DNA from: Lytechinus pictus | Taxonomy: Eukaryota | Assembly: GCF_037042905.1 (NCBI RefSeq) | Contig: NC_087245.1 | Coordinates: 23,810,001-23,874,000, forward strand | Reading direction: 5' to 3' | DNA: 64,000 nt | In this document: piece by piece, positions 1 through 64,000 of the stretch | Numbering within the stretch: position 1 is the stretch's first letter | How the letters are laid out: the number at the start of each line of letters is the position of its first letter | Position numbers and translations under genes: made by a program | Notes under the pieces: generated by a model | The model's input: the letters and a program-made list of their open reading frames with translations, nothing else | Databases searched by the model: none | What the model was told of the DNA's origin: nothing

Positions 1-1380
1 TGGAGCAGTTTTTGCCCTATAATATTTTATTTCCTTCTGTTTTGGGATAGCTTTCAAATTCTATCTGCATTCAGATTTTGGGTAACAACTTTTCCTGTCA
101 TTTGTAATTCAGGCCCAATAATAGCCAGATGAAGATATATATAAAAAAAAAAAAACTTTGTGAAGAGTTGTAGCTTTCCATCCGTTTGAGTACTGAATAA
201 TTGTCAGTGCCATTGTCTGCTGCAAATTGAAAAAATTAAATTCATAATCTGGAATTTTTTTTTTACGTACGAACCTATGGAAGCACAACCCTCCTGAAAA
301 CGACATGTCACAAAATTTAGGCCATTAAAAAAACTTGATACAGCCTACTGCCAAAACTTGTTATTTTGAGTTTTTCATCGCCAAAATACTCAGCTTTCAA
401 GTGGTGAATACACAGAAATTGTGCAAATTCATAGATGTGCATTATCCCACTTCAAGCAAAAGACAAGATAAAATTAATGACAGGGTCTAGCAGTCCGAAA
501 TTTTGTCATTTGTTTTATTATCATTATATATCGATACCATGCTGACTGTGTGTCAAGCACACAGTGATATTGTTATATTGTTGTATTAGTTTTACTCATC
601 ATCCATGGCTATTTTCAAAAATATTGTTTTTGCTCCAAGTAGTTAGGCCCTACAATATAATTCCTCTTTTTAACCTTTTCTCTCTTTTTTTCTCTGCGAA
701 ATCCTTCTCAACTTCCTACCACTCTGTGTCGTGTAGTGTCAGTTGAAGATACTGTACGCCCCGTATTTCCTTGGGTCTTCCTGTTGATAAGAGGGGCCCC
801 CACTCAGAACTAACTGTGAATTTGATAGGTTTGTCTGTGAAAAGATGGGCAGGAACATGCACAGATATGACGGAGAAAAAAACATTCTTCAGAATAGTGA
901 TTTATGACAATCATAGTAGTGTCACATCTTTGAAAGAAATGAGCGAATTTATGACAAAAGTTACAACGGCTTTCCAGAATACCACACCTGGTGGTCTGAT
1001 ATCCACTTGGTCTACTGATTATGGTATATTGCACTACAGCAAATGAAGAAAGAACAGATCTATAAGCATTTCTTGTAGAACTGCTGGTGTTACACCTCTA
1101 GAGTGGATATTAGGCAAATTGGGTGTTGCCAACTAATGTACCAGTTACTAAAATGTGAAAAGAAGGTCACCAACCAACTGGATTGCTCTAGTTGTCACAT
1201 GCAGGCAGGGTCAAGCAGTTACACCAAGTGCATATGCAGGGGGGGGGGGCTTAAGGGTGCGCTCTCCCCCCCCCCCCCCACGTAAAAGTCCAACTCTTGA
1301 TCCACGCCTGCACACTGTACTTAAAAACTCTTGAGCCTGTTATTTTTTCAGTGCTTTATTGACAAACAAGATTAGACTAA

Positions 1381-2151
1381 GGCTGCGTTTATGCGACCTC
1401 AAGCCAGAATCATGATTTGAATCATGATTTGAATCATGATTCAAAACACAAACATGAATCACAATATCACAGAATCAGCGTTTAGACGACCGTCATTCCA
1501 ATGCTGTTTCTCCTCAGATTCGGGCCAATCCAGTGCGCATCACTAGTGCGCAGTTTGACAGAGGAAGTTTTTCGCACGTGTTTCGGCTCTCGAAAAATCT
1601 TTTGCTTCCAGAATTCAACCTAATTTTGTTTACTTCTATCATATAAGGTCCATATGCTTCTATCCAAAATGGTGTTCGGAAGTGAATTTCAGCGTAGATC
1701 CAATTTAATATTGACACTCTATACTCATCATTGTCTCCAGTTAATTCATTTACTAGAACTTGAAGTTGAAGACATGACCAAAAAATGAAAAGTAGTGGAC
1801 GATGCGAAGACCAACACAGAACTTGAACATGACAAGAAATGCATGCAGAGTAATCATGTACATACAATGAGCATAAGCTTGGCAAGAGTCAAACCGAAAG
1901 CCGTAGCCCGACGACACAGTGAGGTCATATAATCATGATTCAAATCACGATATCGTTTATTCGAACATTTTCGTACGTGATTCTGCAGAAACGTCTTTCC
2001 AAACGCCCCTTTTTTCGTGTTTCATGTTTGTGATTCTAATCATGATTATATTCAATTTCGACTAAACGCAATCGTGATTCTGCAGAATCATGATTTGAAT
2101 CATGATTCAGATCATGATTCTAGGGTGAAAAAGTGGCGGATAAACGCACCC
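1381..2151. mobile_element. PIF/Harbinger-like MITE, present in unit 1 only
   Basis: TIRs GGCTGCGTTTATGCG / CGGATAAACGCACCC, flanked by TAA/TAT. Subterminal GAATCATGATTT repeats. Empty site gactaagttgaac in unit 2 at ~12066-12078. Confidence 0.88.
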
Positions 2152-3923
2152 TATGTTGAACATTCAAAGGAAGCCAATAGTATCAAATTTAAGAGTGGTT
2201 GGGAAGGATTGATGATCTAGGGAAAACTGTGAAATTAATTGTGCTGCCACATTTTGTATTCGTTGAATACAAAATTAATTCAGAGATATGCTTCATATCT
2301 ACATTTACTACAACTTTCTTCTTCATGGATTGTCATAGGCTTTGCTCTATGTTAAATCATGCAATCGATCTCTTTTTTGCATTAAAACAAGGGGATTTTT
2401 CACAAAATTTAATATCTACAACGTCTTAACTAGTGCTTCAACACAAATAACATTATTCAAATTGAAAAACAATGAACCTATAATGTTACAATACATTGCA
2501 GACATGTGTTATGGACCATTTAATTGGCTTGTCATTTGTCCAATTTAGATACATTATATGCAGATCTATGCATAATTTGGTTATATTCATGAGTGACTTT
2601 CTCTGAGTGAATGATCTTACAAGCAGGACTATAATATGAAATATCACAGAAGTATATAAACACCAGTAAATCTAAAACAAATTGGGCATTTCATTTACTT
2701 TTTGTCATATCCTTGTACATGTACATGTATCCTCAAACTACATATTAAAGATAGATACCAGTAGTGGTAATGACCCTCAAAATGAGTTCGAACAGAATCC
2801 AATAAAATACCACCCTTGGAGTGTTTGTATGTATGAATAAAGAATATGCGCCAATTGGCTCTGGAAGAAAATGCATAATTGCTGAGAAACAAGCAAAATA
2901 TTCACAGAATTCCATCAAATGTCTGGTATTTTTCCAGGAAGTATTAATACATTTTCCCATATATGCTATTCTGTGGTAGTGATCATTATAATTATTGGTT
3001 TTTAGCTAGGATTTCATGATTTCACAAAGATAAGTTTGCACTAATGTACCAGATGTACATGTAGATCAATGATGATATTGTGACTATTAACCTTTATTTA
3101 AAAGACTTTCTAATGAAATAATTGTTTGCTGCGTACACTTTCTTTTAAAATTGATGTGCTCATATTTTGTAATAAATACCACCACGCATTGCACATGTAG
3201 ATCATTGCCAGTTCAACATTTTATGTTCTTGTTAACTGTCCATCAGCCCCAGAATTATTTAAAAAAAATCACCTTTGTTTCGCTGCAATGTTAAAACTTA
3301 TTCAATGTTGCAGAATTTGTCAGTAGGTTCCAAAACGTAGCCCCCGAAAATAAGAAATGATGATAATGATTTAATGTCTGGTACCTGTAGGTTTATAGTA
3401 ACTATTTTTAGCATTTTTATCTTATTGAGAAAAGAACAAAGAAAGCCGCTCCAAAGCATAGCATTTTCTTCTTATCAAGAGAAAAGAAGAAAGAAATCCG
3501 CACCAAAGCTTCGCATATTTTTCGTTATGCCGTTCCGTCCACTTTGATCCCCTACAATGAACTGCAATTTTGGTGAAAAGCGGCCGCAGAGCGCTGTCCG
3601 ACCATCGCCTCTGCGCGAGCCCACCCGGTGACCATACCGCTTGGGTAGCTGCATGCATGTATGCCCATTCCATTGTGATGCAAACGCAGGCTACCCGTTC
3701 CAAGGACCCCTGTTTTCACAAACATTTGTAGTTCCGAGGCCCGTTCCGAGGACCCTCCTTTTTACAGCAAGCCCGCTCCAAGGCCCCTGAATTTTGTCTC
3801 GCCCGCTGCATATACCTACCACTTTTTTGGTCGTACCCCCCCCCCCCCCCTCCCCCGGGTATAACAGATTTCATTTATAGTCAAAGGGATAAGCTATACA
3901 AATTTCAAATTGCACTCTGTGTG

Positions 3924-6900
3924 TTAAATACAGTAAATGAATGCCAACATCGATACGAACAATACATAACATGACTTACATGTACTAATAACATTTGAAG
4001 TAGGCATACTTGAAGTTAAAATATTATTAGTACCACATTGAAGTGTATCTTTCCATTCTTTTGCTAATATTGTAGTACTAGTATTAGAACTGTCTTCCAC
4101 ATTCTCTTCCATTTCCTCTACAAGTAAATCTATAGTGAATTTTGTTTGCCCACCTTCATTCTTACTCCAACAGGTGTAAAGACCAATCATATCCTTAGTA
4201 ACGTAACTGATTAGAAGTGCATTATGTGGAAGGATAGAAATTGCTTCTGGTAGGGTGTCTCTTACAGTGTTTAGTTGTTTCCCTTGAAATGTGACTGACC
4301 AGTAAATGTCATTTGATGTTATTATTGGGCAAGGTAACTCAACCATTTTGTCACCAAGGAATGAAAGAAGAGTTTGGTAGGGCTGAGAGCACAGCAGTGG
4401 TCGGCAGGTGAAGCTGTTCTTGGCAGCAAGATCAACCACTGAATAGTTGGCATAAGCTAAAGGTTTGTCACATTTTATGGGGGTGAGTGTGTGTTTCAGA
4501 GCGAAAATAGATTTGATGAGGTCACAATTACATGTCCAAGGATTATTTTCTAATTCAATTTGGATGCTTTTCAAAGTGAAGGTCAGTAAGCCGAGATCAA
4601 GCTTTGTAAGTTGGTTGCCTTGAAGGTAAAGACGAGTCAAGTATGTCTGATGCCGTAATGAGCCAAATTCAAAGAACAGTATAAGGTTATAACTTAAATC
4701 TAGAAACCAGAATTGATGATGCTTGTCAAATGAATCCATTAAGATCAATTTTAGTTTATTTTGAGACAGATTGAGACTGTATGCTTTGTTACTTCTTGGC
4801 AGACAGTATTTTGGGATGGTAGTAATGGCATTGTTTGACAAATCAAGAATGTTTACAGTGTTTATTAACACATTTTGACAGTGGTCCCCAAGGTTGATAG
4901 AAGAGAGATTTAAAAACCATAGATCTGAGAATTCCAAAATGGTTCCTACACTATTACTTGTGTTTCTCACAAAGTGGGCACGAAAAGCCAAATTTTCATT
5001 GAGTTCCAAGTAGAGTAAATTTGGAGTATCTTGAAATATGCTCAAGGATGTGTTTGAAAAGGGTATAGAAGGAAAAGATATGCCCTCTATATCCTGACTT
5101 TCTGAAAACAGGTGATTTGAAATGCGTGTTAAAGGATTTTCACCTAAATAAATAAATTTCAAATCCAGAATGTCTGAGAAAAGACCAGAACGAAGGTGTG
5201 TTATGCGATTCCTTTCCAGCTTCAATTTCATAACTTGTCTTAAACCATAGAATGCTGTAGGATATATGTCAGCTATGTCATTATCGTTCAATTCAAGAAA
5301 TATTAGTGAGGATGCTGATGTGAAAGTGAAATTTGGTATGGAGACAATATGATTCTTATTCAGGTATAGTCCAACCAAATTGGGAGAAATTTTGATGTTT
5401 TTGAAATCAGTCAAGTTGTTGTTGCATGCAAATATATTGGTTCCTGATAGCTCACTTGAATTTGAAGCTCCAAAGGCATTATTATTAACGTTTATATGAA
5501 GAGCTGAAGTAGAAACAACATCAGTGATTCTGTTGCCCTCTGCATTGATATAAACGAGTGTTCTGTCACCAAAGAGGTGATTCAAGTTAAAATGATATAA
5601 AAGATTGTGACTGATATCAAGGCTTTGGAGGGATTGCAAGTTGCGTATATTAATCTCCATGAATAAATTAAATGACAAGTCCAAAGTTCTGAGATGGATT
5701 AGAGTCAAGAAGTCTGGAGAGTTGATGGTTCTGAGTCTGTTATGGCTTATATACAGCTTCTCAAGTGAATAAATGGAATGAAGGAATCTAAGATCAGAAA
5801 TTTTATTTTTGGCCAGGTTTAATACAGCTACATGTAGTCTTGGTGAAGAGTCAAATGTTGAGTTTTCTATAGTGTGAATTATGTTTTCTGATAATTGGAG
5901 ATTTGTAAGTTCAGGAAAAGTTGGAAGGTTTGATAATATTGATATTCTGTTTTTATTAAGCCTGAGCACACGAAGTTGAGGAAGGCAAATCAGGGTTTTG
6001 TTATCCAAAAATGTGATAGAGTTTGAAGACAGTTGCAGCCACTTTAGGTTTAGCAAATTTCCAAACTTTTTCGTGTTCTTAATTTGATTAGAGTTTAAAT
6101 TAATGTATTCTAAATTGTGATGACTATCCATGCCAAAGTCAACATATTTTATTCTATTGAATCCAGCATATAGAGAATACAGGTTAGGAAAGGACGAGAT
6201 GGAAATATTTTGCAGGTCATTCATATCAACATTAAGAATTCTTAGCTTTGTATAATTCCCTCCTTCAAATGTAAAGTCAAATCTTGACAGGCTGTTTTTT
6301 CGAAGGAGAAGACTTTGTGGTGTACTGAAGAAAGAGCATGATAATTGAATAATTTCATTGCCCTTTAAATTGATTGTATCTATGTTTGGAATGTTAGAAA
6401 AGGCAGGTCTTTGCACAACTCTTATATTGTTTTCTTCCAAAAATATGTGCCTGATGTACATCATATTACAGAAGGAAGAGATATCTATAATGTTGTTGTG
6501 CCGGAGTTTGATTGTGTCTAGCAAAGGGACACTTAAGAATACATTGTCACTGATGCGTCTTATGTAGTTGAATTCAAGCGTAAGTATCTTCAGGCTTTTC
6601 ATCGTTTGCAGTCTATCCAAATATTCAATATTGTTGTAGTTAATGTTCAGATGTGATATGGCATTTGGATACGCCAACATCATTGTGTGAAGGTCATTGA
6701 TAGCATTTCCATTCAAATTCAAAATTGATAATTTGAATGGAATTTTTGGTAGACTTGTGAGTTTATTGTATGCCAGTTCAAGTTCTGTAAGGTGTGTTGT
6801 ATTCTGAAGTGTTTGATGATGCCACTCTGTCAGAGAGTTCTGCATGACAGATATTTGTAGAATGATGGGTAACGAACCAAGATATGGAATGCTCTGAAGG

Positions 6901-7232
6901 AAGTTAGAGTGAAGTTCTATGAGCATAAGTTCTCCTGCATTATCAAAGACTTGCTTCTCGATGTAGTGTAGATGGTTATGGGACAGAAGAAGTTCCCTCA
7001 ACCTGTTTTGGCATGAGAATGACCCTCTGTTTAGCGTGGAGATGAAGTTCCTGCGCAAGTTAAGTACACCAACATTACATGGGAGATCCTTTGGAACATC
7101 TTCTAGATAGTGGTCTGTACATGTCATTCTAAAATTCACACCCTGCTGCTCACAGTGACACGGATCCTGACATTGTGAATTACAGCCCCTTCCATAAACA
7201 GTGACTAGTAGTAGGAATATGAAGATATTCAT
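3924..7232 (-). CDS. Intronless LRR-Ig cell-surface protein, copy 1 (1102 aa from the conserved ATG; an in-frame upstream ATG exists at 7295)
   Basis: Uninterrupted 3.3-kb ORF. Signal peptide MNIFIFLLLVTVYGRGCNS, LRRNT CQDPCHC..C, many LxxLxLxxNxI repeats, LRRCT NPWTCNCDL..C, Ig-like domain (LPC..YW..DMIGLYTC), S/T-rich stalk, hydrophobic C-terminus VLFVSMLAFIYCI*. Confidence 0.93.
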   Translation of the reverse strand: MNIFIFLLLVTVYGRGCNSQCQDPCHCEQQGVNFRMTCTDHYLEDVPKDLPCNVGVLNLRRNFISTLNRGSFSCQNRLRELLLSHNHLHYIEKQVFDNAGELMLIELHSNFLQSIPYLGSLPIILQISVMQNSLTEWHHQTLQNTTHLTELELAYNKLTSLPKIPFKLSILNLNGNAINDLHTMMLAYPNAISHLNINYNNIEYLDRLQTMKSLKILTLEFNYIRRISDNVFLSVPLLDTIKLRHNNIIDISSFCNMMYIRHIFLEENNIRVVQRPAFSNIPNIDTINLKGNEIIQLSCSFFSTPQSLLLRKNSLSRFDFTFEGGNYTKLRILNVDMNDLQNISISSFPNLYSLYAGFNRIKYVDFGMDSHHNLEYINLNSNQIKNTKKFGNLLNLKWLQLSSNSITFLDNKTLICLPQLRVLRLNKNRISILSNLPTFPELTNLQLSENIIHTIENSTFDSSPRLHVAVLNLAKNKISDLRFLHSIYSLEKLYISHNRLRTINSPDFLTLIHLRTLDLSFNLFMEINIRNLQSLQSLDISHNLLYHFNLNHLFGDRTLVYINAEGNRITDVVSTSALHINVNNNAFGASNSSELSGTNIFACNNNLTDFKNIKISPNLVGLYLNKNHIVSIPNFTFTSASSLIFLELNDNDIADIYPTAFYGLRQVMKLKLERNRITHLRSGLFSDILDLKFIYLGENPLTRISNHLFSESQDIEGISFPSIPFSNTSLSIFQDTPNLLYLELNENLAFRAHFVRNTSNSVGTILEFSDLWFLNLSSINLGDHCQNVLINTVNILDLSNNAITTIPKYCLPRSNKAYSLNLSQNKLKLILMDSFDKHHQFWFLDLSYNLILFFEFGSLRHQTYLTRLYLQGNQLTKLDLGLLTFTLKSIQIELENNPWTCNCDLIKSIFALKHTLTPIKCDKPLAYANYSVVDLAAKNSFTCRPLLCSQPYQTLLSFLGDKMVELPCPIITSNDIYWSVTFQGKQLNTVRDTLPEAISILPHNALLISYVTKDMIGLYTCWSKNEGGQTKFTIDLLVEEMEENVEDSSNTSTTILAKEWKDTLQCGTNNILTSSMPTSNVISTCKSCYVLFVSMLAFIYCI

Positions 7233-8839
7233 TGTTGTTCTGAGAGAAGGAATTTCCAGATGGAAAAACATGTCAATGAAAGATTTGCATTTCATAGGGA
7301 TCGTCTTCTTTCTCCTGTGGAAATGATTGAGTCAAGCACACAATTATCAACAAATGGTAATCCAACAGTCTTCACTTTCTTGAAATATTGTATTACTCTT
7401 ATTTTTCAATGAAGAGCACTGCTTATGGGTAAGACATGCGTACATCATATGCATTATCAAGAGAATACCAGTGAGAGAATACTGAGACTAATAATAGTGA
7501 ATGTGACTTATATAGTGCCAGATCCACTCTGTAGAGAGCTGGAGGTGTATGAAGAAATTATAAGGTGAACAGAAAAGTTGTAAGAACACTTTTAAAGGAC
7601 TCGACACATACAATTTTCATGTGCATACAAAAAGAATATTAAAGCAAATGATAGTGATTAGAGCAAGCAAAAATTAGACAACAAACAGAGCTCTATTGGA
7701 GGTCATCCAGTAGGCGTTAAGACCCAACCAAAAAATAAATAGTAATAATGATCATTATAAAAATGAGGAAAATGATACTTCTCTCTTTAAGGTTGTAATT
7801 AGCTCTGGGAACGAGTAATCCAGAATTTATGCCTCTAGCATTTCAAAGTATTAATTTTTTAATTGCAGAAGATGAATGCTTTTTAGTATATTGATTGAAT
7901 GTTCTTCCGCAAAAATGCATTGTGAATAATAATAATAATAATAATTGGCTTTAACATCACGCTTTATGAATCTACAATTGCTCAAAGCGCTTCTCAATTA
8001 CAAAGCCTGCTTTAATGTACGTATGTATGATAAATACTCATCAGGATTTGATACAAAAATGACATCGGCGGGTAATTAATTTAATTAAATTTCTTTTGCT
8101 TGGAGGGAATTCTGATTACCATTAGAGCATGATCGGTTCATCACGGATGGACATTTGATCGATTTTCAAATTTTGAAGGCTTGTAACAAATTAAGAATAA
8201 GATGAGCAAGGTTTGTTTGTGTATTATAGTGAAAGGTACTAGGACAAAGTATACTGCATGATTAAAAAAGTAGGTTGCCATGGTTACCTACAAACACAAG
8301 GATCCACTAAACGTTCCTTTTCACAAGATGAAAATAGTGTTTTAAAATTTGTTGTACATTTCTATTGTTTCTATCTAAACAACTTAACATTGACTAACAA
8401 TTGTTGATGCAAATATAACACTCCTGTCTCTTTAATAGCTTTTATGTCAAGCATATTGAATTCTAAACCAATATCTAACTTCTGAGAGAATCGCAAATAT
8501 TTTTCATCATGGATGGACATCACGGACGGACACAGTTAACCCACATCAGGAGGACCTTGTAAGAAGTTCTTGTTATTTTTTTGGAGGAGGTGAACAAATG
8601 CTAAATTTGATGAATTGTACATTTCTGAATATGATTGAACAGTGTTGGTTGCACAATCAAGTTGCTGCAAGTTGAACCAACTTGATTGAAATGGTAGCAT
8701 GCTAGACTTTTATCTCAACTTATGATTGCTTTAAGCACAAAATCAAATGTTCTAATGTTCATTGTTTTATTTTCAGATTATAGACGTGGTACCATGTACA
8801 TGTACATGAAGCTGATCAATGATGTACGGTACATGTTAA

Positions 8840-9246
8840 GGCCACCACACACCTTACGACTGTTCGTGATCCGATTTTGGAACAAATCGCAATTTGCTCA
8901 TTTTCTGAAAGTGTGAATGGAACATATCATTTTATTTGAGGTTAAAATTAATTGAAAGAATACTACCATTTTGAAAGATTGCAAGCCTTTATTTTGGAGT
9001 AAAGGTCAAATTAGTTTCAAATCGTAGCCAATCGTACGACTGCTATGACGTCATTACGACTAGATATTAAATTCGCTTTTATTCTAAGAAGGATGATAGC
9101 ATAGTCACAGATTTGAACATAGGTATTCGTACAATGATTTAGAACATTACACAGTAATATATTCCAAGTCTCAATATTAGCATCAAATTCTACTACATTT
9201 TATTCTGAAATCGAGTCGCAGACCAATCGTAAGGTGTGCGGTCGCC
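8840..9246. mobile_element. Harbinger-like MITE
   Basis: TIRs GGCCACCACACACCTTACGA / TCGTAAGGTGTGCGGTCGCC, flanked by TTAA on both sides. Second copy at 40906-41710. Confidence 0.85.
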
Positions 9247-9290
9247 TTAACATGTTCATGAATCATAATATCTCATGATCAAATATGTTA

Positions 9291-10256
9291 TAGTAGAGTG
9301 GATAAGCAGAACAATTGTGCAAATTATGACTTAAGCATGAAACTTTCACAAGTATTAGTATATGCCGTAAGATTTATTTTAAAGATGGGAGGTAAATTTT
9401 TAAATGCTATTTTTGGCTGTTGCCATGGCAACGGATTAATTTCTCCAAAATAACATACATTCCCATGTAAATGGTAAATAAAAATGATATACAGTAGATG
9501 ACCAAAATGATAATTTTCAGGCTCCCATTTGAAAACATGAAATTTAGAAATATTCAAGATCACCAAGATAGTTCCAATTGGTCTGTTGCCATGGCAACGG
9601 CTTGTTTTTCCCCAGAAAAATAAAAAAATTGATTAAAAAACCGTTGTAGAATATGATTTATCTTTAATTTCCCCTAATTCTACAATGTTAAAGATATTTT
9701 GGTTGCTAAATGTGTAAATTACATCTCAAGCCATTGCCATGGCAACCAAATAACATCTAATTTACAAAAATAACATGGTTGACAAGACAATGGACAGGTG
9801 GAAAATACAGTTAGAATTGACTTAATCTGTATGCTTAAGTTTTGACCCCCTCATTTGAACAAAAAATACAGAAGTGTTCTGCAGGAGTTCTTTATAAAGG
9901 TAAAAAAATATGTTGCCTTGGTAATGCTTGAATTTTCAGTTATTTATATATATATATTGGAGCTATCTTGGTGATCTTGAATATCTGTAAATTTCATATG
10001 TATTCAATTGGGAGCCTGAAAATCATCATTTTGGTCATCTATATCATGTTTATTTACCATTTACATGGGAATGTATGTAATTTTGGAGAAATTAATCCGT
10101 TGCCATGGCAACGGCCGAAAATGGCATTTAAAAATTTACCTCCCATCTTTAAAATAAATCTTACGGCATATACATGTACTTATACTTGTGAAAGTTTCAT
10201 GCTTTAGTCAAAATTTGCACAATTGTTGTGATTTTTGGAGCTTATCCGCTCTACTA
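9291..10256. mobile_element. Non-autonomous DNA transposon with long imperfect TIRs (Academ-like TAGTAGAG termini)
   Basis: TAGTAGAGTGGATAAGC..GCTTATCCGCTCTACTA, ~280-bp inverted arms, 3-bp TTA TSD. Confidence 0.8.
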
Positions 10257-10493
10257 TTAATACATGTACTAGGCGTTAATTTTCCAAGAACAAATTTGCC
10301 TTAAAGTCTGTTGATCTATCTTTTTTTTTCTGCCTCAGGAATATAAAAAAAAAAAAATTAAAAGGTTGCTGATTCCCGATTCTTGTTTGGTAGATCAAGT
10401 ATGGCCACAACATTTTGTCAGAGGCTCTCTTGAATATCCCTCTTTTGCCCACTTGTAATGGAGACACCATAACACCAACAGCAGTCATGTATG

Positions 10494-11172
10494 TAGACCC
10501 TGACCGGACCCAAAATTGTAATTGATAAAATCATATACCAATCAAAGTCTTATTAAACTTCTTAACACAGCAATGCAAGCTTTATATATTTTCACTGTTT
10601 ACTAGCTGAGCAATTTGCCTAAAATTAGCTCCAATTACTGGGCTTCAGAAAAAGGCAACCTTGAATTAAGGAAATCTACAGCTTTGGAGCAGTTTTTGCC
10701 CTATAATATTTTATTTCCTTCTGTTTTGGGATAGCTTTCAAATTCTATCTGCATTCAGATTTTGGGTAACAACTTTTCCTGTCATTTGTAATTCAGGCCC
10801 AATAATAGCCAGATGAAGATATATATTAAAAAAAAAAACTTTGTGAAGAGTTGTAGCTTTCCATCCGTTTGAGTACTGAATAATTGTCAGTGCCATTGTC
10901 TGCTGCAAATTGAAAAAATTAAATTCATAATCTGGAATTTTTTTTTTACGTACGAACCTATGGAAGCACAACCCTCCTGAAAACGACATGTCACAAAATT
11001 TAGGCCATTAAAAAAACTTGATACAGCCTACTGCCAAAACTTGTTATTTTGAGTTTTTCATCGCCAAAATACTCAGCTTTCAAGTGGTGAATACACAGAA
11101 ATTGTGCAAATTCATAGATGTGCATTATCCCACTTCAAGCAAAAGACAAGATAAAATTAATGACAGGGTCTA
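10494..11172. mobile_element. hAT-like MITE shared by both duplication units (partial copy at 1-489)
   Basis: TIRs TAGACCCTG / CAGGGTCTA; TSD not clean. Confidence 0.6.
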
Positions 11173-14100
11173 GCAGTCCGAAATTTTGTCATTTGTTTTA
11201 TTATCATTATATATCGATACCATGCTGACTGTGTGTCAAGCACACAGTGATATTGTTATATTGTTGTATTAGTTTTACTCATCATCCATGGCTATTTTCA
11301 AAAATATTGTTTTTGCTCCAAGTAGTTAGGCCCTACAATATAATTCCTCTTTTTAACCTTTTCTCTCTTTTTTTCTCTGCGAAATCCTTCTCAACTTCCT
11401 ACCACTCTGTGTCGTGTAGTGTCAGTTGAAGATACGCCCCGTATTTCCTTGGGTCTTCCTGTTGATAAGAGGGGCCCCCACTCAGAACTAACTGTGAATT
11501 TGATAGGTTTGTCTGTGAAAAGATGGGCAGGAACATGCACAGATATGACGGAGAAAAAAACATTCTTCAGAATAGTGATTTATGACAATCATAGTAGTGT
11601 CACATCTTTGAGAGAAATGAGAGAATTCATGACAAAAGTTACAACGGCTTTCCAGAATACCACACCTGGTGGTCTGATATCCACTTGGTCTACTGATTAT
11701 GGTATATTGCACTACAGCAAATGAAGAAAGAACAGATCTATAAGCATTTCTTGTAGAACTGCTGGTGTTACACCTCTAGAGTGGATATCAGGCAAATTGG
11801 GTGTTGCCAACTAATGTACCAGTTACTAAAATGTGAAAAGAAGGTCACCAACCAACTGGATTGCTCTAGTTGTCACATGCAGGCAGGGTCAAGCAGTAAC
11901 ACCAGGTGCATATGCAGGGGGGGGGGCGGGCTTAAGGGTGCGCCCCCCCCCCTGGATAATCAGCCCCCCCTCGTAAAAGTCCAACTCTTGATCCACGCCT
12001 GCACACTGTACTTAAAAACTCTTGAGCCTGTTATTTTTTCAGTGCTTTATTGACAAACAAGATTAGACTAAGTTGAACATTCAAAGGAAGCCAGTAGTAT
12101 CAAATTTAAGAGTGGTTGGAAAGGATCGATGATCTAGGGAAACCTGTGAAATTAATTGTGATGCCACATTTTTTAATCGTCGAATACAAAATTAATTAAT
12201 TCAGAAATTTGCTTCATATCTACATTTACTACAACTTTCTTCTTCATGGGTTGTCATAGGCTTTACAGCTATGTTAAATCATGCAATCGATCTCTTTTCT
12301 TCATTAAAACAAGGGGATTTTTCACAAAATTTAATATCTACAACGTCTTAACTAGTTCCTCAACACAAATAACATTATTCAAATTGAAAAACAATGGACC
12401 TATAAAGTTACAGTACATTGCAGACATGTGTTATGGACCACTGAATTGGCTTGTCATTGGTCCAATTAAGATACATTATTATGCAGATCTACGCATAATT
12501 TTGTTATGTTCATGAGTGACTTTCTCTGAGTGAATGATCTTACAAGCAGGACTATAATATGAAATATCACAGAAGTATATAAACACCAGTAAATCTAAAA
12601 CAAATTGGGCATTTCATTTACTTTTGTCATATCCTTGTACATGTATCCTCAAACTACATATTAAAGATAAATACCAGTAGTGGTAATGACCCTCAAAATG
12701 AGTTCGAACAGAATCCAATAAAATACCACCCTTGGAGTGTTTGTATGTATGAATAAAGAATATGCGCCAATTGGCTCTGGAAGAAAATGCATAATTGCTG
12801 AGAAACAAGCAAAATATTCACAGAATTCCATCAAATGTCTGGTATTTTTCCAGGAAGTATTAATACATTTTCCCACATAGGCTATTCTGTGGTAGTGATC
12901 ATTATAATTATTGGTTTTTAGCTAGGATTTCATGATTTCACAAAGATTAGTTTGCACTAATGTACCAGATGTAGATCAATGATGATATTGTGAGTATTAA
13001 CCTTTATTTAAAAGACTTTCTAATGAAATAATTGTTTGCTGCGTACACTTTCTTTTAAAATTGATGTGCTCATATTTTGTAATAAATACCACCACGCATT
13101 GCACATGTAGATCATTGCCAGTTCAACATTTTATGTTCTTGTTAACTGTCCATCAGCCCCAGAATTATTTTTTTAAAATCACCTTTGTTTCGCTGCAATG
13201 TTTAAACTTATTCAATGTTGCAGAATTTGTCAGTAGGTTCCAAAACGTAGCCCCCGAAAATAAGAAATGATGATAATGATTTAATGTCTGGTACCTGTAG
13301 GTTTATAGTAACTATTTTTAGCATTTTTATCTTATTGAGAAAAGAACAAAGAAAGCCGCTCCAAATCATAGCATTTTCTTCTTATCAAGAGAAAAGAAGA
13401 AAGAAATCCGCACCAAAGCTTCGCATATTTTTCGTTACGCCGTTCCGTCCGCTTTGATCCCCTACAATGAACTGCAATTTTGGTGAAAAGCGGCCGCAGA
13501 GCGCTGTCCGACCATCGCCTCTGTGCGAGCCCACCCGGTGCCCGTACCGCCGGGGTAGCTGCATGCAGGCTACCCGTTCCAAGGACCCCTGTTTTCACAA
13601 ACATTTGTAGTTCCGAGGCCCGTTCCGAGGACCCTCCTTTTTACAGCAAGCCCGCTCCAAGGCCCCTGAATTTTGTCTCGCCCGCTGCATATACCTACCA
13701 CTTTTTTGGTCGTACCCCCCCCCTCCCCCGGGTATAACAGATTTCATTTATAGTCAAAGGGATAAGCTATACAAATTTCAAATTGCACTCTGTGTGTTGA
13801 ATACAGTAAATGAATGCCAACATCGATACGAACAATACATAACATGACTTACTAATAACATTTGAAGTAGGCATACTTGAAGTTAAAGTATTATTAGTAC
13901 CACATTGAAGTGTATCTTTCCATTCTTTGGCTAATATTGTAGTACTAGTATTAGAACTGTCTTCCACATTCTCTTCCATTTCCTCTACAAGTAAATCTAT
14001 AGTGAATTTTGTTTGCCCACCTTCATTCTTACTCCAACAGGTGTAAAGACCAATCATATCCTTAGTAACGTAACTGATTAGAAGTGCATTATGTGGAAGG

Positions 14101-17100
14101 ATAGAAATTGCTTCTGGTAGGGTGTCTCTTACAGTGTTTAGTTGTACCCCTTGAAATGTGACTGACCAGTAAATGTCATTTGATGTTATTATTGGGCAAG
14201 GTAACTCAACCATTTTGTCACCAAGGAATGAAAGAAGAGTTTGGTAGGGCTGAGAGCACAGCAGTGGTCGGCAGGTGAAGCTGTTCTTGGCAGCAAGATC
14301 AACCACTGAATAGTTGGCATAAGCTAAAGGTTTGTCACATTTTATGGGGGTGAGTATGTGTTTCAGAGCGAAAATAGATTCGATGAGGTCACAATTACAT
14401 GTCCAAGGATTATTTTCTAATTCAATTTGGATGCTTTTCAAAGTGAAGGTCAGTAAGCCGAGATCAAGCTTTGTAAGTTGGTTGCCTTGAAGGTAAAGAC
14501 GAGTCAAGTATGTCTGATGCCGTAATGAGCCAAATTCAAAGAACAGTATAAGGTTATAACTTAAATCTAGAAACCAGAATTGATTATGCTTGTCAAATGA
14601 ATCCTTTAAGATCAATTTTAGTTTATTTTGAGACAGATTGAGACTGTATGCTTTGTTACTTCTTGGCAGACAGTATTTTGGGATGGTAGTCATGGCATTG
14701 TTTGACAAATCAAGAATGTTTACAGTGTTTATTAACACATTTTGACAGTGGTCCCCTAGGTTGATAGAAGAGAGATTTAAAAACCATAGATCTGAGAATT
14801 CCAAAATGGTTCCTACACTATTACTTGTGTTTCTCACAAAGTGCTCACGAAAAGCCAAATTTTCATTGAGTTCCAAGTAGAGTAAATTTGGAGTATCTTG
14901 AAATATGCTCAAGGATGTGTTTGAAAAGGGTATAGAAGGAAACCATATGCCCTCTATATCCTGACCTTCTGAAAACAGGTGATTTGAAATGAGTGTTAAA
15001 GGATTTCCACCTAAATATATACATTTTAATTCTAGAATATTTGAGAAAAGACCAGAACGAAGGTGTGTTATGCGATTCCTTTCCAGATTCAATTCCACAA
15101 CTTGTCTTAAACCAATGAATGCTGTAGGATATATATCAGCTATATCATTATCGTTCAATTCAAGAAATATTAGTGAGGATGCTGATGTGAAAGTGAAATT
15201 TGGTATGGAGACAATATGATTCATATTCAGGTATAGTCCCACCAAATTGGGAGAAATTTTGATGTTTTTGAAATCAGTCAAGTTGTTGTTGCATGCAAAT
15301 ATATTGGTTCCTGATAGCTCACTTGAATTTGAAGCTCCAAAGGCATTATTATTAACGTTTATATGAAGAGCTGAAGTAGAAACAACATCAGTGATTCTGT
15401 TGCCCTCTGCATTGATATAAACGAGTGTTCTGTCACCAAAGAGGTGATTCAAGTTAAAATGATGTAAAAGATTGTGACTGATATCAAGGCTTTGGAGGGA
15501 TTGCAAGTTGCGTGTATTAATCTCCATGAATAAATTAAATGACAAGTCCAAAGTTCTGAGATGGATTAGAGTCAAGAAGTCTGGAGAGTTGATGGTTCTG
15601 AGTCTGTTATGGCTTATATACAGCTTCTCAAGTGAATAAATGGAATGAAGGAATCTAAGATCAGAAATTTTATTTTTGGCCAGGTTTAATACAGCTAGTC
15701 TTGGTGAAGAGTCAAATGTTGAGTTTTCTATAGTGTGAATTATGTTTTCTGATAATTGGAGATTTACAAGTTCAGGAAAAGTTGGAAGGTTTGATAATAT
15801 TGATATTCTGTTTTTATCGAGCGTGAGTTCACGAAGTTGAGGAAGGCAAATCAGGGTTTTGTTTTCCAAAAATGTGATAGAGTTTGAAGACAGTTGCAGC
15901 CACTTTAGGTTTAGCAAATTTCCAAACTTTTTCGTGTTCTTAATTTGATTAGAGTTTAAATTAATGTATTCTAAATTGTGATGACTATCCATGCCAAAGT
16001 CAACATATTTTATTCTATTGAATCCAGCATATAGAGAATACAGGTTAGGAAAGGACGAGATGGAAATATTTTGCAGGTCATTCATATCAACATTAAGAAT
16101 TCTTAGCTTTGTATAATTCCCTCCTTCAAATGTAAAGTCAAATCTTGACAGGCTGTTTTTTCGAAGGAGAAGACTTTGTGGTGTACTGAAGAAAGAGCAT
16201 GATAATTGAATAATTTCATTGCCCTTTAAATTGATTGTATCTATGTTTGGAATGTTAGAAAAGGCAGGTCTTTGCACAACTCTTATATTGTTTTCTTCCA
16301 AAAATATGTGCCTGATGTACATCATATTACAGAAGGAAGAGATATCTACAATGTTGTTGTGCCGGAGTTTGATTGTGTCTAGCAAAGGGACACTTAAGAA
16401 TACATTGTCACTGATGCGTCTTATGTAGTTGAATTCAAGCGTAAGTATCTTCAGGCTTTTCATCGTTTGCAGTCTATCCAAATATTCAATATTGTTGTAG
16501 TTAATGTTCAGATGTGATATGGCATTTGGATATGCCAACATCATTGTGTGAAGGTCATTGATAGCATTTCCATTCAAATTCAAAATTGATAATTTGAATG
16601 GAATTTTTGGTAGACTTGTGAGTTTATTGTATGCCAGTTCAAGTTCTGTAAGGTGTGTTGTATTCTGAAGTGTTTGATGATGCCACTCTGTCAGAGAGTT
16701 CTGCATGACAGATATTTGTAGAATGATGGGTAACGAACCAAGGTATGGAATGCTCTGAAGGAAGTTAGAGTGAAGTTCTATGAGCATAAGTTCTCCTGCA
16801 TTATGAAAGACTTGCTTCTCGATGTAGTGTAGATGGTTATGGGACAGAAGAAGTTCCCTCAACCTGTTTTGGCATGGGAATGACTCTCTGTTTAGCGTGG
16901 TGATGAAGTTCCTGCGCAAGTTAAGTACACCAACATTACATGGGAGATCCTTTGGAACATCTTCTAGATAGTGGTCTGTACATGTCATTCTAAAATTCAC
17001 ACCCTGCTGCTCACAGTGACACGGATCCTGACATTGTGAATTACAGCCCCTTCCATAAACAGTGACTAGTAGTAGGAATATGAAGATATTCATTGTTGTT

Positions 17101-17632
17101 CTGAGAGAAGGAATATCCAGGTTGAAAAAGCTTTCAATGTAAGATTGCAATGATAGGGACCATCTTCTTTCTCATGTGGAAACGTCAAACACAAGGATAT
17201 CAACAAAGGGTAATCCAACGGTCTTCACGTTCTTGAAGTATTGTATTACTCTATTTTCCATGAAGAGCACTGCTTATGAGCAAAGAAATGACTACATCAT
17301 GATATGCATTGTCTAGAGAGCTACAAGTAAAGAATCCAGAGACTAAGGATATTAAATGAATGATACATGCGACTTATAAAGTGCCAGATCCACTCTGTAG
17401 AGAGCTCTAGGTACGTAAAGAAACTGAAGTGAACAGAAATTTTTAAACTGAACAGAGATGCAGTTTTTATGTCTTCAGGAAGTCTATTCCAACGGAGTAG
17501 CTTTCCGAAGACATACAAAATCACATACATGTAGATACATGAAGAATAGGCACTTCTCTAAAAAAAAAAATGCCGCTAATTATCTCTGGGAAAAAGATTA
17601 TCCAGAATTTATGCCTCTAGTATTTCAAAGTA
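10685..17632. repeat. Tandem segmental duplication, unit 2 (homology resumes at 22845-22915 after a TE insertion)
   Basis: Colinear with 1-7850. 22845-22915 (ttaattgcaggagatgattgct..gcaaaaatgca) matches 7851-7920. Confidence 0.93.
13767..17093 (-). CDS. Intronless LRR-Ig cell-surface protein, copy 2 (1108 aa)
   Basis: Paralog of 3924-7232, ~97% aa identity by manual alignment. The track start at 17150 is TTG; the ATG shared with copy 1 is at 17093. TAA>CAA extends the C-terminus by QHTECNLKFV. Confidence 0.93.
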   Translation of the reverse strand: MNIFIFLLLVTVYGRGCNSQCQDPCHCEQQGVNFRMTCTDHYLEDVPKDLPCNVGVLNLRRNFITTLNRESFPCQNRLRELLLSHNHLHYIEKQVFHNAGELMLIELHSNFLQSIPYLGSLPIILQISVMQNSLTEWHHQTLQNTTHLTELELAYNKLTSLPKIPFKLSILNLNGNAINDLHTMMLAYPNAISHLNINYNNIEYLDRLQTMKSLKILTLEFNYIRRISDNVFLSVPLLDTIKLRHNNIVDISSFCNMMYIRHIFLEENNIRVVQRPAFSNIPNIDTINLKGNEIIQLSCSFFSTPQSLLLRKNSLSRFDFTFEGGNYTKLRILNVDMNDLQNISISSFPNLYSLYAGFNRIKYVDFGMDSHHNLEYINLNSNQIKNTKKFGNLLNLKWLQLSSNSITFLENKTLICLPQLRELTLDKNRISILSNLPTFPELVNLQLSENIIHTIENSTFDSSPRLAVLNLAKNKISDLRFLHSIYSLEKLYISHNRLRTINSPDFLTLIHLRTLDLSFNLFMEINTRNLQSLQSLDISHNLLHHFNLNHLFGDRTLVYINAEGNRITDVVSTSALHINVNNNAFGASNSSELSGTNIFACNNNLTDFKNIKISPNLVGLYLNMNHIVSIPNFTFTSASSLIFLELNDNDIADIYPTAFIGLRQVVELNLERNRITHLRSGLFSNILELKCIYLGGNPLTLISNHLFSEGQDIEGIWFPSIPFSNTSLSIFQDTPNLLYLELNENLAFREHFVRNTSNSVGTILEFSDLWFLNLSSINLGDHCQNVLINTVNILDLSNNAMTTIPKYCLPRSNKAYSLNLSQNKLKLILKDSFDKHNQFWFLDLSYNLILFFEFGSLRHQTYLTRLYLQGNQLTKLDLGLLTFTLKSIQIELENNPWTCNCDLIESIFALKHILTPIKCDKPLAYANYSVVDLAAKNSFTCRPLLCSQPYQTLLSFLGDKMVELPCPIITSNDIYWSVTFQGVQLNTVRDTLPEAISILPHNALLISYVTKDMIGLYTCWSKNEGGQTKFTIDLLVEEMEENVEDSSNTSTTILAKEWKDTLQCGTNNTLTSSMPTSNVISKSCYVLFVSMLAFIYCIQHTECNLKFV

Positions 17633-18786
17633 GGGGAGACCGGGGTTAGTTGGAACGCGGGGTAAGTTGAAACATTGTAATTTTCTTTAACGTCTTTAAA
17701 TAAATTTCTGCAATACTGCCCTCAATTTATTGTCATTATCAACAGCCATCCACCATATTAGAGACAACACATGTGCAACAAGCCTGGTGAAGTTAGAAAG
17801 GAATTTTTTGTTGTTGACCTTCTGAGTAATTTTTTTCTCTTTCAGATATGTTTTATTATTTCAGAGAAGTTTATAGATCAAGTTGGCCAGTTTGGGTGTA
17901 TGATAGACACTTGTACCAAGCTACAAAATGGGGTTATTAATATGCCATGGTGAAGTCCCTTTTTTGTGCTTTAAGCTTATAAACATCAAATGGGCCTCCG
18001 GGGTTAGTTGGAACAAAATTGAAGGGGCTTATCCTCGCGCGAATTTTTTTTTACTACACTGCTCGCTGACTTTTTACTTTCAAGTCTTGCGCATCATTTG
18101 AGACCAAATTTGCGATGCCTGTGTGCGCGATTTTGAAATTACGCAACATTTTGTATGTGCATGTTGGACCCAAAATTGATCAAAAACGTGATTCGATGTA
18201 CAAGTTCAATGCAAATTGTGTTTTCAACCAAAAGTCATAAATGTATGAATATTTTTTACTTTTGTTGGTTCAAATAGATTTATTTTATGCTATTTATGAT
18301 CGCAAAAGAGTCCCGACAAAGTTCATAGGAAAAAACAAAGGTTCGAAAAAACGAAATACAAATAAAAAAACAAAAAATACATAAGAAATTATATTTTTTG
18401 CAATTTTTGGTGGATATTTGTTATAAATGTGAAAATTTATACTCTCACCAAAAATTAGCATTCTACTAGGTTAATAAATAGAGTTAAAGGCAAAAACATA
18501 CAAAAAAAAAACAAATTTTGGGCAAATTTCATATGCTTATTTGCATAATTAATTAATGAAAAAATATAAACAATCAATTTTTGTCTTGTAAATTGGATGC
18601 AGAAGTACATGAAATTGCTGATAGTACACTTAATTGCATGTAAAATCAAACGCACCCAAATATATATGCGGAATTCTACTTTACACAGTCTGCTTGCGTG
18701 AGTGGCTGTATAATAGAAAACATAAAGTTTAACAAATCCACACTTCAAATATTTTGAACTTGAAAAAATAAAGCAAATAGGCTAAA

Positions 18787-21700
18787 GGGTCATTCTCAAA
18801 AAAATGTTACAATTCACAAAAAAACGTGTCTCGACTATCTTATGGCCGCTAGCTTCACAACCCTGAACATTTTCTACAAAAATATTATCAAGAAAATGAC
18901 AATAATAGACTAGCTCCACAAAGCATATGCGACCAGTGACTAGTAAAGCTCTAATTTTATTACAAAAGCCTTTTATTTTTGCTTTTTGTTAGAATCGACG
19001 CTGTCTCGGGTCAGTTTTATATTTTACTATCATTCTCTTTCCTAAGTAGTCTGTATTTCTTACCTACATTAATGTCTGGTGAGGGCAGCTTGGTGTAAAC
19101 GTCCGACATACTGCGCTTATCCTAGTATTTGATAATCCCTTTGTGATTAATTTCACTTTTAACTTTGTCCCAAATTCATTTTAACCTCCGTAACGAATAC
19201 TGCCACAAGTTTTTTCTCCCATTCATACTGAATGATATTATGTGATAATGTGTCTACAAGTAGAGTGATATTCATTAATAAATAATTGATAGGGAATTAT
19301 CCTATGTGTTTCCTGTATTACACGGAAATAAAGGACTATTCTTAAAAAATAAAAAGTATGACTAAACAGCTTTAACATCCGTAACGCACCTTAAGAAAAT
19401 ATGCACTTTGGCAGTTCTGTTAAGGATTCAGTATTATATAGGATAAGATACACATTTCATAATAAATACAATTTTCAAAGGTATGGCTGCTAAATAAGGA
19501 CCACGTTGGACCATAAAGCATAAAGACATTAACTTCCGTAACGCATTAACTTCCGTAACATTTTTTCTTGAATATGCTACAAATTTGTGCTATACTGAAT
19601 CACTCCGGATCATACAGATATAAATCATATAAGGTACCGTCCACCTACTTACCCATAAAATGATAGCTATTCATCCCTGTCAAATTATTATTACACACCT
19701 TATTTTCAACATCACTTTGAAAAGAGGGAAAATTGCCAGCGAAAACAATTTCCCGAGAATTATATATGATATTTAATGCTTTTAGAATTTTAAATAATTC
19801 ATACTACAAATTTTGAATATTGGCATCTTCTTTAGAACTTAAGATTTCTAATTTCCTTTGCTATATAAAGTGCATTAACTTCCGTAACAATTACTGTTAG
19901 GGAAGTTAATACACTTCTTTGCTTTCCTTTGCTAAGATTGATAGCACGATTCTAGTTCCAGAACAGGTGACATGGCTTTGTCTAATGCTGTAGTCGGCAG
20001 AAATGGTGTAGAGAAAGGGAAGAAGGAGAAACAATTAAGCTTTCATGGACAAGGAAAGAGACAAAAACTGTTTGCAATGGCTCATGAGGAGGGTTAATGT
20101 ATCACCGATCAAAAATGTGAGCGCAAAGCGCGAGCTAAAACTTGTATAGTCTAACCTGAAAACTTGAAATTCTAGGATTTTTTTGTAAAAATGATCAGGA
20201 TGTTATCTGAATAAACTATTAATGCGAGTACAAAGTGTTAGCTGATTTTTTTTTTCATATTCTGACTGAAAGCTTGACATTCTAAACACTCTTTGCACCA
20301 ATCACAAGGGTGGGTATCTTAATTGATGCGACTGTAAATTTTTTATATTTTGATATGAAAACAATAATTTTTGGACGTTGTAATTTGAGAACAAGATATA
20401 TATCCAATAAACAATTATTGCAAAGGTAAAACGCGCGCTTTTTTTTTAGGTTTAGTCCCCAAAACGGGACATTCTACTAATTACTTTTTGTAATCATAAA
20501 AAGGATGGGTGTCTTGCTAAGGAAATGATGCGCAGTGAGTGCGAAGCGCGAGCTGAAAATATGTGTCAATCCAATATGAAAACCAGACATCTTAAGCACG
20601 CTTTCAAATAAAGAGGATATAAATTGAATAAAAAATAATTTCATGCAATACAATACAAAAAAACAAGTGGGGATTACATGTATGTACACCATCAATCAAC
20701 TCTTTTAATATTCATGAAGATATGCATAGACTATATTGTTTCACTAAAATAATGCAAATCTTTAAAATGGCATAACTTCGTTATTTCTTGTTCAATTTTG
20801 ATCATATTTGAAGTATTTTGTTTGTCTGCTTATTATCTGTTCGAGATCATATTTTTCAGCCTGGATGACCCCTTTAATGTGCATGAAAAGCGCTTGAATA
20901 ATCGATATAGGCCTACTGACATGAAAACATGGAAAGGGGTATTTCAAACACTCACGCTTTGTTGGAATTTATAAATGAAATACGTATTTCGATAATCAAA
21001 CATTTTAGCTATTCATATTTTTTTTTTAATCACGAATAGGAAGCGTAATTGCGTATCTCGATAAAACAAACTAATGAAAAAAAAATGCGATTAGATCATA
21101 TAGATTCCATTAATAATTTATGTATTTGTGAATTTTTAGCCTCTTGTTTCATTCACCTTACTTTTTTATTATTCATTTCCCCATGTCCTTTTTAAAATGT
21201 TTTTTCCCCTATTTTTCTATCTTTTTTGGCTATTGGCAAGCGGCGGGAGTCCTCGTAACCCAGAGAACTCGTCCTGGTTACGGGACTGCGATTGTTACAT
21301 TTTGTTTATTGCCAGAAACTTTAAAGATGAACTGTAATTCTGTGGCCCGGTTATTCGGTTTTCTCATTCCAACTGTGAACAAGAACGACAATAAAATTAC
21401 AGTTTCCGTTTCCTGTTTATGTTTTTCACAATTTTTTTTTTTTTGGGGGGGGGTGGCAAATTAAGCTATGCGTTCCATATTTATCTTTATTTATTAAAAA
21501 AAAGGTTATACGAATACCTAAATATGGATTTTCCTAAGCTAACAAATAAATACTGCAATTTGTAACTTGATTTAACTTCCGTAACAAAGATTGACAAGGG
21601 TAAATGCCACTCGAGGATTTGATGGTAAAGTATCTTGGGATTCCCAAAATTGGTCATGCATTGCTTAGGATCTTGCTTAGGATTACTTAGGACCAGAAAC

Positions 21701-22538
21701 TTGTAAGATGAACTACAATTCTGTGGCCCGGTTATTCGGTTTTCTCATTCCAACTGTGAACAAGAACGACAACAAAAATGAGAGTTGTCCGTTTCCTGTT
21801 GTGTTTTTAATTTTTTTTTATTTGGGGGGGGGGGGAATTAAGCAATGCGTTCCACATTCATCTTCAATAAACTAAAAGAAAAATGTTATACCAATACCTT
21901 AATATGGATGTTCCTAAGCTAACAGAATAAGTAGTGCAATTTGTAACTTGATTTTAACTTCCGTAACGAAGGTTGACAAGGTTAAATGCCATCGAGAGGA
22001 TTTAATGGTAAACTATCTTTTGATTCCTAGCATTGGTCATGCATTGCTTAGGATCTCAGGTTATGGATGAAAGTTATTTTAAGGTTGCCTCATTCAAATT
22101 ATGAACATTAAACTAAACGAAAGATGTGCAATGATTTTTATGGTACTTTTTGTTAAATGTTATTTGGTAAAATCCTGCTTCTGAAAAAGAATATTGAATA
22201 TTTTTGCTATCTTGCAAACATTTTTGCTTCAGTAAATAAAACTGTTGATACCACACTGAAACTAAATGGTGTGCATTTCTATTTCAATCATTTCAAAAGT
22301 GATTTAATTGAGTAACATAAGTGAACAATGCTAACGATTAACCTCCGTAACGTTGATATACAGTGCTTGAGTTAATCCGGTCAGTACTTCAAATTGAAGC
22401 AACAGCGACATGCCCCTTTTCTGTTGCCACTTTCTCATACATGGTACTTTCACAATATGTATTTTTCAACCCATTTTGTAGACTTCATTTTTACAATTTT
22501 TCCCCCCATCAATTGTAGCATTTTTCTGAGAATGACCC
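18787..22538. mobile_element. Nested non-autonomous DNA transposon (3.75 kb)
   Basis: TIRs GGGTCATTCTCAAAAAAATGTTACAATT / AATTGTAGCATTTTTCTGAGAATGACCC, TAAA on both sides, recurrent TTAACTTCCGTAAC motif. Confidence 0.8.
21312..22056 (+). repeat. Direct tandem duplication, period ~381 bp
   Basis: ccagaaact..gtggcccggttattcggttttctcattccaactgtgaacaagaacgac occurs at 21312 and 21693. Confidence 0.9.
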
Positions 22539-22986
22539 TAAAACCATGTAATATTTAACAGTTTTAAGTAGTTTTAGTCATTCTTAATTGACCATGCAGT
22601 GTTCCAACTTACCCCATACCATGTTCCAACTTACCCCATATTGGGGTAAGTTGGAACGTTTGCGATGGTCTTGTTCAAGGTGGATTTTTTCAGTTACCAT
22701 AATAGAGTTAAAAATTTTATGGGGTACATTTGAAGCCCTTAGATATATGCTTCAAGCTGATATATTGATTGTTTCTCGAATAAAATCTATTTGGATTTTA
22801 CAGCCATTTTTGTCAAAAATGTTCCAACTAACCCCAGTCTCCCCTTTCTATTCGTTAATTGCAGGAGATGATTGCTCATTTATAGTATATTCAATGACTT
22901 TGGCAAAAATGCAATGCAAAATGTCACAGAGGGAATTCGGCTTAGATCAAATTTAAAGAAAATTATATGGGGGATGATTAGTTTAA

Positions 22987-23711
22987 AGGTCAAGTCCACC
23001 TCAGAAAAATGTAGATTTGAATCAATAGAGAAAAGTCAGACAAGCATAATGCTGAAAATTTCATCAAAATCAGATATAAAAAAGGAAAGTTGTGACTTTT
23101 TAAAGTTTCGCTTATTGCACAATTTAGTCACATGCAAATGAGAGAATCGATGATGTCCCTCACTCACTATTTCTTTTGTTTTTTTATTGTTTGAATTATA
23201 CAATATTTCATTTTTTACAGATTTGACATTAAGGACGAAGTGGACTGAACCATAAAAAAACAATGGTAATTCCATGTGTTCAGGGAGAAATAAAACTTTG
23301 TTTCACAGGATATTGGGGAGAAAAATAAAATATTTTATATGATAAAATACAAAAGAAATAGTGAGAGAGTGATGTCATCAGTTCCCTCATTTGCATACTG
23401 ACCGGGATGCGCGTATAACTGGGTTTTTTTATTCAGCAAAATTTAAAAATATAATTTTCTTATTTTACATCCGATTTTGATTAAATTTTCAGTGTTATGT
23501 TTGTTGGATTTTTCTCTTTTATTCAAATCAACTTTTTGTTGATTTTTCTTTATTTATTCAAGTCAGCATTTTCCTGGGGTGGACATGACCTTTATGCAAA
23601 ATTTTAAAATGTCATAACTTTCTTATTTTACATCCGATTTGATAAGTGTTATGCTTGGTGGATTTTTCTCTTTTTATTCAAATCAACTTTTTGTTGGAGT
23701 GGACTTGTCCT
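22987..23711. mobile_element. Kolobok-like MITE (AGG..CCT ends, TTAA target)
   Basis: ttaa-AGGTCAAGTCCAC..GTGGACTTGTCCT-tcaa with a duplicated 3' end. Same family as 62648-63198. Confidence 0.75.
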
Positions 23712-25002
23712 TCAAGTTACAAAAAAGTGCTTAGAATTTCCATTCTTAAGGTAGAAATATGAAAATTTTAGCTCGCGCTTTGCGCTCGCATTATTTGATT
23801 GTAGAAATATGTAACTTCTTCATGGTTATACTGCAAGCAGTCCTTAACAGGTACCTTTTCGATCAGTTCAAAACATATATTAAAAATTGGGTTCGTAGTA
23901 ATTATTTAGTTGCATATACATCTTTTTCAGTATTACAAACATTGCCCAGAATGTTCAAATTTAAGGATTATAATATTATATTTTTATGTTGATTTATAAG
24001 AATAAAGCTAAGAAGTGACAACTACGACTACCCCTTCAAACACAAAAATTATCTTAGAGCGGCCAATTGGAGAAAATATGACTGAAAAAATTCCGGGCTC
24101 CCCCCCTATTGGTGAAGGCTGGATCCGCCCCTGCTTGTGTGTCAGTGTGTGTTGGGGAGGGGTTATTTGGCATGTGTGGGGGTATGTTTATGAATTACAA
24201 TACCATTTATTGGATTTATGTATTAAAATATCTCCCCAAACTGATAAACACAATTACAAAATAATGGAACAAGAAATCCCCTACCTATACCATTGCAACA
24301 TAATGCAAATGTCTGTCCGTGATAAAATTTTGTCCGTCCGTGACAATATTCAAATTCAACTTTCGCATATGAATATTTATTGATCTGGGTCTTATACATA
24401 CACATTTTAGGTCTTTTGCTAGTGAGATAGCTCAGCATGTTTTTGTTTTTAAGTTCATTGCTCTAGCAATAGAACATACAAATTTTGAATTTTCTGTCAC
24501 GGACGGACAAATTTGCATGAATATAAAAATGTGGTATGACCATTCCTGGACAAATATTTCCCAATATCTTTTTTTTATTTTACTTGTAAACAAAACTCAA
24601 GGCAATCTGATTGTCAAAATAGGACCAAATCAATATTTCTCAAAAGCTTCCATCTGTGACAGCAGTGTTGTTCAATACCCCTATTCGAAAGTGATTCATC
24701 TCAGTCGCTTTCCGGACCTTACCAATTAAACAAATATGGATTTTAGTAATCTTTGATATTAATGAAATATCTGGCAGTGATAACATCAGAAGAATATAAA
24801 AATGAATTTTTTACCCCAATGCTCACTTTAACCGATCAGATTCTATAATATTATTTCCATTGGATTCATGAGATGCAATATTTTGCCACTTCAAAGGCTT
24901 CCTCTATATTTATAAAAAAGAATGAACTACGAGTACAAGAACTAGATTATAAAGATCTATTGCTCTAACTTATTTAAGTAGGCTATAAAACAAATATACC
25001 AG

Positions 25003-26678
25003 TAGGAGTGGGCTATACATGGGTCAAATATACTTTTTTTGTCATTGTGATATGGCAACAGTTTTGTTTTATTCCTTGTAATGTATCTCAACATGAAATG
25101 ACATTATTTTTTGTCTCAGGTCAGAGAAAAAGTGTGCCGGGCCAAAATCAAAAATGGCCGCCCAAATCCCCCCAAATTACAACTTCTTTATTTGGTGGTC
25201 TTTTTCTCTGGTTTTGGTGTCTATTCATATGTGTTTTGGGGCAGGCAATTTGTTTTTCCTAAAATTAGTACTTTTAAAGCATTATTTGTAGAGTTAAAAG
25301 CTGATTTGACCTAAATTAACCAATTTTTAGAGCCCTTTTTCAGCCAACAAGTAGGTTTCATCATCTTGTGGTTCTTGCAAATTAGATGATGCAAGTTTAA
25401 CAATAGCAAGCAGCTTCATATAGCTATATTAATTTTATTCCTCTACTTTGGGTTTCACAGATATTTGCGAAATATAAATGTCATTTATCCATAGGGGCTA
25501 CACAGTATACAATGTACTGTACATACTGCACTTCATACACATATATGTCCATGCATTGGCCACCATGACATATAACAAGGTCTGCATATAAACAATTATG
25601 TCATAGAAGTGAGCTCTTAGGTTTAGAATTAGATGCCTCAGAAATTGAAGATATGATTTGAATCAGAAATTGAAGACATGTTTTGTCAAATATGCTCATT
25701 CAGCAAGTGGAGAGATGAGGTACAATGGATTATAGTCAACCCTACATTATGGCATTTACACTGTAGCTATTCTGGGCCCCATTGCATAAAAGTTGCCATT
25801 ATGGTAACTTTGCCATCCAATGGTAACTTGCATGGAATCCTTGATTCTGATTGGCTGTTGATCAGCATTACCATGGTAGTTACCTGACCCCTTAAACATA
25901 GGGTAAGACACCACATCCAGGTAAAAATAACCTCTAAATAAAGACGATATGGCTAAAAATGTGATGTACATATATGTGTATGTGCAATTTATGTTACATC
26001 GGGTTACATAATGTAAATCAGCTGACAAGTAATCAAATTCACAATTCCCAATCTAATTCTCAGGAGCTCATTTCTACAACACTATAGTTTATATACAGGC
26101 CTTGTTATGTTATGCATGGATATATATATATATATATGCCGTGTACATGTAGTATGTACATCGATAAAGCCCCTACGGATAAATGGCATTTTCTTTTATT
26201 TGATAAGATTCATTTTGCAAATATCCGTAAACTCCTAATTTAGAGGAATAAAAGCAAGCTATATGAAAGCCGCTTGCTACTGTTCAAATAGTATCGTCTA
26301 ATATCTAAGAACCACAAGACGATGAAACCTACTTTTTGGTTGAAAAAGGGCACTAAAAATTGGTAAATTTGGGTAATATCACCTTTTAACTCTACAAATA
26401 ATGGTTTAAAAGTACTATTTTTTGGAAAAACAAATTGCCTGCCCCGAAAAAAATATGAATAGACACCAAAAGCAGAGAAAAAGACCACCAAATAGAGAAG
26501 TTGTGGCCAAAAATGTGATTTTGGGGGTTTTGGCGACCATTTTGGATTTTGGCCCGGCACACTTTTTTCTCGGACACAAGACAAAAATGTCATTTCATGT
26601 TGAGATAAGGTAAAAGGAACAAAAAAAAAACTGTTGCCGCAGTAAAACCAAATATCACCAATTTATAGCCCACTCCTA
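25003..26678. mobile_element. Foldback-type DNA transposon with 7-bp TSD
   Basis: TAGGAGTGGGCTATA / TATAGCCCACTCCTA, ~600-bp degenerate inverted arms, ATACCAG duplicated on both sides. Confidence 0.82.
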
Positions 26679-26803
26679 ATACCAGGCATTTTTTTCGAAA
26701 GTATAGAGGGAATTATTCATCCTCGGTTGTACTGGCAAAATCATGCCAGTCCAACCTCGGATGAGTAATTCTCGCTATACTTACTCAAAGCCTGATATAT
26801 TTA
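26679..26803. mobile_element. Small palindromic MITE whose left TIR is interrupted by the 25003-26678 element
   Basis: Hairpin at 26701-26780. aaatataccag|gc (split) pairs with gcctgatatattt. Confidence 0.6.
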
Positions 26804-26887
26804 TTTTAGTGGATTTTGCGAATTGACGATCAGCTGCGAATTGATCATTTCATTTTGTGAGATCCATGTCATCTTCTTTTGTTGCAG

Positions 26888-26941
26888 GACAAGAAAAGGG
26901 CCAATGAGATCAAACAGATTGACACATGGCTGCACCCAGCG
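26888..26941 (+). CDS. Internal exon of an unidentified gene (phase-0 reading DKKRANEIKQIDTWLHPA)
   Basis: Strong acceptor tcttcttttgttgcag, donor CG|gtaagt, 54 nt, open frame. Confidence 0.62.
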
Positions 26942-27336
26942 GTAAGTCCTCATAATTTATTCTTCTCCCTTGATCAAGCGTATACATTCAACGCAAAATA
27001 AAAATAAAAATTGATGGACCAAGAGTTGATAAATTTGACAAGACAGCTTTGATTTGTTACACACAAAGAAAATGTCTCATTCTACTTTCATCACTGGGGA
27101 AAAAATGTTTATCCCAGTACTTTGTTATCGTTTATTTTACTTCCCTCTTTTATTTCAAAATTTTTCTCCCGGATTTCCTGTGTTCTAATGATTTCATCGC
27201 GTTAATATGCCTATCATTTACTTTTTATGTCCGTCTGTTACCAATCTTGAGGATCATTTTACTTCCTCAGTTATTGCCCAATGCTGACAAGAATAGGCAC
27301 ACACATAAGTCAAGGAGATAAAGTTATATGTTCCAG

Positions 27337-27447
27337 GATTCAAAAGGGTGCTGTTGGACTGTTTTTGGTACGTGCTGTAGTGTCCGCCATCAATCCGATC
27401 ATCAACTTAATTTGCATGCAGCTGTCAATCATCAGCCAGTCGCGTAG
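27337..27447 (+). CDS. Probable terminal coding exon (DSKGCCWTVFGTCCSVRHQSDHQLNLHAAVNHQPVA*)
   Basis: Acceptor atgttccag, in phase with 26888-26941, followed by 3'UTR-like sequence. An alternative open frame to 27634 also exists. Confidence 0.5.
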   Translation, partial: DSKGCCWTVFGTCCSVRHQSDHQLNLHAAVNHQPVA

Positions 27448-28017
27448 CACGTGCACGCATGTACAGTACACATACGTTGCACGGCTTTTGACTACATCGG
27501 AGCTGGCAGGAACATCTGGCTCTGCTGACATCACTTCACTCAGCAGAAGGAGGTGGAGCCAATTTGCCAGGATTTTCAAACAGTGCTCAGCTGAAGCATA
27601 CTCAAACTGGGAGTTCTGGAGAAGCGTTGTATAATGTTGGTTTCAATAGGCAACTGGTGCTGTCTGCAGTGGGTATATCAGGGAGAAATATTGTAGAATC
27701 AACTTCAAGTACTTCATCAGTTTCTGCTCAATGTTCATTGGTCCTTGCACCCAAAAAACAGGACACTTATAGGGTGACACGACATAATTATACTTCTGCG
27801 ACATTTGCTCTGGTCTTAACATCTCAGAGGGCATAGGGTTAGAGTTAGGATTGTAATATAGTTTTTTTTATTCAGAATTATGCCCAGATTAGGATTAGGG
27901 TTTATTTATTTTTGGAGGTTAGATTTTATGTTTGGCTTCACGTGCCGATGTTCTATCGGAGGAATTGTCGCCGGAGCAAATGTCGTGGAACCCACTTAAA
28001 GGTCAGATGTATATAAC

Positions 28018-28090
28018 CAGTGTGTTGGCTCAGTTGGTAGAGCGTCCACTTCACGACCGGAAGGTCTTGCAAAGCAAACACCTGTCCTCG
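28018..28090 (+). mobile_element. Degenerate tRNA-derived SINE head
   Basis: A-box-like TGGCTCAGTTGGTAGAGCG; B box decayed. Confidence 0.45.
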
Positions 28091-28524
28091 TATATAAAAA
28101 TATAAAGATATAAGACTTGGCGCATCCACATTGGTCTTTGCGTAATGATTTACCTGACTTCTTTTCTTTATAGCGTTTGGCATTTCTTTTTATGGTAGCA
28201 GTATACTATGGCAATGAATGAGGGGAAATTGCTATGTACAATACATTTTTCTCACCTAAGGCTGACATGAGAGGTGTGGATATTGATCACAAATTCAGTA
28301 ACTTTTATCATGACCATTACCCTCATTGTAACTAGTCTGCTGTGGAAACCCTTCACTCGAATTAAGGGTCTGAATGTGCAGCCTACTCATGCCTTGTGTG
28401 TTGAAACAGCAAGTTTTGTATGTGCTAGTCTTTGCATGGAGACACACTTGCTGATCAAAGTTTCAATCAGGGTCTGTGCCTGCAGACTACATTGTAACCA
28501 CCATAATCATTTCAAGAATCATTA

Positions 28525-28597
28525 ACATCTTCATCATTATCATCATCATCTTTATCATCATCATCATTATAATCCTCAACACCCACCACCACCATCA
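28525..28597. repeat. (ATC/ACC)n microsatellite
   Basis: Direct inspection. Confidence 0.8.
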
Positions 28598-29661
28598 GTG
28601 TACACATCGCTGTACTATTAATAACTCATTTCATTCTTCCACAGAACCAAGAACGGATACTACCAGAGGACAAGCCTCGTGTTAGAAGGTACAAACCCCC
28701 TTCAGAGTATATGGAGAAAGAGACTGTGCTTTGACCTGCTCGACCATGCATCTTGCTTTTGTTTTTTAATTTATTATTAACTCTGCTCGTATTTATTTTA
28801 AGGGATGAGGCAATGGCAATTATGGTTTGAAGTGCCATTATGGAGCTCTTATTTTATATTTATGGCCAAATTGTAGAATATATTCATTTGGTTGTGTTTC
28901 GGGATGACAGTATTAACCCAATGAAGCACTCTCATTTGTTGTTGAAATTATTTTGCCCATGTGTTTTTAATAAGTGTACCTACATACTAATTCATGAAAA
29001 TAAAAAAATCATCAACATTATTTCACTGCTGTAATCAATTTGGTTTTATGTTCTCAATTCTAATTTAATCACAGTAATAAGGTAAATGTTTGGTAATCGG
29101 CAAGCTGTCTATTCCCCTTGACTACATCATTTGTGAATTGATGCCAAGAAAATTATCCATTCCCTCTCCCCCTCCTTTCTTTGGCATAATAAAGGCGAAT
29201 CAATTGGACAAACATTGAAAGAGAAAAAAGGTCTTCTGTCAAGCCAAAATTATTTGTCCACTCTGCAATGCAAGATTACTTGACAATTTTTCAAAACTTA
29301 CCTTCAGATACAAAATGATCCATTTCATTATAAATTCTTTTGAGTAATTACTTCATATCTAGGGAAGATTTATTGACACTTGTTTTTGTGTTTTGTAAAA
29401 TGCCTTTTATACACAGGCACAGATCGGGGGAAGGGGGGGTGTTATATTATTCCTTAATAATGAGGCAGTTGCATGGCTGTATTGCAATGAAAATAATAGA
29501 ATCCTCGACTGGAATTTTTTGTAAAAAGAGGGAGTTTGAGGCCCTGTATCACATAAATTTGTGGTCAGTTGTAAATTTCAAACATCAATTATGATTGGTT
29601 GACACTGGGATGTTGAACAAACTGTATATATGCAATCCTGAATTTTATTGGCCATTCTGTA

Positions 29662-29790
29662 GAGGTGTCGTGGCTCAGTGGATAGTCTCTGGACTTTGAA
29701 CTGCAAGGTCCTGGGTTCGAATCCCACCATGGCAATCGTGTCCTTTGGCAATGCATTTATATTCATTTATTTGTCACTCTCCACACAGGT
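29662..29790 (+). mobile_element. tRNA-derived SINE
   Basis: A box TGGCTCAGTGG, B box GGTTCGAATCCC, followed by a non-tRNA body (gtgtcctttggcaatgc..cactctccacacaggtg). Confidence 0.75.
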
Positions 29791-32352
29791 GAATTATTGT
29801 TTTTGTAAGATTGTGATTACTGTCTTCTTTCTTGTGACAGAGCCTAGGCCATTCAAGAATATCTTGACAACTTTGATCGCTTGTTAAAACCATGCATGTT
29901 TGTTATGTTTGCATTTTACTCTTGCACGTTGAAGGACTACTACCTAGATTGTTTTATTGTCAACATTTTATCATTTACAAAATGCAAAAGAATGTGAACT
30001 TTTTTTTTGAGTGGTATACGAGCTTAAGATGTTTGTTCGAGTAGAAACCTATCGTTACAATAGACTAAATACCACCAAAATTACAGCAGGAATATCAAAG
30101 CAGAACATAATAGAACAGCATAGATTTGCTTTGTGCTCTATCGTGTTACCTCCATTTACAAAATTTGCTTCCAGGTCTCGCAACAAATTATTCGAGATTT
30201 TTGTTTCATCTGTTGCTTTCATCGCTAGCTTGACAAGGATGTTTTCAAAAGGATCAGCATGATTTTGATAGTTTGCATTTGGAGGTACAAGAAAACTTGT
30301 AATGTATATCTTGCAGTTTATACTGTGTGTCCCAGTAACACACAACCAAATATCATTACATTTTTTTTTGTACATTCATAAAATTTGATAAGTGTTGCAT
30401 ATTTCTAAGGCTTTGGCCCTCTCTTTAATACTGGTTAAACCATAATCATGCGATGAATGAGAATATTCCGAAGATAGGGTACCAAGAGGTCATTTGATTG
30501 GTGATATTTAAATTTTAGAAATCAAATAACATTATACTGTATAGAATTTCCTTTCTTACCCTTCATTATGAATACGTCCATCAGGAGAAATTAGCAAGGA
30601 TTAGCAAAGGTCTAATTGTAATATCCACCTACTTGTATATGTCCATGATTTCATTTAACAACTTTGTTTTCACTGTCTGCATGCTGTAACATCAAATGCA
30701 GTTCATAAAGACTCTATGCCTTCCTGATTGTCAACAGAGTGGTGTGGTGACTGAAAATGAAAATCCAAACTTTGTTTGCATACATGATATAACAGGCAGT
30801 TATTTGTTTTAGTTTTTTTGTAATTATAGAAATGCATGAACCAATCTAACAAATATGCTTTGTTATTCCTACATCATTTACTCCTCTACTTAGATTTAGA
30901 TTTGTAGTAAAGGGTAGATGATTAACTTTATGAAATTGTTATTTAACGCCAAGTTGATTTTGGCTACATGTACCTACTTTTCAAATGTTCACACTCATTC
31001 GTGAATTCAATTGCATCGATTAAAAGAAAAGAAGAGGACCTATGTGTTTACTTTATGAACATGCAACAATTAATGATTACAATTCAGGGGCCGGGGAACC
31101 CCCACTTTTTCCAAAGGTTAGCTATTAATCGTACGCCTGATTTTCACGATTTATTGCACATTGTAGTTAATGCAATTAATCGTTTTAAAAAGTTTTACGA
31201 TGATAGCTAAGCTTATTATGGGCCACTGATTGTGATCTATGCATGATTAGCACCCCCCCCCCCTTCAAAATTGTCCCACGGCCCCTGAAATTATGATAAA
31301 GTTACATGCATGATGAAACTCAGTAATGCTTTGCTTGGATCTGGGACACTCCATAGATACATGAAACATGACAACAAATATAAGGAGTAACAAATCTTTA
31401 ACGACATCTACCAGACAATACCTAAACTTAATTCTGTAAATTTTAGTATCAAATGGAGCCATTTTGTTTTAATTGTTTAATTAAAAACAAAACTGCTGCA
31501 TGTAATTTAATATTTTCATTTGACATTGGTACTACCTGATATTATTGTTTTAAAAATTCATACAAATCTTACAATGGATATAATACATAAAAACGGAGGT
31601 AATGCATATATACCTCTTTTGTTAATGGCGTGTGAGATTTGATCATTGAATCAATCAAGTGCTAAAGGAGGTTATAACTAAATAATAATTTATCTCTTCA
31701 TAAGTCATTCCTTGCCATGTATAAACATTTATAAAGTGTTTTGCAGTGATCATGATTTTGCAAGATTAATCCATTTATTGCAAAAGTGTTAGTTTTGTAC
31801 TTTTGATAGCTCTAAAAGTATTAACAGGGCATTCAACCTGGTATTTATACTATTTTGTGTGAAGGAGAAACATAGGAATAACAGAATGGTGAACGTTTGA
31901 AAGAAATCATACCAAGAAAGAGAAGAGTATGGCTGTGTCAAACATGAGATCACTTAATCTCAAGAGAGCATATTTTTAAATCTTTCATAGAAGAAAGACA
32001 TCATTTGGAGGGAACTTATGACACTTCAGCTATTCTGTGTCTTGGAGCAAACGGAGGGATTTTCCTTGGCTAACAATGAAAGTCACAATTACATCACATA
32101 CATGACGAAGCCAATATGAAATCCCAATTAAAAAAAAATATTTTTAAAGAGTCATATTTCTTAATGTTTTTCCGATTTTGTTCAAACTTTTGCCTTTCTA
32201 CTTCTCTATTTTTCCTTTTTACATTGAATTCCTCTTAAACCATTTTCTGACTTTGTAATGTTTTTCATTGCTTTATTTTGCTTGAGATCCAAGTATTTAT
32301 TCATAGCATGTATTCATGTTATTTTAGCATACATAAATATTTTGCAGTACCA

Positions 32353-32580
32353 CACTGTTAAAATAATTTAAACAACGCTGTTTATATGTGAATTACATAG
32401 TAGTTGTTCAAACAGTTTAGACAAGTGTTTAAAATCTTAAACAACCATGCTTAAATTATTGATGATTAAATATTTGAATTTAAACTTTGTCGTTTAAGAT
32501 TTTAAACACTTGTTTAAAATTTTTTAATGACTACTCTTCAATTCACATAGTAAATAGTTGTTTAAATTATTTTAATAGTG
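32353..32580. mobile_element. CAC..GTG (EnSpm/CACTA-like) palindromic MITE
   Basis: CACTGTTAAAATAATTTAAACAAC / GTTGTTTAAATTATTTTAATAGTG, 2-bp TSD CA. Confidence 0.75.
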
Positions 32581-34590
32581 CAGATTGAGAAAAAAAAAGT
32601 TATCATTGAAATACAATTCCCCCTAATAAACATGCTTCATTATTATTTTATATATAAGAACATTCCAATTTGCAAGAGATAAAATGTAAGCAATGTGAAC
32701 TTGTAATAGCATAACGTTTGATACGAATGAAAACTAACAAATTTAGATTTTTTTTCTTAAATTGTAATATGAATTAACAAAAAAAAATAATGATAATACA
32801 TGTAAACCAACAGGATAGCGATGATGAAACATAGGTACTTGTTCTTTCTACTAATATTGAAAGGAAACTAAATAAGGCTTCAATTAAATTATTTTTAAAA
32901 TAATACATTTTTTATCAATTGTGAATTATGTACAGAAATACTACCACCCAGCTTCCATATTCCTGTTATTTACAAGATAATCATAATTTTGATTTGATCC
33001 ATTTTGAGATATGAATTTTTTAATTAGATTGTGTATATTCACCATGTTTCCTCTCACAGTTTTAGCAACAGTAAATTATTGTGTAAATGATAGATGTTGT
33101 ACATGTATTTATTATGATGTATAAATGAACTTGTGTTTAGTTTAGAAGTTTTTTATGCAAATCCAGGGACCAATTACAGCATTGATTTAGGATCATGCTA
33201 ATTGAGCTATGCTGGATGAATTAAATATTCAGTATCCCATGTAAAAGATTCTGAAAAGAATTATTTATTGTATTTTGCAAGTTTTCTACAGATAATCATG
33301 TGATTATGGTGCAAAACAAAGAAATTATACTAAAACTAAAAATGAGAACAAATATTTTGTCTTATGTCTTGCTCATTTATATTTCTAAAATGCTTTAAGT
33401 TCGTGCTGTATAGATTTTTATATTGATGATAAAATCAGAAAAATTAGATAAATCTAAAATTCTAAACTTTGGCTGAAATCTTTCAAAGAACCAGTGAGCT
33501 ATCGGTATTATTGATATAATTTTGAGATGTTGCATGCAAGCAGCTCCCCATGTCATACTGTACAGCATGAATTGTGTTGAATTACTTTTTTTAAAGAAAA
33601 ACAAAAACGGTTTCCTATGTGTTCTATACATTTTCATATACAAGTCTTTATTTTAAAAAGTATATTCAATTATCAACACATAGTATCGTGAATGATCAAA
33701 TGAAGGCAATTTGTGGATATTGCATGCCATATGGAGGGGGCTGGGGGTTTTATATTCATATAATTAGTTTTAAGCAGATTTTTCTTTTCAAGTGTAACAT
33801 TGAAGTATTTTATCAAGAAAACTATTCTTCAAAATATGTGACTGTCCTACTGCTTCCAAAAACAGAATTATTATCAACATACATAAAATTGAAATCAAAT
33901 CAAACACGCTTTTGTGGCAAAGTATAGCCTTCATTTACCATGAAATTAGCTATGCAGTCTATATTTTTAAAATTATGCACCATTTGGATCCAAATTTAAT
34001 TGTTTTTGTCTTGCCTGCAAAATCAGAGCGAGAATATTATATATGCCGCTTTTCCGACAGCGGGGGCAGCGTCGTCAACATTGAAATCTTAACCCTAAAA
34101 GGACTGGGCTATTTGAGATGTATTGAGGAGGGGGGGGGGGGGTGATGATGGCCCCCCTCCTGATCTCGGCTGCCGTTTGCGCGATCGCGCCGAAATTTGG
34201 CACTCGTAACTTAAAAAGTATATGGACCTAGTTAATGAAACTTGGATATAAGGGTAATCAAGTATTACTGAACATCCTGCCTGAGATTCAGGCCACGTGA
34301 CCTTGAGTTTCATTGTTGATCGTATAGGGATGAATTTACAAGGGATTGCATTGAACCTAAAGTGCAATTATTCACGCCAATCAAATGTTAGATCTTGTGT
34401 TACGGGGCCCCAATTCACTTGAAGGTACATTTATTGAATAAGCCCATATCACTTTACAGGGGCACTTCATGCAACTAGAAGGGCTTTCTGTATATATTCA
34501 CATGGGGAAGGAGAGCTAGGGATGTGCCACCTGTTATTTTGTTGCTATAACCATATGGCTATATGGGAGTGGTACATCTTTCGTTTTACC

Positions 34591-37500
34591 TATGAGGCGC
34601 CGAATGTACCAATATTATATAGAACAATTATTTGTTATATAATCATTATTTATTAAATAATAACTATTATTTATATATAATTTACATTTTATTTGTAAAT
34701 AACTACTATTATATAAAATATCATTTCTAATTATTTATATATAATTCCAAGTAATACTTCATTATTTGTAAATAATAATAGTTCGACATTCCATTATTTA
34801 TAAATAATGATTATTTGTTTTTCATTATTTATAAATAATGATTATTTGTTTTTCATTATTTATGAATAATGATTATTTGTTTTTCATTATTTATAAATAA
34901 TGATTATTTGTTTTTCATTATTTATAAATAATGATTATTTGTTTTTCATTATTTACAAATAATGATTATTTGTTTTTCATTATTTATAAATAATGATTAT
35001 TTGTTTTTCATTATTTATAAATAATGATTATTTGTTTTTCATTATTTATAAATAATGATTATTTGTTTTTCATTATTTACAAATAATGATTATTTGTTTT
35101 TCATTATTTATAAATAATGATTATTTGTTTTTCATTATTTATAAATAATTTGTTGAGTTTTCCATTATTTATAAATAATGATTATTTGTTAAATAATGAA
35201 AACGTCTACTTCATTATTTATAAATAATTTTTTCGAGTGCACCATTATTCTCATTATTTATAAATAATCATTATTTAATGTTCGAGTTTTCCATTATTTA
35301 TAAATAAAGATTATTTGTTAAATAATGAAATATCTACTTCATTATTTATAAATAATAATTTTGTTTCAATATCCCATTATTTATAAATAATCATTATTTA
35401 TAAACAATTTTTACAGTTTGCCATTATATACAAATAATCATTATTTATATACAAATAACCATTATTTATTAAATAATGCCATTATTTATTAAATAATGCC
35501 ATTATTTATTAAATAATGCCATTATTTATTAAATAATGCCATTATTTATTAAATAATGGAAAACTCGCTATAACATGCAAATGTGGGACCGCCCATGATA
35601 TGAATATTCATGATGCGATTTCCTTTTTCGTGATTTTTCTTCACAAATTTTTGTCCACTTCCTCTTCATAATGACATTTCTTGAAGCAATTTTCTAGGGA
35701 TATGGTCTGATTGTAATATTCTTCATTTTCTATATAACTTCGTCTTCGTAGAAATATCAAAAAGTGTAATTTTATACGATTTTTCCTACAGTTCACAATC
35801 CCCATAGGCGCGCGTGTACGGTAGGGACAACCGGTGATTCGACGGAGTGCTCTTCATCGAAATACTACGTTGGTTGGTCCCCGGAAGTGGCGGGCGGAAT
35901 TTAGCCCGAATCCTCGATGGAAGTCGATCAAGTGCATATGAGCTGAGAGAGTGAAATATCAGTGTACTTGCATGTACAGGCCCTTCTACTTTTTATAAAT
36001 ATTTCTTGTTGCTTTTTTTGTTAAGTTAATTTTTCCTGGTGTAGAGATAAGTTTCAGTTCTAATAATGCACTTCAAATACATTTTGGAGTGTCTGTTTGG
36101 GGCGATTTTACCCTAGCCCCAAAATGCTCGCAACGACAATACGGGGGCATGATGACCCCTAAATTTTTAAAAACTTATTTTTCTATTGAAAATTATCACA
36201 AAATTCATCAAAAGTGTGCACGAAAGCCTTCGTATTTCACTTTTAAAACTCCAAAAAGTGCCCAAATGACAAGCTTGGTCGCTTCGCTGTGTCGCTTTCA
36301 ACTTGAGAACGTTTACGCGTCTGCTTCCCCCCCCCCCCTCCTCCGAAAGAAATTCTGTATACGGCCATGCTCTAAAGAGCCTGGCACATTGATTTATGTA
36401 TACTTTCATTTTCATTATTTTTATCTCATTATCAACATGGCCTTACGCAGAATTTTTTCCAGGGGGGCCGGGGCCGGAGCATGACGCGCGTAAACTTTCT
36501 CAAAAAAATCTTGAAAGCGAGACAGCCACGGGACCAAGCCGAAATGACAAGCTTGGTCGCTTCGCTGTCTCGCTTTCAACTTGAGAACGTTTACGCGCGT
36601 CTGCCCCCACCCCCCGAAAGAAATTCTGTGAACGGCCATGCTCAAAAGAGCATATGGCACATTGATTTATATGTACTTTTCATTTTCATTATTTTTATCA
36701 CATTATCATCATGGCCTTACACAGAATTTTTACCGGGGGGGGGGGGGGGGAGCAGCTAGGACGCGCGTTAAGTTTCTCAAAAAAATCTTGAAAGCGAGAC
36801 AGCGACGCGACCAAGCTCAAATGACAAGCTTGGTCGCTTCGCTTTTTCAAGATTTTTATGAGAAAGTTTACGCGCGTCCTGCTCCCCCCACCCCCCCCCC
36901 CCCGGAAAAAATTCTGCGTAAGGCCATGATGATAATGAGATAAAAATAATGAAAATGAAGTATACATAAATCAATGTGCCAGGCTCTTTAGAGCATGGCC
37001 GTATACAGAATTTCTTTCGGAGGAGGGGGGGGGGGGGAAGCAGACGCGTAAACTTTCTCAAGTTGAAAGCGACACAGCGAAGCGACCAAGCTTGTCATTT
37101 GGGCACTTTTTGGAGTTTTAAAAGTGAAATACGAAGGCTTTCGTGCACACTTTTGGTGAATTTTGTGATAATTTTCAATAGAAAAATAAGTTTTTAAAAA
37201 ATTAGGGGTCATCATGCCCCCGTATTGTCGTTGCGAGCATTTTGGGGCCAGGGTGAAATCGCCCCAAACGCCTCAAACAGACACTCCAAAATGTATTTGA
37301 AGTGCATTATTAGAACTGAAACTTATCTCTACACCAGGAAAAATTAACTTAACAAAAAAAGCAACAAGAAATATTTATAAAAAGTAGAAGGGCCTGTACA
37401 AGTACACTGATATTTCACTCTCTCAGCTCATATGCACTTGATCGACTTCCATCGATGATTCGGGCTAAATTCCGCCCGCCACTTCCGGGGACCAACCAAC

Positions 37501-38747
37501 GTAGTATTTCGATGAAGAGCACTCCGTCGATTCACCGGTTGTCCCTACCGTACACGCGCGCCTATGGGGATTGTGAACTGTAGGAAAAATCGTACAAAAT
37601 TACACTTTTTGATATTTCTACGAAGACGAAGTTATATAGAAAATGAAGAATATTACAATCAGACCATATCCCTAGAAAATTGCTTCAAGAAATGTCATTA
37701 TGAAGAGGAAATGGACAAAAATTTGTGAAGAAAAATCACGAAAAAGGAAATCGCATCATGAATATTCATATCATGGGCGGTCCCACATTTGCATGTTATA
37801 GCGAGTTTTCCATTATTTAATAAATAATGGCATTATTTAATAAATAATGGCATTATTTAATAAATAATGGCATTATTTAATAAATAATGGCATTATTTAA
37901 TAAATAATGGTTATTTGTATATAAATAATGATTATTTGTATATAATGGCGAACTGTAAAAATTGTTTATAAATAATGATTATTTATAAATAATGGGATAT
38001 TGAAACAAAATTATTATTTATAAATAATGAAGTAGATATTTCATTATTTAACAAATAATCTTTATTTATAAATAATGGAAAACTCGAACATCAAATAATG
38101 ATTATTTATAAATAATGAGAATAATGGTGCACTCGAAAAAATTATTTATAAATAATGAAGTAGACGTTTTCATTATTTAACAAATAATCATTATTTATAA
38201 ATAATGGAAAACTCAACAAATTATTTATAAATAATGAAAAACAAATAATCATTATTTATAAATAATGAAAAACAAATAATCATTATTTATAAATAATGAA
38301 AAACAAATAATCATTATTTATAAATAATGAAAAACAAATAATCATTATTTGTAAATAATGAAAAACAAATAATCATTATTTATAAATAATGAACAACAAA
38401 TAATCATTATTTATAAATAATGAAAAACAAATAATCATTATTTGTAAATAATGAAAAACAAATAATCATTATTTATAAATAATGAAAAACAAATAATCAT
38501 TATTTATAAATAATGAAAAACAAATAATCATTATTTATAAATAATGGAATGTCGAACTATTATTATTTACAAATAATGAAGTATTACTTGGAATTATATA
38601 TAAATAATTAGAAATGATATTTTATATAATAGTAGTTATTTACAAATAAAATGTAAATTATATATAAATAATAGTTATTATTTAATAAATAATGATTATA
38701 TAACAAATAATTGTTCTATATAATATTGGTACATTCGGCGCCTCATA
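34591..38747. mobile_element. 4.16-kb foldback element with ~1.9-kb inverted arms (IS3EU-like termini)
   Basis: TATGAGGCGCCGAATGTACCAATATTA / TAATATTGGTACATTCGGCGCCTCATA; TSD TTTACC at 34585-34590 and 38748-38753. Arms ~34591-36516 and ~36844-38747. No long ORF. Confidence 0.93.
34790..35560. repeat. AT-rich minisatellites in the left arm (~29-bp ttataaataatgattatttgtttttcatt and 20-bp attatttattaaataatgcc); mirrored at ~37810-38545
   Basis: Direct inspection. Confidence 0.9.
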
Positions 38748-38759
38748 TTTACCCTTTAG

Positions 38760-38798
38760 GGTGCACAGAGTCGTTTTCCAGTGACGGATCTTCAACCG
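38760..38798 (+). CDS. Candidate 39-nt exon (GAQSRFPVTDLQP in phase 0)
   Basis: tttaccctttag|G acceptor and CCG|gtaaga donor. Confidence 0.4.
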
Positions 38799-39419
38799 GT
38801 AAGATAATGCAGTCCTAAAGTTCCCTTGATGTGTCATTGTTGATAAATGCATGGTTGTATGATATTGCATGAGTGTGCATTATTGCAAAATAAAAAGAAC
38901 ACGACAGGGTGTTTGAATCCATCAGAAAAAAATGCTCTCACATTTTGAATACTATTGATATTATTATTTTATTCAACATAATCAAACATATGAGATTGAA
39001 CAATGAATTGAAAAATATTGGCTTGTTTAAACCATCATTCAGAATTTTAATCGATGATTGCCCAAGCAATCAATGCTGATCAAGAACATTGAATTGGCAA
39101 GATTGACATTAGCTCCTAAACTCGACATCATTTTGCTGTTTTTGTTCCCACATAACTGTTCAAGCAGTGTCTCTCGATTTACTCCTCCCACTTTCCTATA
39201 TAGTCCGCCATCCCGGCCACCATCCCATTCTGTCCCCTCTCTCCCCCTCACGGTCTTCTCTGTCCCAATCAAGAGACACAATTAATTGTATGATTGATCG
39301 TTACTTTTTTGTTGAGTGTGATTATACTCATCATATCAGCAGTATGATTATAATGTATCTATTATGCTGTGTGGTTGATGTACCCATGCAGTGTTTTTCA
39401 GCAACCTTGGTTTCTTCAT

Positions 39420-39672
39420 GTTTGTTTCTTTCCTTTTCTTTCTTTCTTTCTTTTATTTTTCTTTCTATCTTTTCTTTCTTTCCTTTTTTCTTATTTTTTC
39501 TTTCTTTCTTTTTTTTTCTTTCTTTCTTTCTTAAATTCTTTTTTCTTTCTTTCTTTCTTTCTCAAATTCTTTTCTTTCTCTCTCTCTCTTTCTTTCTTTA
39601 TTTCTCTCTTTCTTTCTGTCTTTCTTTCTTTCTCTCTTTCTTTCTTTCTTTCTGTCTTTCTATCTTTCTTTC
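39420..39672. repeat. (TTTC)n / pyrimidine-rich low-complexity tract
   Basis: Direct inspection. Confidence 0.9.
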
Positions 39673-39810
39673 AACTGATTGTTTTTATTATATCTATTAT
39701 AATCTTCCCAGTGTGGTAGCTTCATGAAAAAAATTGCTTCGATGATTTCGATTTACATTTTTGCCTGATGTTACGTTGGTAACAATGATGGTTTTTACAA
39801 TGTTACTTAA

Positions 39811-40394
39811 AGGAGAATGAAACCCTTGAAACCAGCTGAATCCATATCAAAGAGAAAAATCAAAGAAACATATTGTTGAAAGTTTGAGGAAGATTGAATG
39901 AATAATAAGAAAGTTATGAGCATTTGAATATTGAGATCACTAATGCCATGTAGATCCTCCCATTGGCAATGCGACCAAGATCTGTGATGTCACACACGTA
40001 CAACTCCCTCATTGCTTTAGTACTTATTTCACTTATATTCTCACTTTTATAGAATCTATCACAAGGTGAGGTGTTCTCTTTATGAGAAGACAAGTACAGA
40101 GGTTTCACAACATTATATCATTGACGAATCGTTTGTCATATGATTAGAATGAGCAAAAAGAGATGTTTTGGGGTATATTTTCAGTGTCCAAAAGGGGAGA
40201 GTTGTTCATCTGTGATATCATAGATCTTGGTTGCGTTGCCAATGGGAGGATCTCCATAGCATTAGTGATCTCGACATTCAAATGCTCATAACTCTTCTAT
40301 TGCTAGTCCTATTTTACTCAAACTTTTGTTGATCTTATTCTTTGATTTTTCTGCTTTCACAAAAGCTAACTTGCTCCAAGAGTTTCATTCTCCT
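39811..40394. mobile_element. Kolobok-like palindromic MITE
   Basis: ttaa-AGGAGAATGAAACCCTTG / CAAGAGTTTCATTCTCCT-ttaa with long inverted arms. Degenerate relative near 31820-32240. Confidence 0.85.
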
Positions 40395-40597
40395 TTAAGA
40401 CTTCGTTTACAGGTCAGCTCCCATTTAGTTAGCAAAGCGAATATTGATTTGACAGTGATAATAGATGTACAGTGTGTAAAAAATAAAATAATATAAAATT
40501 TAGAGGACATGAATTATATTACACAGACATTGCATGTGCACTTGCACAATGATGTCGACTTTCCATGTAAGTCGAGTAATCGGCCTATCTTTTAGAC

Positions 40598-40767
40598 CAG
40601 GGGAGCGTTTCATCAACACTTTTCGTCTGACAGGTTGTCACATCTGACAATTTTCCTTGATTTGTATTGGCTTAGAAGCACAGTTACTATGGTAACTAGC
40701 TGTCGGATAAAATGAGACTTATCTGATAAAACGTCTGATAGCCTAAATCCTGCATGAAATGCTTCCC
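40598..40767. mobile_element. Short GGGGAGCG MITE (same family as 40946-41102, opposite orientation)
   Basis: Shared internal sequence and TIR remnants. Confidence 0.65.
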
Positions 40768-40905
40768 TTAACTCATATTATAATCGAGCACAGGTCTCTA
40801 ATACACGAATTTCATTGGTTAAAAATCAAGTTGTGTTTGATTTTTAGGAGTTCCGTTTGATTGCAACCCTTCATGCAATTGGGTCTCTGATCATACACGT
40901 GTTAA

Positions 40906-41710
40906 GGCCACCGCACATCTTACGACTGGTCCACGATCCGAATTCGGGGGAGCGTTTCATGAAAGGACTTGTCAGACGTTTCATCCGACAAGTCCTATTT
41001 TATCCGACAGTTACCATAGTAACATTGCTTATCAGCCAATCAAAATCAAGGAAAGTTGTCAGATCTGACATGTCGGACAAAAATGTTGATGAATCGCTCC
41101 CCAGGGGGATTGCATTTTGTTATTTTTTTCTGAAAAATCAATGTGAATGGAGAGTATATTTATATTTAAGGTTCAAATTAACTGAAAGAATACTAATACA
41201 ACAGTTTTAGATAATTGCAGCCTTTATTTTGGAGTAATAAGGCCATATAGTTTCAAATCGTACGATTGCTATATGACGTCACTACACAGCAAAAACTGCG
41301 GCGTTAACCGGTGCACATAGAGGACCACACCAGTGATTTTACACCGGTGTTAAATTGACAGTGTTAGTTTAGCACCTATAGGTGTTATTGCAACACCTTT
41401 GGCTGTTACATGTACACTCTTTGGTGTTATATTCAATCTCTAGGGTATAATCTTAACACCAGAGGGTGTGGTCCTCTATTAACACCCACTGGTGTTAGTT
41501 TTAACACCAGTTTTTACAGTGTACGACTAGTTATTATATTCGCTTTTATTCTAATTGGGATAATATCATAGTAACAGATTTAAACATAGGCATTCATACG
41601 ATGTATTAATATTTCACAGAAAGATATTCCAAGTATGAATATTAGAATCAAATTCTACTAAGTTTATTCCAAAATCGGGTCGCAGACCAATCGTAAGTTG
41701 TGCGATGGCC
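40906..41710. mobile_element. Harbinger-like MITE (family of 8840-9246) carrying two nested MITEs at ~40946-41102 and 41285-41521
   Basis: Aligns to 8840-9246 once the two inserts are removed. The second insert is CACAG..CAGTG with a TA TSD. Confidence 0.85.
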
Positions 41711-42086
41711 TTTATAGAATTTCTCTTCAAAGTGATTTTTCACAAGTCGTACCGATCTATGTGACCCCAAGATTAGATTTAGGCAAAGTTTCATTTTGCA
41801 TTACAATTTTAATTCGTTAGAATATGACAGAGCACCCCCAGCTTTTCAATGATAGGCTTACCTAATAAGTACTTGTAAATAATGGCATCGTACTTTACTC
41901 AATTAATTGATGTTAAAGACAGCATATTTACTTTTGAAAATGAGAACTTATTCAGTCGTCACCCGAAGCATAGGCAAACTTCACAAATAAAATAAAAATA
42001 GCCTGATCTATAAGGCTGAAAGATAAAACTTGTACTACAAAAGCACTAGACTCCGAACAGCCCTTACAGAGATTGCTTTTCTTGAC

Positions 42087-43340
42087 CAGTGAAGTAAAAT
42101 AACGCGAAATCGTCATTACGGTGTAGCGTTAATTTCGGTGAAAGTTACGTAATCTTCGCACACCGAATTCGCAGAGCGGCAGCATGGTCGAGTGATTTTT
42201 GTAGCCTGTTATTAGTCGTTTTGTGCGTATTTGACACACAAGCTTACACCGTGCGATGATGCACACAGCACCCGCACTCTTGACCGAAGAGCCGACCCAA
42301 CAACTTACACACAAACTAAGGCCTATACCTCGGGTATCTCTCCTTCCATGCACACACCAGTTAGCTCCATGCACACACCAAACCCCATCTCCCCGATATA
42401 CACATGATGCATGTAATGATAAGCATGATAAGAGAGAATTGAGAGGAATTAGGGAAATTGTTCTCTGACCATCGTGATCATTGTGAATGTAGGCCTACAA
42501 AAATGACCACGGGACCACGGGACCATAAGCCAGTACCAAATTATTCACCGTTTCCCCCTTTTCTGCACTTAACAGTCATTATAAAGCCAAAGGAACAATC
42601 AGGGATATTATATGATTCATGCGATATTGGACAAGTCATATAAGTTTTATAATTTCATCATGTTCATCTGTTTTGTAATTGATGATTCTGATCCTTCACT
42701 GTGTCACTGTCAGTGAACTGCATCAAGGACTCATCATTTTTATATAGTTTTTACTGGTTTTTATTGTACATGTCATCTTATGTTCCCGTTGCTATCACCT
42801 CTGAATATTAATACTAACGCAAATAATCTTCAATATCACCATAGAGCTATTATACCCGCTATTATAGCTTTATGATATCACTGTAGTAGTACGACGTTGT
42901 GTCCATATCAGTACACTACGTGTAGAATGAAAGTTCACATATCGGATACAAAAGTTTACGTGAATGACGGCTGTCATGAACGCCTATCAGTCGTTTTATT
43001 CAGCTCGGCAAAACTGATGTACATGTTCTTTTGCTAATTTATAACAAAATGGCACGGTAAAAATCTAATCGGCACGGATAGATCGGATGCTAATAAAGTT
43101 GAAAAACAAAGTATCGTAGTTTGCGGAAATCCTTTTGCTTTGGGACAAATCGCCGGGAAGGGAAAGAAGGGGGAAGAGCTCGTGTAATCGTTCGCTCTCG
43201 CCTGTTTCTCATAGGCTTACGTGCAAATCTATGTGAACCGCTGGCAATGTGCAGCGCTCTCGCTGTTATCGATTCACTGTGGTGACCTCATTTTATTACA
43301 TGTTTGCGTAATGACGATTTCGCGTGATTTTACTACACTG
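42087..43340. mobile_element. Non-autonomous DNA transposon with CAGTG termini and 5-bp TSD
   Basis: CAGTGAAGTAAAATAACGCGAAATCGTCATTACG / CGTAATGACGATTTCGCGTGATTTTACTACACTG, TTGAC on both sides. Confidence 0.85.
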
Positions 43341-44183
43341 TTGACTAACTCATAAGTTTCCATTAATTCAGTTCAATTAAATGTTTAACTCGATTCCAAT
43401 AATCACTTTACCAATTTTACCAAAACTCCGATGGGGGATTTCAGTTAACAACGGGTGGTGTCAGTGATATGAGTTAAAACAAATTTTTAATAAAAAATGA
43501 TACAATTTCTCTTTCATATTCTGGTCATCTATAATCTTAAACGAATGAGCGCTCCAAATTATAATACCTTTATAACCATCTGTATTAAATAAAAAAAATA
43601 TTCATCCTGAATATGATACGTCACGGTTTCACTTAAGGAAAAATTTCATTTTATGTCTGGAATGAAAAAAGTAGAGCACTTTTTAAACAACACCAGTTTT
43701 TAGTTCAATCACCAGGATGTAATTTTAGCACCGACTGGTATCACTCTTTAGACCTCAGTTTTGCAATATTGTCACCTTTTATAATTAAGACTCCATTTCT
43801 CTCTGATTTGCACCATTAATTTTAGTTCGAGGAGTAGCATTTTTTTTGGGACCTATATTAATCTAGGTCCTACTGCGAAACGAAAACTTGTAGGCCTAAT
43901 AACTGCTTTTCGAGTTACTAGTAATAAGGACGCATAACCTCTTGCAAGCTTATTTCATGTGTGTTCAATTTCACATCAGCTTGTTTTTATCCCTTATTGT
44001 GTTTTGTTTTGTTCGTTTTTGTTTTCTCATGATCTGACTATATAAATTTTACTTTACTTTATCACGTGGTAATCAGTCCATTTGTGGTGCTGAGGTTGGA
44101 AATTCCGATCCCCTGGCGGAATAAATCATGAAATCTTTAATAATTTTATGAAACATTATTCACTTTGTTCTTGTTTCATATAG

Positions 44184-44231
44184 AAGCCTGCAGGTGATGT
44201 TAGAGAGCTATGAAGGCAGAGATACGGAACA
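44184..44231 (+). CDS. Candidate exon (SLQVMLESYEGRDTE; alternative acceptor at 44194)
   Basis: ttcttgtttcatatag acceptor, CA|gtaagt donor; only one frame is open. Confidence 0.45.
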
Positions 44232-44763
44232 GTAAGTAGATTGTAATTTTATCAAACCATTTCAACAATAAATTGATTTATATTGGGAATATGTGTGCAC
44301 CATTTATTATTTTTATCATTCACCTTAAAAACCTATTCTAAAGTCGGCTGAAGGAAGGAAGGTATATAAAGGAGGGAAGAAAGAAAGAAAAAGAAGAGAT
44401 AAGTTTGTTTTTTTAAGACAGAAAAGTAATTACTTATAAAAATACCAAGTTCAAAACAATCAGATTTGTTACAGAAATGAGTAGCAAAAACATAAAAGAT
44501 TTTTATAATGAGTTTGGCGGAAACGGATACGAATTTTAAAGAACAGGAAATGACTTCAAGAAAATGTTTCAAGCAGAAACCATGCAATCACCACTATTCG
44601 TTAACTCAGCTCTAAGTCCGTTACACTATGGTTTATCTTTTATTTTTGGAAATATACAGCTAAATTAATTTTTTTAATTAATAGTATATAAGAATTGACA
44701 TTGTTACGCTTATTTATATGTTTAACTTTATGTTGTATTTTTCTTTCTCTCATCGGCCAACAG

Positions 44764-44830
44764 CCTTCTGCAATGGTGGGATAAATCTACGGAGGAGGAA
44801 ACTCGCCCTGAAGCTGAGGAATCATTGTGA
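44764..44830 (+). CDS. Candidate terminal exon ((H)LLQWWDKSTEEETRPEAEESL*)
   Basis: Polypyrimidine tract plus aacag acceptor; phase matches the 44231 donor. Confidence 0.42.
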
Positions 44831-46080
44831 TTATGCCTCAATTCGACAAGTTTATGCCTCAAATCGTTCCCTGGAATAAAAATTATAAAAGAGAATGTCA
44901 TATTGACTACTAATTGTTATCGTAGTCCTGTCAGCATGGTCAGAGACGGAGATTTTTTTTCTTGTATAAGGGGGCAGAAAACACCAGAACAACTTTTTGA
45001 ATTGGAATAAAAATCGATTTAAGCCTTGGATATGCAACTAATAAGTAAAATGCGCAAATATTCCAACTTTTTTCCCTGTAGGGCTTTTTTTTTACATCAT
45101 AGATTCGCCAAAGCGTAATTGCGAATTGCGTGGAAATATGCCCTCCTCCATCTTTGAATTCGCTAAGTGAATTCAAAAACACAAATGAAATAAAATATTA
45201 ATAAAGTTGTGTTTGTTTTTTTGTTAATTTATTTTTACCCGATATACGCTCAGCTTTTTAAGTATTTACTTTTTAATTTTCTGTTAGAAGAAATGTATAC
45301 GAGATATATTAATTTCTTAATCATGCGATGTTTCGACATAATTCCCAATAGATTTCATTAGAAAAAAAAACAAATTTAAGGTAAATGATTTTGTATTTTG
45401 TTTATATTGGTTACGGATACACGAATCAGTCAGTATTCAAACTTTTTTTTAATGAATTCATATTGTTTTATTTGCTATAATATTGATTGACCACAGCTCA
45501 CATTAGGGTGGACCTGGCCTTGAAATCAATCATTAAATCATTGAAATCACGATAAGATTGGAAAGCAGTTTGTTAAATGCTACATTAATTTTGTACATGC
45601 TTAATTATTTCAAGCTTTGCTTTTCCATTTTCAATCAATAAATAGCGTTCGCTTATCAAGTTTGTGCAATAGAATGTTTTTTTTACTCTGTTTGTTAGAA
45701 AATGGAAAGGAAAAATTAATTTCCTAATTAGTTCAAATGCATTGATTGATTGATTTTTGTTATCTATTGGATTGAAAAAAATATATATTTGTATATTAGA
45801 GCAATATATTAATAGAACCAAAGGGGTCTTCTTTATTATAGGAATATCGTCATCATCAACATCATCATCATCATCACCATCATAACCTTTATCACTGTTG
45901 TTGTCGTCATCATTACCGTCATCGTTGTCATGTCATCATCATTTGAATGATTTTATTTTATTTCATTTTCTAATTTCAACTTAAGTACATTCCGTTGGTA
46001 TTCAAAACGTTTGAAAGGAATAGGTGAATTTAGGTGATAGCCTACTAAAATATCAATGAGGACCCCGATGGACCCCCATG

Positions 46081-46265
46081 CAGGGGCCGCGGAACCGGGG
46101 GGGGGGGGGCTGGGGGGGCTTCAGCCCCCCCCCCCCCCCACTTTTTTCCAAAACCGTGTACAAAAACGTAAAAATGACCATATGATTGTGATTTTTAGCA
46201 TGGTCAGCCCCCCCCTCCACTTTTGGCTCAGCCCCCCCACTTTGAAAACCGTTCCGCGGCCCCTG
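46081..46265. mobile_element. CAGGGG MITE with 5-bp TSD
   Basis: CAGGGGCCGCGGAACCG / CGTTCCGCGGCCCCTG, CCATG on both sides. Confidence 0.85.
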
Positions 46266-46816
46266 CCATGGACTCATGTCTTATGGAACACTCTCTCAAT
46301 AACTCATTGACAAATTTTGGCATTGTCTATTCTATGAAGAGGGTAAAATCGAGATTTAAAAAATCATGTTGTGCTTGTAGTCGTGTTAATTTCGTTTGAG
46401 AGCTATGTATGATAATGATAGTAAGCAAAAAACAAACACAAACCCATTCCCTTAACAAACTGTGTTCAAAGAAAAACGATTTTTTTTCTTGAATATAATA
46501 TCATGTATTATATAATAATACATACAGGCCCCGAAACCGGTCCCATAATGGGCCCCATTGCACACTGTTAATTTGTATTTAATTTGTCTGTTTTAATTTA
46601 AAATGAATAAAACTTTTTATAATTTAAAGGTAGATATATTAAACAAACCTGTTTTGTCATTTTGTATCGTCGCTTTAAGTGAATGCATACATGCGTACAT
46701 CATCACACCTAAGACTGAGTTGGCTAAAAAAAAAAAAAGATGCGGAGGTAATATTGTATGGTAAGCCTACAGGATCATACCCACGTGCATTCTGTTCATG
46801 CTTACAAAAAGTATAT

Positions 46817-47148
46817 TAGTAGAGCGGATTAGCCGAACAATTGTGCAAATTATGACTAAAGCATGAAACTTTCACAAGTACTAGTATATGCCGTAAGATT
46901 AATTTTAAAGATGGGAGGTAAATTTATAAATGCCATTTTCGGCCGTTGCCATGGCAACGGATTAATTTCTCAAAAAATAACATACATTCCCATGTAAATG
47001 GTAAATAAACATGATATAGATGACCAAAATGATAAATTCAGGCTCCCAATTGAATACTAATGAAATTTAGAAATATTCAAGATCACCAAGATAGTTCCAA
47101 TTGGTCCGTTGCCATGGCAACGGCTTGTTTTTCCCCAGAAAAATACAA
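46817..47148 (+). mobile_element. Truncated left arm of the 9291-10256 family
   Basis: High similarity to 9291-9620. Confidence 0.85.
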
Positions 47149-47982
47149 ATTTTGATGAAGCTGAAAATTTTAATTAAAGCTGAAAATTTTGATATTTCGA
47201 TCTGAAAAAAAAATTGAGTGTAATTAATGGACGTTTTTTAATAAAGAACAAGATATATATCCAACAAAAGATTATTGCAAATCAAAGTGGGAGTTCTTTT
47301 TGGGCTTAGAACTGAAAACGGGACATTCACCTATTTAATCATGAAAGTATGGGTTTTTGCTACAGAAATGATGCGAGCGCGAAGCGCGAGCTGAAATTTT
47401 TTTATATTCTAATCTTTAAAAGCGGACATTTTGAGCACGATTTTAGATGAAGAACAAGTTGTGTATCTCAATCTCGCTTGCTGATTTCTGTGTAACATTA
47501 CAATCTTATTTTATTTTTTGCACATGCGGAATTATTGGGGGGGGGGGCAAAACGATATGTTTGCCCCCCCCCCCAATATTTTCATTGGTGGGGCGATCGC
47601 CCCCCAGGATCGACGCCTCTGGATGGATACCCATCCTGCTTGATGACCCAATGTGCTTAGATATGTCAACATTTTAGGTCAAAAATTCTCCTGCCTTGTT
47701 AGATACTGTTTGTAAGAAAAATTAAGATGTACTTAAAACTACAGACTTTAGTGTAGAATACCCCGGCCATACACAAAAATATAAACAACAACTTTTAAAT
47801 TATTCGGGTGAAAATATTTTTACGCCCCCCGGCCCCTAAATCTTTATGCTTCCGCCGCCAATGCAGCTAGAGAACGCCGGCCGTGACCAGGGGCATTTTT
47901 TTTAAGAAAAAAAATTGGCACTTACACGACTTGGTATCACCTAATATAAATCGGGTCCTTTTCCAATGAAAGGGGCACAGTA

Positions 47983-48593
47983 CCGTATGGGTACTAGTAT
48001 TCAACCCGGCATAATTCAAAGATTTTGACATATTCCCCAAAATATTTAGAAATAGGGAATTTATCTTAATTTCATACCATTGTTATTTCCAGGGTAATCT
48101 GTTGTCGATATTTTCTTTGTCAATCTGTCGACTGTATGCGCGGAGGATCGAATTATGCGGCGATGGCCTTTTGCACTGAATGGTACTAGTATTCAACCTA
48201 GTGAGGATGGACAGCAAATCTCAAAAGGGTTTAGATTGCTAAATTAGATCTAGATCTATGTAAGTCTCTGGCTTTGATTAATTCCCTGTTTGGTCTCATC
48301 TCAAATGGTCTAGTCCATAGTCGGATGGGACAAGGGCAGATTGAGAGACAGGACCATCTTTCATCGCTAGGTTGAATACTAGTACCGACGGGTTGAATAC
48401 TAGTACCAAAATCCGTCGCCGTATAATTCGATCGCCCGCGCACACAGTCAACTGGTTGAAGAAAAAAATAACGGAAAAAGAATAACCAGCATTTGCTCTT
48501 GGAAATAAGACGGGTCTGAAATTCAGGTAAATTCTATATTTCTATATATTTGAGGAAACTCTCCAAACGGGTTGAATACTAGTGCCCTTACGG
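47983..48593. mobile_element. Tc1/mariner/pogo-type MITE
   Basis: ta-CCGTATGGGTACTAGTATTCAACCCG / CGGGTTGAATACTAGTGCCCTTACGG-ta, with internal GTACTAGTATTCAACC repeats. Confidence 0.85.
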
Positions 48594-50014
48594 TACACGT
48601 TCGTGAGGGGGTATGTATTTATTGCGTAAAAAGGGCACTTTTTCAGTGCTTCAATAAGTGGGGGCACTGCACGTCCCCCCCCCCCCCGGATCGCCGCCCC
48701 TGACAATGTGTTCTCGTTCAGTGATCGAAATTCAGTGAAGTTCAGTGAAATTCAAGAATTCCATATGCAACCTCCTCTGCATGTTGCATGGAGAAATTGC
48801 GGCCGTACCGGTATGCAAAAATCGCTGGATCAAAGACTAACTCGGTTTTGCGTGGAAACGGTAAACAATGGGACGAAAATATCAGTTTCTTCGAAACGCA
48901 ACATAAAAAGATGTGGATTTGATACAGAATTAGCTAATAAGGGTATGTATTACAATTTGATAGATAGTTGTTGTTGAAACACAGTTAAAATTTTCATATT
49001 TTGTTCAGAATCGATTAGTGCCATTTCAAAACTGCACAAACTGCAGTCCCAGCCTATTGAAATTCGTGTGAGTGAATCGATCGAATACTATAGACAGCTG
49101 AGCTGAGCGAACTTGCCGCATACTCTACCCCTCCACGCCACGTCCACTAACCCAGAAAGCTCCGGCCCGCGAAGCGGGCCGTAGCCCAGAAGCTCACCGT
49201 GCATTTACTCATACTCACGGGACTAGGCCAGGGTAGATTGTGGTCACAATAACAATAAGTTAAGTTTTAATAAAATAATAAGGAAACAAAATTGTGAAAA
49301 CAGAAATTATGCACTTACCACGAAAATGGCACGATTATTATTATAATGGATGAAGGTCTAGCCGCTAGCTAGGCCCTATTGACTATTGTGGCAGTATCCT
49401 GACATCGAGGGCCTCGAGGCACAGACTGGAACCTCAAAAAAACGAAAAGTTCTGTCGCGGTAAAACTAAAAGTTAGCTCTTCTTCTTTCAAATTTCAGAA
49501 TTCATAGCAAAATGGCCGATCGAGACCGGGCGGTACCGAGGGTGTAGGGCGCATGCGGAATTTGACCAAGTCTATATCTATGCGCTATACCTCGGGCGAT
49601 GTTCGTGCAGGCTCCACTTCACTACAGCTACACTACGCTCCACCTACCCGAACATCGGGACCGTGAACCATTTCGGATATACCGAGTCACAAAGGTGGGA
49701 TTGCAATCATGATAATCGTTACGTTAGACCAAAAGCTTCAGTCTCTGTAATTGTATTTTGGTTGTTACGCTGAACTGCTTTGGCTCACTCACCAATACAT
49801 AAACTGAAGAGCTTGGAGGCCCGTACGTACAGACAACGTATTAGCAGTAACATTAGATCTAACATTCGGCGGAAAATCGATTTATTGATCTTTTTTTTTT
49901 TACATAAAATGTCACATTATGAATAAGAAATCACATCCATATTAACGAAAAAATGTTTCAAATTAAGAAATATCGTACCTTAGACCGCAGTTACCGCTAA
50001 TTCCTTTCAAATGA

Positions 50015-50459
50015 CAGTAGAGGCGCACGGCCAATATGGGAGACTCTCCAATAGGGGAGACAATCCAATAGGGGAGACAATCTCCCACATTGGAGACTTG
50101 CTTTGCAAAAGGACAAAAGAAACAACACCAATATTAAAAGCATGATTTTTTCCACCCAAAATTTTGTCTCACTGAGGTCAGAAGCCCATTTGTTTTGTGT
50201 GTGATTGACAACAAAAATCCTTATCAAAACAAAAGTAGACGGTGAAAGGGGGTAATTTTTCATGAGGAATCTGCTTATCACATTTTTATTTGCCACCAAG
50301 GTAATCCTTTTGCAGCAAATGTAAACAAAGGAAATTGGTCTCCAAAACTGGAGACTGTCTATGAAATTGGATACCCAAATTCTTTACAAAAGTCTCTGAT
50401 ATTGGAGATAATCTCCCACATTGGAGACAGTCTTCAATATTGGCTGTGCGCCTCTACTG
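50015..50459. mobile_element. CAGTAG MITE with 5-bp TSD
   Basis: CAGTAGAGGCGCACGGCCAATA / TATTGGCTGTGCGCCTCTACTG, AATGA on both sides, subterminal GGAGAC repeats. Confidence 0.85.
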
Positions 50460-50920
50460 AATGATGGTCGAAACATCGTCATCTTCGATCCTCTCGTTGG
50501 TCAACGTAAGTTGCCATCTTTGATGACGTCATCATCCTTACAGACATATTTACCAGTCACTATATATCGCGATTTGTGCCGCTGCTTTGCACTTGTAGAT
50601 GTGCGTGCGTTCGGAACTTGTCGCTCGCATTGATTGGCCAGGATATCGAAAATTTAATCGGAAAGCCTTGATAAAAGCACAACTCGTTGACGGCTGCCAT
50701 TTATTCCTCTCCGGCAGAAAATTAAAAAAATAAGGAATAACTCATCGGTAACGTATAATTTTGATATTTTATAGAACTTACATAGTTTCAAAAGAAAGAT
50801 TAGAGTCTAACGAAAATAGTGGGCCTTCGCGTTCAAGATAATATAATGTCATTTAGAATCTAAATGAAATTAAAATCTGGACAAAACCCGTCCTCCGAAT
50901 TGCCGACCAGATTACACATG

Positions 50921-51190
50921 CAGGGGCGGATCCAGCTTTTTATAAAGGGGGGGGTTGGGGTGGTATGTGAGGGAGCGTAGCGACCGAGTCCAAGCGAGCG
51001 AGGGGGGAGGGTGTGGGAGGGGGTGTCCCCCTCCCACAGTAGGGAAAATTTTTGAAAATCTGTGTGTGAAAATGGCGTTTTCTGAAATTACAAGTTTAAA
51101 AAAAAAGATAAGATTTAAAAAAATGGTCCCCGGATTTTTTTTTTGGGGGGGGTTGCAACCCCCCCAACCCCCCCTCTAGATCCGCTTCTG
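50921..51190. mobile_element. CAGGGGCGGATC MITE with 5-bp TSD
   Basis: Ends CAGGGGCGGATCCAG / CTAGATCCGCTTCTG, ACATG on both sides. Confidence 0.78.
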
Positions 51191-51437
51191 ACATGCAGGC
51201 TCGCACTAACACACTACGGTCGGTGAATGGGGATTATAGTAAAATGCCAAAAATTGTTGAATAAATCCCCAGAAACGACGGTTATTCCTGTCTAGATAAT
51301 CGTAAAAATTAAAATAAAAAAATATAACGAAAAAGATGATTGACTTAATATCTTACTCTACACCCGTATTTCACTCCGTTTCCATCCTCCGGTTATCCTC
51401 AAAATTTGTGATTTTGGGCCAGTATCTTTTTCCTCAC

Positions 51438-51550
51438 ACGTATTATTCACGGCCGAATTCAAATCATCGCATGCGATCGCGATCGGTTTGACCTTCGACA
51501 TCCGATCGCGATCGCATGCGATGATTTGAAATCGGCCGTGAATAATACGT
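51438..51550. repeat. 113-bp near-perfect hairpin
   Basis: 49-bp arms with one mismatch and a 15-nt loop. Confidence 0.92.
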
Positions 51551-53498
51551 TCGTAGAAATTCTACAAACCCCCAACTAAGCTTCAATATAAATATTCATA
51601 ACTGTCCGTGAACACGGACCAATAAGCGACGAGGCTTGAACGTGACGTATTATGAATAGACTGCAATGATATTTGATTGGTTAAAAAATACAGTTGATCG
51701 CCATATAAGGGTTATCTCATGAATGATGCATAATAAAATTACGTCATGCATATGATAACCATACATGCATATTGATGACTTTACCAGTGATGATAGGCGC
51801 TTGGGCTGCGCCCTCGCCCGTCAGTAGTTTGCCCACTAGCCCGACGCATATCGGATAGGCTAGGGCTAGATATATTATTCTGAACCTTCTCCATGTTATT
51901 ATTTTCAATTTTAGTGGGGGGTGCATATGGAACTCTTGCCAAACAATGATTTTCGTGTGCGACAAATTACATCATGATTCCGGAAGCACGTCGGACGGGT
52001 AAAGATATTCTTGATTATAATATGATGTAAGAAAGAATTTGTGTGATTTTTTCTTCATATATCATATCATGAGTAAATTCTAAGTTTTTGTTTGCTAATT
52101 TTATCGAATCTGAGCAGATGTTGGTAATTTGTGTTTGCTTACTAATGTTAAAATTTGTTCTTGTTAACTGTGTGTTCCATGGCTCTTTCCAATGTCATGA
52201 ATGTGCTGATCAATCGTATCGTGACGCTCATCAAGTTCTAACGATATGCGCTGTCTATTGTTGACAGCTCTAATCACTGTAAAACTCGTGCACGGGTACC
52301 TAGAGAAGTACCTAGAGAACTAGCCATCGACGATCACCCACAATACACCACACCTCAACATTCGATCGAAGGAGCGGACGAGATTGAACTTGGCAAATTA
52401 GGCCCATATTTCCGTCAGAAAATATATCAATTGTTAATGCAAAACTATGTTATAATGATGTTTTAAGCATTTTCTGTAATTTAAAAGATAAATTAGGTAA
52501 AAGTTTATATTTTCTCCTTGGTAAAAAAATTATTGCGGTTGCACAGTGACGAAATTTGTCAAGGGAGGTCAAATTGACCCCATATCAAATTAAGTAAGGG
52601 TTGGATTTGAACTACAAAAACAACATTTATACTGTAGCCTACATCTTTTTATTGTTAAAAATGAATTCCTGGTCCAAATTAACATGTAGAAGTTGACACA
52701 AAAATCATGAAAATAACTTACGCAGAAGCCGAGATATACAAATTTGATCAAAATGGGTTTGCCCCAAATCGTTTTTTGAGCAGCACCCCCTCAATGTTTG
52801 TCCGATTTTTCAAAAAAGGTGTCAAAATGCTTAGGAGTACAAGCTGCATCTTTTGAGCTGGTCCTCTCTGTGATCTGAAACATCAACATTCTATAGCCCA
52901 TCACTGAAAAGCATTCGGGTTCTTCCCGATTGTGGCATTTTAACCCCTTACTGCACTGGGGGCATGCAATACACATGAATATAGTTTTGCCTATTTAAGC
53001 TTATTTCTCGCGTAGAGACATGTTTTGTGATAAGTGCTATACAAATGATAATTATTATATATTATAAGGGTTTAGGGGTCATATTCAGGCGACAACTTGT
53101 TCAGGGGCCAAAAAATGTGTAAATGAAGCCAGTGAAAAACTTGTTTAGTGGGTTATTTTGCACACAGAGAAAAACTTGTTTAGGGGGTGTTTGGAAATAA
53201 TTTGGTCACTCATACATGTATACAGCAATACATTTGACTGCCTCCCCCCCTGGGGGGGGGGGACTTACCATTTAACAATTGAACTTAATTTTTTACTCAA
53301 ATCCATTCATCTAATGTAGGTTATGATACCACTTGCACTGCAGTCTTCAACATCCTTGTCTGTATTGGGACTATGCAACATAACACACACTATAAGGCCC
53401 ATATTCTCAAACCAGACTTAAATAAAATCCTGCTTAATAAAGTTGTGGTTTAACTATGGATAGCCAATTGGGGCACAAATCCCTAACAGTACACATCC

Positions 53499-54241
53499 AA
53501 TTCTCGCTACCCCAAATAGGAACAAAAATCTCATAATGCGCGAGACGAGATAATTTTCACTCCGTCGGGTCGTCATCACCACTTCCGGTTTAGAGTCATG
53601 CTCGCGCGAGGTTCGCGATACTGAGTTTTCCACCACGCTGAAATCGATGCCAATCAGCGTAATATGTACAGAGTATAATACTTTTTATTACATTTGGTCA
53701 GTTTTGATTCCATTTGAATTATAAATAAAAATAAAAAATATATTTCACGTGAGAATAATTTTTATTCATGTTTTTATTTGGTTATAAAAAAATCAAACAA
53801 ATAATGAATATCTTAAAATTTTGCATTTAGCGACCGGCCTGACATCACGATCGTATTCAACTAGACACTAAATATATTCAGTATTCATTTCGTTCAATTT
53901 TTCGTCGACCACAAAATGGATAAAAATCAGTTTCGGAACTTAAAAAAATCTTAACTGACAGATGAATACCGTGCAATGGAAAGCGTCAGGCAGAATTAGT
54001 GACTTTAGCAGAAAAGGCTGTAAAACTGTTAGTGAAAGAGAGGGTTGTGATCACGAACTTTCCGAGCGAAAGCTACGTTGTGTTGTTGTGCATGACGGCA
54101 CTGTTGATCTAAATGGCAAAACATTGCGTTGGACTTCCGAACAGGAAGTTGTAATACCGAAAAAGCTATCCCATAATGCAATGCACGTTACAGGGATTTT
54201 CCCGGATCTCGGCGAAATCGCTATTTGGGGTAGCGAGAATT
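53499..54241. mobile_element. TIR-bounded CpG-rich element
   Basis: Perfect 21-bp inverted repeat AATTCTCGCTACCCCAAATAG / CTATTTGGGGTAGCGAGAATT; TSD unclear. Confidence 0.6.
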
Positions 54242-54749
54242 TATTACTAGTAACTCATTTGACACTCAAATTGTTCATAATCTAGGAATGATAACTTAAA
54301 ATATTTTGAAGTATTTGTCTTTATTATGAAAGCAGATGGAAAGAAAAGGGTGAATACAAAAAAAAAAATATAAACATAATTTTTAAGTTTTTGGCTCCCC
54401 ATAATTATATCACTTTTGTTATTTAAAACAAAAAATACTATTTTCATTCTATTATGATCCTGGGGATTGTTTTTTTTATTCACCAGAGTGCTACAAAAAA
54501 CAATACAATACACATATGACAATAAGGACCCTCTTGATGGAGCCACAAAAGATCAAGCCAGAAAAGGGACCAGCGACTCCAGCCAAGGACAATTTCATAT
54601 TTCCAGTGAGGAATAAAAATTTGGTTCAAAATTCCTGACATGGGCTTTATGCACATGAAGGAACTAAATAAATCACACATTAACTATTCTCTCTCTCTCT
54701 CTCAGTGTAAAAAACTGTTTGAATCCCCATGAGCATGGATGATTTACTT

Positions 54750-54884
54750 TATTATTATCATTATTATTATTATTGTTGTTGTTGTTGTTATTATTGTTGT
54801 TGTTGTTATTATTAATATTAATATTATTATTGTTGTTGTTGTTATTATAATTAATATTATAATTATTATTATTATTGTTATTAT
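54750..54884. repeat. (ATT/GTT)n microsatellite
   Basis: Direct inspection. Confidence 0.9.
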
Positions 54885-56624
54885 GTACTCCAAATTTTCT
54901 CATTATTTAAATCTCCAAAATCTGATATTTTTTAAATACAAATTGTTTGTGTGCGTGACATGGGGAACACAGTGGTATACTTGTTTCAGCAGATGTGTAG
55001 TAATTAGCTTAATTGGATGAGCCTGCGCCTATGGATGTACATGTAGAAATATGGAAAAAAAATATGTGCATTTCGTCTATGAGACCAATGTCCATAGATA
55101 ACTGTCTGATACGCAACACGCCCTCTTGGAATTCATCAAAGCTTACAAAAAAGTAACAACTATTATCGCACAAAACTTTACGGAAGTATACAATGAATCT
55201 TTCCTATTAAAGTGAGAATTGAATAAAATATTTATACACTCTAAGTTTTATTATGTGTTATAATATAAATGATGGCAAGAATTGCTTACAGTACTAGTAC
55301 TCACAAAATCAACGCAGAATAAACAATAAATCATAAGCTCAAGAAAATGGATAAATGAACCAAAAAATTCATTTGTACTTCCTGTATGAACTGCATTGGT
55401 TGGTGAGATCATTGATTTGTCTGTTTTCCTACTGATCTAAGGACTACAACAATCCTGACTCATTTTTAGGGGTTCCTCTACATGTTCACTCAACCTTACC
55501 AGTGATCCTGTATTCACATCCTTTTGTCACCGATTCTGGTTGCTAGGCATCAAAGCCCAGCTATCTAGCAGTAGGTCCTCCATAACAAAAGCCATCTTGT
55601 TTTTAATAAACCAGGTAGAAAAGGTTTCATCCACTGACTTAAGTGACAGAGTAGAGAAGAAGTTGTATTTGTCTTTAATACCTGCTGGGGACCTGCTGCT
55701 TGTAAGAGCTTAGGTGTTCTGTGGCTTTTTGTCACCATTGGCTTTTCATGATTAACTTATAAACAGAAGAGCAAATATTGATTTATGGGATGATGAACAA
55801 TTGATGCCTTGTGGTTTTATTGGACTTGTGGTTGATTCCAATGTACAAATGAGCAAAATTATTGGATTGACTTGACAGAAAGAATAAATGAATTGTTAGA
55901 ACATAATGCGAGGATTGGACTTGTGAAGATTTAAATGTGCTCTTTTACAGCCTGAGGAAGAGAATGAAGATGGTGATGAATTATTTGCAGATGACTGGAA
56001 TAAGATTAGCTTACATCTCACATCATTTCAACACTTGCGAGTCAGTTCTCATATATTATCTTCTTTGCTGATGGATTGCCCAAGAATTCACCTGCCAAGT
56101 GTAATGGAGTGAAAAGATTCTTATTTCTTGGTTCAGTAATTCCTTATCACCTGATAGCAATATATAATATGGAGAATAATTGGGTCGTCTCGCACACTCA
56201 GTTAACATAGCCTTTCTTTCAAAGGTACCAAGTATCCAGATATTCTAGAAATTATCAGTGATTGTAAAATATGTTTATTCTCTGAAATATTCAGAAACTT
56301 AATGACACTGTCATATATTTTTATGGTGGGAGCAGAGCAGAGTCCCCTCTTTTATTATTGACAATCATGAAGTAAATCTGATATGGAGAAATGTATCATC
56401 TGGACTCCTAGCAACCTTCATGCTTCGCTTATCCTGTGCTGATTTTTGGCATGATTATATTGTATTGATGTACAGTATTGTCATTTAGGGATAAAGATCA
56501 CATTGTGTAAAACTTCTGTGGTTCTAAACTATACCAGTAATCTTGTAGCTCATTCTAGTGAACAGCACTAAGTATTGCAGTTTGTTTCAGAGGAGTAGCC
56601 AGTCTCGTTTCAGTTATCACAGTA

Positions 56625-56901
56625 ATGGATGATAAGAGGATGTCGAAGGTCCAATCCTTCCTTGAGCGGGAAAAGACAATGACCTATCGTGAAAAGATGA
56701 CCCTCTTGGAAAGGTCACGAGTGCCGCCGTCGGAGGTCATAGATCATCGCCCTTTTGGCTTAAATAGGGACTTGGTGAATGTGAAAAGCAATGTGTCGTT
56801 CAGTAATGATATTCAAGTTCACGATACAGCCAGGACAAGAACAATGACACAGGGGTCAAAGTTCACAACATCTACTCTTGAAGCTCATGCTTCTATCGCA
56901 G
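56625..56901 (+). CDS. Ankyrin-repeat protein gene, first coding exon (MDDKRMSKVQ..HASIA)
   Basis: Acceptor ttgtttcag at 56590, ATG at 56625, donor G|gtcagt in phase 1 matching the next exon. Confidence 0.75.
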
Positions 56902-58083
56902 GTCAGTGATGCGAAGGATAAAGGCAGGGATGCAGACAGAGAGATACAAAGAGGGAGGCAGAGAGAGAGAGAGAGGGGGGGGGGGAGAGAACTAGGTTTA
57001 AAAAGATATAGATGAATAGAAAGTGGGAAGTTACAGGTAGGTATAGTGCTTCATTGTGAAATCTGGGGCTCTGTTTGATAAAAATTATTTATAAATTTAT
57101 ATAATAACAATTTACAACACTGAAATCCTTCAATTTGATTTGCTGATAGCAAACTTGTTATAGATTTTGTGCATTTGTTATTAAAACAAGACACTGGAGA
57201 CAGTCTACACTGACTCAGAAGATGAAGAAGCTGTCTATTATTACTTGTCTCACCTGATTACTAATTCTATTCTAGAGTAGACATTTGTCTTCAGGTTCCC
57301 TGATGTTGTACTTAAAGACAAGAGATTGATACTTGAAATACTTGGTAGTTCACTTCAGTTTTACTTGCTTAATACTAAAAGGAGAGAAATAATGGAAATT
57401 TATATTTTTATTGTTTCAATTCCCATGATCATCAAAGTAGTTTTGATGAACATATTAGAAAAGTAGTATGTAAATGTACAGGGTTCCCAGTCCATCAGGG
57501 AAAATTATTTTACTTTTTTCCAGTCAGGGAAAAATAAGGGAATTTGATTTTCAAAAACTACCTCAAATGAAGGAAAAATCAGAGAATTTTGATCACCCCA
57601 AAAGTCGAAAGCACGGAAGTCAGTCAGACTCTATGTTATATTTTGTTGCATATCAAAACAACATCCTTTGAATGACTGCAGGTTGTGGTGGTACTAATTA
57701 GTTTTATGTTAAATACATGTAAATTACTGCAACAACAGAAAACATACAAAACTGGGAATGGGTTTAAATAATTATCAGGAATTTTCTCAAAAAGCTGGGA
57801 ACCCTGGGTATAGAAAACATACATCTACTTATTTACCACCCATTCTCTACTCATCATCGGCTCATTTTATAATGATTACAAGCAGTGCTTGTCACCTTGG
57901 CCATTCAAATTAAACCAAGAATTTTATTGCAATTGTCGACAAATTACAACCTGTTGGTAACAAAAACTTCCATAAATGCCAAGAGGGCTGTAGACTCCTG
58001 TCAGTGGGTCCATGTACATGTACATGTACACTGGAGATATTTTTTGTAATTTTCAGGATTTTTGTTTTTGGATTTATTTTCAG

Positions 58084-58241
58084 ATACCACCATGGATTTG
58101 CTAGATGCAGCTGCTAAAGGAGACACTGAGATGGTCCGGAAGGCAGTATCCAAGAACCCTTATGGCTCAAAGGGCAATGATCAGGCAATGCAGAAAGCTG
58201 TGCAGTACGGCCAGACAGAAGCTCTACAAGAGCTCCTCAAT
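58084..58241 (+). CDS. Ankyrin-repeat protein gene, coding exon 2 (DTTMDLLDAAAKGD..QELLN)
   Basis: ttttcag acceptor, gtaagt donor, ankyrin-like helices. Confidence 0.88.
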
Positions 58242-58933
58242 GTAAGTCAAAACTCTCACAGGATGTTTTCTGTCGCAGGCTAATTTGATGACACAATGGT
58301 CCAAACGTGCAAGTGATTGTGATAATGAACAAATGCAAAGTTTTTTTGTAACAAGTTTTCTATCAGTCAATCAAATCTATTGATTTCAGTAGCTTTTAAC
58401 TGTTATTGCAAATTTGTAAGTATCAACAAGTTTTAAACTTTCATTAATAATGAAGCAGGGCTGTGGTTTGAATCCAGGTTTTGAAACCATGATAGATTTC
58501 ATGTTCTGTACATTGATCACATTTAATTCAGTGCATCTATTAAGAAAGCGTCCAATAATCCATGCACAATTTTATCACAGCATGCCTTTCACTATAAAGA
58601 TTACTACATTTATGACCCAGCTGTTTGATTAATTGTAGTGGATGCAGTAGGCCTCAATTATGCATACTGTAGAGTGATAAAAGCATTTATTCATTATTGG
58701 ATGCTTACTCAATATTCATGCAGAAATAAGTGCAATCAGTGATTTCAAACCTGCAGGGTCAAAACCTCCTTTGTGAATTCTGGCCAATGATGATTTTTTA
58801 AATCACATTTTTCAGCTTTATATATGACTACCTACTCCTCCCCCTTTCCATGGCATATTTCATCAGAATCCCATAGTTTGTCCTGATTCATAACGCCATC
58901 CCAATGTCATTTTCCCCTACTCCTTTTTAATAG

Positions 58934-59135
58934 GCTGGAGCAGACCCAGATATCAAAGTTCATGGGGGTCGTACCATGCTCCATGAGGCCTGCGTTGGAG
59001 GGCACAATGAAGTTCTGAAGCTCCTTCTGATTCATGTGACTGATATGGATGCAACAAATAGCCTCGGCCAGACGGCTTGCCATACAGCTGCTTACCATGG
59101 CGAGCTGGGTTGCATGAAACTCTTAGAAGAAGCAG
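58934..59135 (+). CDS. Ankyrin-repeat protein gene, coding exon 3 (AGADPDIKVHGGRTMLHEACVGGH..GQTACHTAAYHG..)
   Basis: Canonical ankyrin consensus; AG/GT boundaries with consistent phases. Confidence 0.92.
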
Positions 59136-59296
59136 GTAAACTATGTTTATTTATGATAAGTTTGAGAAAATAAATGTTATGACGATGTCTTATATTATTA
59201 GTTGAAAAAGTACGTAATCAAAAGGCAAATAAGTGTGAGAAGAGAGATAATGATATTCTTTTTTGTCCGTTATAAGTTTGAAGTGATAAATGATGG

Positions 59297-60305
59297 TTTT
59301 ATTGTCTCACCTGCAGAGTGAGACTATAGGCGCCGCTTTTCCGATGGCGGCGGCGGCGTCAACACCAAATCTTAACCGAAGGTTAAGTTTTTGAAATGAC
59401 AGCATAGCTTAGAAAGTATATGGACCTAGTTCATGAAACTTGGCCATAAGGTTGATCAAGTATTACTGAACATCCTGCCTGAGTTTCATGTCACATGACC
59501 AAGGTCAAAGGTCATTTAGGGTCAATGAACTTAGGCCATGTTGGGGGAATCAACACCAAATCTTAACCGAAGGTTAAGTTTTTGAAATGACAGCATAACT
59601 TAGAAAGTGTATTGACCTAGTTCACGAAACTTGGCCATAAGGTTAATCGAGTATTACTGAACATCCTGCATGAGTTTCACGTCACGTGGTCATTTAGGGT
59701 CAATGAACTTTGGCCAAATTGGGGATATCTGTTGAATCACCATCATAACTTTGAAAGTTTATGGATCTGATTCATGAAACTTATACATAATAGTAATCAA
59801 GTATCACTAAACATCCCATGCAAGTTTCAGGTCACATGATTAAGGTCAAAGGTCATTTAGGGTCAATGAACTTTGGCCAAATTGGGGGTATTTGTTGAAT
59901 TACCATCATAACTCTGTAAGTATATTGGTTTAGTTCATAAAACTTGGACATAAGAGTCATCAAGTATCACTGAACATCTCATGCGAGTTTCAGGTCACAT
60001 GACCAAATTCAAAGGTCATATAAGGTCATTGAACTTTGGCCATTTTAGAGGTAATTATTAGATTGATGTCATAACTTTCAAAGTTTATAGATATAGTGTA
60101 TAAAATGTGGAAATAGGGGAAATCAAATATCACTGACAAGTTTTAGGTCACATTATCAAGGTCAAATGTCAATGAACATAGTATTGTATCATATGAATGG
60201 TGTTTTTTGTGAATAATTATTAAAAGGTTGTTTTTCAAAGTCAGCACTGCTGCTATATTGAATCGCGTGATGCATGTGAGACCGCCAGAGGCATTCCACT
60301 TGTTT
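59297..60305 (+). mobile_element. Helentron/DINE-like non-autonomous element with an internal tandem array
   Basis: SubTIR GTCTCACCTGC (59304) with nearby inverted GTGAGAC, short (GGC)n, ~5 units of 140-180 bp, 3' GCATGTGAGAC (60272), small hairpin, T-rich ends. Related fragment at ~34000-34310. Confidence 0.72.
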
Positions 60306-60684
60306 GTCCATACGTTTGAAATTGTTATGATAATATTTGTCCATTATTATTTAGAGATGATAAAATAATTTTAGTCTTTATCCATGTTAAGTTTGAGAAG
60401 CCACACAATGACTATGGTTATTCATGTTAAGTCTGAGAATATAATTTTATTTGTCAGAAGTTCGAAAGAGTGGAAAATAACTGAATGATAATAATAAAAA
60501 TAATTGTTTGAGGACAGTTTAATAAATGAAACAGTTTGATTTCGGATAAGAGCAACCCATCAGCGTTAAGAAGTGGAAAAAAACTGGTGCAAAATTTATA
60601 CTTCTACATGTTGTTCAGAACCCCAACGTCTATTACACTGTGTAAATCACCTTTCCTGCTAATTTGTTAAACTTCTCTAATTAG

Positions 60685-60849
60685 GAGCTGACTGTAGTTT
60701 GCGAGATAACAAAGGGCGTTCTCCCTGCCATTTAGCAGCTCAGCACAACCATCCTTCCATCCTCAACTTCCTGCTCTCTAAAGGAATGGACATTGAGGGG
60801 GCCGATGACAATGGACGCAAGCCTCAACACGTTGCAGCCATGCATGGAG
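60685..60849 (+). CDS. Ankyrin-repeat protein gene, coding exon 4 (GADCSLRDNKGRSPCHLAAQHNH..GRKPQHVAAMHG)
   Basis: Missing from the ORF track; translated by hand. Phase 1-1, ankyrin consensus. Confidence 0.92.
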
Positions 60850-61382
60850 GTATTAATTGAATCATTACTTGAGCAATGGAATGTAATACAAAATCTTGCT
60901 TTCAAGTGATCTCGAGTGAAATTTTAATGTTGTTTGACATTTTTTTCATGAAAAGATATTGAAATACTCTTTTTCTTCTGTCAAAGTTATGCCAAGTGAA
61001 ACTACATGTATAGAATACCAGTTGTATAGATATTAGTAGAATAGAAGTGTCATGTATACAAGTAATAATGTAGATGTTCAATCATTTGCATGTAAGACTT
61101 AGCGAAAGTATTACCAAAAAAAACAGTCTTGCCCTTTACAAGATTAAGGAAAGGAAAGGAATGAAAGGAAATACAAGATTATCGAACTCAAGCAAGATGA
61201 CATGGCCTATGTGTGTACTGTGTGATGCATTTACATGGTTCTCATTTATCCATGTGAAGCACGCAATAGAAATGACCTTGCCAAGGTTTTGAGATTTGAC
61301 CCGTTCAACTTGATCATGATAAAGTGAGGATATTGATCAATGCTGATGATGTCATGATTTTTTATGTTTGTGTATTTTGTAG

Positions 61383-61564
61383 CACTGGAATGTCTGGTGT
61401 TGTTTCTTCAGAGTGACTGCGATACGACCGTAGAGGATGGGTCAGGTTTCACAGCTGGTCACCATACTGCTGCCAAAAATCATCTGGATTGCCTGAGGTT
61501 TCTTGTAAAGCATGGTAGCGACAAAGAGGCCAGAGAAAATCATGGAAGGACATTAGCTCATCTG
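61383..61564 (+). CDS. Ankyrin-repeat protein gene, coding exon 5 (ALECLVLFLQ..GRTLAHL); gene continues past the window
   Basis: ttttgtag acceptor, gtaaat donor, ankyrin consensus, no stop reached. Confidence 0.92.
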
Positions 61565-61594
61565 GTAAATTACCCTTTGGTTGAAACAAAAAGT

Positions 61595-61910
61595 TGTCTC
61601 ATACCCATTTCCTGTCATACATCGGCCTTTCATTAAATCATTGACATTTGCTTCGAGCTATAGTTTGAAGGATGCTACCTACTCATTTCACGTCATATGT
61701 CGGCCATTCCTTTGATTGTCGATTTTTTGCTTCAAGCCAGGTCATAGTATTTCACACACCCATTTCCTGCCACCTACTCATTTCATGTCATATATCGGCC
61801 ATTCATTTGATTGTTGATTTCTTGCTTCAAGCCAGGTCAAAGTATTTCACACACCCATTTCCTGTTATTTAGCAGCGTTTCATTAAATTGTTGACCTTAG
61901 CTTTCAGCCA
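61595..61910 (+). repeat. Degenerate intronic minisatellite (~70-105-bp units)
   Basis: Recurrent cacccatttcctg / tcggccattc..ttgcttcaagccaggtca. Confidence 0.7.
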
Positions 61911-62647
61911 TATCTAACAATCCCTAAACGTACTTTATTACTTCTACTTTTTATCGTGGATTTAATTTTGCTATTTTATTAGTCCAACACTGCCAACAAA
62001 TCCTCTTTCGCATGTTGCCATTGCTTCTTCCCTTTGAAACAAAGCCCAAAATTGGTTTAGTAACTTATGAATGTACTCATTTAAATTCAAGATTTATCAC
62101 TTGATGCCTAAGAAGACGGGGGGGGGGGGGGGGAGGGTTGATTCAGCACCCCCCACCCCCACTTATGATCTCAGCCGTCGATTACAAAATCGCGACGATA
62201 ATTGGCACACATGTTGCCCATTGCATACTGTAAGAAACAAATAAGGCCCCTAAAATACTCCTTTTTTTTTCACAGACTCTTTATATGATTCTGATCGAAT
62301 GTACTTTTAACAATTCTATATCACAATTTTCTTACGTATTTCCTTGTCTTTAAACTTTTTGTTTCTTATTCTTTCAATGTAAATTGTCAGGTAATTTAAT
62401 TTAATTTGACCATAAATAAGATCAAATTAAATGAGTTTAATCAGTAAAAGGATAATGATACATTTATGAATTTTGGCTAAAAACACTATTTGCATTAGAT
62501 TTGCGCACAAATTGATGTTTTTGAGCAATATTGGGTCTGCATACACTTATGAAATGTTGCATGATTTCGGAACTACGTACCCGGGGGTCGCAATTTTGGT
62601 CTAAAAATTTGCACCATACACTTATAATGTCAATTGCTTGAGCTTAA

Positions 62648-63198
62648 AGGTCAAGTCCACCCCCAGAAAAATGTTGATTTGAATCAATAGAGAAAAATCT
62701 AACAAGCATAACACTGAAAATTTCATCAAAAGCAGATGTTAAATAAAAAAGTTATGACATTTTAATGCTTCTCTTATTTTTCTCAAAACAGTTATATGCA
62801 CAACTCAGTGGTATGCAAAGGAGAGAGTCCATGATGTCCATCACTCACTATTTCTTTTGTTTTTTATTGTTTGAATTATACAATATTTCAATTTTTACTG
62901 AAATGAAAATGTAAAACTTGTCTGAACCATATAATGTTGAACAATGATAATTCCATGTGTTCAGGGAGTATTTCATATTTCCTATAATAGAATACAAAAG
63001 AAATATTGAGTGAGTGATGTCATCAGTTCCCTCATTTGCCTACCAACCAGGAAGTGCATATAACTGTTTTGTGAAATTAAGTGAAATTTTAAAATGTCAT
63101 AACTTTCTTATTTTACATCCAATTTTGATGAAATTTTCAGTGTCATGCTTGTTGGATTTTTTATTCAAATTAAATTTTTGTTGGGGTGGACTTGTCCT
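62648..63198. mobile_element. Kolobok-like MITE
   Basis: ttaa-AGGTCAAGTCCACCCC / GGGGTGGACTTGTCCT-ttaa. Confidence 0.85.
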
Positions 63199-63704
63199 TT
63201 AATGATTAATAAAATAAACTCCTCAAAAAAAGTTTGGAAATCTGACATTGATCGATAATCCCTCCTCAGTTTTAGTAAATATCAATGTGTAATTAATGTA
63301 AATTAATAGAAAATTTAATTCTCTTTAAAATGATGGTTCACATGTAGGTGCAGTGCCTTGAAATGTGGGGCAAGGTCAAACTTCAAAAGTTGCAAAATGA
63401 CACAATATTGAAAGTCACTGTTCTTTTTTCAGTGGTGATGAGTGAGTTTCTCAGCGGTTTCTTGTAATTATTTTCATGCACCTTAACATCGACATTAACA
63501 TGGAATCAAACACACCTCTGCACAAGCAAACACATAACAAACAAACAAACATGCATGGGTATTTCAAACCACGACTCAAACCATGTTATCTCACAGAACC
63601 ATCACTACAGAAGCAGGGGCTTGATTTGAATGGATTTGAAATTGAATCTCTATTGACACAGACAAAAGAATCATGTTCTGTATTGACCCTTCATGGCTAT
63701 TTCT

Positions 63705-64000
63705 GCTCGTTTTGCAGCTTTTCAATTCAGACCTCATCCAACACTTGAATCCTGCTCTTTTCGTAATGGCATGATCATAACAATCATGGTATCATTTTAA
63801 AGAGAATAAAATGATCTGTTGAATGATATCAAATATGCATTGCGTAAAATTGGGAGTTGAGAGAAATTAATGGCCAAACTCAGATTTCCCAACTTTTGTG
63901 CTCTTTTTGCAGCTTTTCAATTTAGACCTCATCCAACACTTTTGAATCCTGCTCTTTTCGTGATGGCATGATCATAACAAGCATGGCATCATTGTAAAGA
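63705..64000 (+). repeat. Direct repeat, period ~195 bp, running off the window
   Basis: ttttgcagcttttcaatt..gacctcatccaacac..atggcatgatcataacaa at ~63710 and ~63905. Confidence 0.8.

Follow-up and report, generated by a model that had tools for sequence, protein, structure and literature searches.

Recurrent TA-bounded insertions between duplicated LRR genes of Lytechinus pictus are probably excision scars of a Tc1/mariner-type element

Results

Two duplicated units differ by stereotyped insertions

The window that we analysed, a stretch of 64,000 nucleotides (64 kb) from Lytechinus pictus, contains a duplication with an LRR gene in each unit, as well as an inverted-repeat element. The features are as follows, with the strand given where one is assigned.

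1..7575, unit 1 of the duplication (partner 10685-17439)
3927..7295, minus strand, unit-1 LRR gene, an intact single ORF of 1,123 codons from the first ATG
9291..10256, non-autonomous inverted-repeat element (MITE) with TAG..CTA ends and TTA flanks
10685..17439, unit 2, with the second LRR gene and the empty TA alleles
13767-17171, minus strand, unit-2 LRR gene (NCBI XP_063956428)

Units 1 and 2 differ by 113 substitutions over about 6,450 aligned bases (1.75%). When 1-7289 was aligned with 10685-17150, 5 of the 15 internal indels were insertions in unit 1, here called scars, comprising four of the TA>TACATGTA type and one TA>TACTGTA, with empty TA alleles in unit 2 at 11433, 12636, 12969, 13850, and 15696. 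A reading of this DNA made from the sequence alone had listed five unit-1 insertions, all of which we recovered (750, 2714-2729, 3053-3063, 3977, and 5829), and had seen none specific to unit 2; the alignment of the units likewise held no scar-type insertion private to unit 2, an asymmetry of 5:0 that is not significant (p 0.0625). Four of the five six-base indels between the units are of the TA>TACATGTA type. Five scars stand against 0 TA-type resident elements between the units and against 113 substitutions, and at about one scar per 23 substitutions, scars may form a major indel class locally. The two units could be two haplotypes that the assembly put in tandem, in which case the insertions would still be real and polarised.

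Seven pairwise cases were defined, five between the units and two between the arms of the MITE. No strand is assigned to them.

750..756, TA>TACTGTA (+5, TACTG), unit 1 only, direction without outgroup polarisation
2714..2729 (site 2716), TACATGTACATGTA, a second CATGTA added to TACATGTA, direction without outgroup
3053..3063 (site 3056), TA>TACATGTA (+6), non-coding, unit 1 only
3977..3984, TA>TACATGTA, coding, on read-through adds Thr-Cys ahead of the hydrophobic tail
5829..5836, TA>TACATGTA, coding, His-Val added, one LRR lengthened from 24 to 26 residues
9490..9496, TA>TACAGTA (+5), in the MITE left arm and in neither the right arm nor the copy at 46817
10171..10178, TA>TACATGTA (+6), in the MITE right arm and in neither the left arm nor the copy at 46817

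All seven are TA-bounded with the TA duplicated and have CATG, CAG, or CTG as the core. Five of the seven add six bases and two add five, while +4 was found in 0/7. Comparison of the arms and of the second MITE copy, which lacks both scars, bore out the insertion at 10171 that the sequence-only reading had described in one arm, and it revealed a second scar at 9490 that this reading had missed. The MITE is a host of scars and is not of the donor type.

Local duplication and repair probably explain few of the scars

We found that six of the seven scars are neither tandem duplications nor provided with a full template within 60 bp, site 3056 (direction without outgroup polarisation) among those that are not tandem duplications. 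The exception is site 2716, where TACATGTA is already present in unit 2 at 12638 and the unit-1 addition is an exact tandem duplication, so that either slippage or a second visit can explain it. The four CATGTA sites listed earlier are all present. The earlier exclusion of slippage, made for the two coding cases, stands: neither is a tandem duplication, and 5829 does not even have a CATG nearby. Replication slippage was rejected as the general cause, with adjacent sequence duplicated in only one of the seven scars (2716).

An origin in host repair or slippage, whether by templated insertion at breaks or by expansion of CATGTA-like units without a transposon, would agree with site 2716 and with the arrays of 16-20 bases at 2714, 8793, and 58011. 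It would also suit the lean of empty sites towards GTA/TAC (13/20 vs 0.31) and the presence of a 3-4 base core within 60 bp at 6/7 sites, although such short cores are common by chance. On the other hand, templated repair would copy the differing flanks rather than one invariant core, the other six scars are not fully templated locally, and the chance that three of five random six-base insertions would read this way is about 6e-12. We consider this origin improbable.

Both coding indels between the LRR genes are scar-type insertions

The protein encoded in unit 1 has a signal peptide, LRRs, a C-terminal beta domain, and a hydrophobic tail; the beta domain is Ig-like by inspection and by model, while the Pfam matches are to LRR families only. 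Its gene holds both coding scars, and, as had been claimed, no other coding indel separates the gene copies. Both keep the frame, also as claimed: at 5829 the codons CTA GCT become CTA CAT GTA GCT (PRLAV>PRLHVAV), and at 3977, where two residues are likely added, AGT AAG becomes AGT ACA TGT AAG (ISKS>ISTCKS). The scar at 3977 also sits on an A|GTAAGT splice donor, the one used by an NCBI model, and splits it into two donors 6 nt apart. The LRR lengthened by His-Val at 5829 is predicted to retain its beta-strand. AlphaFold confidence beside this insertion was 51 compared to 69 in the other copy, which is a weak difference as other low-confidence stretches differ too.

We found neither coding insertion in the L. 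variegatus orthologue, in four older paralogues, or in a third L. pictus copy, and, judged by these comparisons, both are the derived state; the CATGTA state is not ancestral by the L. variegatus outgroup. Each of the two MITE scars is absent from two of three arms, which polarises them three ways. Altogether, four of the seven scars are polarised as derived (two coding by outgroup, two in the MITE), and the three non-coding unit-1 cases stand without an outgroup.

The pN/pS between the LRR gene copies is 0.75. Decay of unit 1 into a pseudogene was ruled out, as its ORF is intact and it has 3 private residue changes compared to 10 in unit 2. Nothing points to an adaptive role for either two-residue insertion, and the two probably persisted as near-neutral changes in a redundant, weakly constrained LRR copy. 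Four sequencing runs were placed on 7576-27575, where repeats swamp the output, and no indel and no resident element at scar sites appeared among 12 of 1,053 indel rows. With a depth close to zero over the LRR gene, the RNA run says nothing on expression or splicing.

The six-base scar motif is enriched in the window

TACATGTA occurs 22 times in the 64-kb window (20 arrays), compared to 1.64 +/- 1.24 in dinucleotide shuffles (n=100, largest 4) and 2.3-3.4 under Markov orders 2-4, an enrichment of about 10-fold. The earlier estimate of about 20 against 2-3 expected was thus close to our count of 22 against 1.6-3.4. One-mismatch neighbours are not enriched (42 observed, 41.9 expected), and an enriched motif with unenriched neighbours is in keeping with scars that are young or that turn over quickly. 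TACAGTA/TACTGTA was not clearly enriched overall (14 vs about 10 expected), so that of the two motifs proposed earlier for comparison with a Markov background only TACATGTA stands out within the window; TACATA, the +4 type, was not enriched either (39 observed vs 46.9 expected). TACTAGTA is enriched as well (10 vs 0.6-1.1 expected, with 4 copies inside one repeat) and was rejected as a scar, its one alignable case being a substitution and not an insertion. The Tc1 target consensus is CAYATATRTG. The sites match it with p 0.006 (20 sites), or p 0.07 when arrays and one duplicate are dropped (17 sites), and the flank preference of the sites weakens once arrays are dropped.

An enriched palindrome could be a transcription-factor site under selection, an idea put forward for Phytophthora, where TACATGTA is read as a binding site and is bound by PsMyb37 (PMC3520976, PMC11134190), or the differences between units could be assembly errors. 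For the latter, the units could be haplotypes assembled in tandem, the unit-1 protein has no exact-sequence match in the protein collection, and the unit-1 alleles are without read confirmation. However, selection on binding sites leaves the coding and MITE-arm insertions unaccounted for, repeated insertion of the same palindrome by sequencing error is unlikely, and a contig from an independent run shows 0 differences from 8405-8830, a stretch that takes in the 8793 array. We regard this pair of readings as highly improbable.

Searches for a donor covered the same window. No TA-flanked CA..TG element was found among the best 20 and 30 matches, all of which lie inside larger palindromes, so the young CA..TG-ended Tc1/mariner element that had been suggested as a check did not emerge from the best matches there. 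Outside the two units lie 151 ORFs that reach 62 residues; 150 of them were compared with Pfam, and none matched a transposase. Metagenome matches to the MITE end pattern (2 loci, 53-59% GC) were set aside, having no similarity to the window.

Discussion

Our preferred interpretation is that TA>TACATGTA and TA>TAC(A/T)GTA are probably scars of a Tc1/mariner-type element with CAG..CTG ends that was inserted and then excised. Insertion at TA with the TA doubled, the invariant core, the derived state, and two in-frame coding cases are direct observations, and the following steps would account for them. A transposase would put the element into a TA site and duplicate the TA, and staggered cuts at excision would leave terminal bases of the element on both flanks. 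End joining that retains the two 2-base overhangs in full, one after the other (CA+TG), would give +6, while 3-base overhangs (CAG/CTG) overlapped on joining would give +5. Selection on coding DNA would then purge resident elements and +5 scars and let +6 scars through, two of which would persist in the redundant, weakly constrained LRR copy. A +6 scar could pass in coding DNA because the residues it inserts are HV, TC, or YM, and a stop arises at 0/240 TA sites. The frame-preserving mutator put forward in the sequence-only reading holds for the +6 coding scars, but since +5 scars also occur, the process is not purely frame-preserving; frame-shifting +5 scars would be purged from coding DNA. 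Of the Tc1/mariner cause given there, the derived, stereotyped, TA-bounded, and mostly non-slippage character stands, while the description of TACATGTA as a standard footprint does not.

In Tc1 of Caenorhabditis elegans, the TA target, the doubled TA, and the CA/TG terminal bases are as here, and taCATGta is among the products, recorded as a rare footprint (PMC3520976, citing Eide and Anderson 1988). However, +4 scars (TACATA/TATGTA) make up 78% of somatic Tc1 excisions (PMC12632400) and +6 is rare, whereas here 5/7 are +6, +4 is unenriched, and the scars lie in a natural genome assembly. Sleeping Beauty leaves eight footprints, mostly +5, and TACATGTA is not one of them (10.1101/659086), although its canonical TACAGTA and TACTGTA are identical to the scars at 9490 and 750, two of our seven. 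With 5/7 at +6, we rejected the C. elegans type of Tc1 and the Sleeping Beauty type specifically, as their +4- or +5-dominated spectrum is not what we see. In rice, excision of Mariner/Stowaway elements likewise leaves scars in nature, with the target duplication and element ends retained, but those scars are mixed, with almost no coding cases and 2.6-2.8 (about 2.7) insertions per excision (PMC4423477, PMC4561436), whereas here they are uniform, exceed residents in number, and occur within coding DNA. A hAT/Ac-type hairpin footprint, in which flanking host DNA is copied into a palindromic addition (PMC4561436), was rejected because the core here is invariant across different flanks.

In-frame footprints add residues in Ac/Ds, Spm, and Tc1 revertants of maize and C. 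elegans. Excision scars restore the frame and add residues in both settings, but the laboratory revertants have variable scars, unlike the one stereotyped, stop-free scar in natural paralogues here.

The predominance of +6 could also come from another transposase chemistry, in which a CAT..ATG-ended element leaves 3-base overhangs that anneal via a self-complementary AT (TA-C-AT-G-TA), a geometry that we infer from these data, or in which integration is aborted or reversed at once with no stable resident. This would fit the uniform +6 product, the absence of +4 scars, and five scars with 0 TA-type residents. Against it, the +5 scars need CAG/CTG ends and hence a second family, the best matches in the 64-kb window included no TA-flanked element with CAT ends, and no published precedent was found in the parts of the literature covered. 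We judge it unlikely. PMC13148408, PMC5521727, PMC7913693, and PMC12862219 held nothing on +6 scars in the text available, and the accessible parts of the open-access literature showed no account of TACATGTA scars across an echinoderm genome; older footprint papers may bear on the rarity of +6.

Echinoderm proteins may have been altered repeatedly by scars of a Tc1/mariner-type element. A set of 250 other proteins held 33 sites with two-residue indels, and two insertions there read HV (protein level, DNA unseen), which against a background of 0.0018 gives P of about 0.002-0.013; both are unique and lie in brittle-star (Amphiura filiformis) paralogues, and HV insertions were 0/22 in a mostly non-echinoderm control set. 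The signal falls to 1/14 and 0/5 sites at stricter flank thresholds, and five conserved Lytechinus orthologue pairs (~4,040 residues) had no short indel at all. The proteome check proposed earlier thus returned two brittle-star cases and none in the Lytechinus pairs, and a proteome-wide effect of scars would at present have thin support.

Lancelet haplotypes, from another highly polymorphic marine deuterostome, likewise have six-base indels far above expectation, with no sequence or cause given (PMC4284660, supplement part 16 of 28); its main text and supplement have 0 matches for footprint, excision, or CATG. We infer that this excess may be linked to TACATGTA, and the scar type offers a direct test. 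More broadly, it is a tentative possibility, somewhat short of even, that a transposase-driven stereotyped insertion mutator operates in echinoderms and maybe also in lancelets and other marine invertebrates, with TA>TACATGTA as its dominant product, in frame and stop-free in three frames; it would write HV/TC/YM at a measurable rate, leave scars far in excess of residents, and account for the lancelet 6-bp peak. Because only resident elements are counted in repeat annotation, scars left by excision usually escape notice. Since this scar is recognisable in DNA and protein (HV after L/I/V, TC, YM), hidden cut-and-paste turnover becomes countable and datable from haplotype or orthologue alignments. 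These observations also prompt one to ask whether TACATGTA, an abundant motif in Phytophthora, is perhaps a scar in origin there.

TA-bounded insertions distinguish the duplicated units

Unit 1 (1-7575) and its duplicated partner unit 2 (10685-17439), each with a minus-strand LRR gene, differ by 113 substitutions over about 6,450 aligned bases. Among the 15 internal indels of this alignment, we found five TA-bounded insertions (hereafter scars), all in unit 1, which account for four of the five six-base indels:

750, +5 insertion, unit 1
2716, +6 insertion, unit 1
3056, +6 insertion, unit 1
3977, +6 insertion, unit 1
5829, +6 insertion, unit 1

The +6 form reads TA>TACATGTA. The alignment held no TA-bounded insertion private to unit 2, confirming the sequence-only reading on both counts. 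Two further scars lie in a MITE, the non-autonomous inverted-repeat element at 9291-10256: TA>TACAGTA at 9490 in the left arm and TA>TACATGTA at 10171 in the right, each absent from the opposite arm and from the second copy at 46817. The earlier reading had correctly identified the scar at 10171 but overlooked the one at 9490. Both coding insertions (3977 and 5829) are absent from the L. variegatus orthologue, from four older paralogues and from the third L. pictus copy, XP_063954636. We confirm that the insertions are real and derived, with four of the seven cases polarised as insertions and three non-coding unit-1 cases lacking an outgroup. Six cases showed neither duplication nor a full template within 60 bp, which speaks against slippage, as claimed earlier for the two coding ones; 2716 (1/7) is a tandem duplication. 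With 2716 left out, the chance of three of five six-base indels reading TACATGTA-like is about 6e-12.

The scar motif is enriched in the window

TACATGTA occurs 22 times in the window, compared to 1.64 in shuffles (100 shuffles, largest 4) and 2.3-3.4 expected under Markov orders 2-4, bearing out the excess proposed earlier. Its one-mismatch neighbours showed no enrichment once unit 2 and the large foldback were removed (42 observed vs 41.9 expected), and neither TACAGTA/TACTGTA (14 vs about 10) nor TACATA (39 vs 46.9) was enriched in the window. Enrichment of the motif but not of its neighbours suggests young scars or fast turnover.

TACTAGTA was also enriched (10 vs 0.6-1.1 expected; four copies inside one repeat), with insertion origin demonstrated for none of the copies:

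TACTAGTA sites: 4076, 13943, 43916, 46879, 47992-48398, 54245, 55292

The stretch at 55287-55299, TACAGTACTAGTA, resembles nested scars. The apparent start codon of an ankyrin-repeat gene (exons 58084-61570, + strand) is preceded, at a distance of about 55 bp, by a 20-base TACATG array (58011-58030).

Excision of a Tc1/mariner-type element is a likely source

In-frame excision footprints in laboratory revertants are established. We consider Tc1/mariner-type excision the likely cause of the insertions: a TA-targeting element with CAG..CTG ends would insert and then excise, leaving a scar of +5 where 3-base overhangs overlapped or +6 where 2-base overhangs were joined end to end, and selection would clear coding DNA of resident elements and of scars that shift the frame. 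TACAGTA and TACTGTA are canonical Sleeping Beauty footprints, but the TACATGTA that dominates here is not among the eight recorded (10.1101/659086). The rare Tc1 footprints on record include taCATGta (PMC3520976). Somatic Tc1 excisions leave +4 in 78% (PMC12632400), whereas +6 dominates here, non-coding DNA included; in rice, Mariner insertions outnumber excisions 2.6-2.8 to one and the scars are mixed (PMC4423477), whereas our units differ by five scars and no TA-type residents. Hairpin-type footprints, which copy flanking DNA (PMC4561436), were excluded because the core is invariant. The best hits listed in a window scan for TA-flanked elements included no donor, and no transposase turned up in 150 of the 151 ORFs that lie outside the units. 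A Tc1/mariner-type origin is likely, but because the spectrum is atypical and no donor was among the hits listed, we do not assign the scars to Tc1 or Sleeping Beauty proper.

Excision footprints as such are already established; among the open-access papers listed there was no report of TACATGTA as a genome-wide scar in echinoderms. Six-base indels are noted as excessively common, without explanation, in the lancelet genome (PMC4284660, supplement), and the TACATGTA octamer is abundant in Phytophthora, where it is interpreted as a factor-binding site (PMC3520976, PMC11134190).

Scars in the LRR coding sequence

Over the region searched, the reading frame of unit 2 matches L. pictus XP_063956428 at 100% identity and an L. 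variegatus protein at 86%; the unit-1 protein had no exact-sequence entry in the protein collection with either start tried. The scar is palindromic and so has the same sequence on either strand; the frame decides whether it adds HV, TC or YM. None of the 240 TA sites in the unit-2 frame gained a stop codon when the scar was introduced there, and such a stereotyped, stop-free product is directly testable in genomes and proteomes. At 5829, CTA GCT becomes CTA CAT GTA GCT; AlphaFold models retain the beta-strand here and strand spacing rises from 24 residues (470 to 494, unit 2) to 26 (477 to 503, unit 1), so that the predicted effect of the insertion is a longer loop. If translation continues through 3977, as in the homologues, the scar would put TC ahead of the hydrophobic tail. 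The same site coincides with an A|GTAAGT splice donor, where the scar yields two predicted donors 6 nt apart; the unit-2 model at NCBI terminates in SNVII, implying a splice at the matching donor.

Scars are similarly frequent in unit-1 coding (2 per 240 TA) and aligned non-coding DNA (3 per 242). That unit 1 is a decaying copy was ruled out by its 3 private residue changes vs 10 in unit 2. Between the copies pN/pS is 0.75 (from 36 and 14 differences), and constraint looks weak from these sequences. Residue differences cluster at codons 421-425 and 661-718 (4950-6100 and its unit-2 partner), with some crosswise sharing of residues with the third copy, hinting at diversifying selection or gene conversion. 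At 13800-13802, unit 2 has CAA vs a TAA stop in unit 1, so that its read-through protein runs 10 residues further past the hydrophobic tail. In the third copy (P0121) the end resembles that of unit 1.

Protein-level signature in other genes

In 250 LRR-GPCR proteins (echinoderm where named), we scored two-residue indels with conserved flanks, and 2 of 33 sites matched the strict scar signature, against a background of 0.0018 per window (P = 0.002 when sites are counted, 0.013 over all 97 long-side rows). Both are from Amphiura filiformis, L-HV-A in P0122 (residues 23-24) and V-HV-E in P0130 (residues 203-204); each HV, known here from protein sequence, is unique among its brittle-star paralogues. 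Stricter flanks left the signature in 1/14, then 0/5 sites. The 250 proteins included no echinoid case, and a mostly non-echinoderm control, too small to discriminate, gave 0/22. Also against a wider role for scars as a protein mutator, five genes compared between L. variegatus and L. pictus orthologues (about 4,040 residues, 94-97% identical) showed no short indels. The protein signal is suggestive, and fits fast-evolving families better than the proteome as a whole.

Other repeats in the window

A 774-bp element (1381-2154), present in unit 1 alone and taken to be Harbinger-like, has inverted ends that begin with GG and is flanked by TAA/TAT. A 4.2-kb foldback element (34591-38747), presumably IS3EU-like, has TATGAGG ends, a 6-bp flanking duplication (TTTACC) and two arms that are about 99% similar; a 4-bp indel between them, at 35969/37400, gives rise to CATGTA. 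In an inverted-repeat element at 25003-26678 (TAGGAG ends, 7-bp flanking duplication ATACCAG), the two arms become sharply different near 25500-25530 and 26140-26170, the regions that contain TACTGTA and TACATGTA. A TTAA-AGG-ended MITE family (22983-23712 and 62641-63202) had by far the highest depth in mapped runs and is therefore a very high-copy repeat.

What the first reader, a model, noticed from the sequence alone, without database searches (positions are those of the whole stretch)
3924..17093. Tandem intronless LRR-Ig receptors without a signalling domain and with patchy diversification: candidate immune or recognition family
Seen: two ~1100-aa single-exon genes (SP, LRRNT, ~30 LRRs, LRRCT, Ig, stalk, hydrophobic tail) with no TIR or other cytoplasmic domain. 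I count ~32 aa replacements by hand. Eleven fall within ~55 residues (FYGLRQVMKLKL/FIGLRQVVELNL, SDILDLKFIYLGENPLTRI/SNILELKCIYLGGNPLTLI, SQDIEGISF/GQDIEGIWF), and three more in one beta-strand (LRVLRLNKN/LRELTLDKN). Two stretches of ~150-175 aa are identical and silent changes appear few. Established: the x positions of LxxLxLxxN form the concave ligand-binding face, and intronless tandem LRR receptors are typical of expanded invertebrate immune families. Inference: a diversifying surface-receptor family with many more LRRs than typical LIG proteins. The window starts mid-unit, so the array may be longer.
Basis: partly seen in the sequence, partly recalled or inferred. Interest (0 to 1): 0.7.

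Follow-up and report, generated by a model that had tools for sequence, protein, structure and literature searches.

The report
Sea urchin giant LRR-Ig surface proteins
Two near-identical neighbouring sea-urchin genes encode an unusually long leucine-rich-repeat surface protein, probably lipid-anchored, from a small unnamed urchin family; their patchy differences look like swapped gene segments rather than proven selection, and an immune-recognition role is plausible but untested.

Summary
Observation confirmed. Two minus-strand ORFs (A 3924-7232, B 13767-17093) encode signal peptide, LRRNT, 37 LRRs, LRRCT, one Ig, a Cys-motif stalk and a GPI-signal-like tail, with no TIR. B matches Lytechinus pictus RefSeq XP_063956428, misnamed 'toll-like receptor 3'.

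The 32 replacements cluster, but so do silent changes (hotspot pS 0.105 > pN 0.056; overall dN/dS 0.7-0.85). A third copy shares a 90-residue patch with L. variegatus rather than with A and B. The patches are therefore best read as a crossover/conversion mosaic; positive selection between A and B is not shown.

The family is small (about 4-8 gene models per species), tandemly amplified in L. pictus, S. purpuratus and Diadema, and no collinear member was found outside echinoids. Pooled over three sets of close relatives, the concave face varies more than the exposed convex face (p 2e-4), but not in A versus B. Five probable S. purpuratus members are weak markers of phagocyte clusters in a published coelomocyte atlas.

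Best reading: a lipid-anchored recognition or co-receptor protein of phagocytes (0.5). Ten paper searches and this scan's notes returned no description of the family.

The parts
3924..7232 (-). Copy A coding sequence, 1102 aa from the ATG shared with B (an in-frame upstream ATG at 7295 adds 21 aa and is absent in B)
13767..17093 (-). Copy B coding sequence, 1108 aa; same sequence as RefSeq XP_063956428 (L. pictus) up to residue 1080
16935..17093 (-). B: signal peptide (aa 1 to about 19, by hydrophobic pattern only) and LRRNT (aa 20-53)
   Evidence: LRRNT E 0.0012, below cut-off; four invariant Cys
14403..16934 (-). B: 37 leucine-rich repeats (aa 54-897), one solenoid without an internal LRRCT-LRRNT cluster
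14271..14411 (-). B: LRRCT cap (aa 895-941, four invariant Cys)
13983..14258 (-). B: I-set-like Ig domain (aa 946-1037) with an extra invariant Cys946 at its start
13899..13931 (-). B: family motif A-x-x-W-x-x-x-[LI]-x-C (aa 1055-1064) in the stalk; predicted to pack back on the Ig domain, possibly as a Cys946-Cys1064 disulfide (inferred)
   Evidence: A, W, C invariant in 9 of 9 rows; pLDDT 88 there against 48 in the linker before it
13800..13844 (-). B: terminal hydrophobic stretch (aa 1084-1098), GPI-signal-like
14934..15245 (-). B: divergence hotspot, LRR26-30 (aa 617-720); silent and replacement changes both raised against A
5067..5378 (-). A: the same hotspot
15816..15830 (-). B: LRR17 strand with three replacements against A (aa 422, 424, 426; A at 5955-5969)
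15924..16199 (-). B: patch aa 299-390, identical in A and B but differing from copy C at 15 of 90 residues, where C follows L. variegatus
1..3923 (-). 3' flank of A, 1.8% diverged from the 3' flank of B up to the window edge
10685..13766 (-). 3' flank of B, matching A's; holds the probable acceptor (12654) of the RefSeq intron that starts at 13852
7246..7575 (-). 5' flank of A, 18% diverged from B's; TATA-like box 282 nt before the ATG; pyrimidine-rich AG 7 nt before the ATG
17107..17439 (-). 5' flank of B, older paralogous type; homology to A ends beyond it except for one 55-nt block
1382..2155 (.). 774-nt element with short terminal inverted repeats, present in A's flank and absent from B's

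Best explanation
A and B are recent tandem copies in a small echinoid-restricted family of very long LRR-Ig surface glycoproteins. Shown: domain order, no cytoplasmic domain, several copies, mosaic divergence. Inferred mechanism: the protein enters the secretory route, its terminal hydrophobic stretch is replaced by a GPI anchor (or it is shed or secreted), the Ig domain clamped by the W-x3-L-x-C motif props up a 37-repeat solenoid, and the concave face binds non-self or altered-self surfaces. Without a tail it must hold ligand for, or signal through, a partner receptor, in the way CD14 serves TLRs (analogy from general knowledge). The array grows by unequal crossing-over (A = the 5' flank of a C-type copy plus a body and 3' flank shared with B) and is reshuffled by conversion, which moves old divergent patches between copies. 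Variation is tolerated or favoured on the concave face while the LRR core is conserved.
For: Identity switches from 82% to 98.5% at the coding start and continues for at least 3.9 kb downstream. Copy C (XP_063954636, same 44.3-Mb record) carries A's 21-residue upstream frame. Hotspot has pS 0.105 against 0.010 elsewhere. 12 of 15 sites grouping A+B against C+L. variegatus lie in one 92-residue patch. An older-assembly model mixes A and B states. Terminal hydrophobic tails occur in the full-length members that carry the stalk motif, apart from two truncated RefSeq models. Pooled concave x positions vary at 100 of 666 against 72 of 825 exposed convex positions (p 2e-4); core positions at 3 of 185 in A/B/C. 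Repeated tandem growth with truncated models in S. purpuratus and four near-identical accessions in Diadema. Five probable S. purpuratus members give 10 marker rows, all in phagocyte clusters 0, 6 and 11.
Against: No ligand, localisation or challenge data. GPI anchoring rests on pattern only. A versus B: dN/dS below 1 and no concave enrichment; A/B/C alone p 0.20 (all x positions) or 0.047 (positions 2, 3, 5). Hotspots do not coincide between subfamilies (Spearman 0.12, -0.02, 0.06). The concave test is on amino acids only and has no control LRR family. Coelomocyte counts are low (mostly 0-25 reads, at most 144), only LOC115920403 is mapped to its protein by name and it is not in the marker rows seen, 10 of the 12 clusters visible are phagocytes, each cluster lists about 2,800 markers, and no other tissue was compared. 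Two RNA runs with the best holder's species label show almost no reads on the coding sequence (6% of each run read, tissue unknown).
Confidence: 0.5

Rival explanations
1. A non-immune adhesion or matrix-binding LIG-type protein (working like ISLR/Meflin or chaoptin) whose recent duplicates drift nearly neutrally; patches come from conversion alone.
For: Closest solved LRRCT-Ig structures are neuronal LIGs: NGL1-3, LINGO-1, SALM2. ISLR/Meflin is GPI-anchored, secreted in part, with its ORF in one exon, and marks stromal cells. A/B ratio outside the hotspot is 0.94-1.14. The family is small.
Against: Paralogs are only 46-60% identical within camarodont urchins, copies are gained and truncated repeatedly, and the concave face is the least conserved surface (38% against 43% exposed convex), unlike what a fixed self ligand would predict (general knowledge).
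Confidence: 0.3
2. The A/B hotspots are direct products of positive selection on a ligand-binding site.
For: Replacements cluster (p<1e-4). Site 667 has four residues in four sequences and five in five with copy D; 666, 691, 717 and 424 have three. 7 of 43 changed codons carry two changes, all replacing the residue.
Against: Silent divergence is raised ten-fold in the same window and exceeds replacement divergence. Sites with three or more states are not significantly concave (9 of 222 against 10 of 437, p 0.22). Adjacent double changes against the flank: p 0.09. Selection could still have preserved the patch; two DNA sequences cannot tell.
Confidence: 0.2
3. A is an assembly artefact: the second haplotype of B or C placed in tandem.
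For: 1.55% coding and 1.8% flank divergence is in the range of allelic difference in urchins (general knowledge). A's exact protein is not in the collection while B and C are. No listed contig or read spans the region.
Against: The 5' flanks differ by 18% and then not alignable, with a sharp border at the coding start. A differs from C at 15 of 90 residues in one patch and from B at 12 of 109 in another. Both flank types appear without a mismatch in run X1 (426 and 571 nt), which may however be the source sample. Tandem copies recur in other urchins.
Confidence: 0.12
4. The main product is a secreted protein made by splicing out the hydrophobic tail, or a single-pass protein with almost no tail.
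For: RefSeq B ends before the tail, matching a GTAAGT donor at 13852 and an acceptor at 12654. One Diadema model also stops in the stalk. A remote L. pictus relative (XP_063969309) has a true membrane helix with 22 residues behind it.
Against: The read-through tail is hydrophobic in paralogs only about 50% identical. No joint at 13852 among the joints listed (coverage was close to nil, 51 joints not shown).
Confidence: 0.15

Closest known systems
ISLR/Meflin (LIG family, PMC4770287)
   Same: Signal peptide, LRRNT, LRRs, LRRCT, one Ig, GPI site, also secreted; whole ORF in one exon.
   Different: Five LRRs against 37; no evidence of orthology (Atlas score 0.88 is a lead only); Meflin is not a multicopy mosaic family as far as the passages read show.
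LRR_Ig/FN3 class of extracellular LRR proteins (PMC2235866): NGL/LRRC4, LINGO, SALM, LRIG
   Same: LRRCT-Ig unit matches NGL1-3, LINGO-1 and SALM2 in sequence or fold.
   Different: 81 of 87 catalogued members in worm, fly, mouse and human are type I membrane proteins and 2 are GPI-linked; this family has a much longer solenoid, a W-x3-L-x-C stalk motif and rapid copy turnover. L. variegatus has a separate LRIG3-like protein.
Sea urchin TLR multigene family (PMC3367398)
   Same: Simple exon structure, lineage-specific expansion, variation concentrated on concave strands.
   Different: TLRs have 21-25 LRRs, a membrane helix and TIR, and 68-253 copies; here 37 LRRs, an Ig domain, no TIR, fewer than ten models per species. 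RefSeq's 'toll-like receptor 3/6/9' names are misleading.
Chaoptin/artichoke-type giant LRR adhesion proteins
   Same: Very long extracellular LRR array; source of many RefSeq names and of the best non-family hits.
   Different: Matches cover LRRs only (about 25-35% identity, 30-60% of the query), no Ig or stalk motif, not collinear.
CD14 and lamprey VLRB (recalled, apart from CD14's architecture)
   Same: GPI-linked or secreted LRR recognition proteins without a signalling domain.
   Different: No Ig domain in either; VLRs are assembled somatically from cassettes, and no loose LRR cassettes were found elsewhere in the window.

Membership tests
LRR_Ig (LIG) class | Signal peptide plus LRRNT-LRR-LRRCT ectodomain | tested here: met
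   signal peptide by pattern only
LRR_Ig (LIG) class | Ig or FN3 domain and no other extracellular domain | tested here: met
   (below cut-off)
LRR_Ig (LIG) class | Membrane attachment by helix or GPI | tested here: inconclusive
   terminal hydrophobic stretch conserved; no GPI predictor available; RefSeq B model lacks it
ISLR/Meflin or another named neuronal LIG subfamily | Orthology: collinear match and similar repeat number | tested here: not met
   37 against five LRRs; no vertebrate or insect protein among the collinear hits that could be named
Toll-like receptors | TIR domain after a membrane helix | tested here: not met
   no TIR in Pfam scans; ORFs end 0-10 residues after the hydrophobic stretch; none of the motif-bearing relatives lists PF01582/PF13676
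Toll-like receptors | 21-25 LRRs (scc type) or internal cysteine cluster (mcc type) | tested here: not met
   37 uninterrupted LRRs
Positively selected immune receptor families | dN/dS above 1 at ligand-face sites | tested here: inconclusive
   pairwise A/B 0.71-0.85, x positions 0.81-1.0; concave enrichment pooled p 2e-4, A/B p 1.0; no DNA for other copies
Positively selected immune receptor families | Expression in immune cells and response to challenge | tested here: inconclusive
   low counts and phagocyte marker rows for probable S. purpuratus members; no infection data seen
Variable lymphocyte receptors | Incomplete germline gene with flanking LRR cassettes | tested here: not met
   complete ORFs; no other LRR pieces in the window by tblastn

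The most novel reading that the evidence does not exclude
An undescribed echinoid family of GPI-anchored 37-LRR/Ig pattern-recognition proteins on phagocytes, whose binding patches are older than the Lytechinus species split and are kept and shuffled between tandem copies by conversion under balancing selection, with a spliced secreted form as a soluble counterpart.
Probability: 0.2. Interest if true: 0.65.

Novelty: new variant of a known kind. Interest (0 to 1): 0.4.

Why it matters
Urchin immune inventories are built on TIR, NACHT and SRCR domains, so a recognition family without a signalling domain and hidden under wrong automatic names (TLR3, slit, artichoke, IGFALS, chondroadherin) would be missed. 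If it is a phagocyte co-receptor it adds a CD14/VLR-like class to deuterostome innate immunity, testable in a laboratory urchin. If not, it is still a clean case of a mosaic tandem array in which clustered replacements mimic selection.

Tried and rejected
Whole-genome copy count: no genome is held for this window, so copy numbers come from protein collections and are lower bounds. Metagenome scan for DNA of relatives: 5 loci, 24-31% identity, generic LRR proteins, not used. Expression: no RNA holder listed; X21 and X22 gave almost no coding coverage, X1 and X14 are contigs of uncertain kind and also cover non-coding DNA; none of this is used as evidence of expression, and contig depth was not taken as copy number. 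kappaB-like word just before both ATGs: 8 matches in the window against 6.8 expected, rejected. Excess of double-change codons: inconclusive against the flank. Full-length fold search returned TLR8/13/3 and TOL-1 with TM 0.25-0.38, which shows only a generic LRR solenoid. Atlas hits were all under 0.9. The first concave test mixed buried convex residues and was redone without them. Supplements of PMC12616046 and PMC11574069 held none of the gene ids or names searched; PMC11688612 has no LRR passage. Look-ups of this scan's notes by sequence and near the place found nothing. No complex prediction was run, as no partner is known.
Full report
Observation. The window holds two long ORFs, both on the minus strand: A (3924-7295, shared start at 7232) and B (13767-17093). 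Self-comparison shows the duplicated unit covers each coding sequence and its 3' flank up to the window edge. Divergence is 1.55% in the coding sequence (51 of 3297), 1.81% in the 3' flank (56 of 3093) and 18% in about 320 nt of 5' flank (58 of 318), beyond which homology ends.

Anatomy. Each protein has a signal-peptide-like start, LRRNT, 37 LRRs, LRRCT, one Ig domain, a stalk and a 15-residue hydrophobic end. Pfam finds LRR families only in the full proteins, no TIR. The Ig domain is below Pfam's cut-off but matches LRRC4/4B/4C by sequence, and the model of the LRRCT-Ig-stalk part (mean pLDDT 76.5) matches NGL1-3, LINGO-1 and SALM2. The full model is one solenoid, confident over most repeats and poor in LRR24-25, the LRRCT and the stalk. 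Two extra cysteines, at the Ig start and in an A-x-x-W-x-x-x-[LI]-x-C stalk motif, are invariant in 9 of 9 diverse members; the motif is predicted with pLDDT 88 after a disordered linker, so a clamp onto the Ig domain is inferred, not shown. The tail ends 0-10 residues from the stop in the motif-bearing full-length members, the pattern used to assign GPI anchors by inspection in PMC2235866.

Identity and family. B is RefSeq XP_063956428 of Lytechinus pictus up to residue 1080; that model is spliced at a donor at 13852, probably to an acceptor at 12654, and loses the tail. A's exact protein is not in the collection under either start. Further L. pictus models are C (XP_063954636, 95-97% identical, same 44.3-Mb record, with A's upstream frame), D (XP_063970574, about 85%), XP_063953228 and XP_063955612, on other records. 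L. variegatus has at least four named models on one chromosome-length record and a fifth model (XP_041486009) whose species label was cut in the listing; S. purpuratus has seven, several truncated, on one 33.6-Mb record; Diadema antillarum has four near-identical accessions on one contig. A, B and C form a supported clade sister to or beside the L. variegatus orthologue. The profile search of 1.84 billion representatives listed 150 hits; of ten looked up, the named collinear ones are urchin proteins, one is an insect LRR protein without the Ig part, and three collinear ones are unnamed. Two further searches found no collinear non-urchin member, but each scored only 8000 candidates, so absence outside echinoids is not proven.

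What the patches are. Replacements cluster (p<1e-4), but silent changes cluster in the same window (p 0.008-0.012). In LRR26-30, pS is 0.105 and pN 0.056; outside, 0.010 and 0.010 (the window was chosen after seeing the data, the permutation test allows for that). Overall dN/dS is 0.71, or 0.85 with a transition bias of 2. A second patch appears with copy C: in residues 299-390 A and B are identical, differ from C at 15 of 90, while C differs from L. variegatus at 6 of 90; 12 of the 15 sites that group A+B against C+L. variegatus lie there, and at three of them (319, 355, 375) A and B keep the state of most outgroup paralogs. So some segments have genealogies older than the species split. With the sharp identity border at the coding start and C's A-type upstream frame, this fits unequal crossing-over plus conversion. 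C and the L. variegatus sequence are gene models whose DNA I could not check.

Selection. For A against B, concave x positions changed at 11 of 222 and exposed convex positions at 13 of 275 (p 1.0). For A/B/C, 23 of 222 against 19 of 275 (p 0.20); for an unnamed trio P0003/P0056/P0058, 42 against 27 (p 0.004); for P0008/P0065, 35 against 26 (p 0.04); pooled p 2e-4. Site 667 has five residues in five Lytechinus sequences. This resembles the concave-face variation reported for urchin TLRs (PMC3367398), but it rests on amino acids, has no control family, and hotspots do not recur between subfamilies.

Expression. Laid RNA runs X21 and X22 show almost nothing on the coding sequence; this is uninformative. 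In the supplements of PMC13043383 (S. purpuratus coelomocytes), LOC115920403, tied by name to family member XP_030832011, has 0-6 reads per bulk sample. Five more genes are assigned to the family by matching product names and accession order only: LOC115920323, LOC115920324, LOC115920404, LOC105437420 and LOC105437192. They have low bulk counts and give 10 marker rows, all in clusters 0, 6 and 11, which the authors call phagocytes; all five are listed for cluster 11. LOC115920402, LOC115920403 and LOC115920356 gave no marker row. The table was cut after cluster 11, 10 of those 12 clusters are phagocytes, lists are long, and near-identical paralogs are not independent. This shows probable expression in immune cells, not specificity.

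How it most likely works. Shown: a tail-less extracellular LRR-Ig protein in a small, turning-over, mosaic family. Inferred: GPI-anchored or shed display on phagocytes, ligand capture on the concave face, signalling through a partner (0.5). Rivals are a non-immune adhesion protein (0.3), direct positive selection on the A/B hotspot (0.2), a mainly secreted or single-pass form (0.15) and a haplotype artefact for A (0.12); these are not exclusive.

Comparison and novelty. It meets the LRR_Ig class definition, fails TLR and VLR membership, and is no orthologue of a named LIG. It most resembles ISLR/Meflin in layout with seven times the repeats. Ten searches of the paper library listed no description of this family; subscription papers, including the original purple-urchin immune gene survey (recalled, not seen), are outside the library. 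Papers seen: passages of PMC3367398, PMC2235866, PMC4770287, PMC11688612 and PMC13043383; supplement rows of PMC13043383 (two files cut); supplement searches without hits for PMC12616046 and PMC11574069; all others as search listings only. CD14 and VLR mechanisms and urchin heterozygosity are recalled. Verdict: a real, annotated-but-misnamed, apparently undescribed variant of a known protein class; interest 0.4.

Noticed in passing
window 34591-38747: 4.2-kb foldback element: about 2-kb arms at 95-99% complementarity, outer parts built of 31-nt and 20-nt AT-rich tandem units, core of about 277-nt repeats; resembles urchin TU-type foldback transposons (recalled).
   Followed up: partly
window 58050-61636 (+): Three probable exons of an ankyrin-repeat gene (Pfam Ank hits, best E 1e-14).
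   Followed up: partly
window 9304-10233 and 8835-9245: Two non-coding elements with terminal inverted repeats in the spacer between the genes; the first has a partial copy at 46817-47156, the second draws many reads from elsewhere in the genome.
   Followed up: no
window 16313-16773 and 14019-14877: Contigs of runs X1 and X14 differ from B by 5-8% (37 of 461; 21 of 398), pointing to a more distant copy, perhaps D.
   Followed up: partly
window 7249-7257 and 17110-17118: kappaB-like 9-mers just upstream of both start codons; not above chance for the window.
   Followed up: yes
proteins P0083 and P0234 (L. pictus model and an unnamed-in-listing hit): Models made of repeated N-terminal pieces of this family (LRRNT plus first LRRs), suggesting a further locus with tandem gene fragments.
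   Followed up: no
protein P0220 (XP_063969309): Remote L. pictus relative with the same long LRR-Ig layout but a true membrane helix and a short tail, without the stalk motif.
   Followed up: partly
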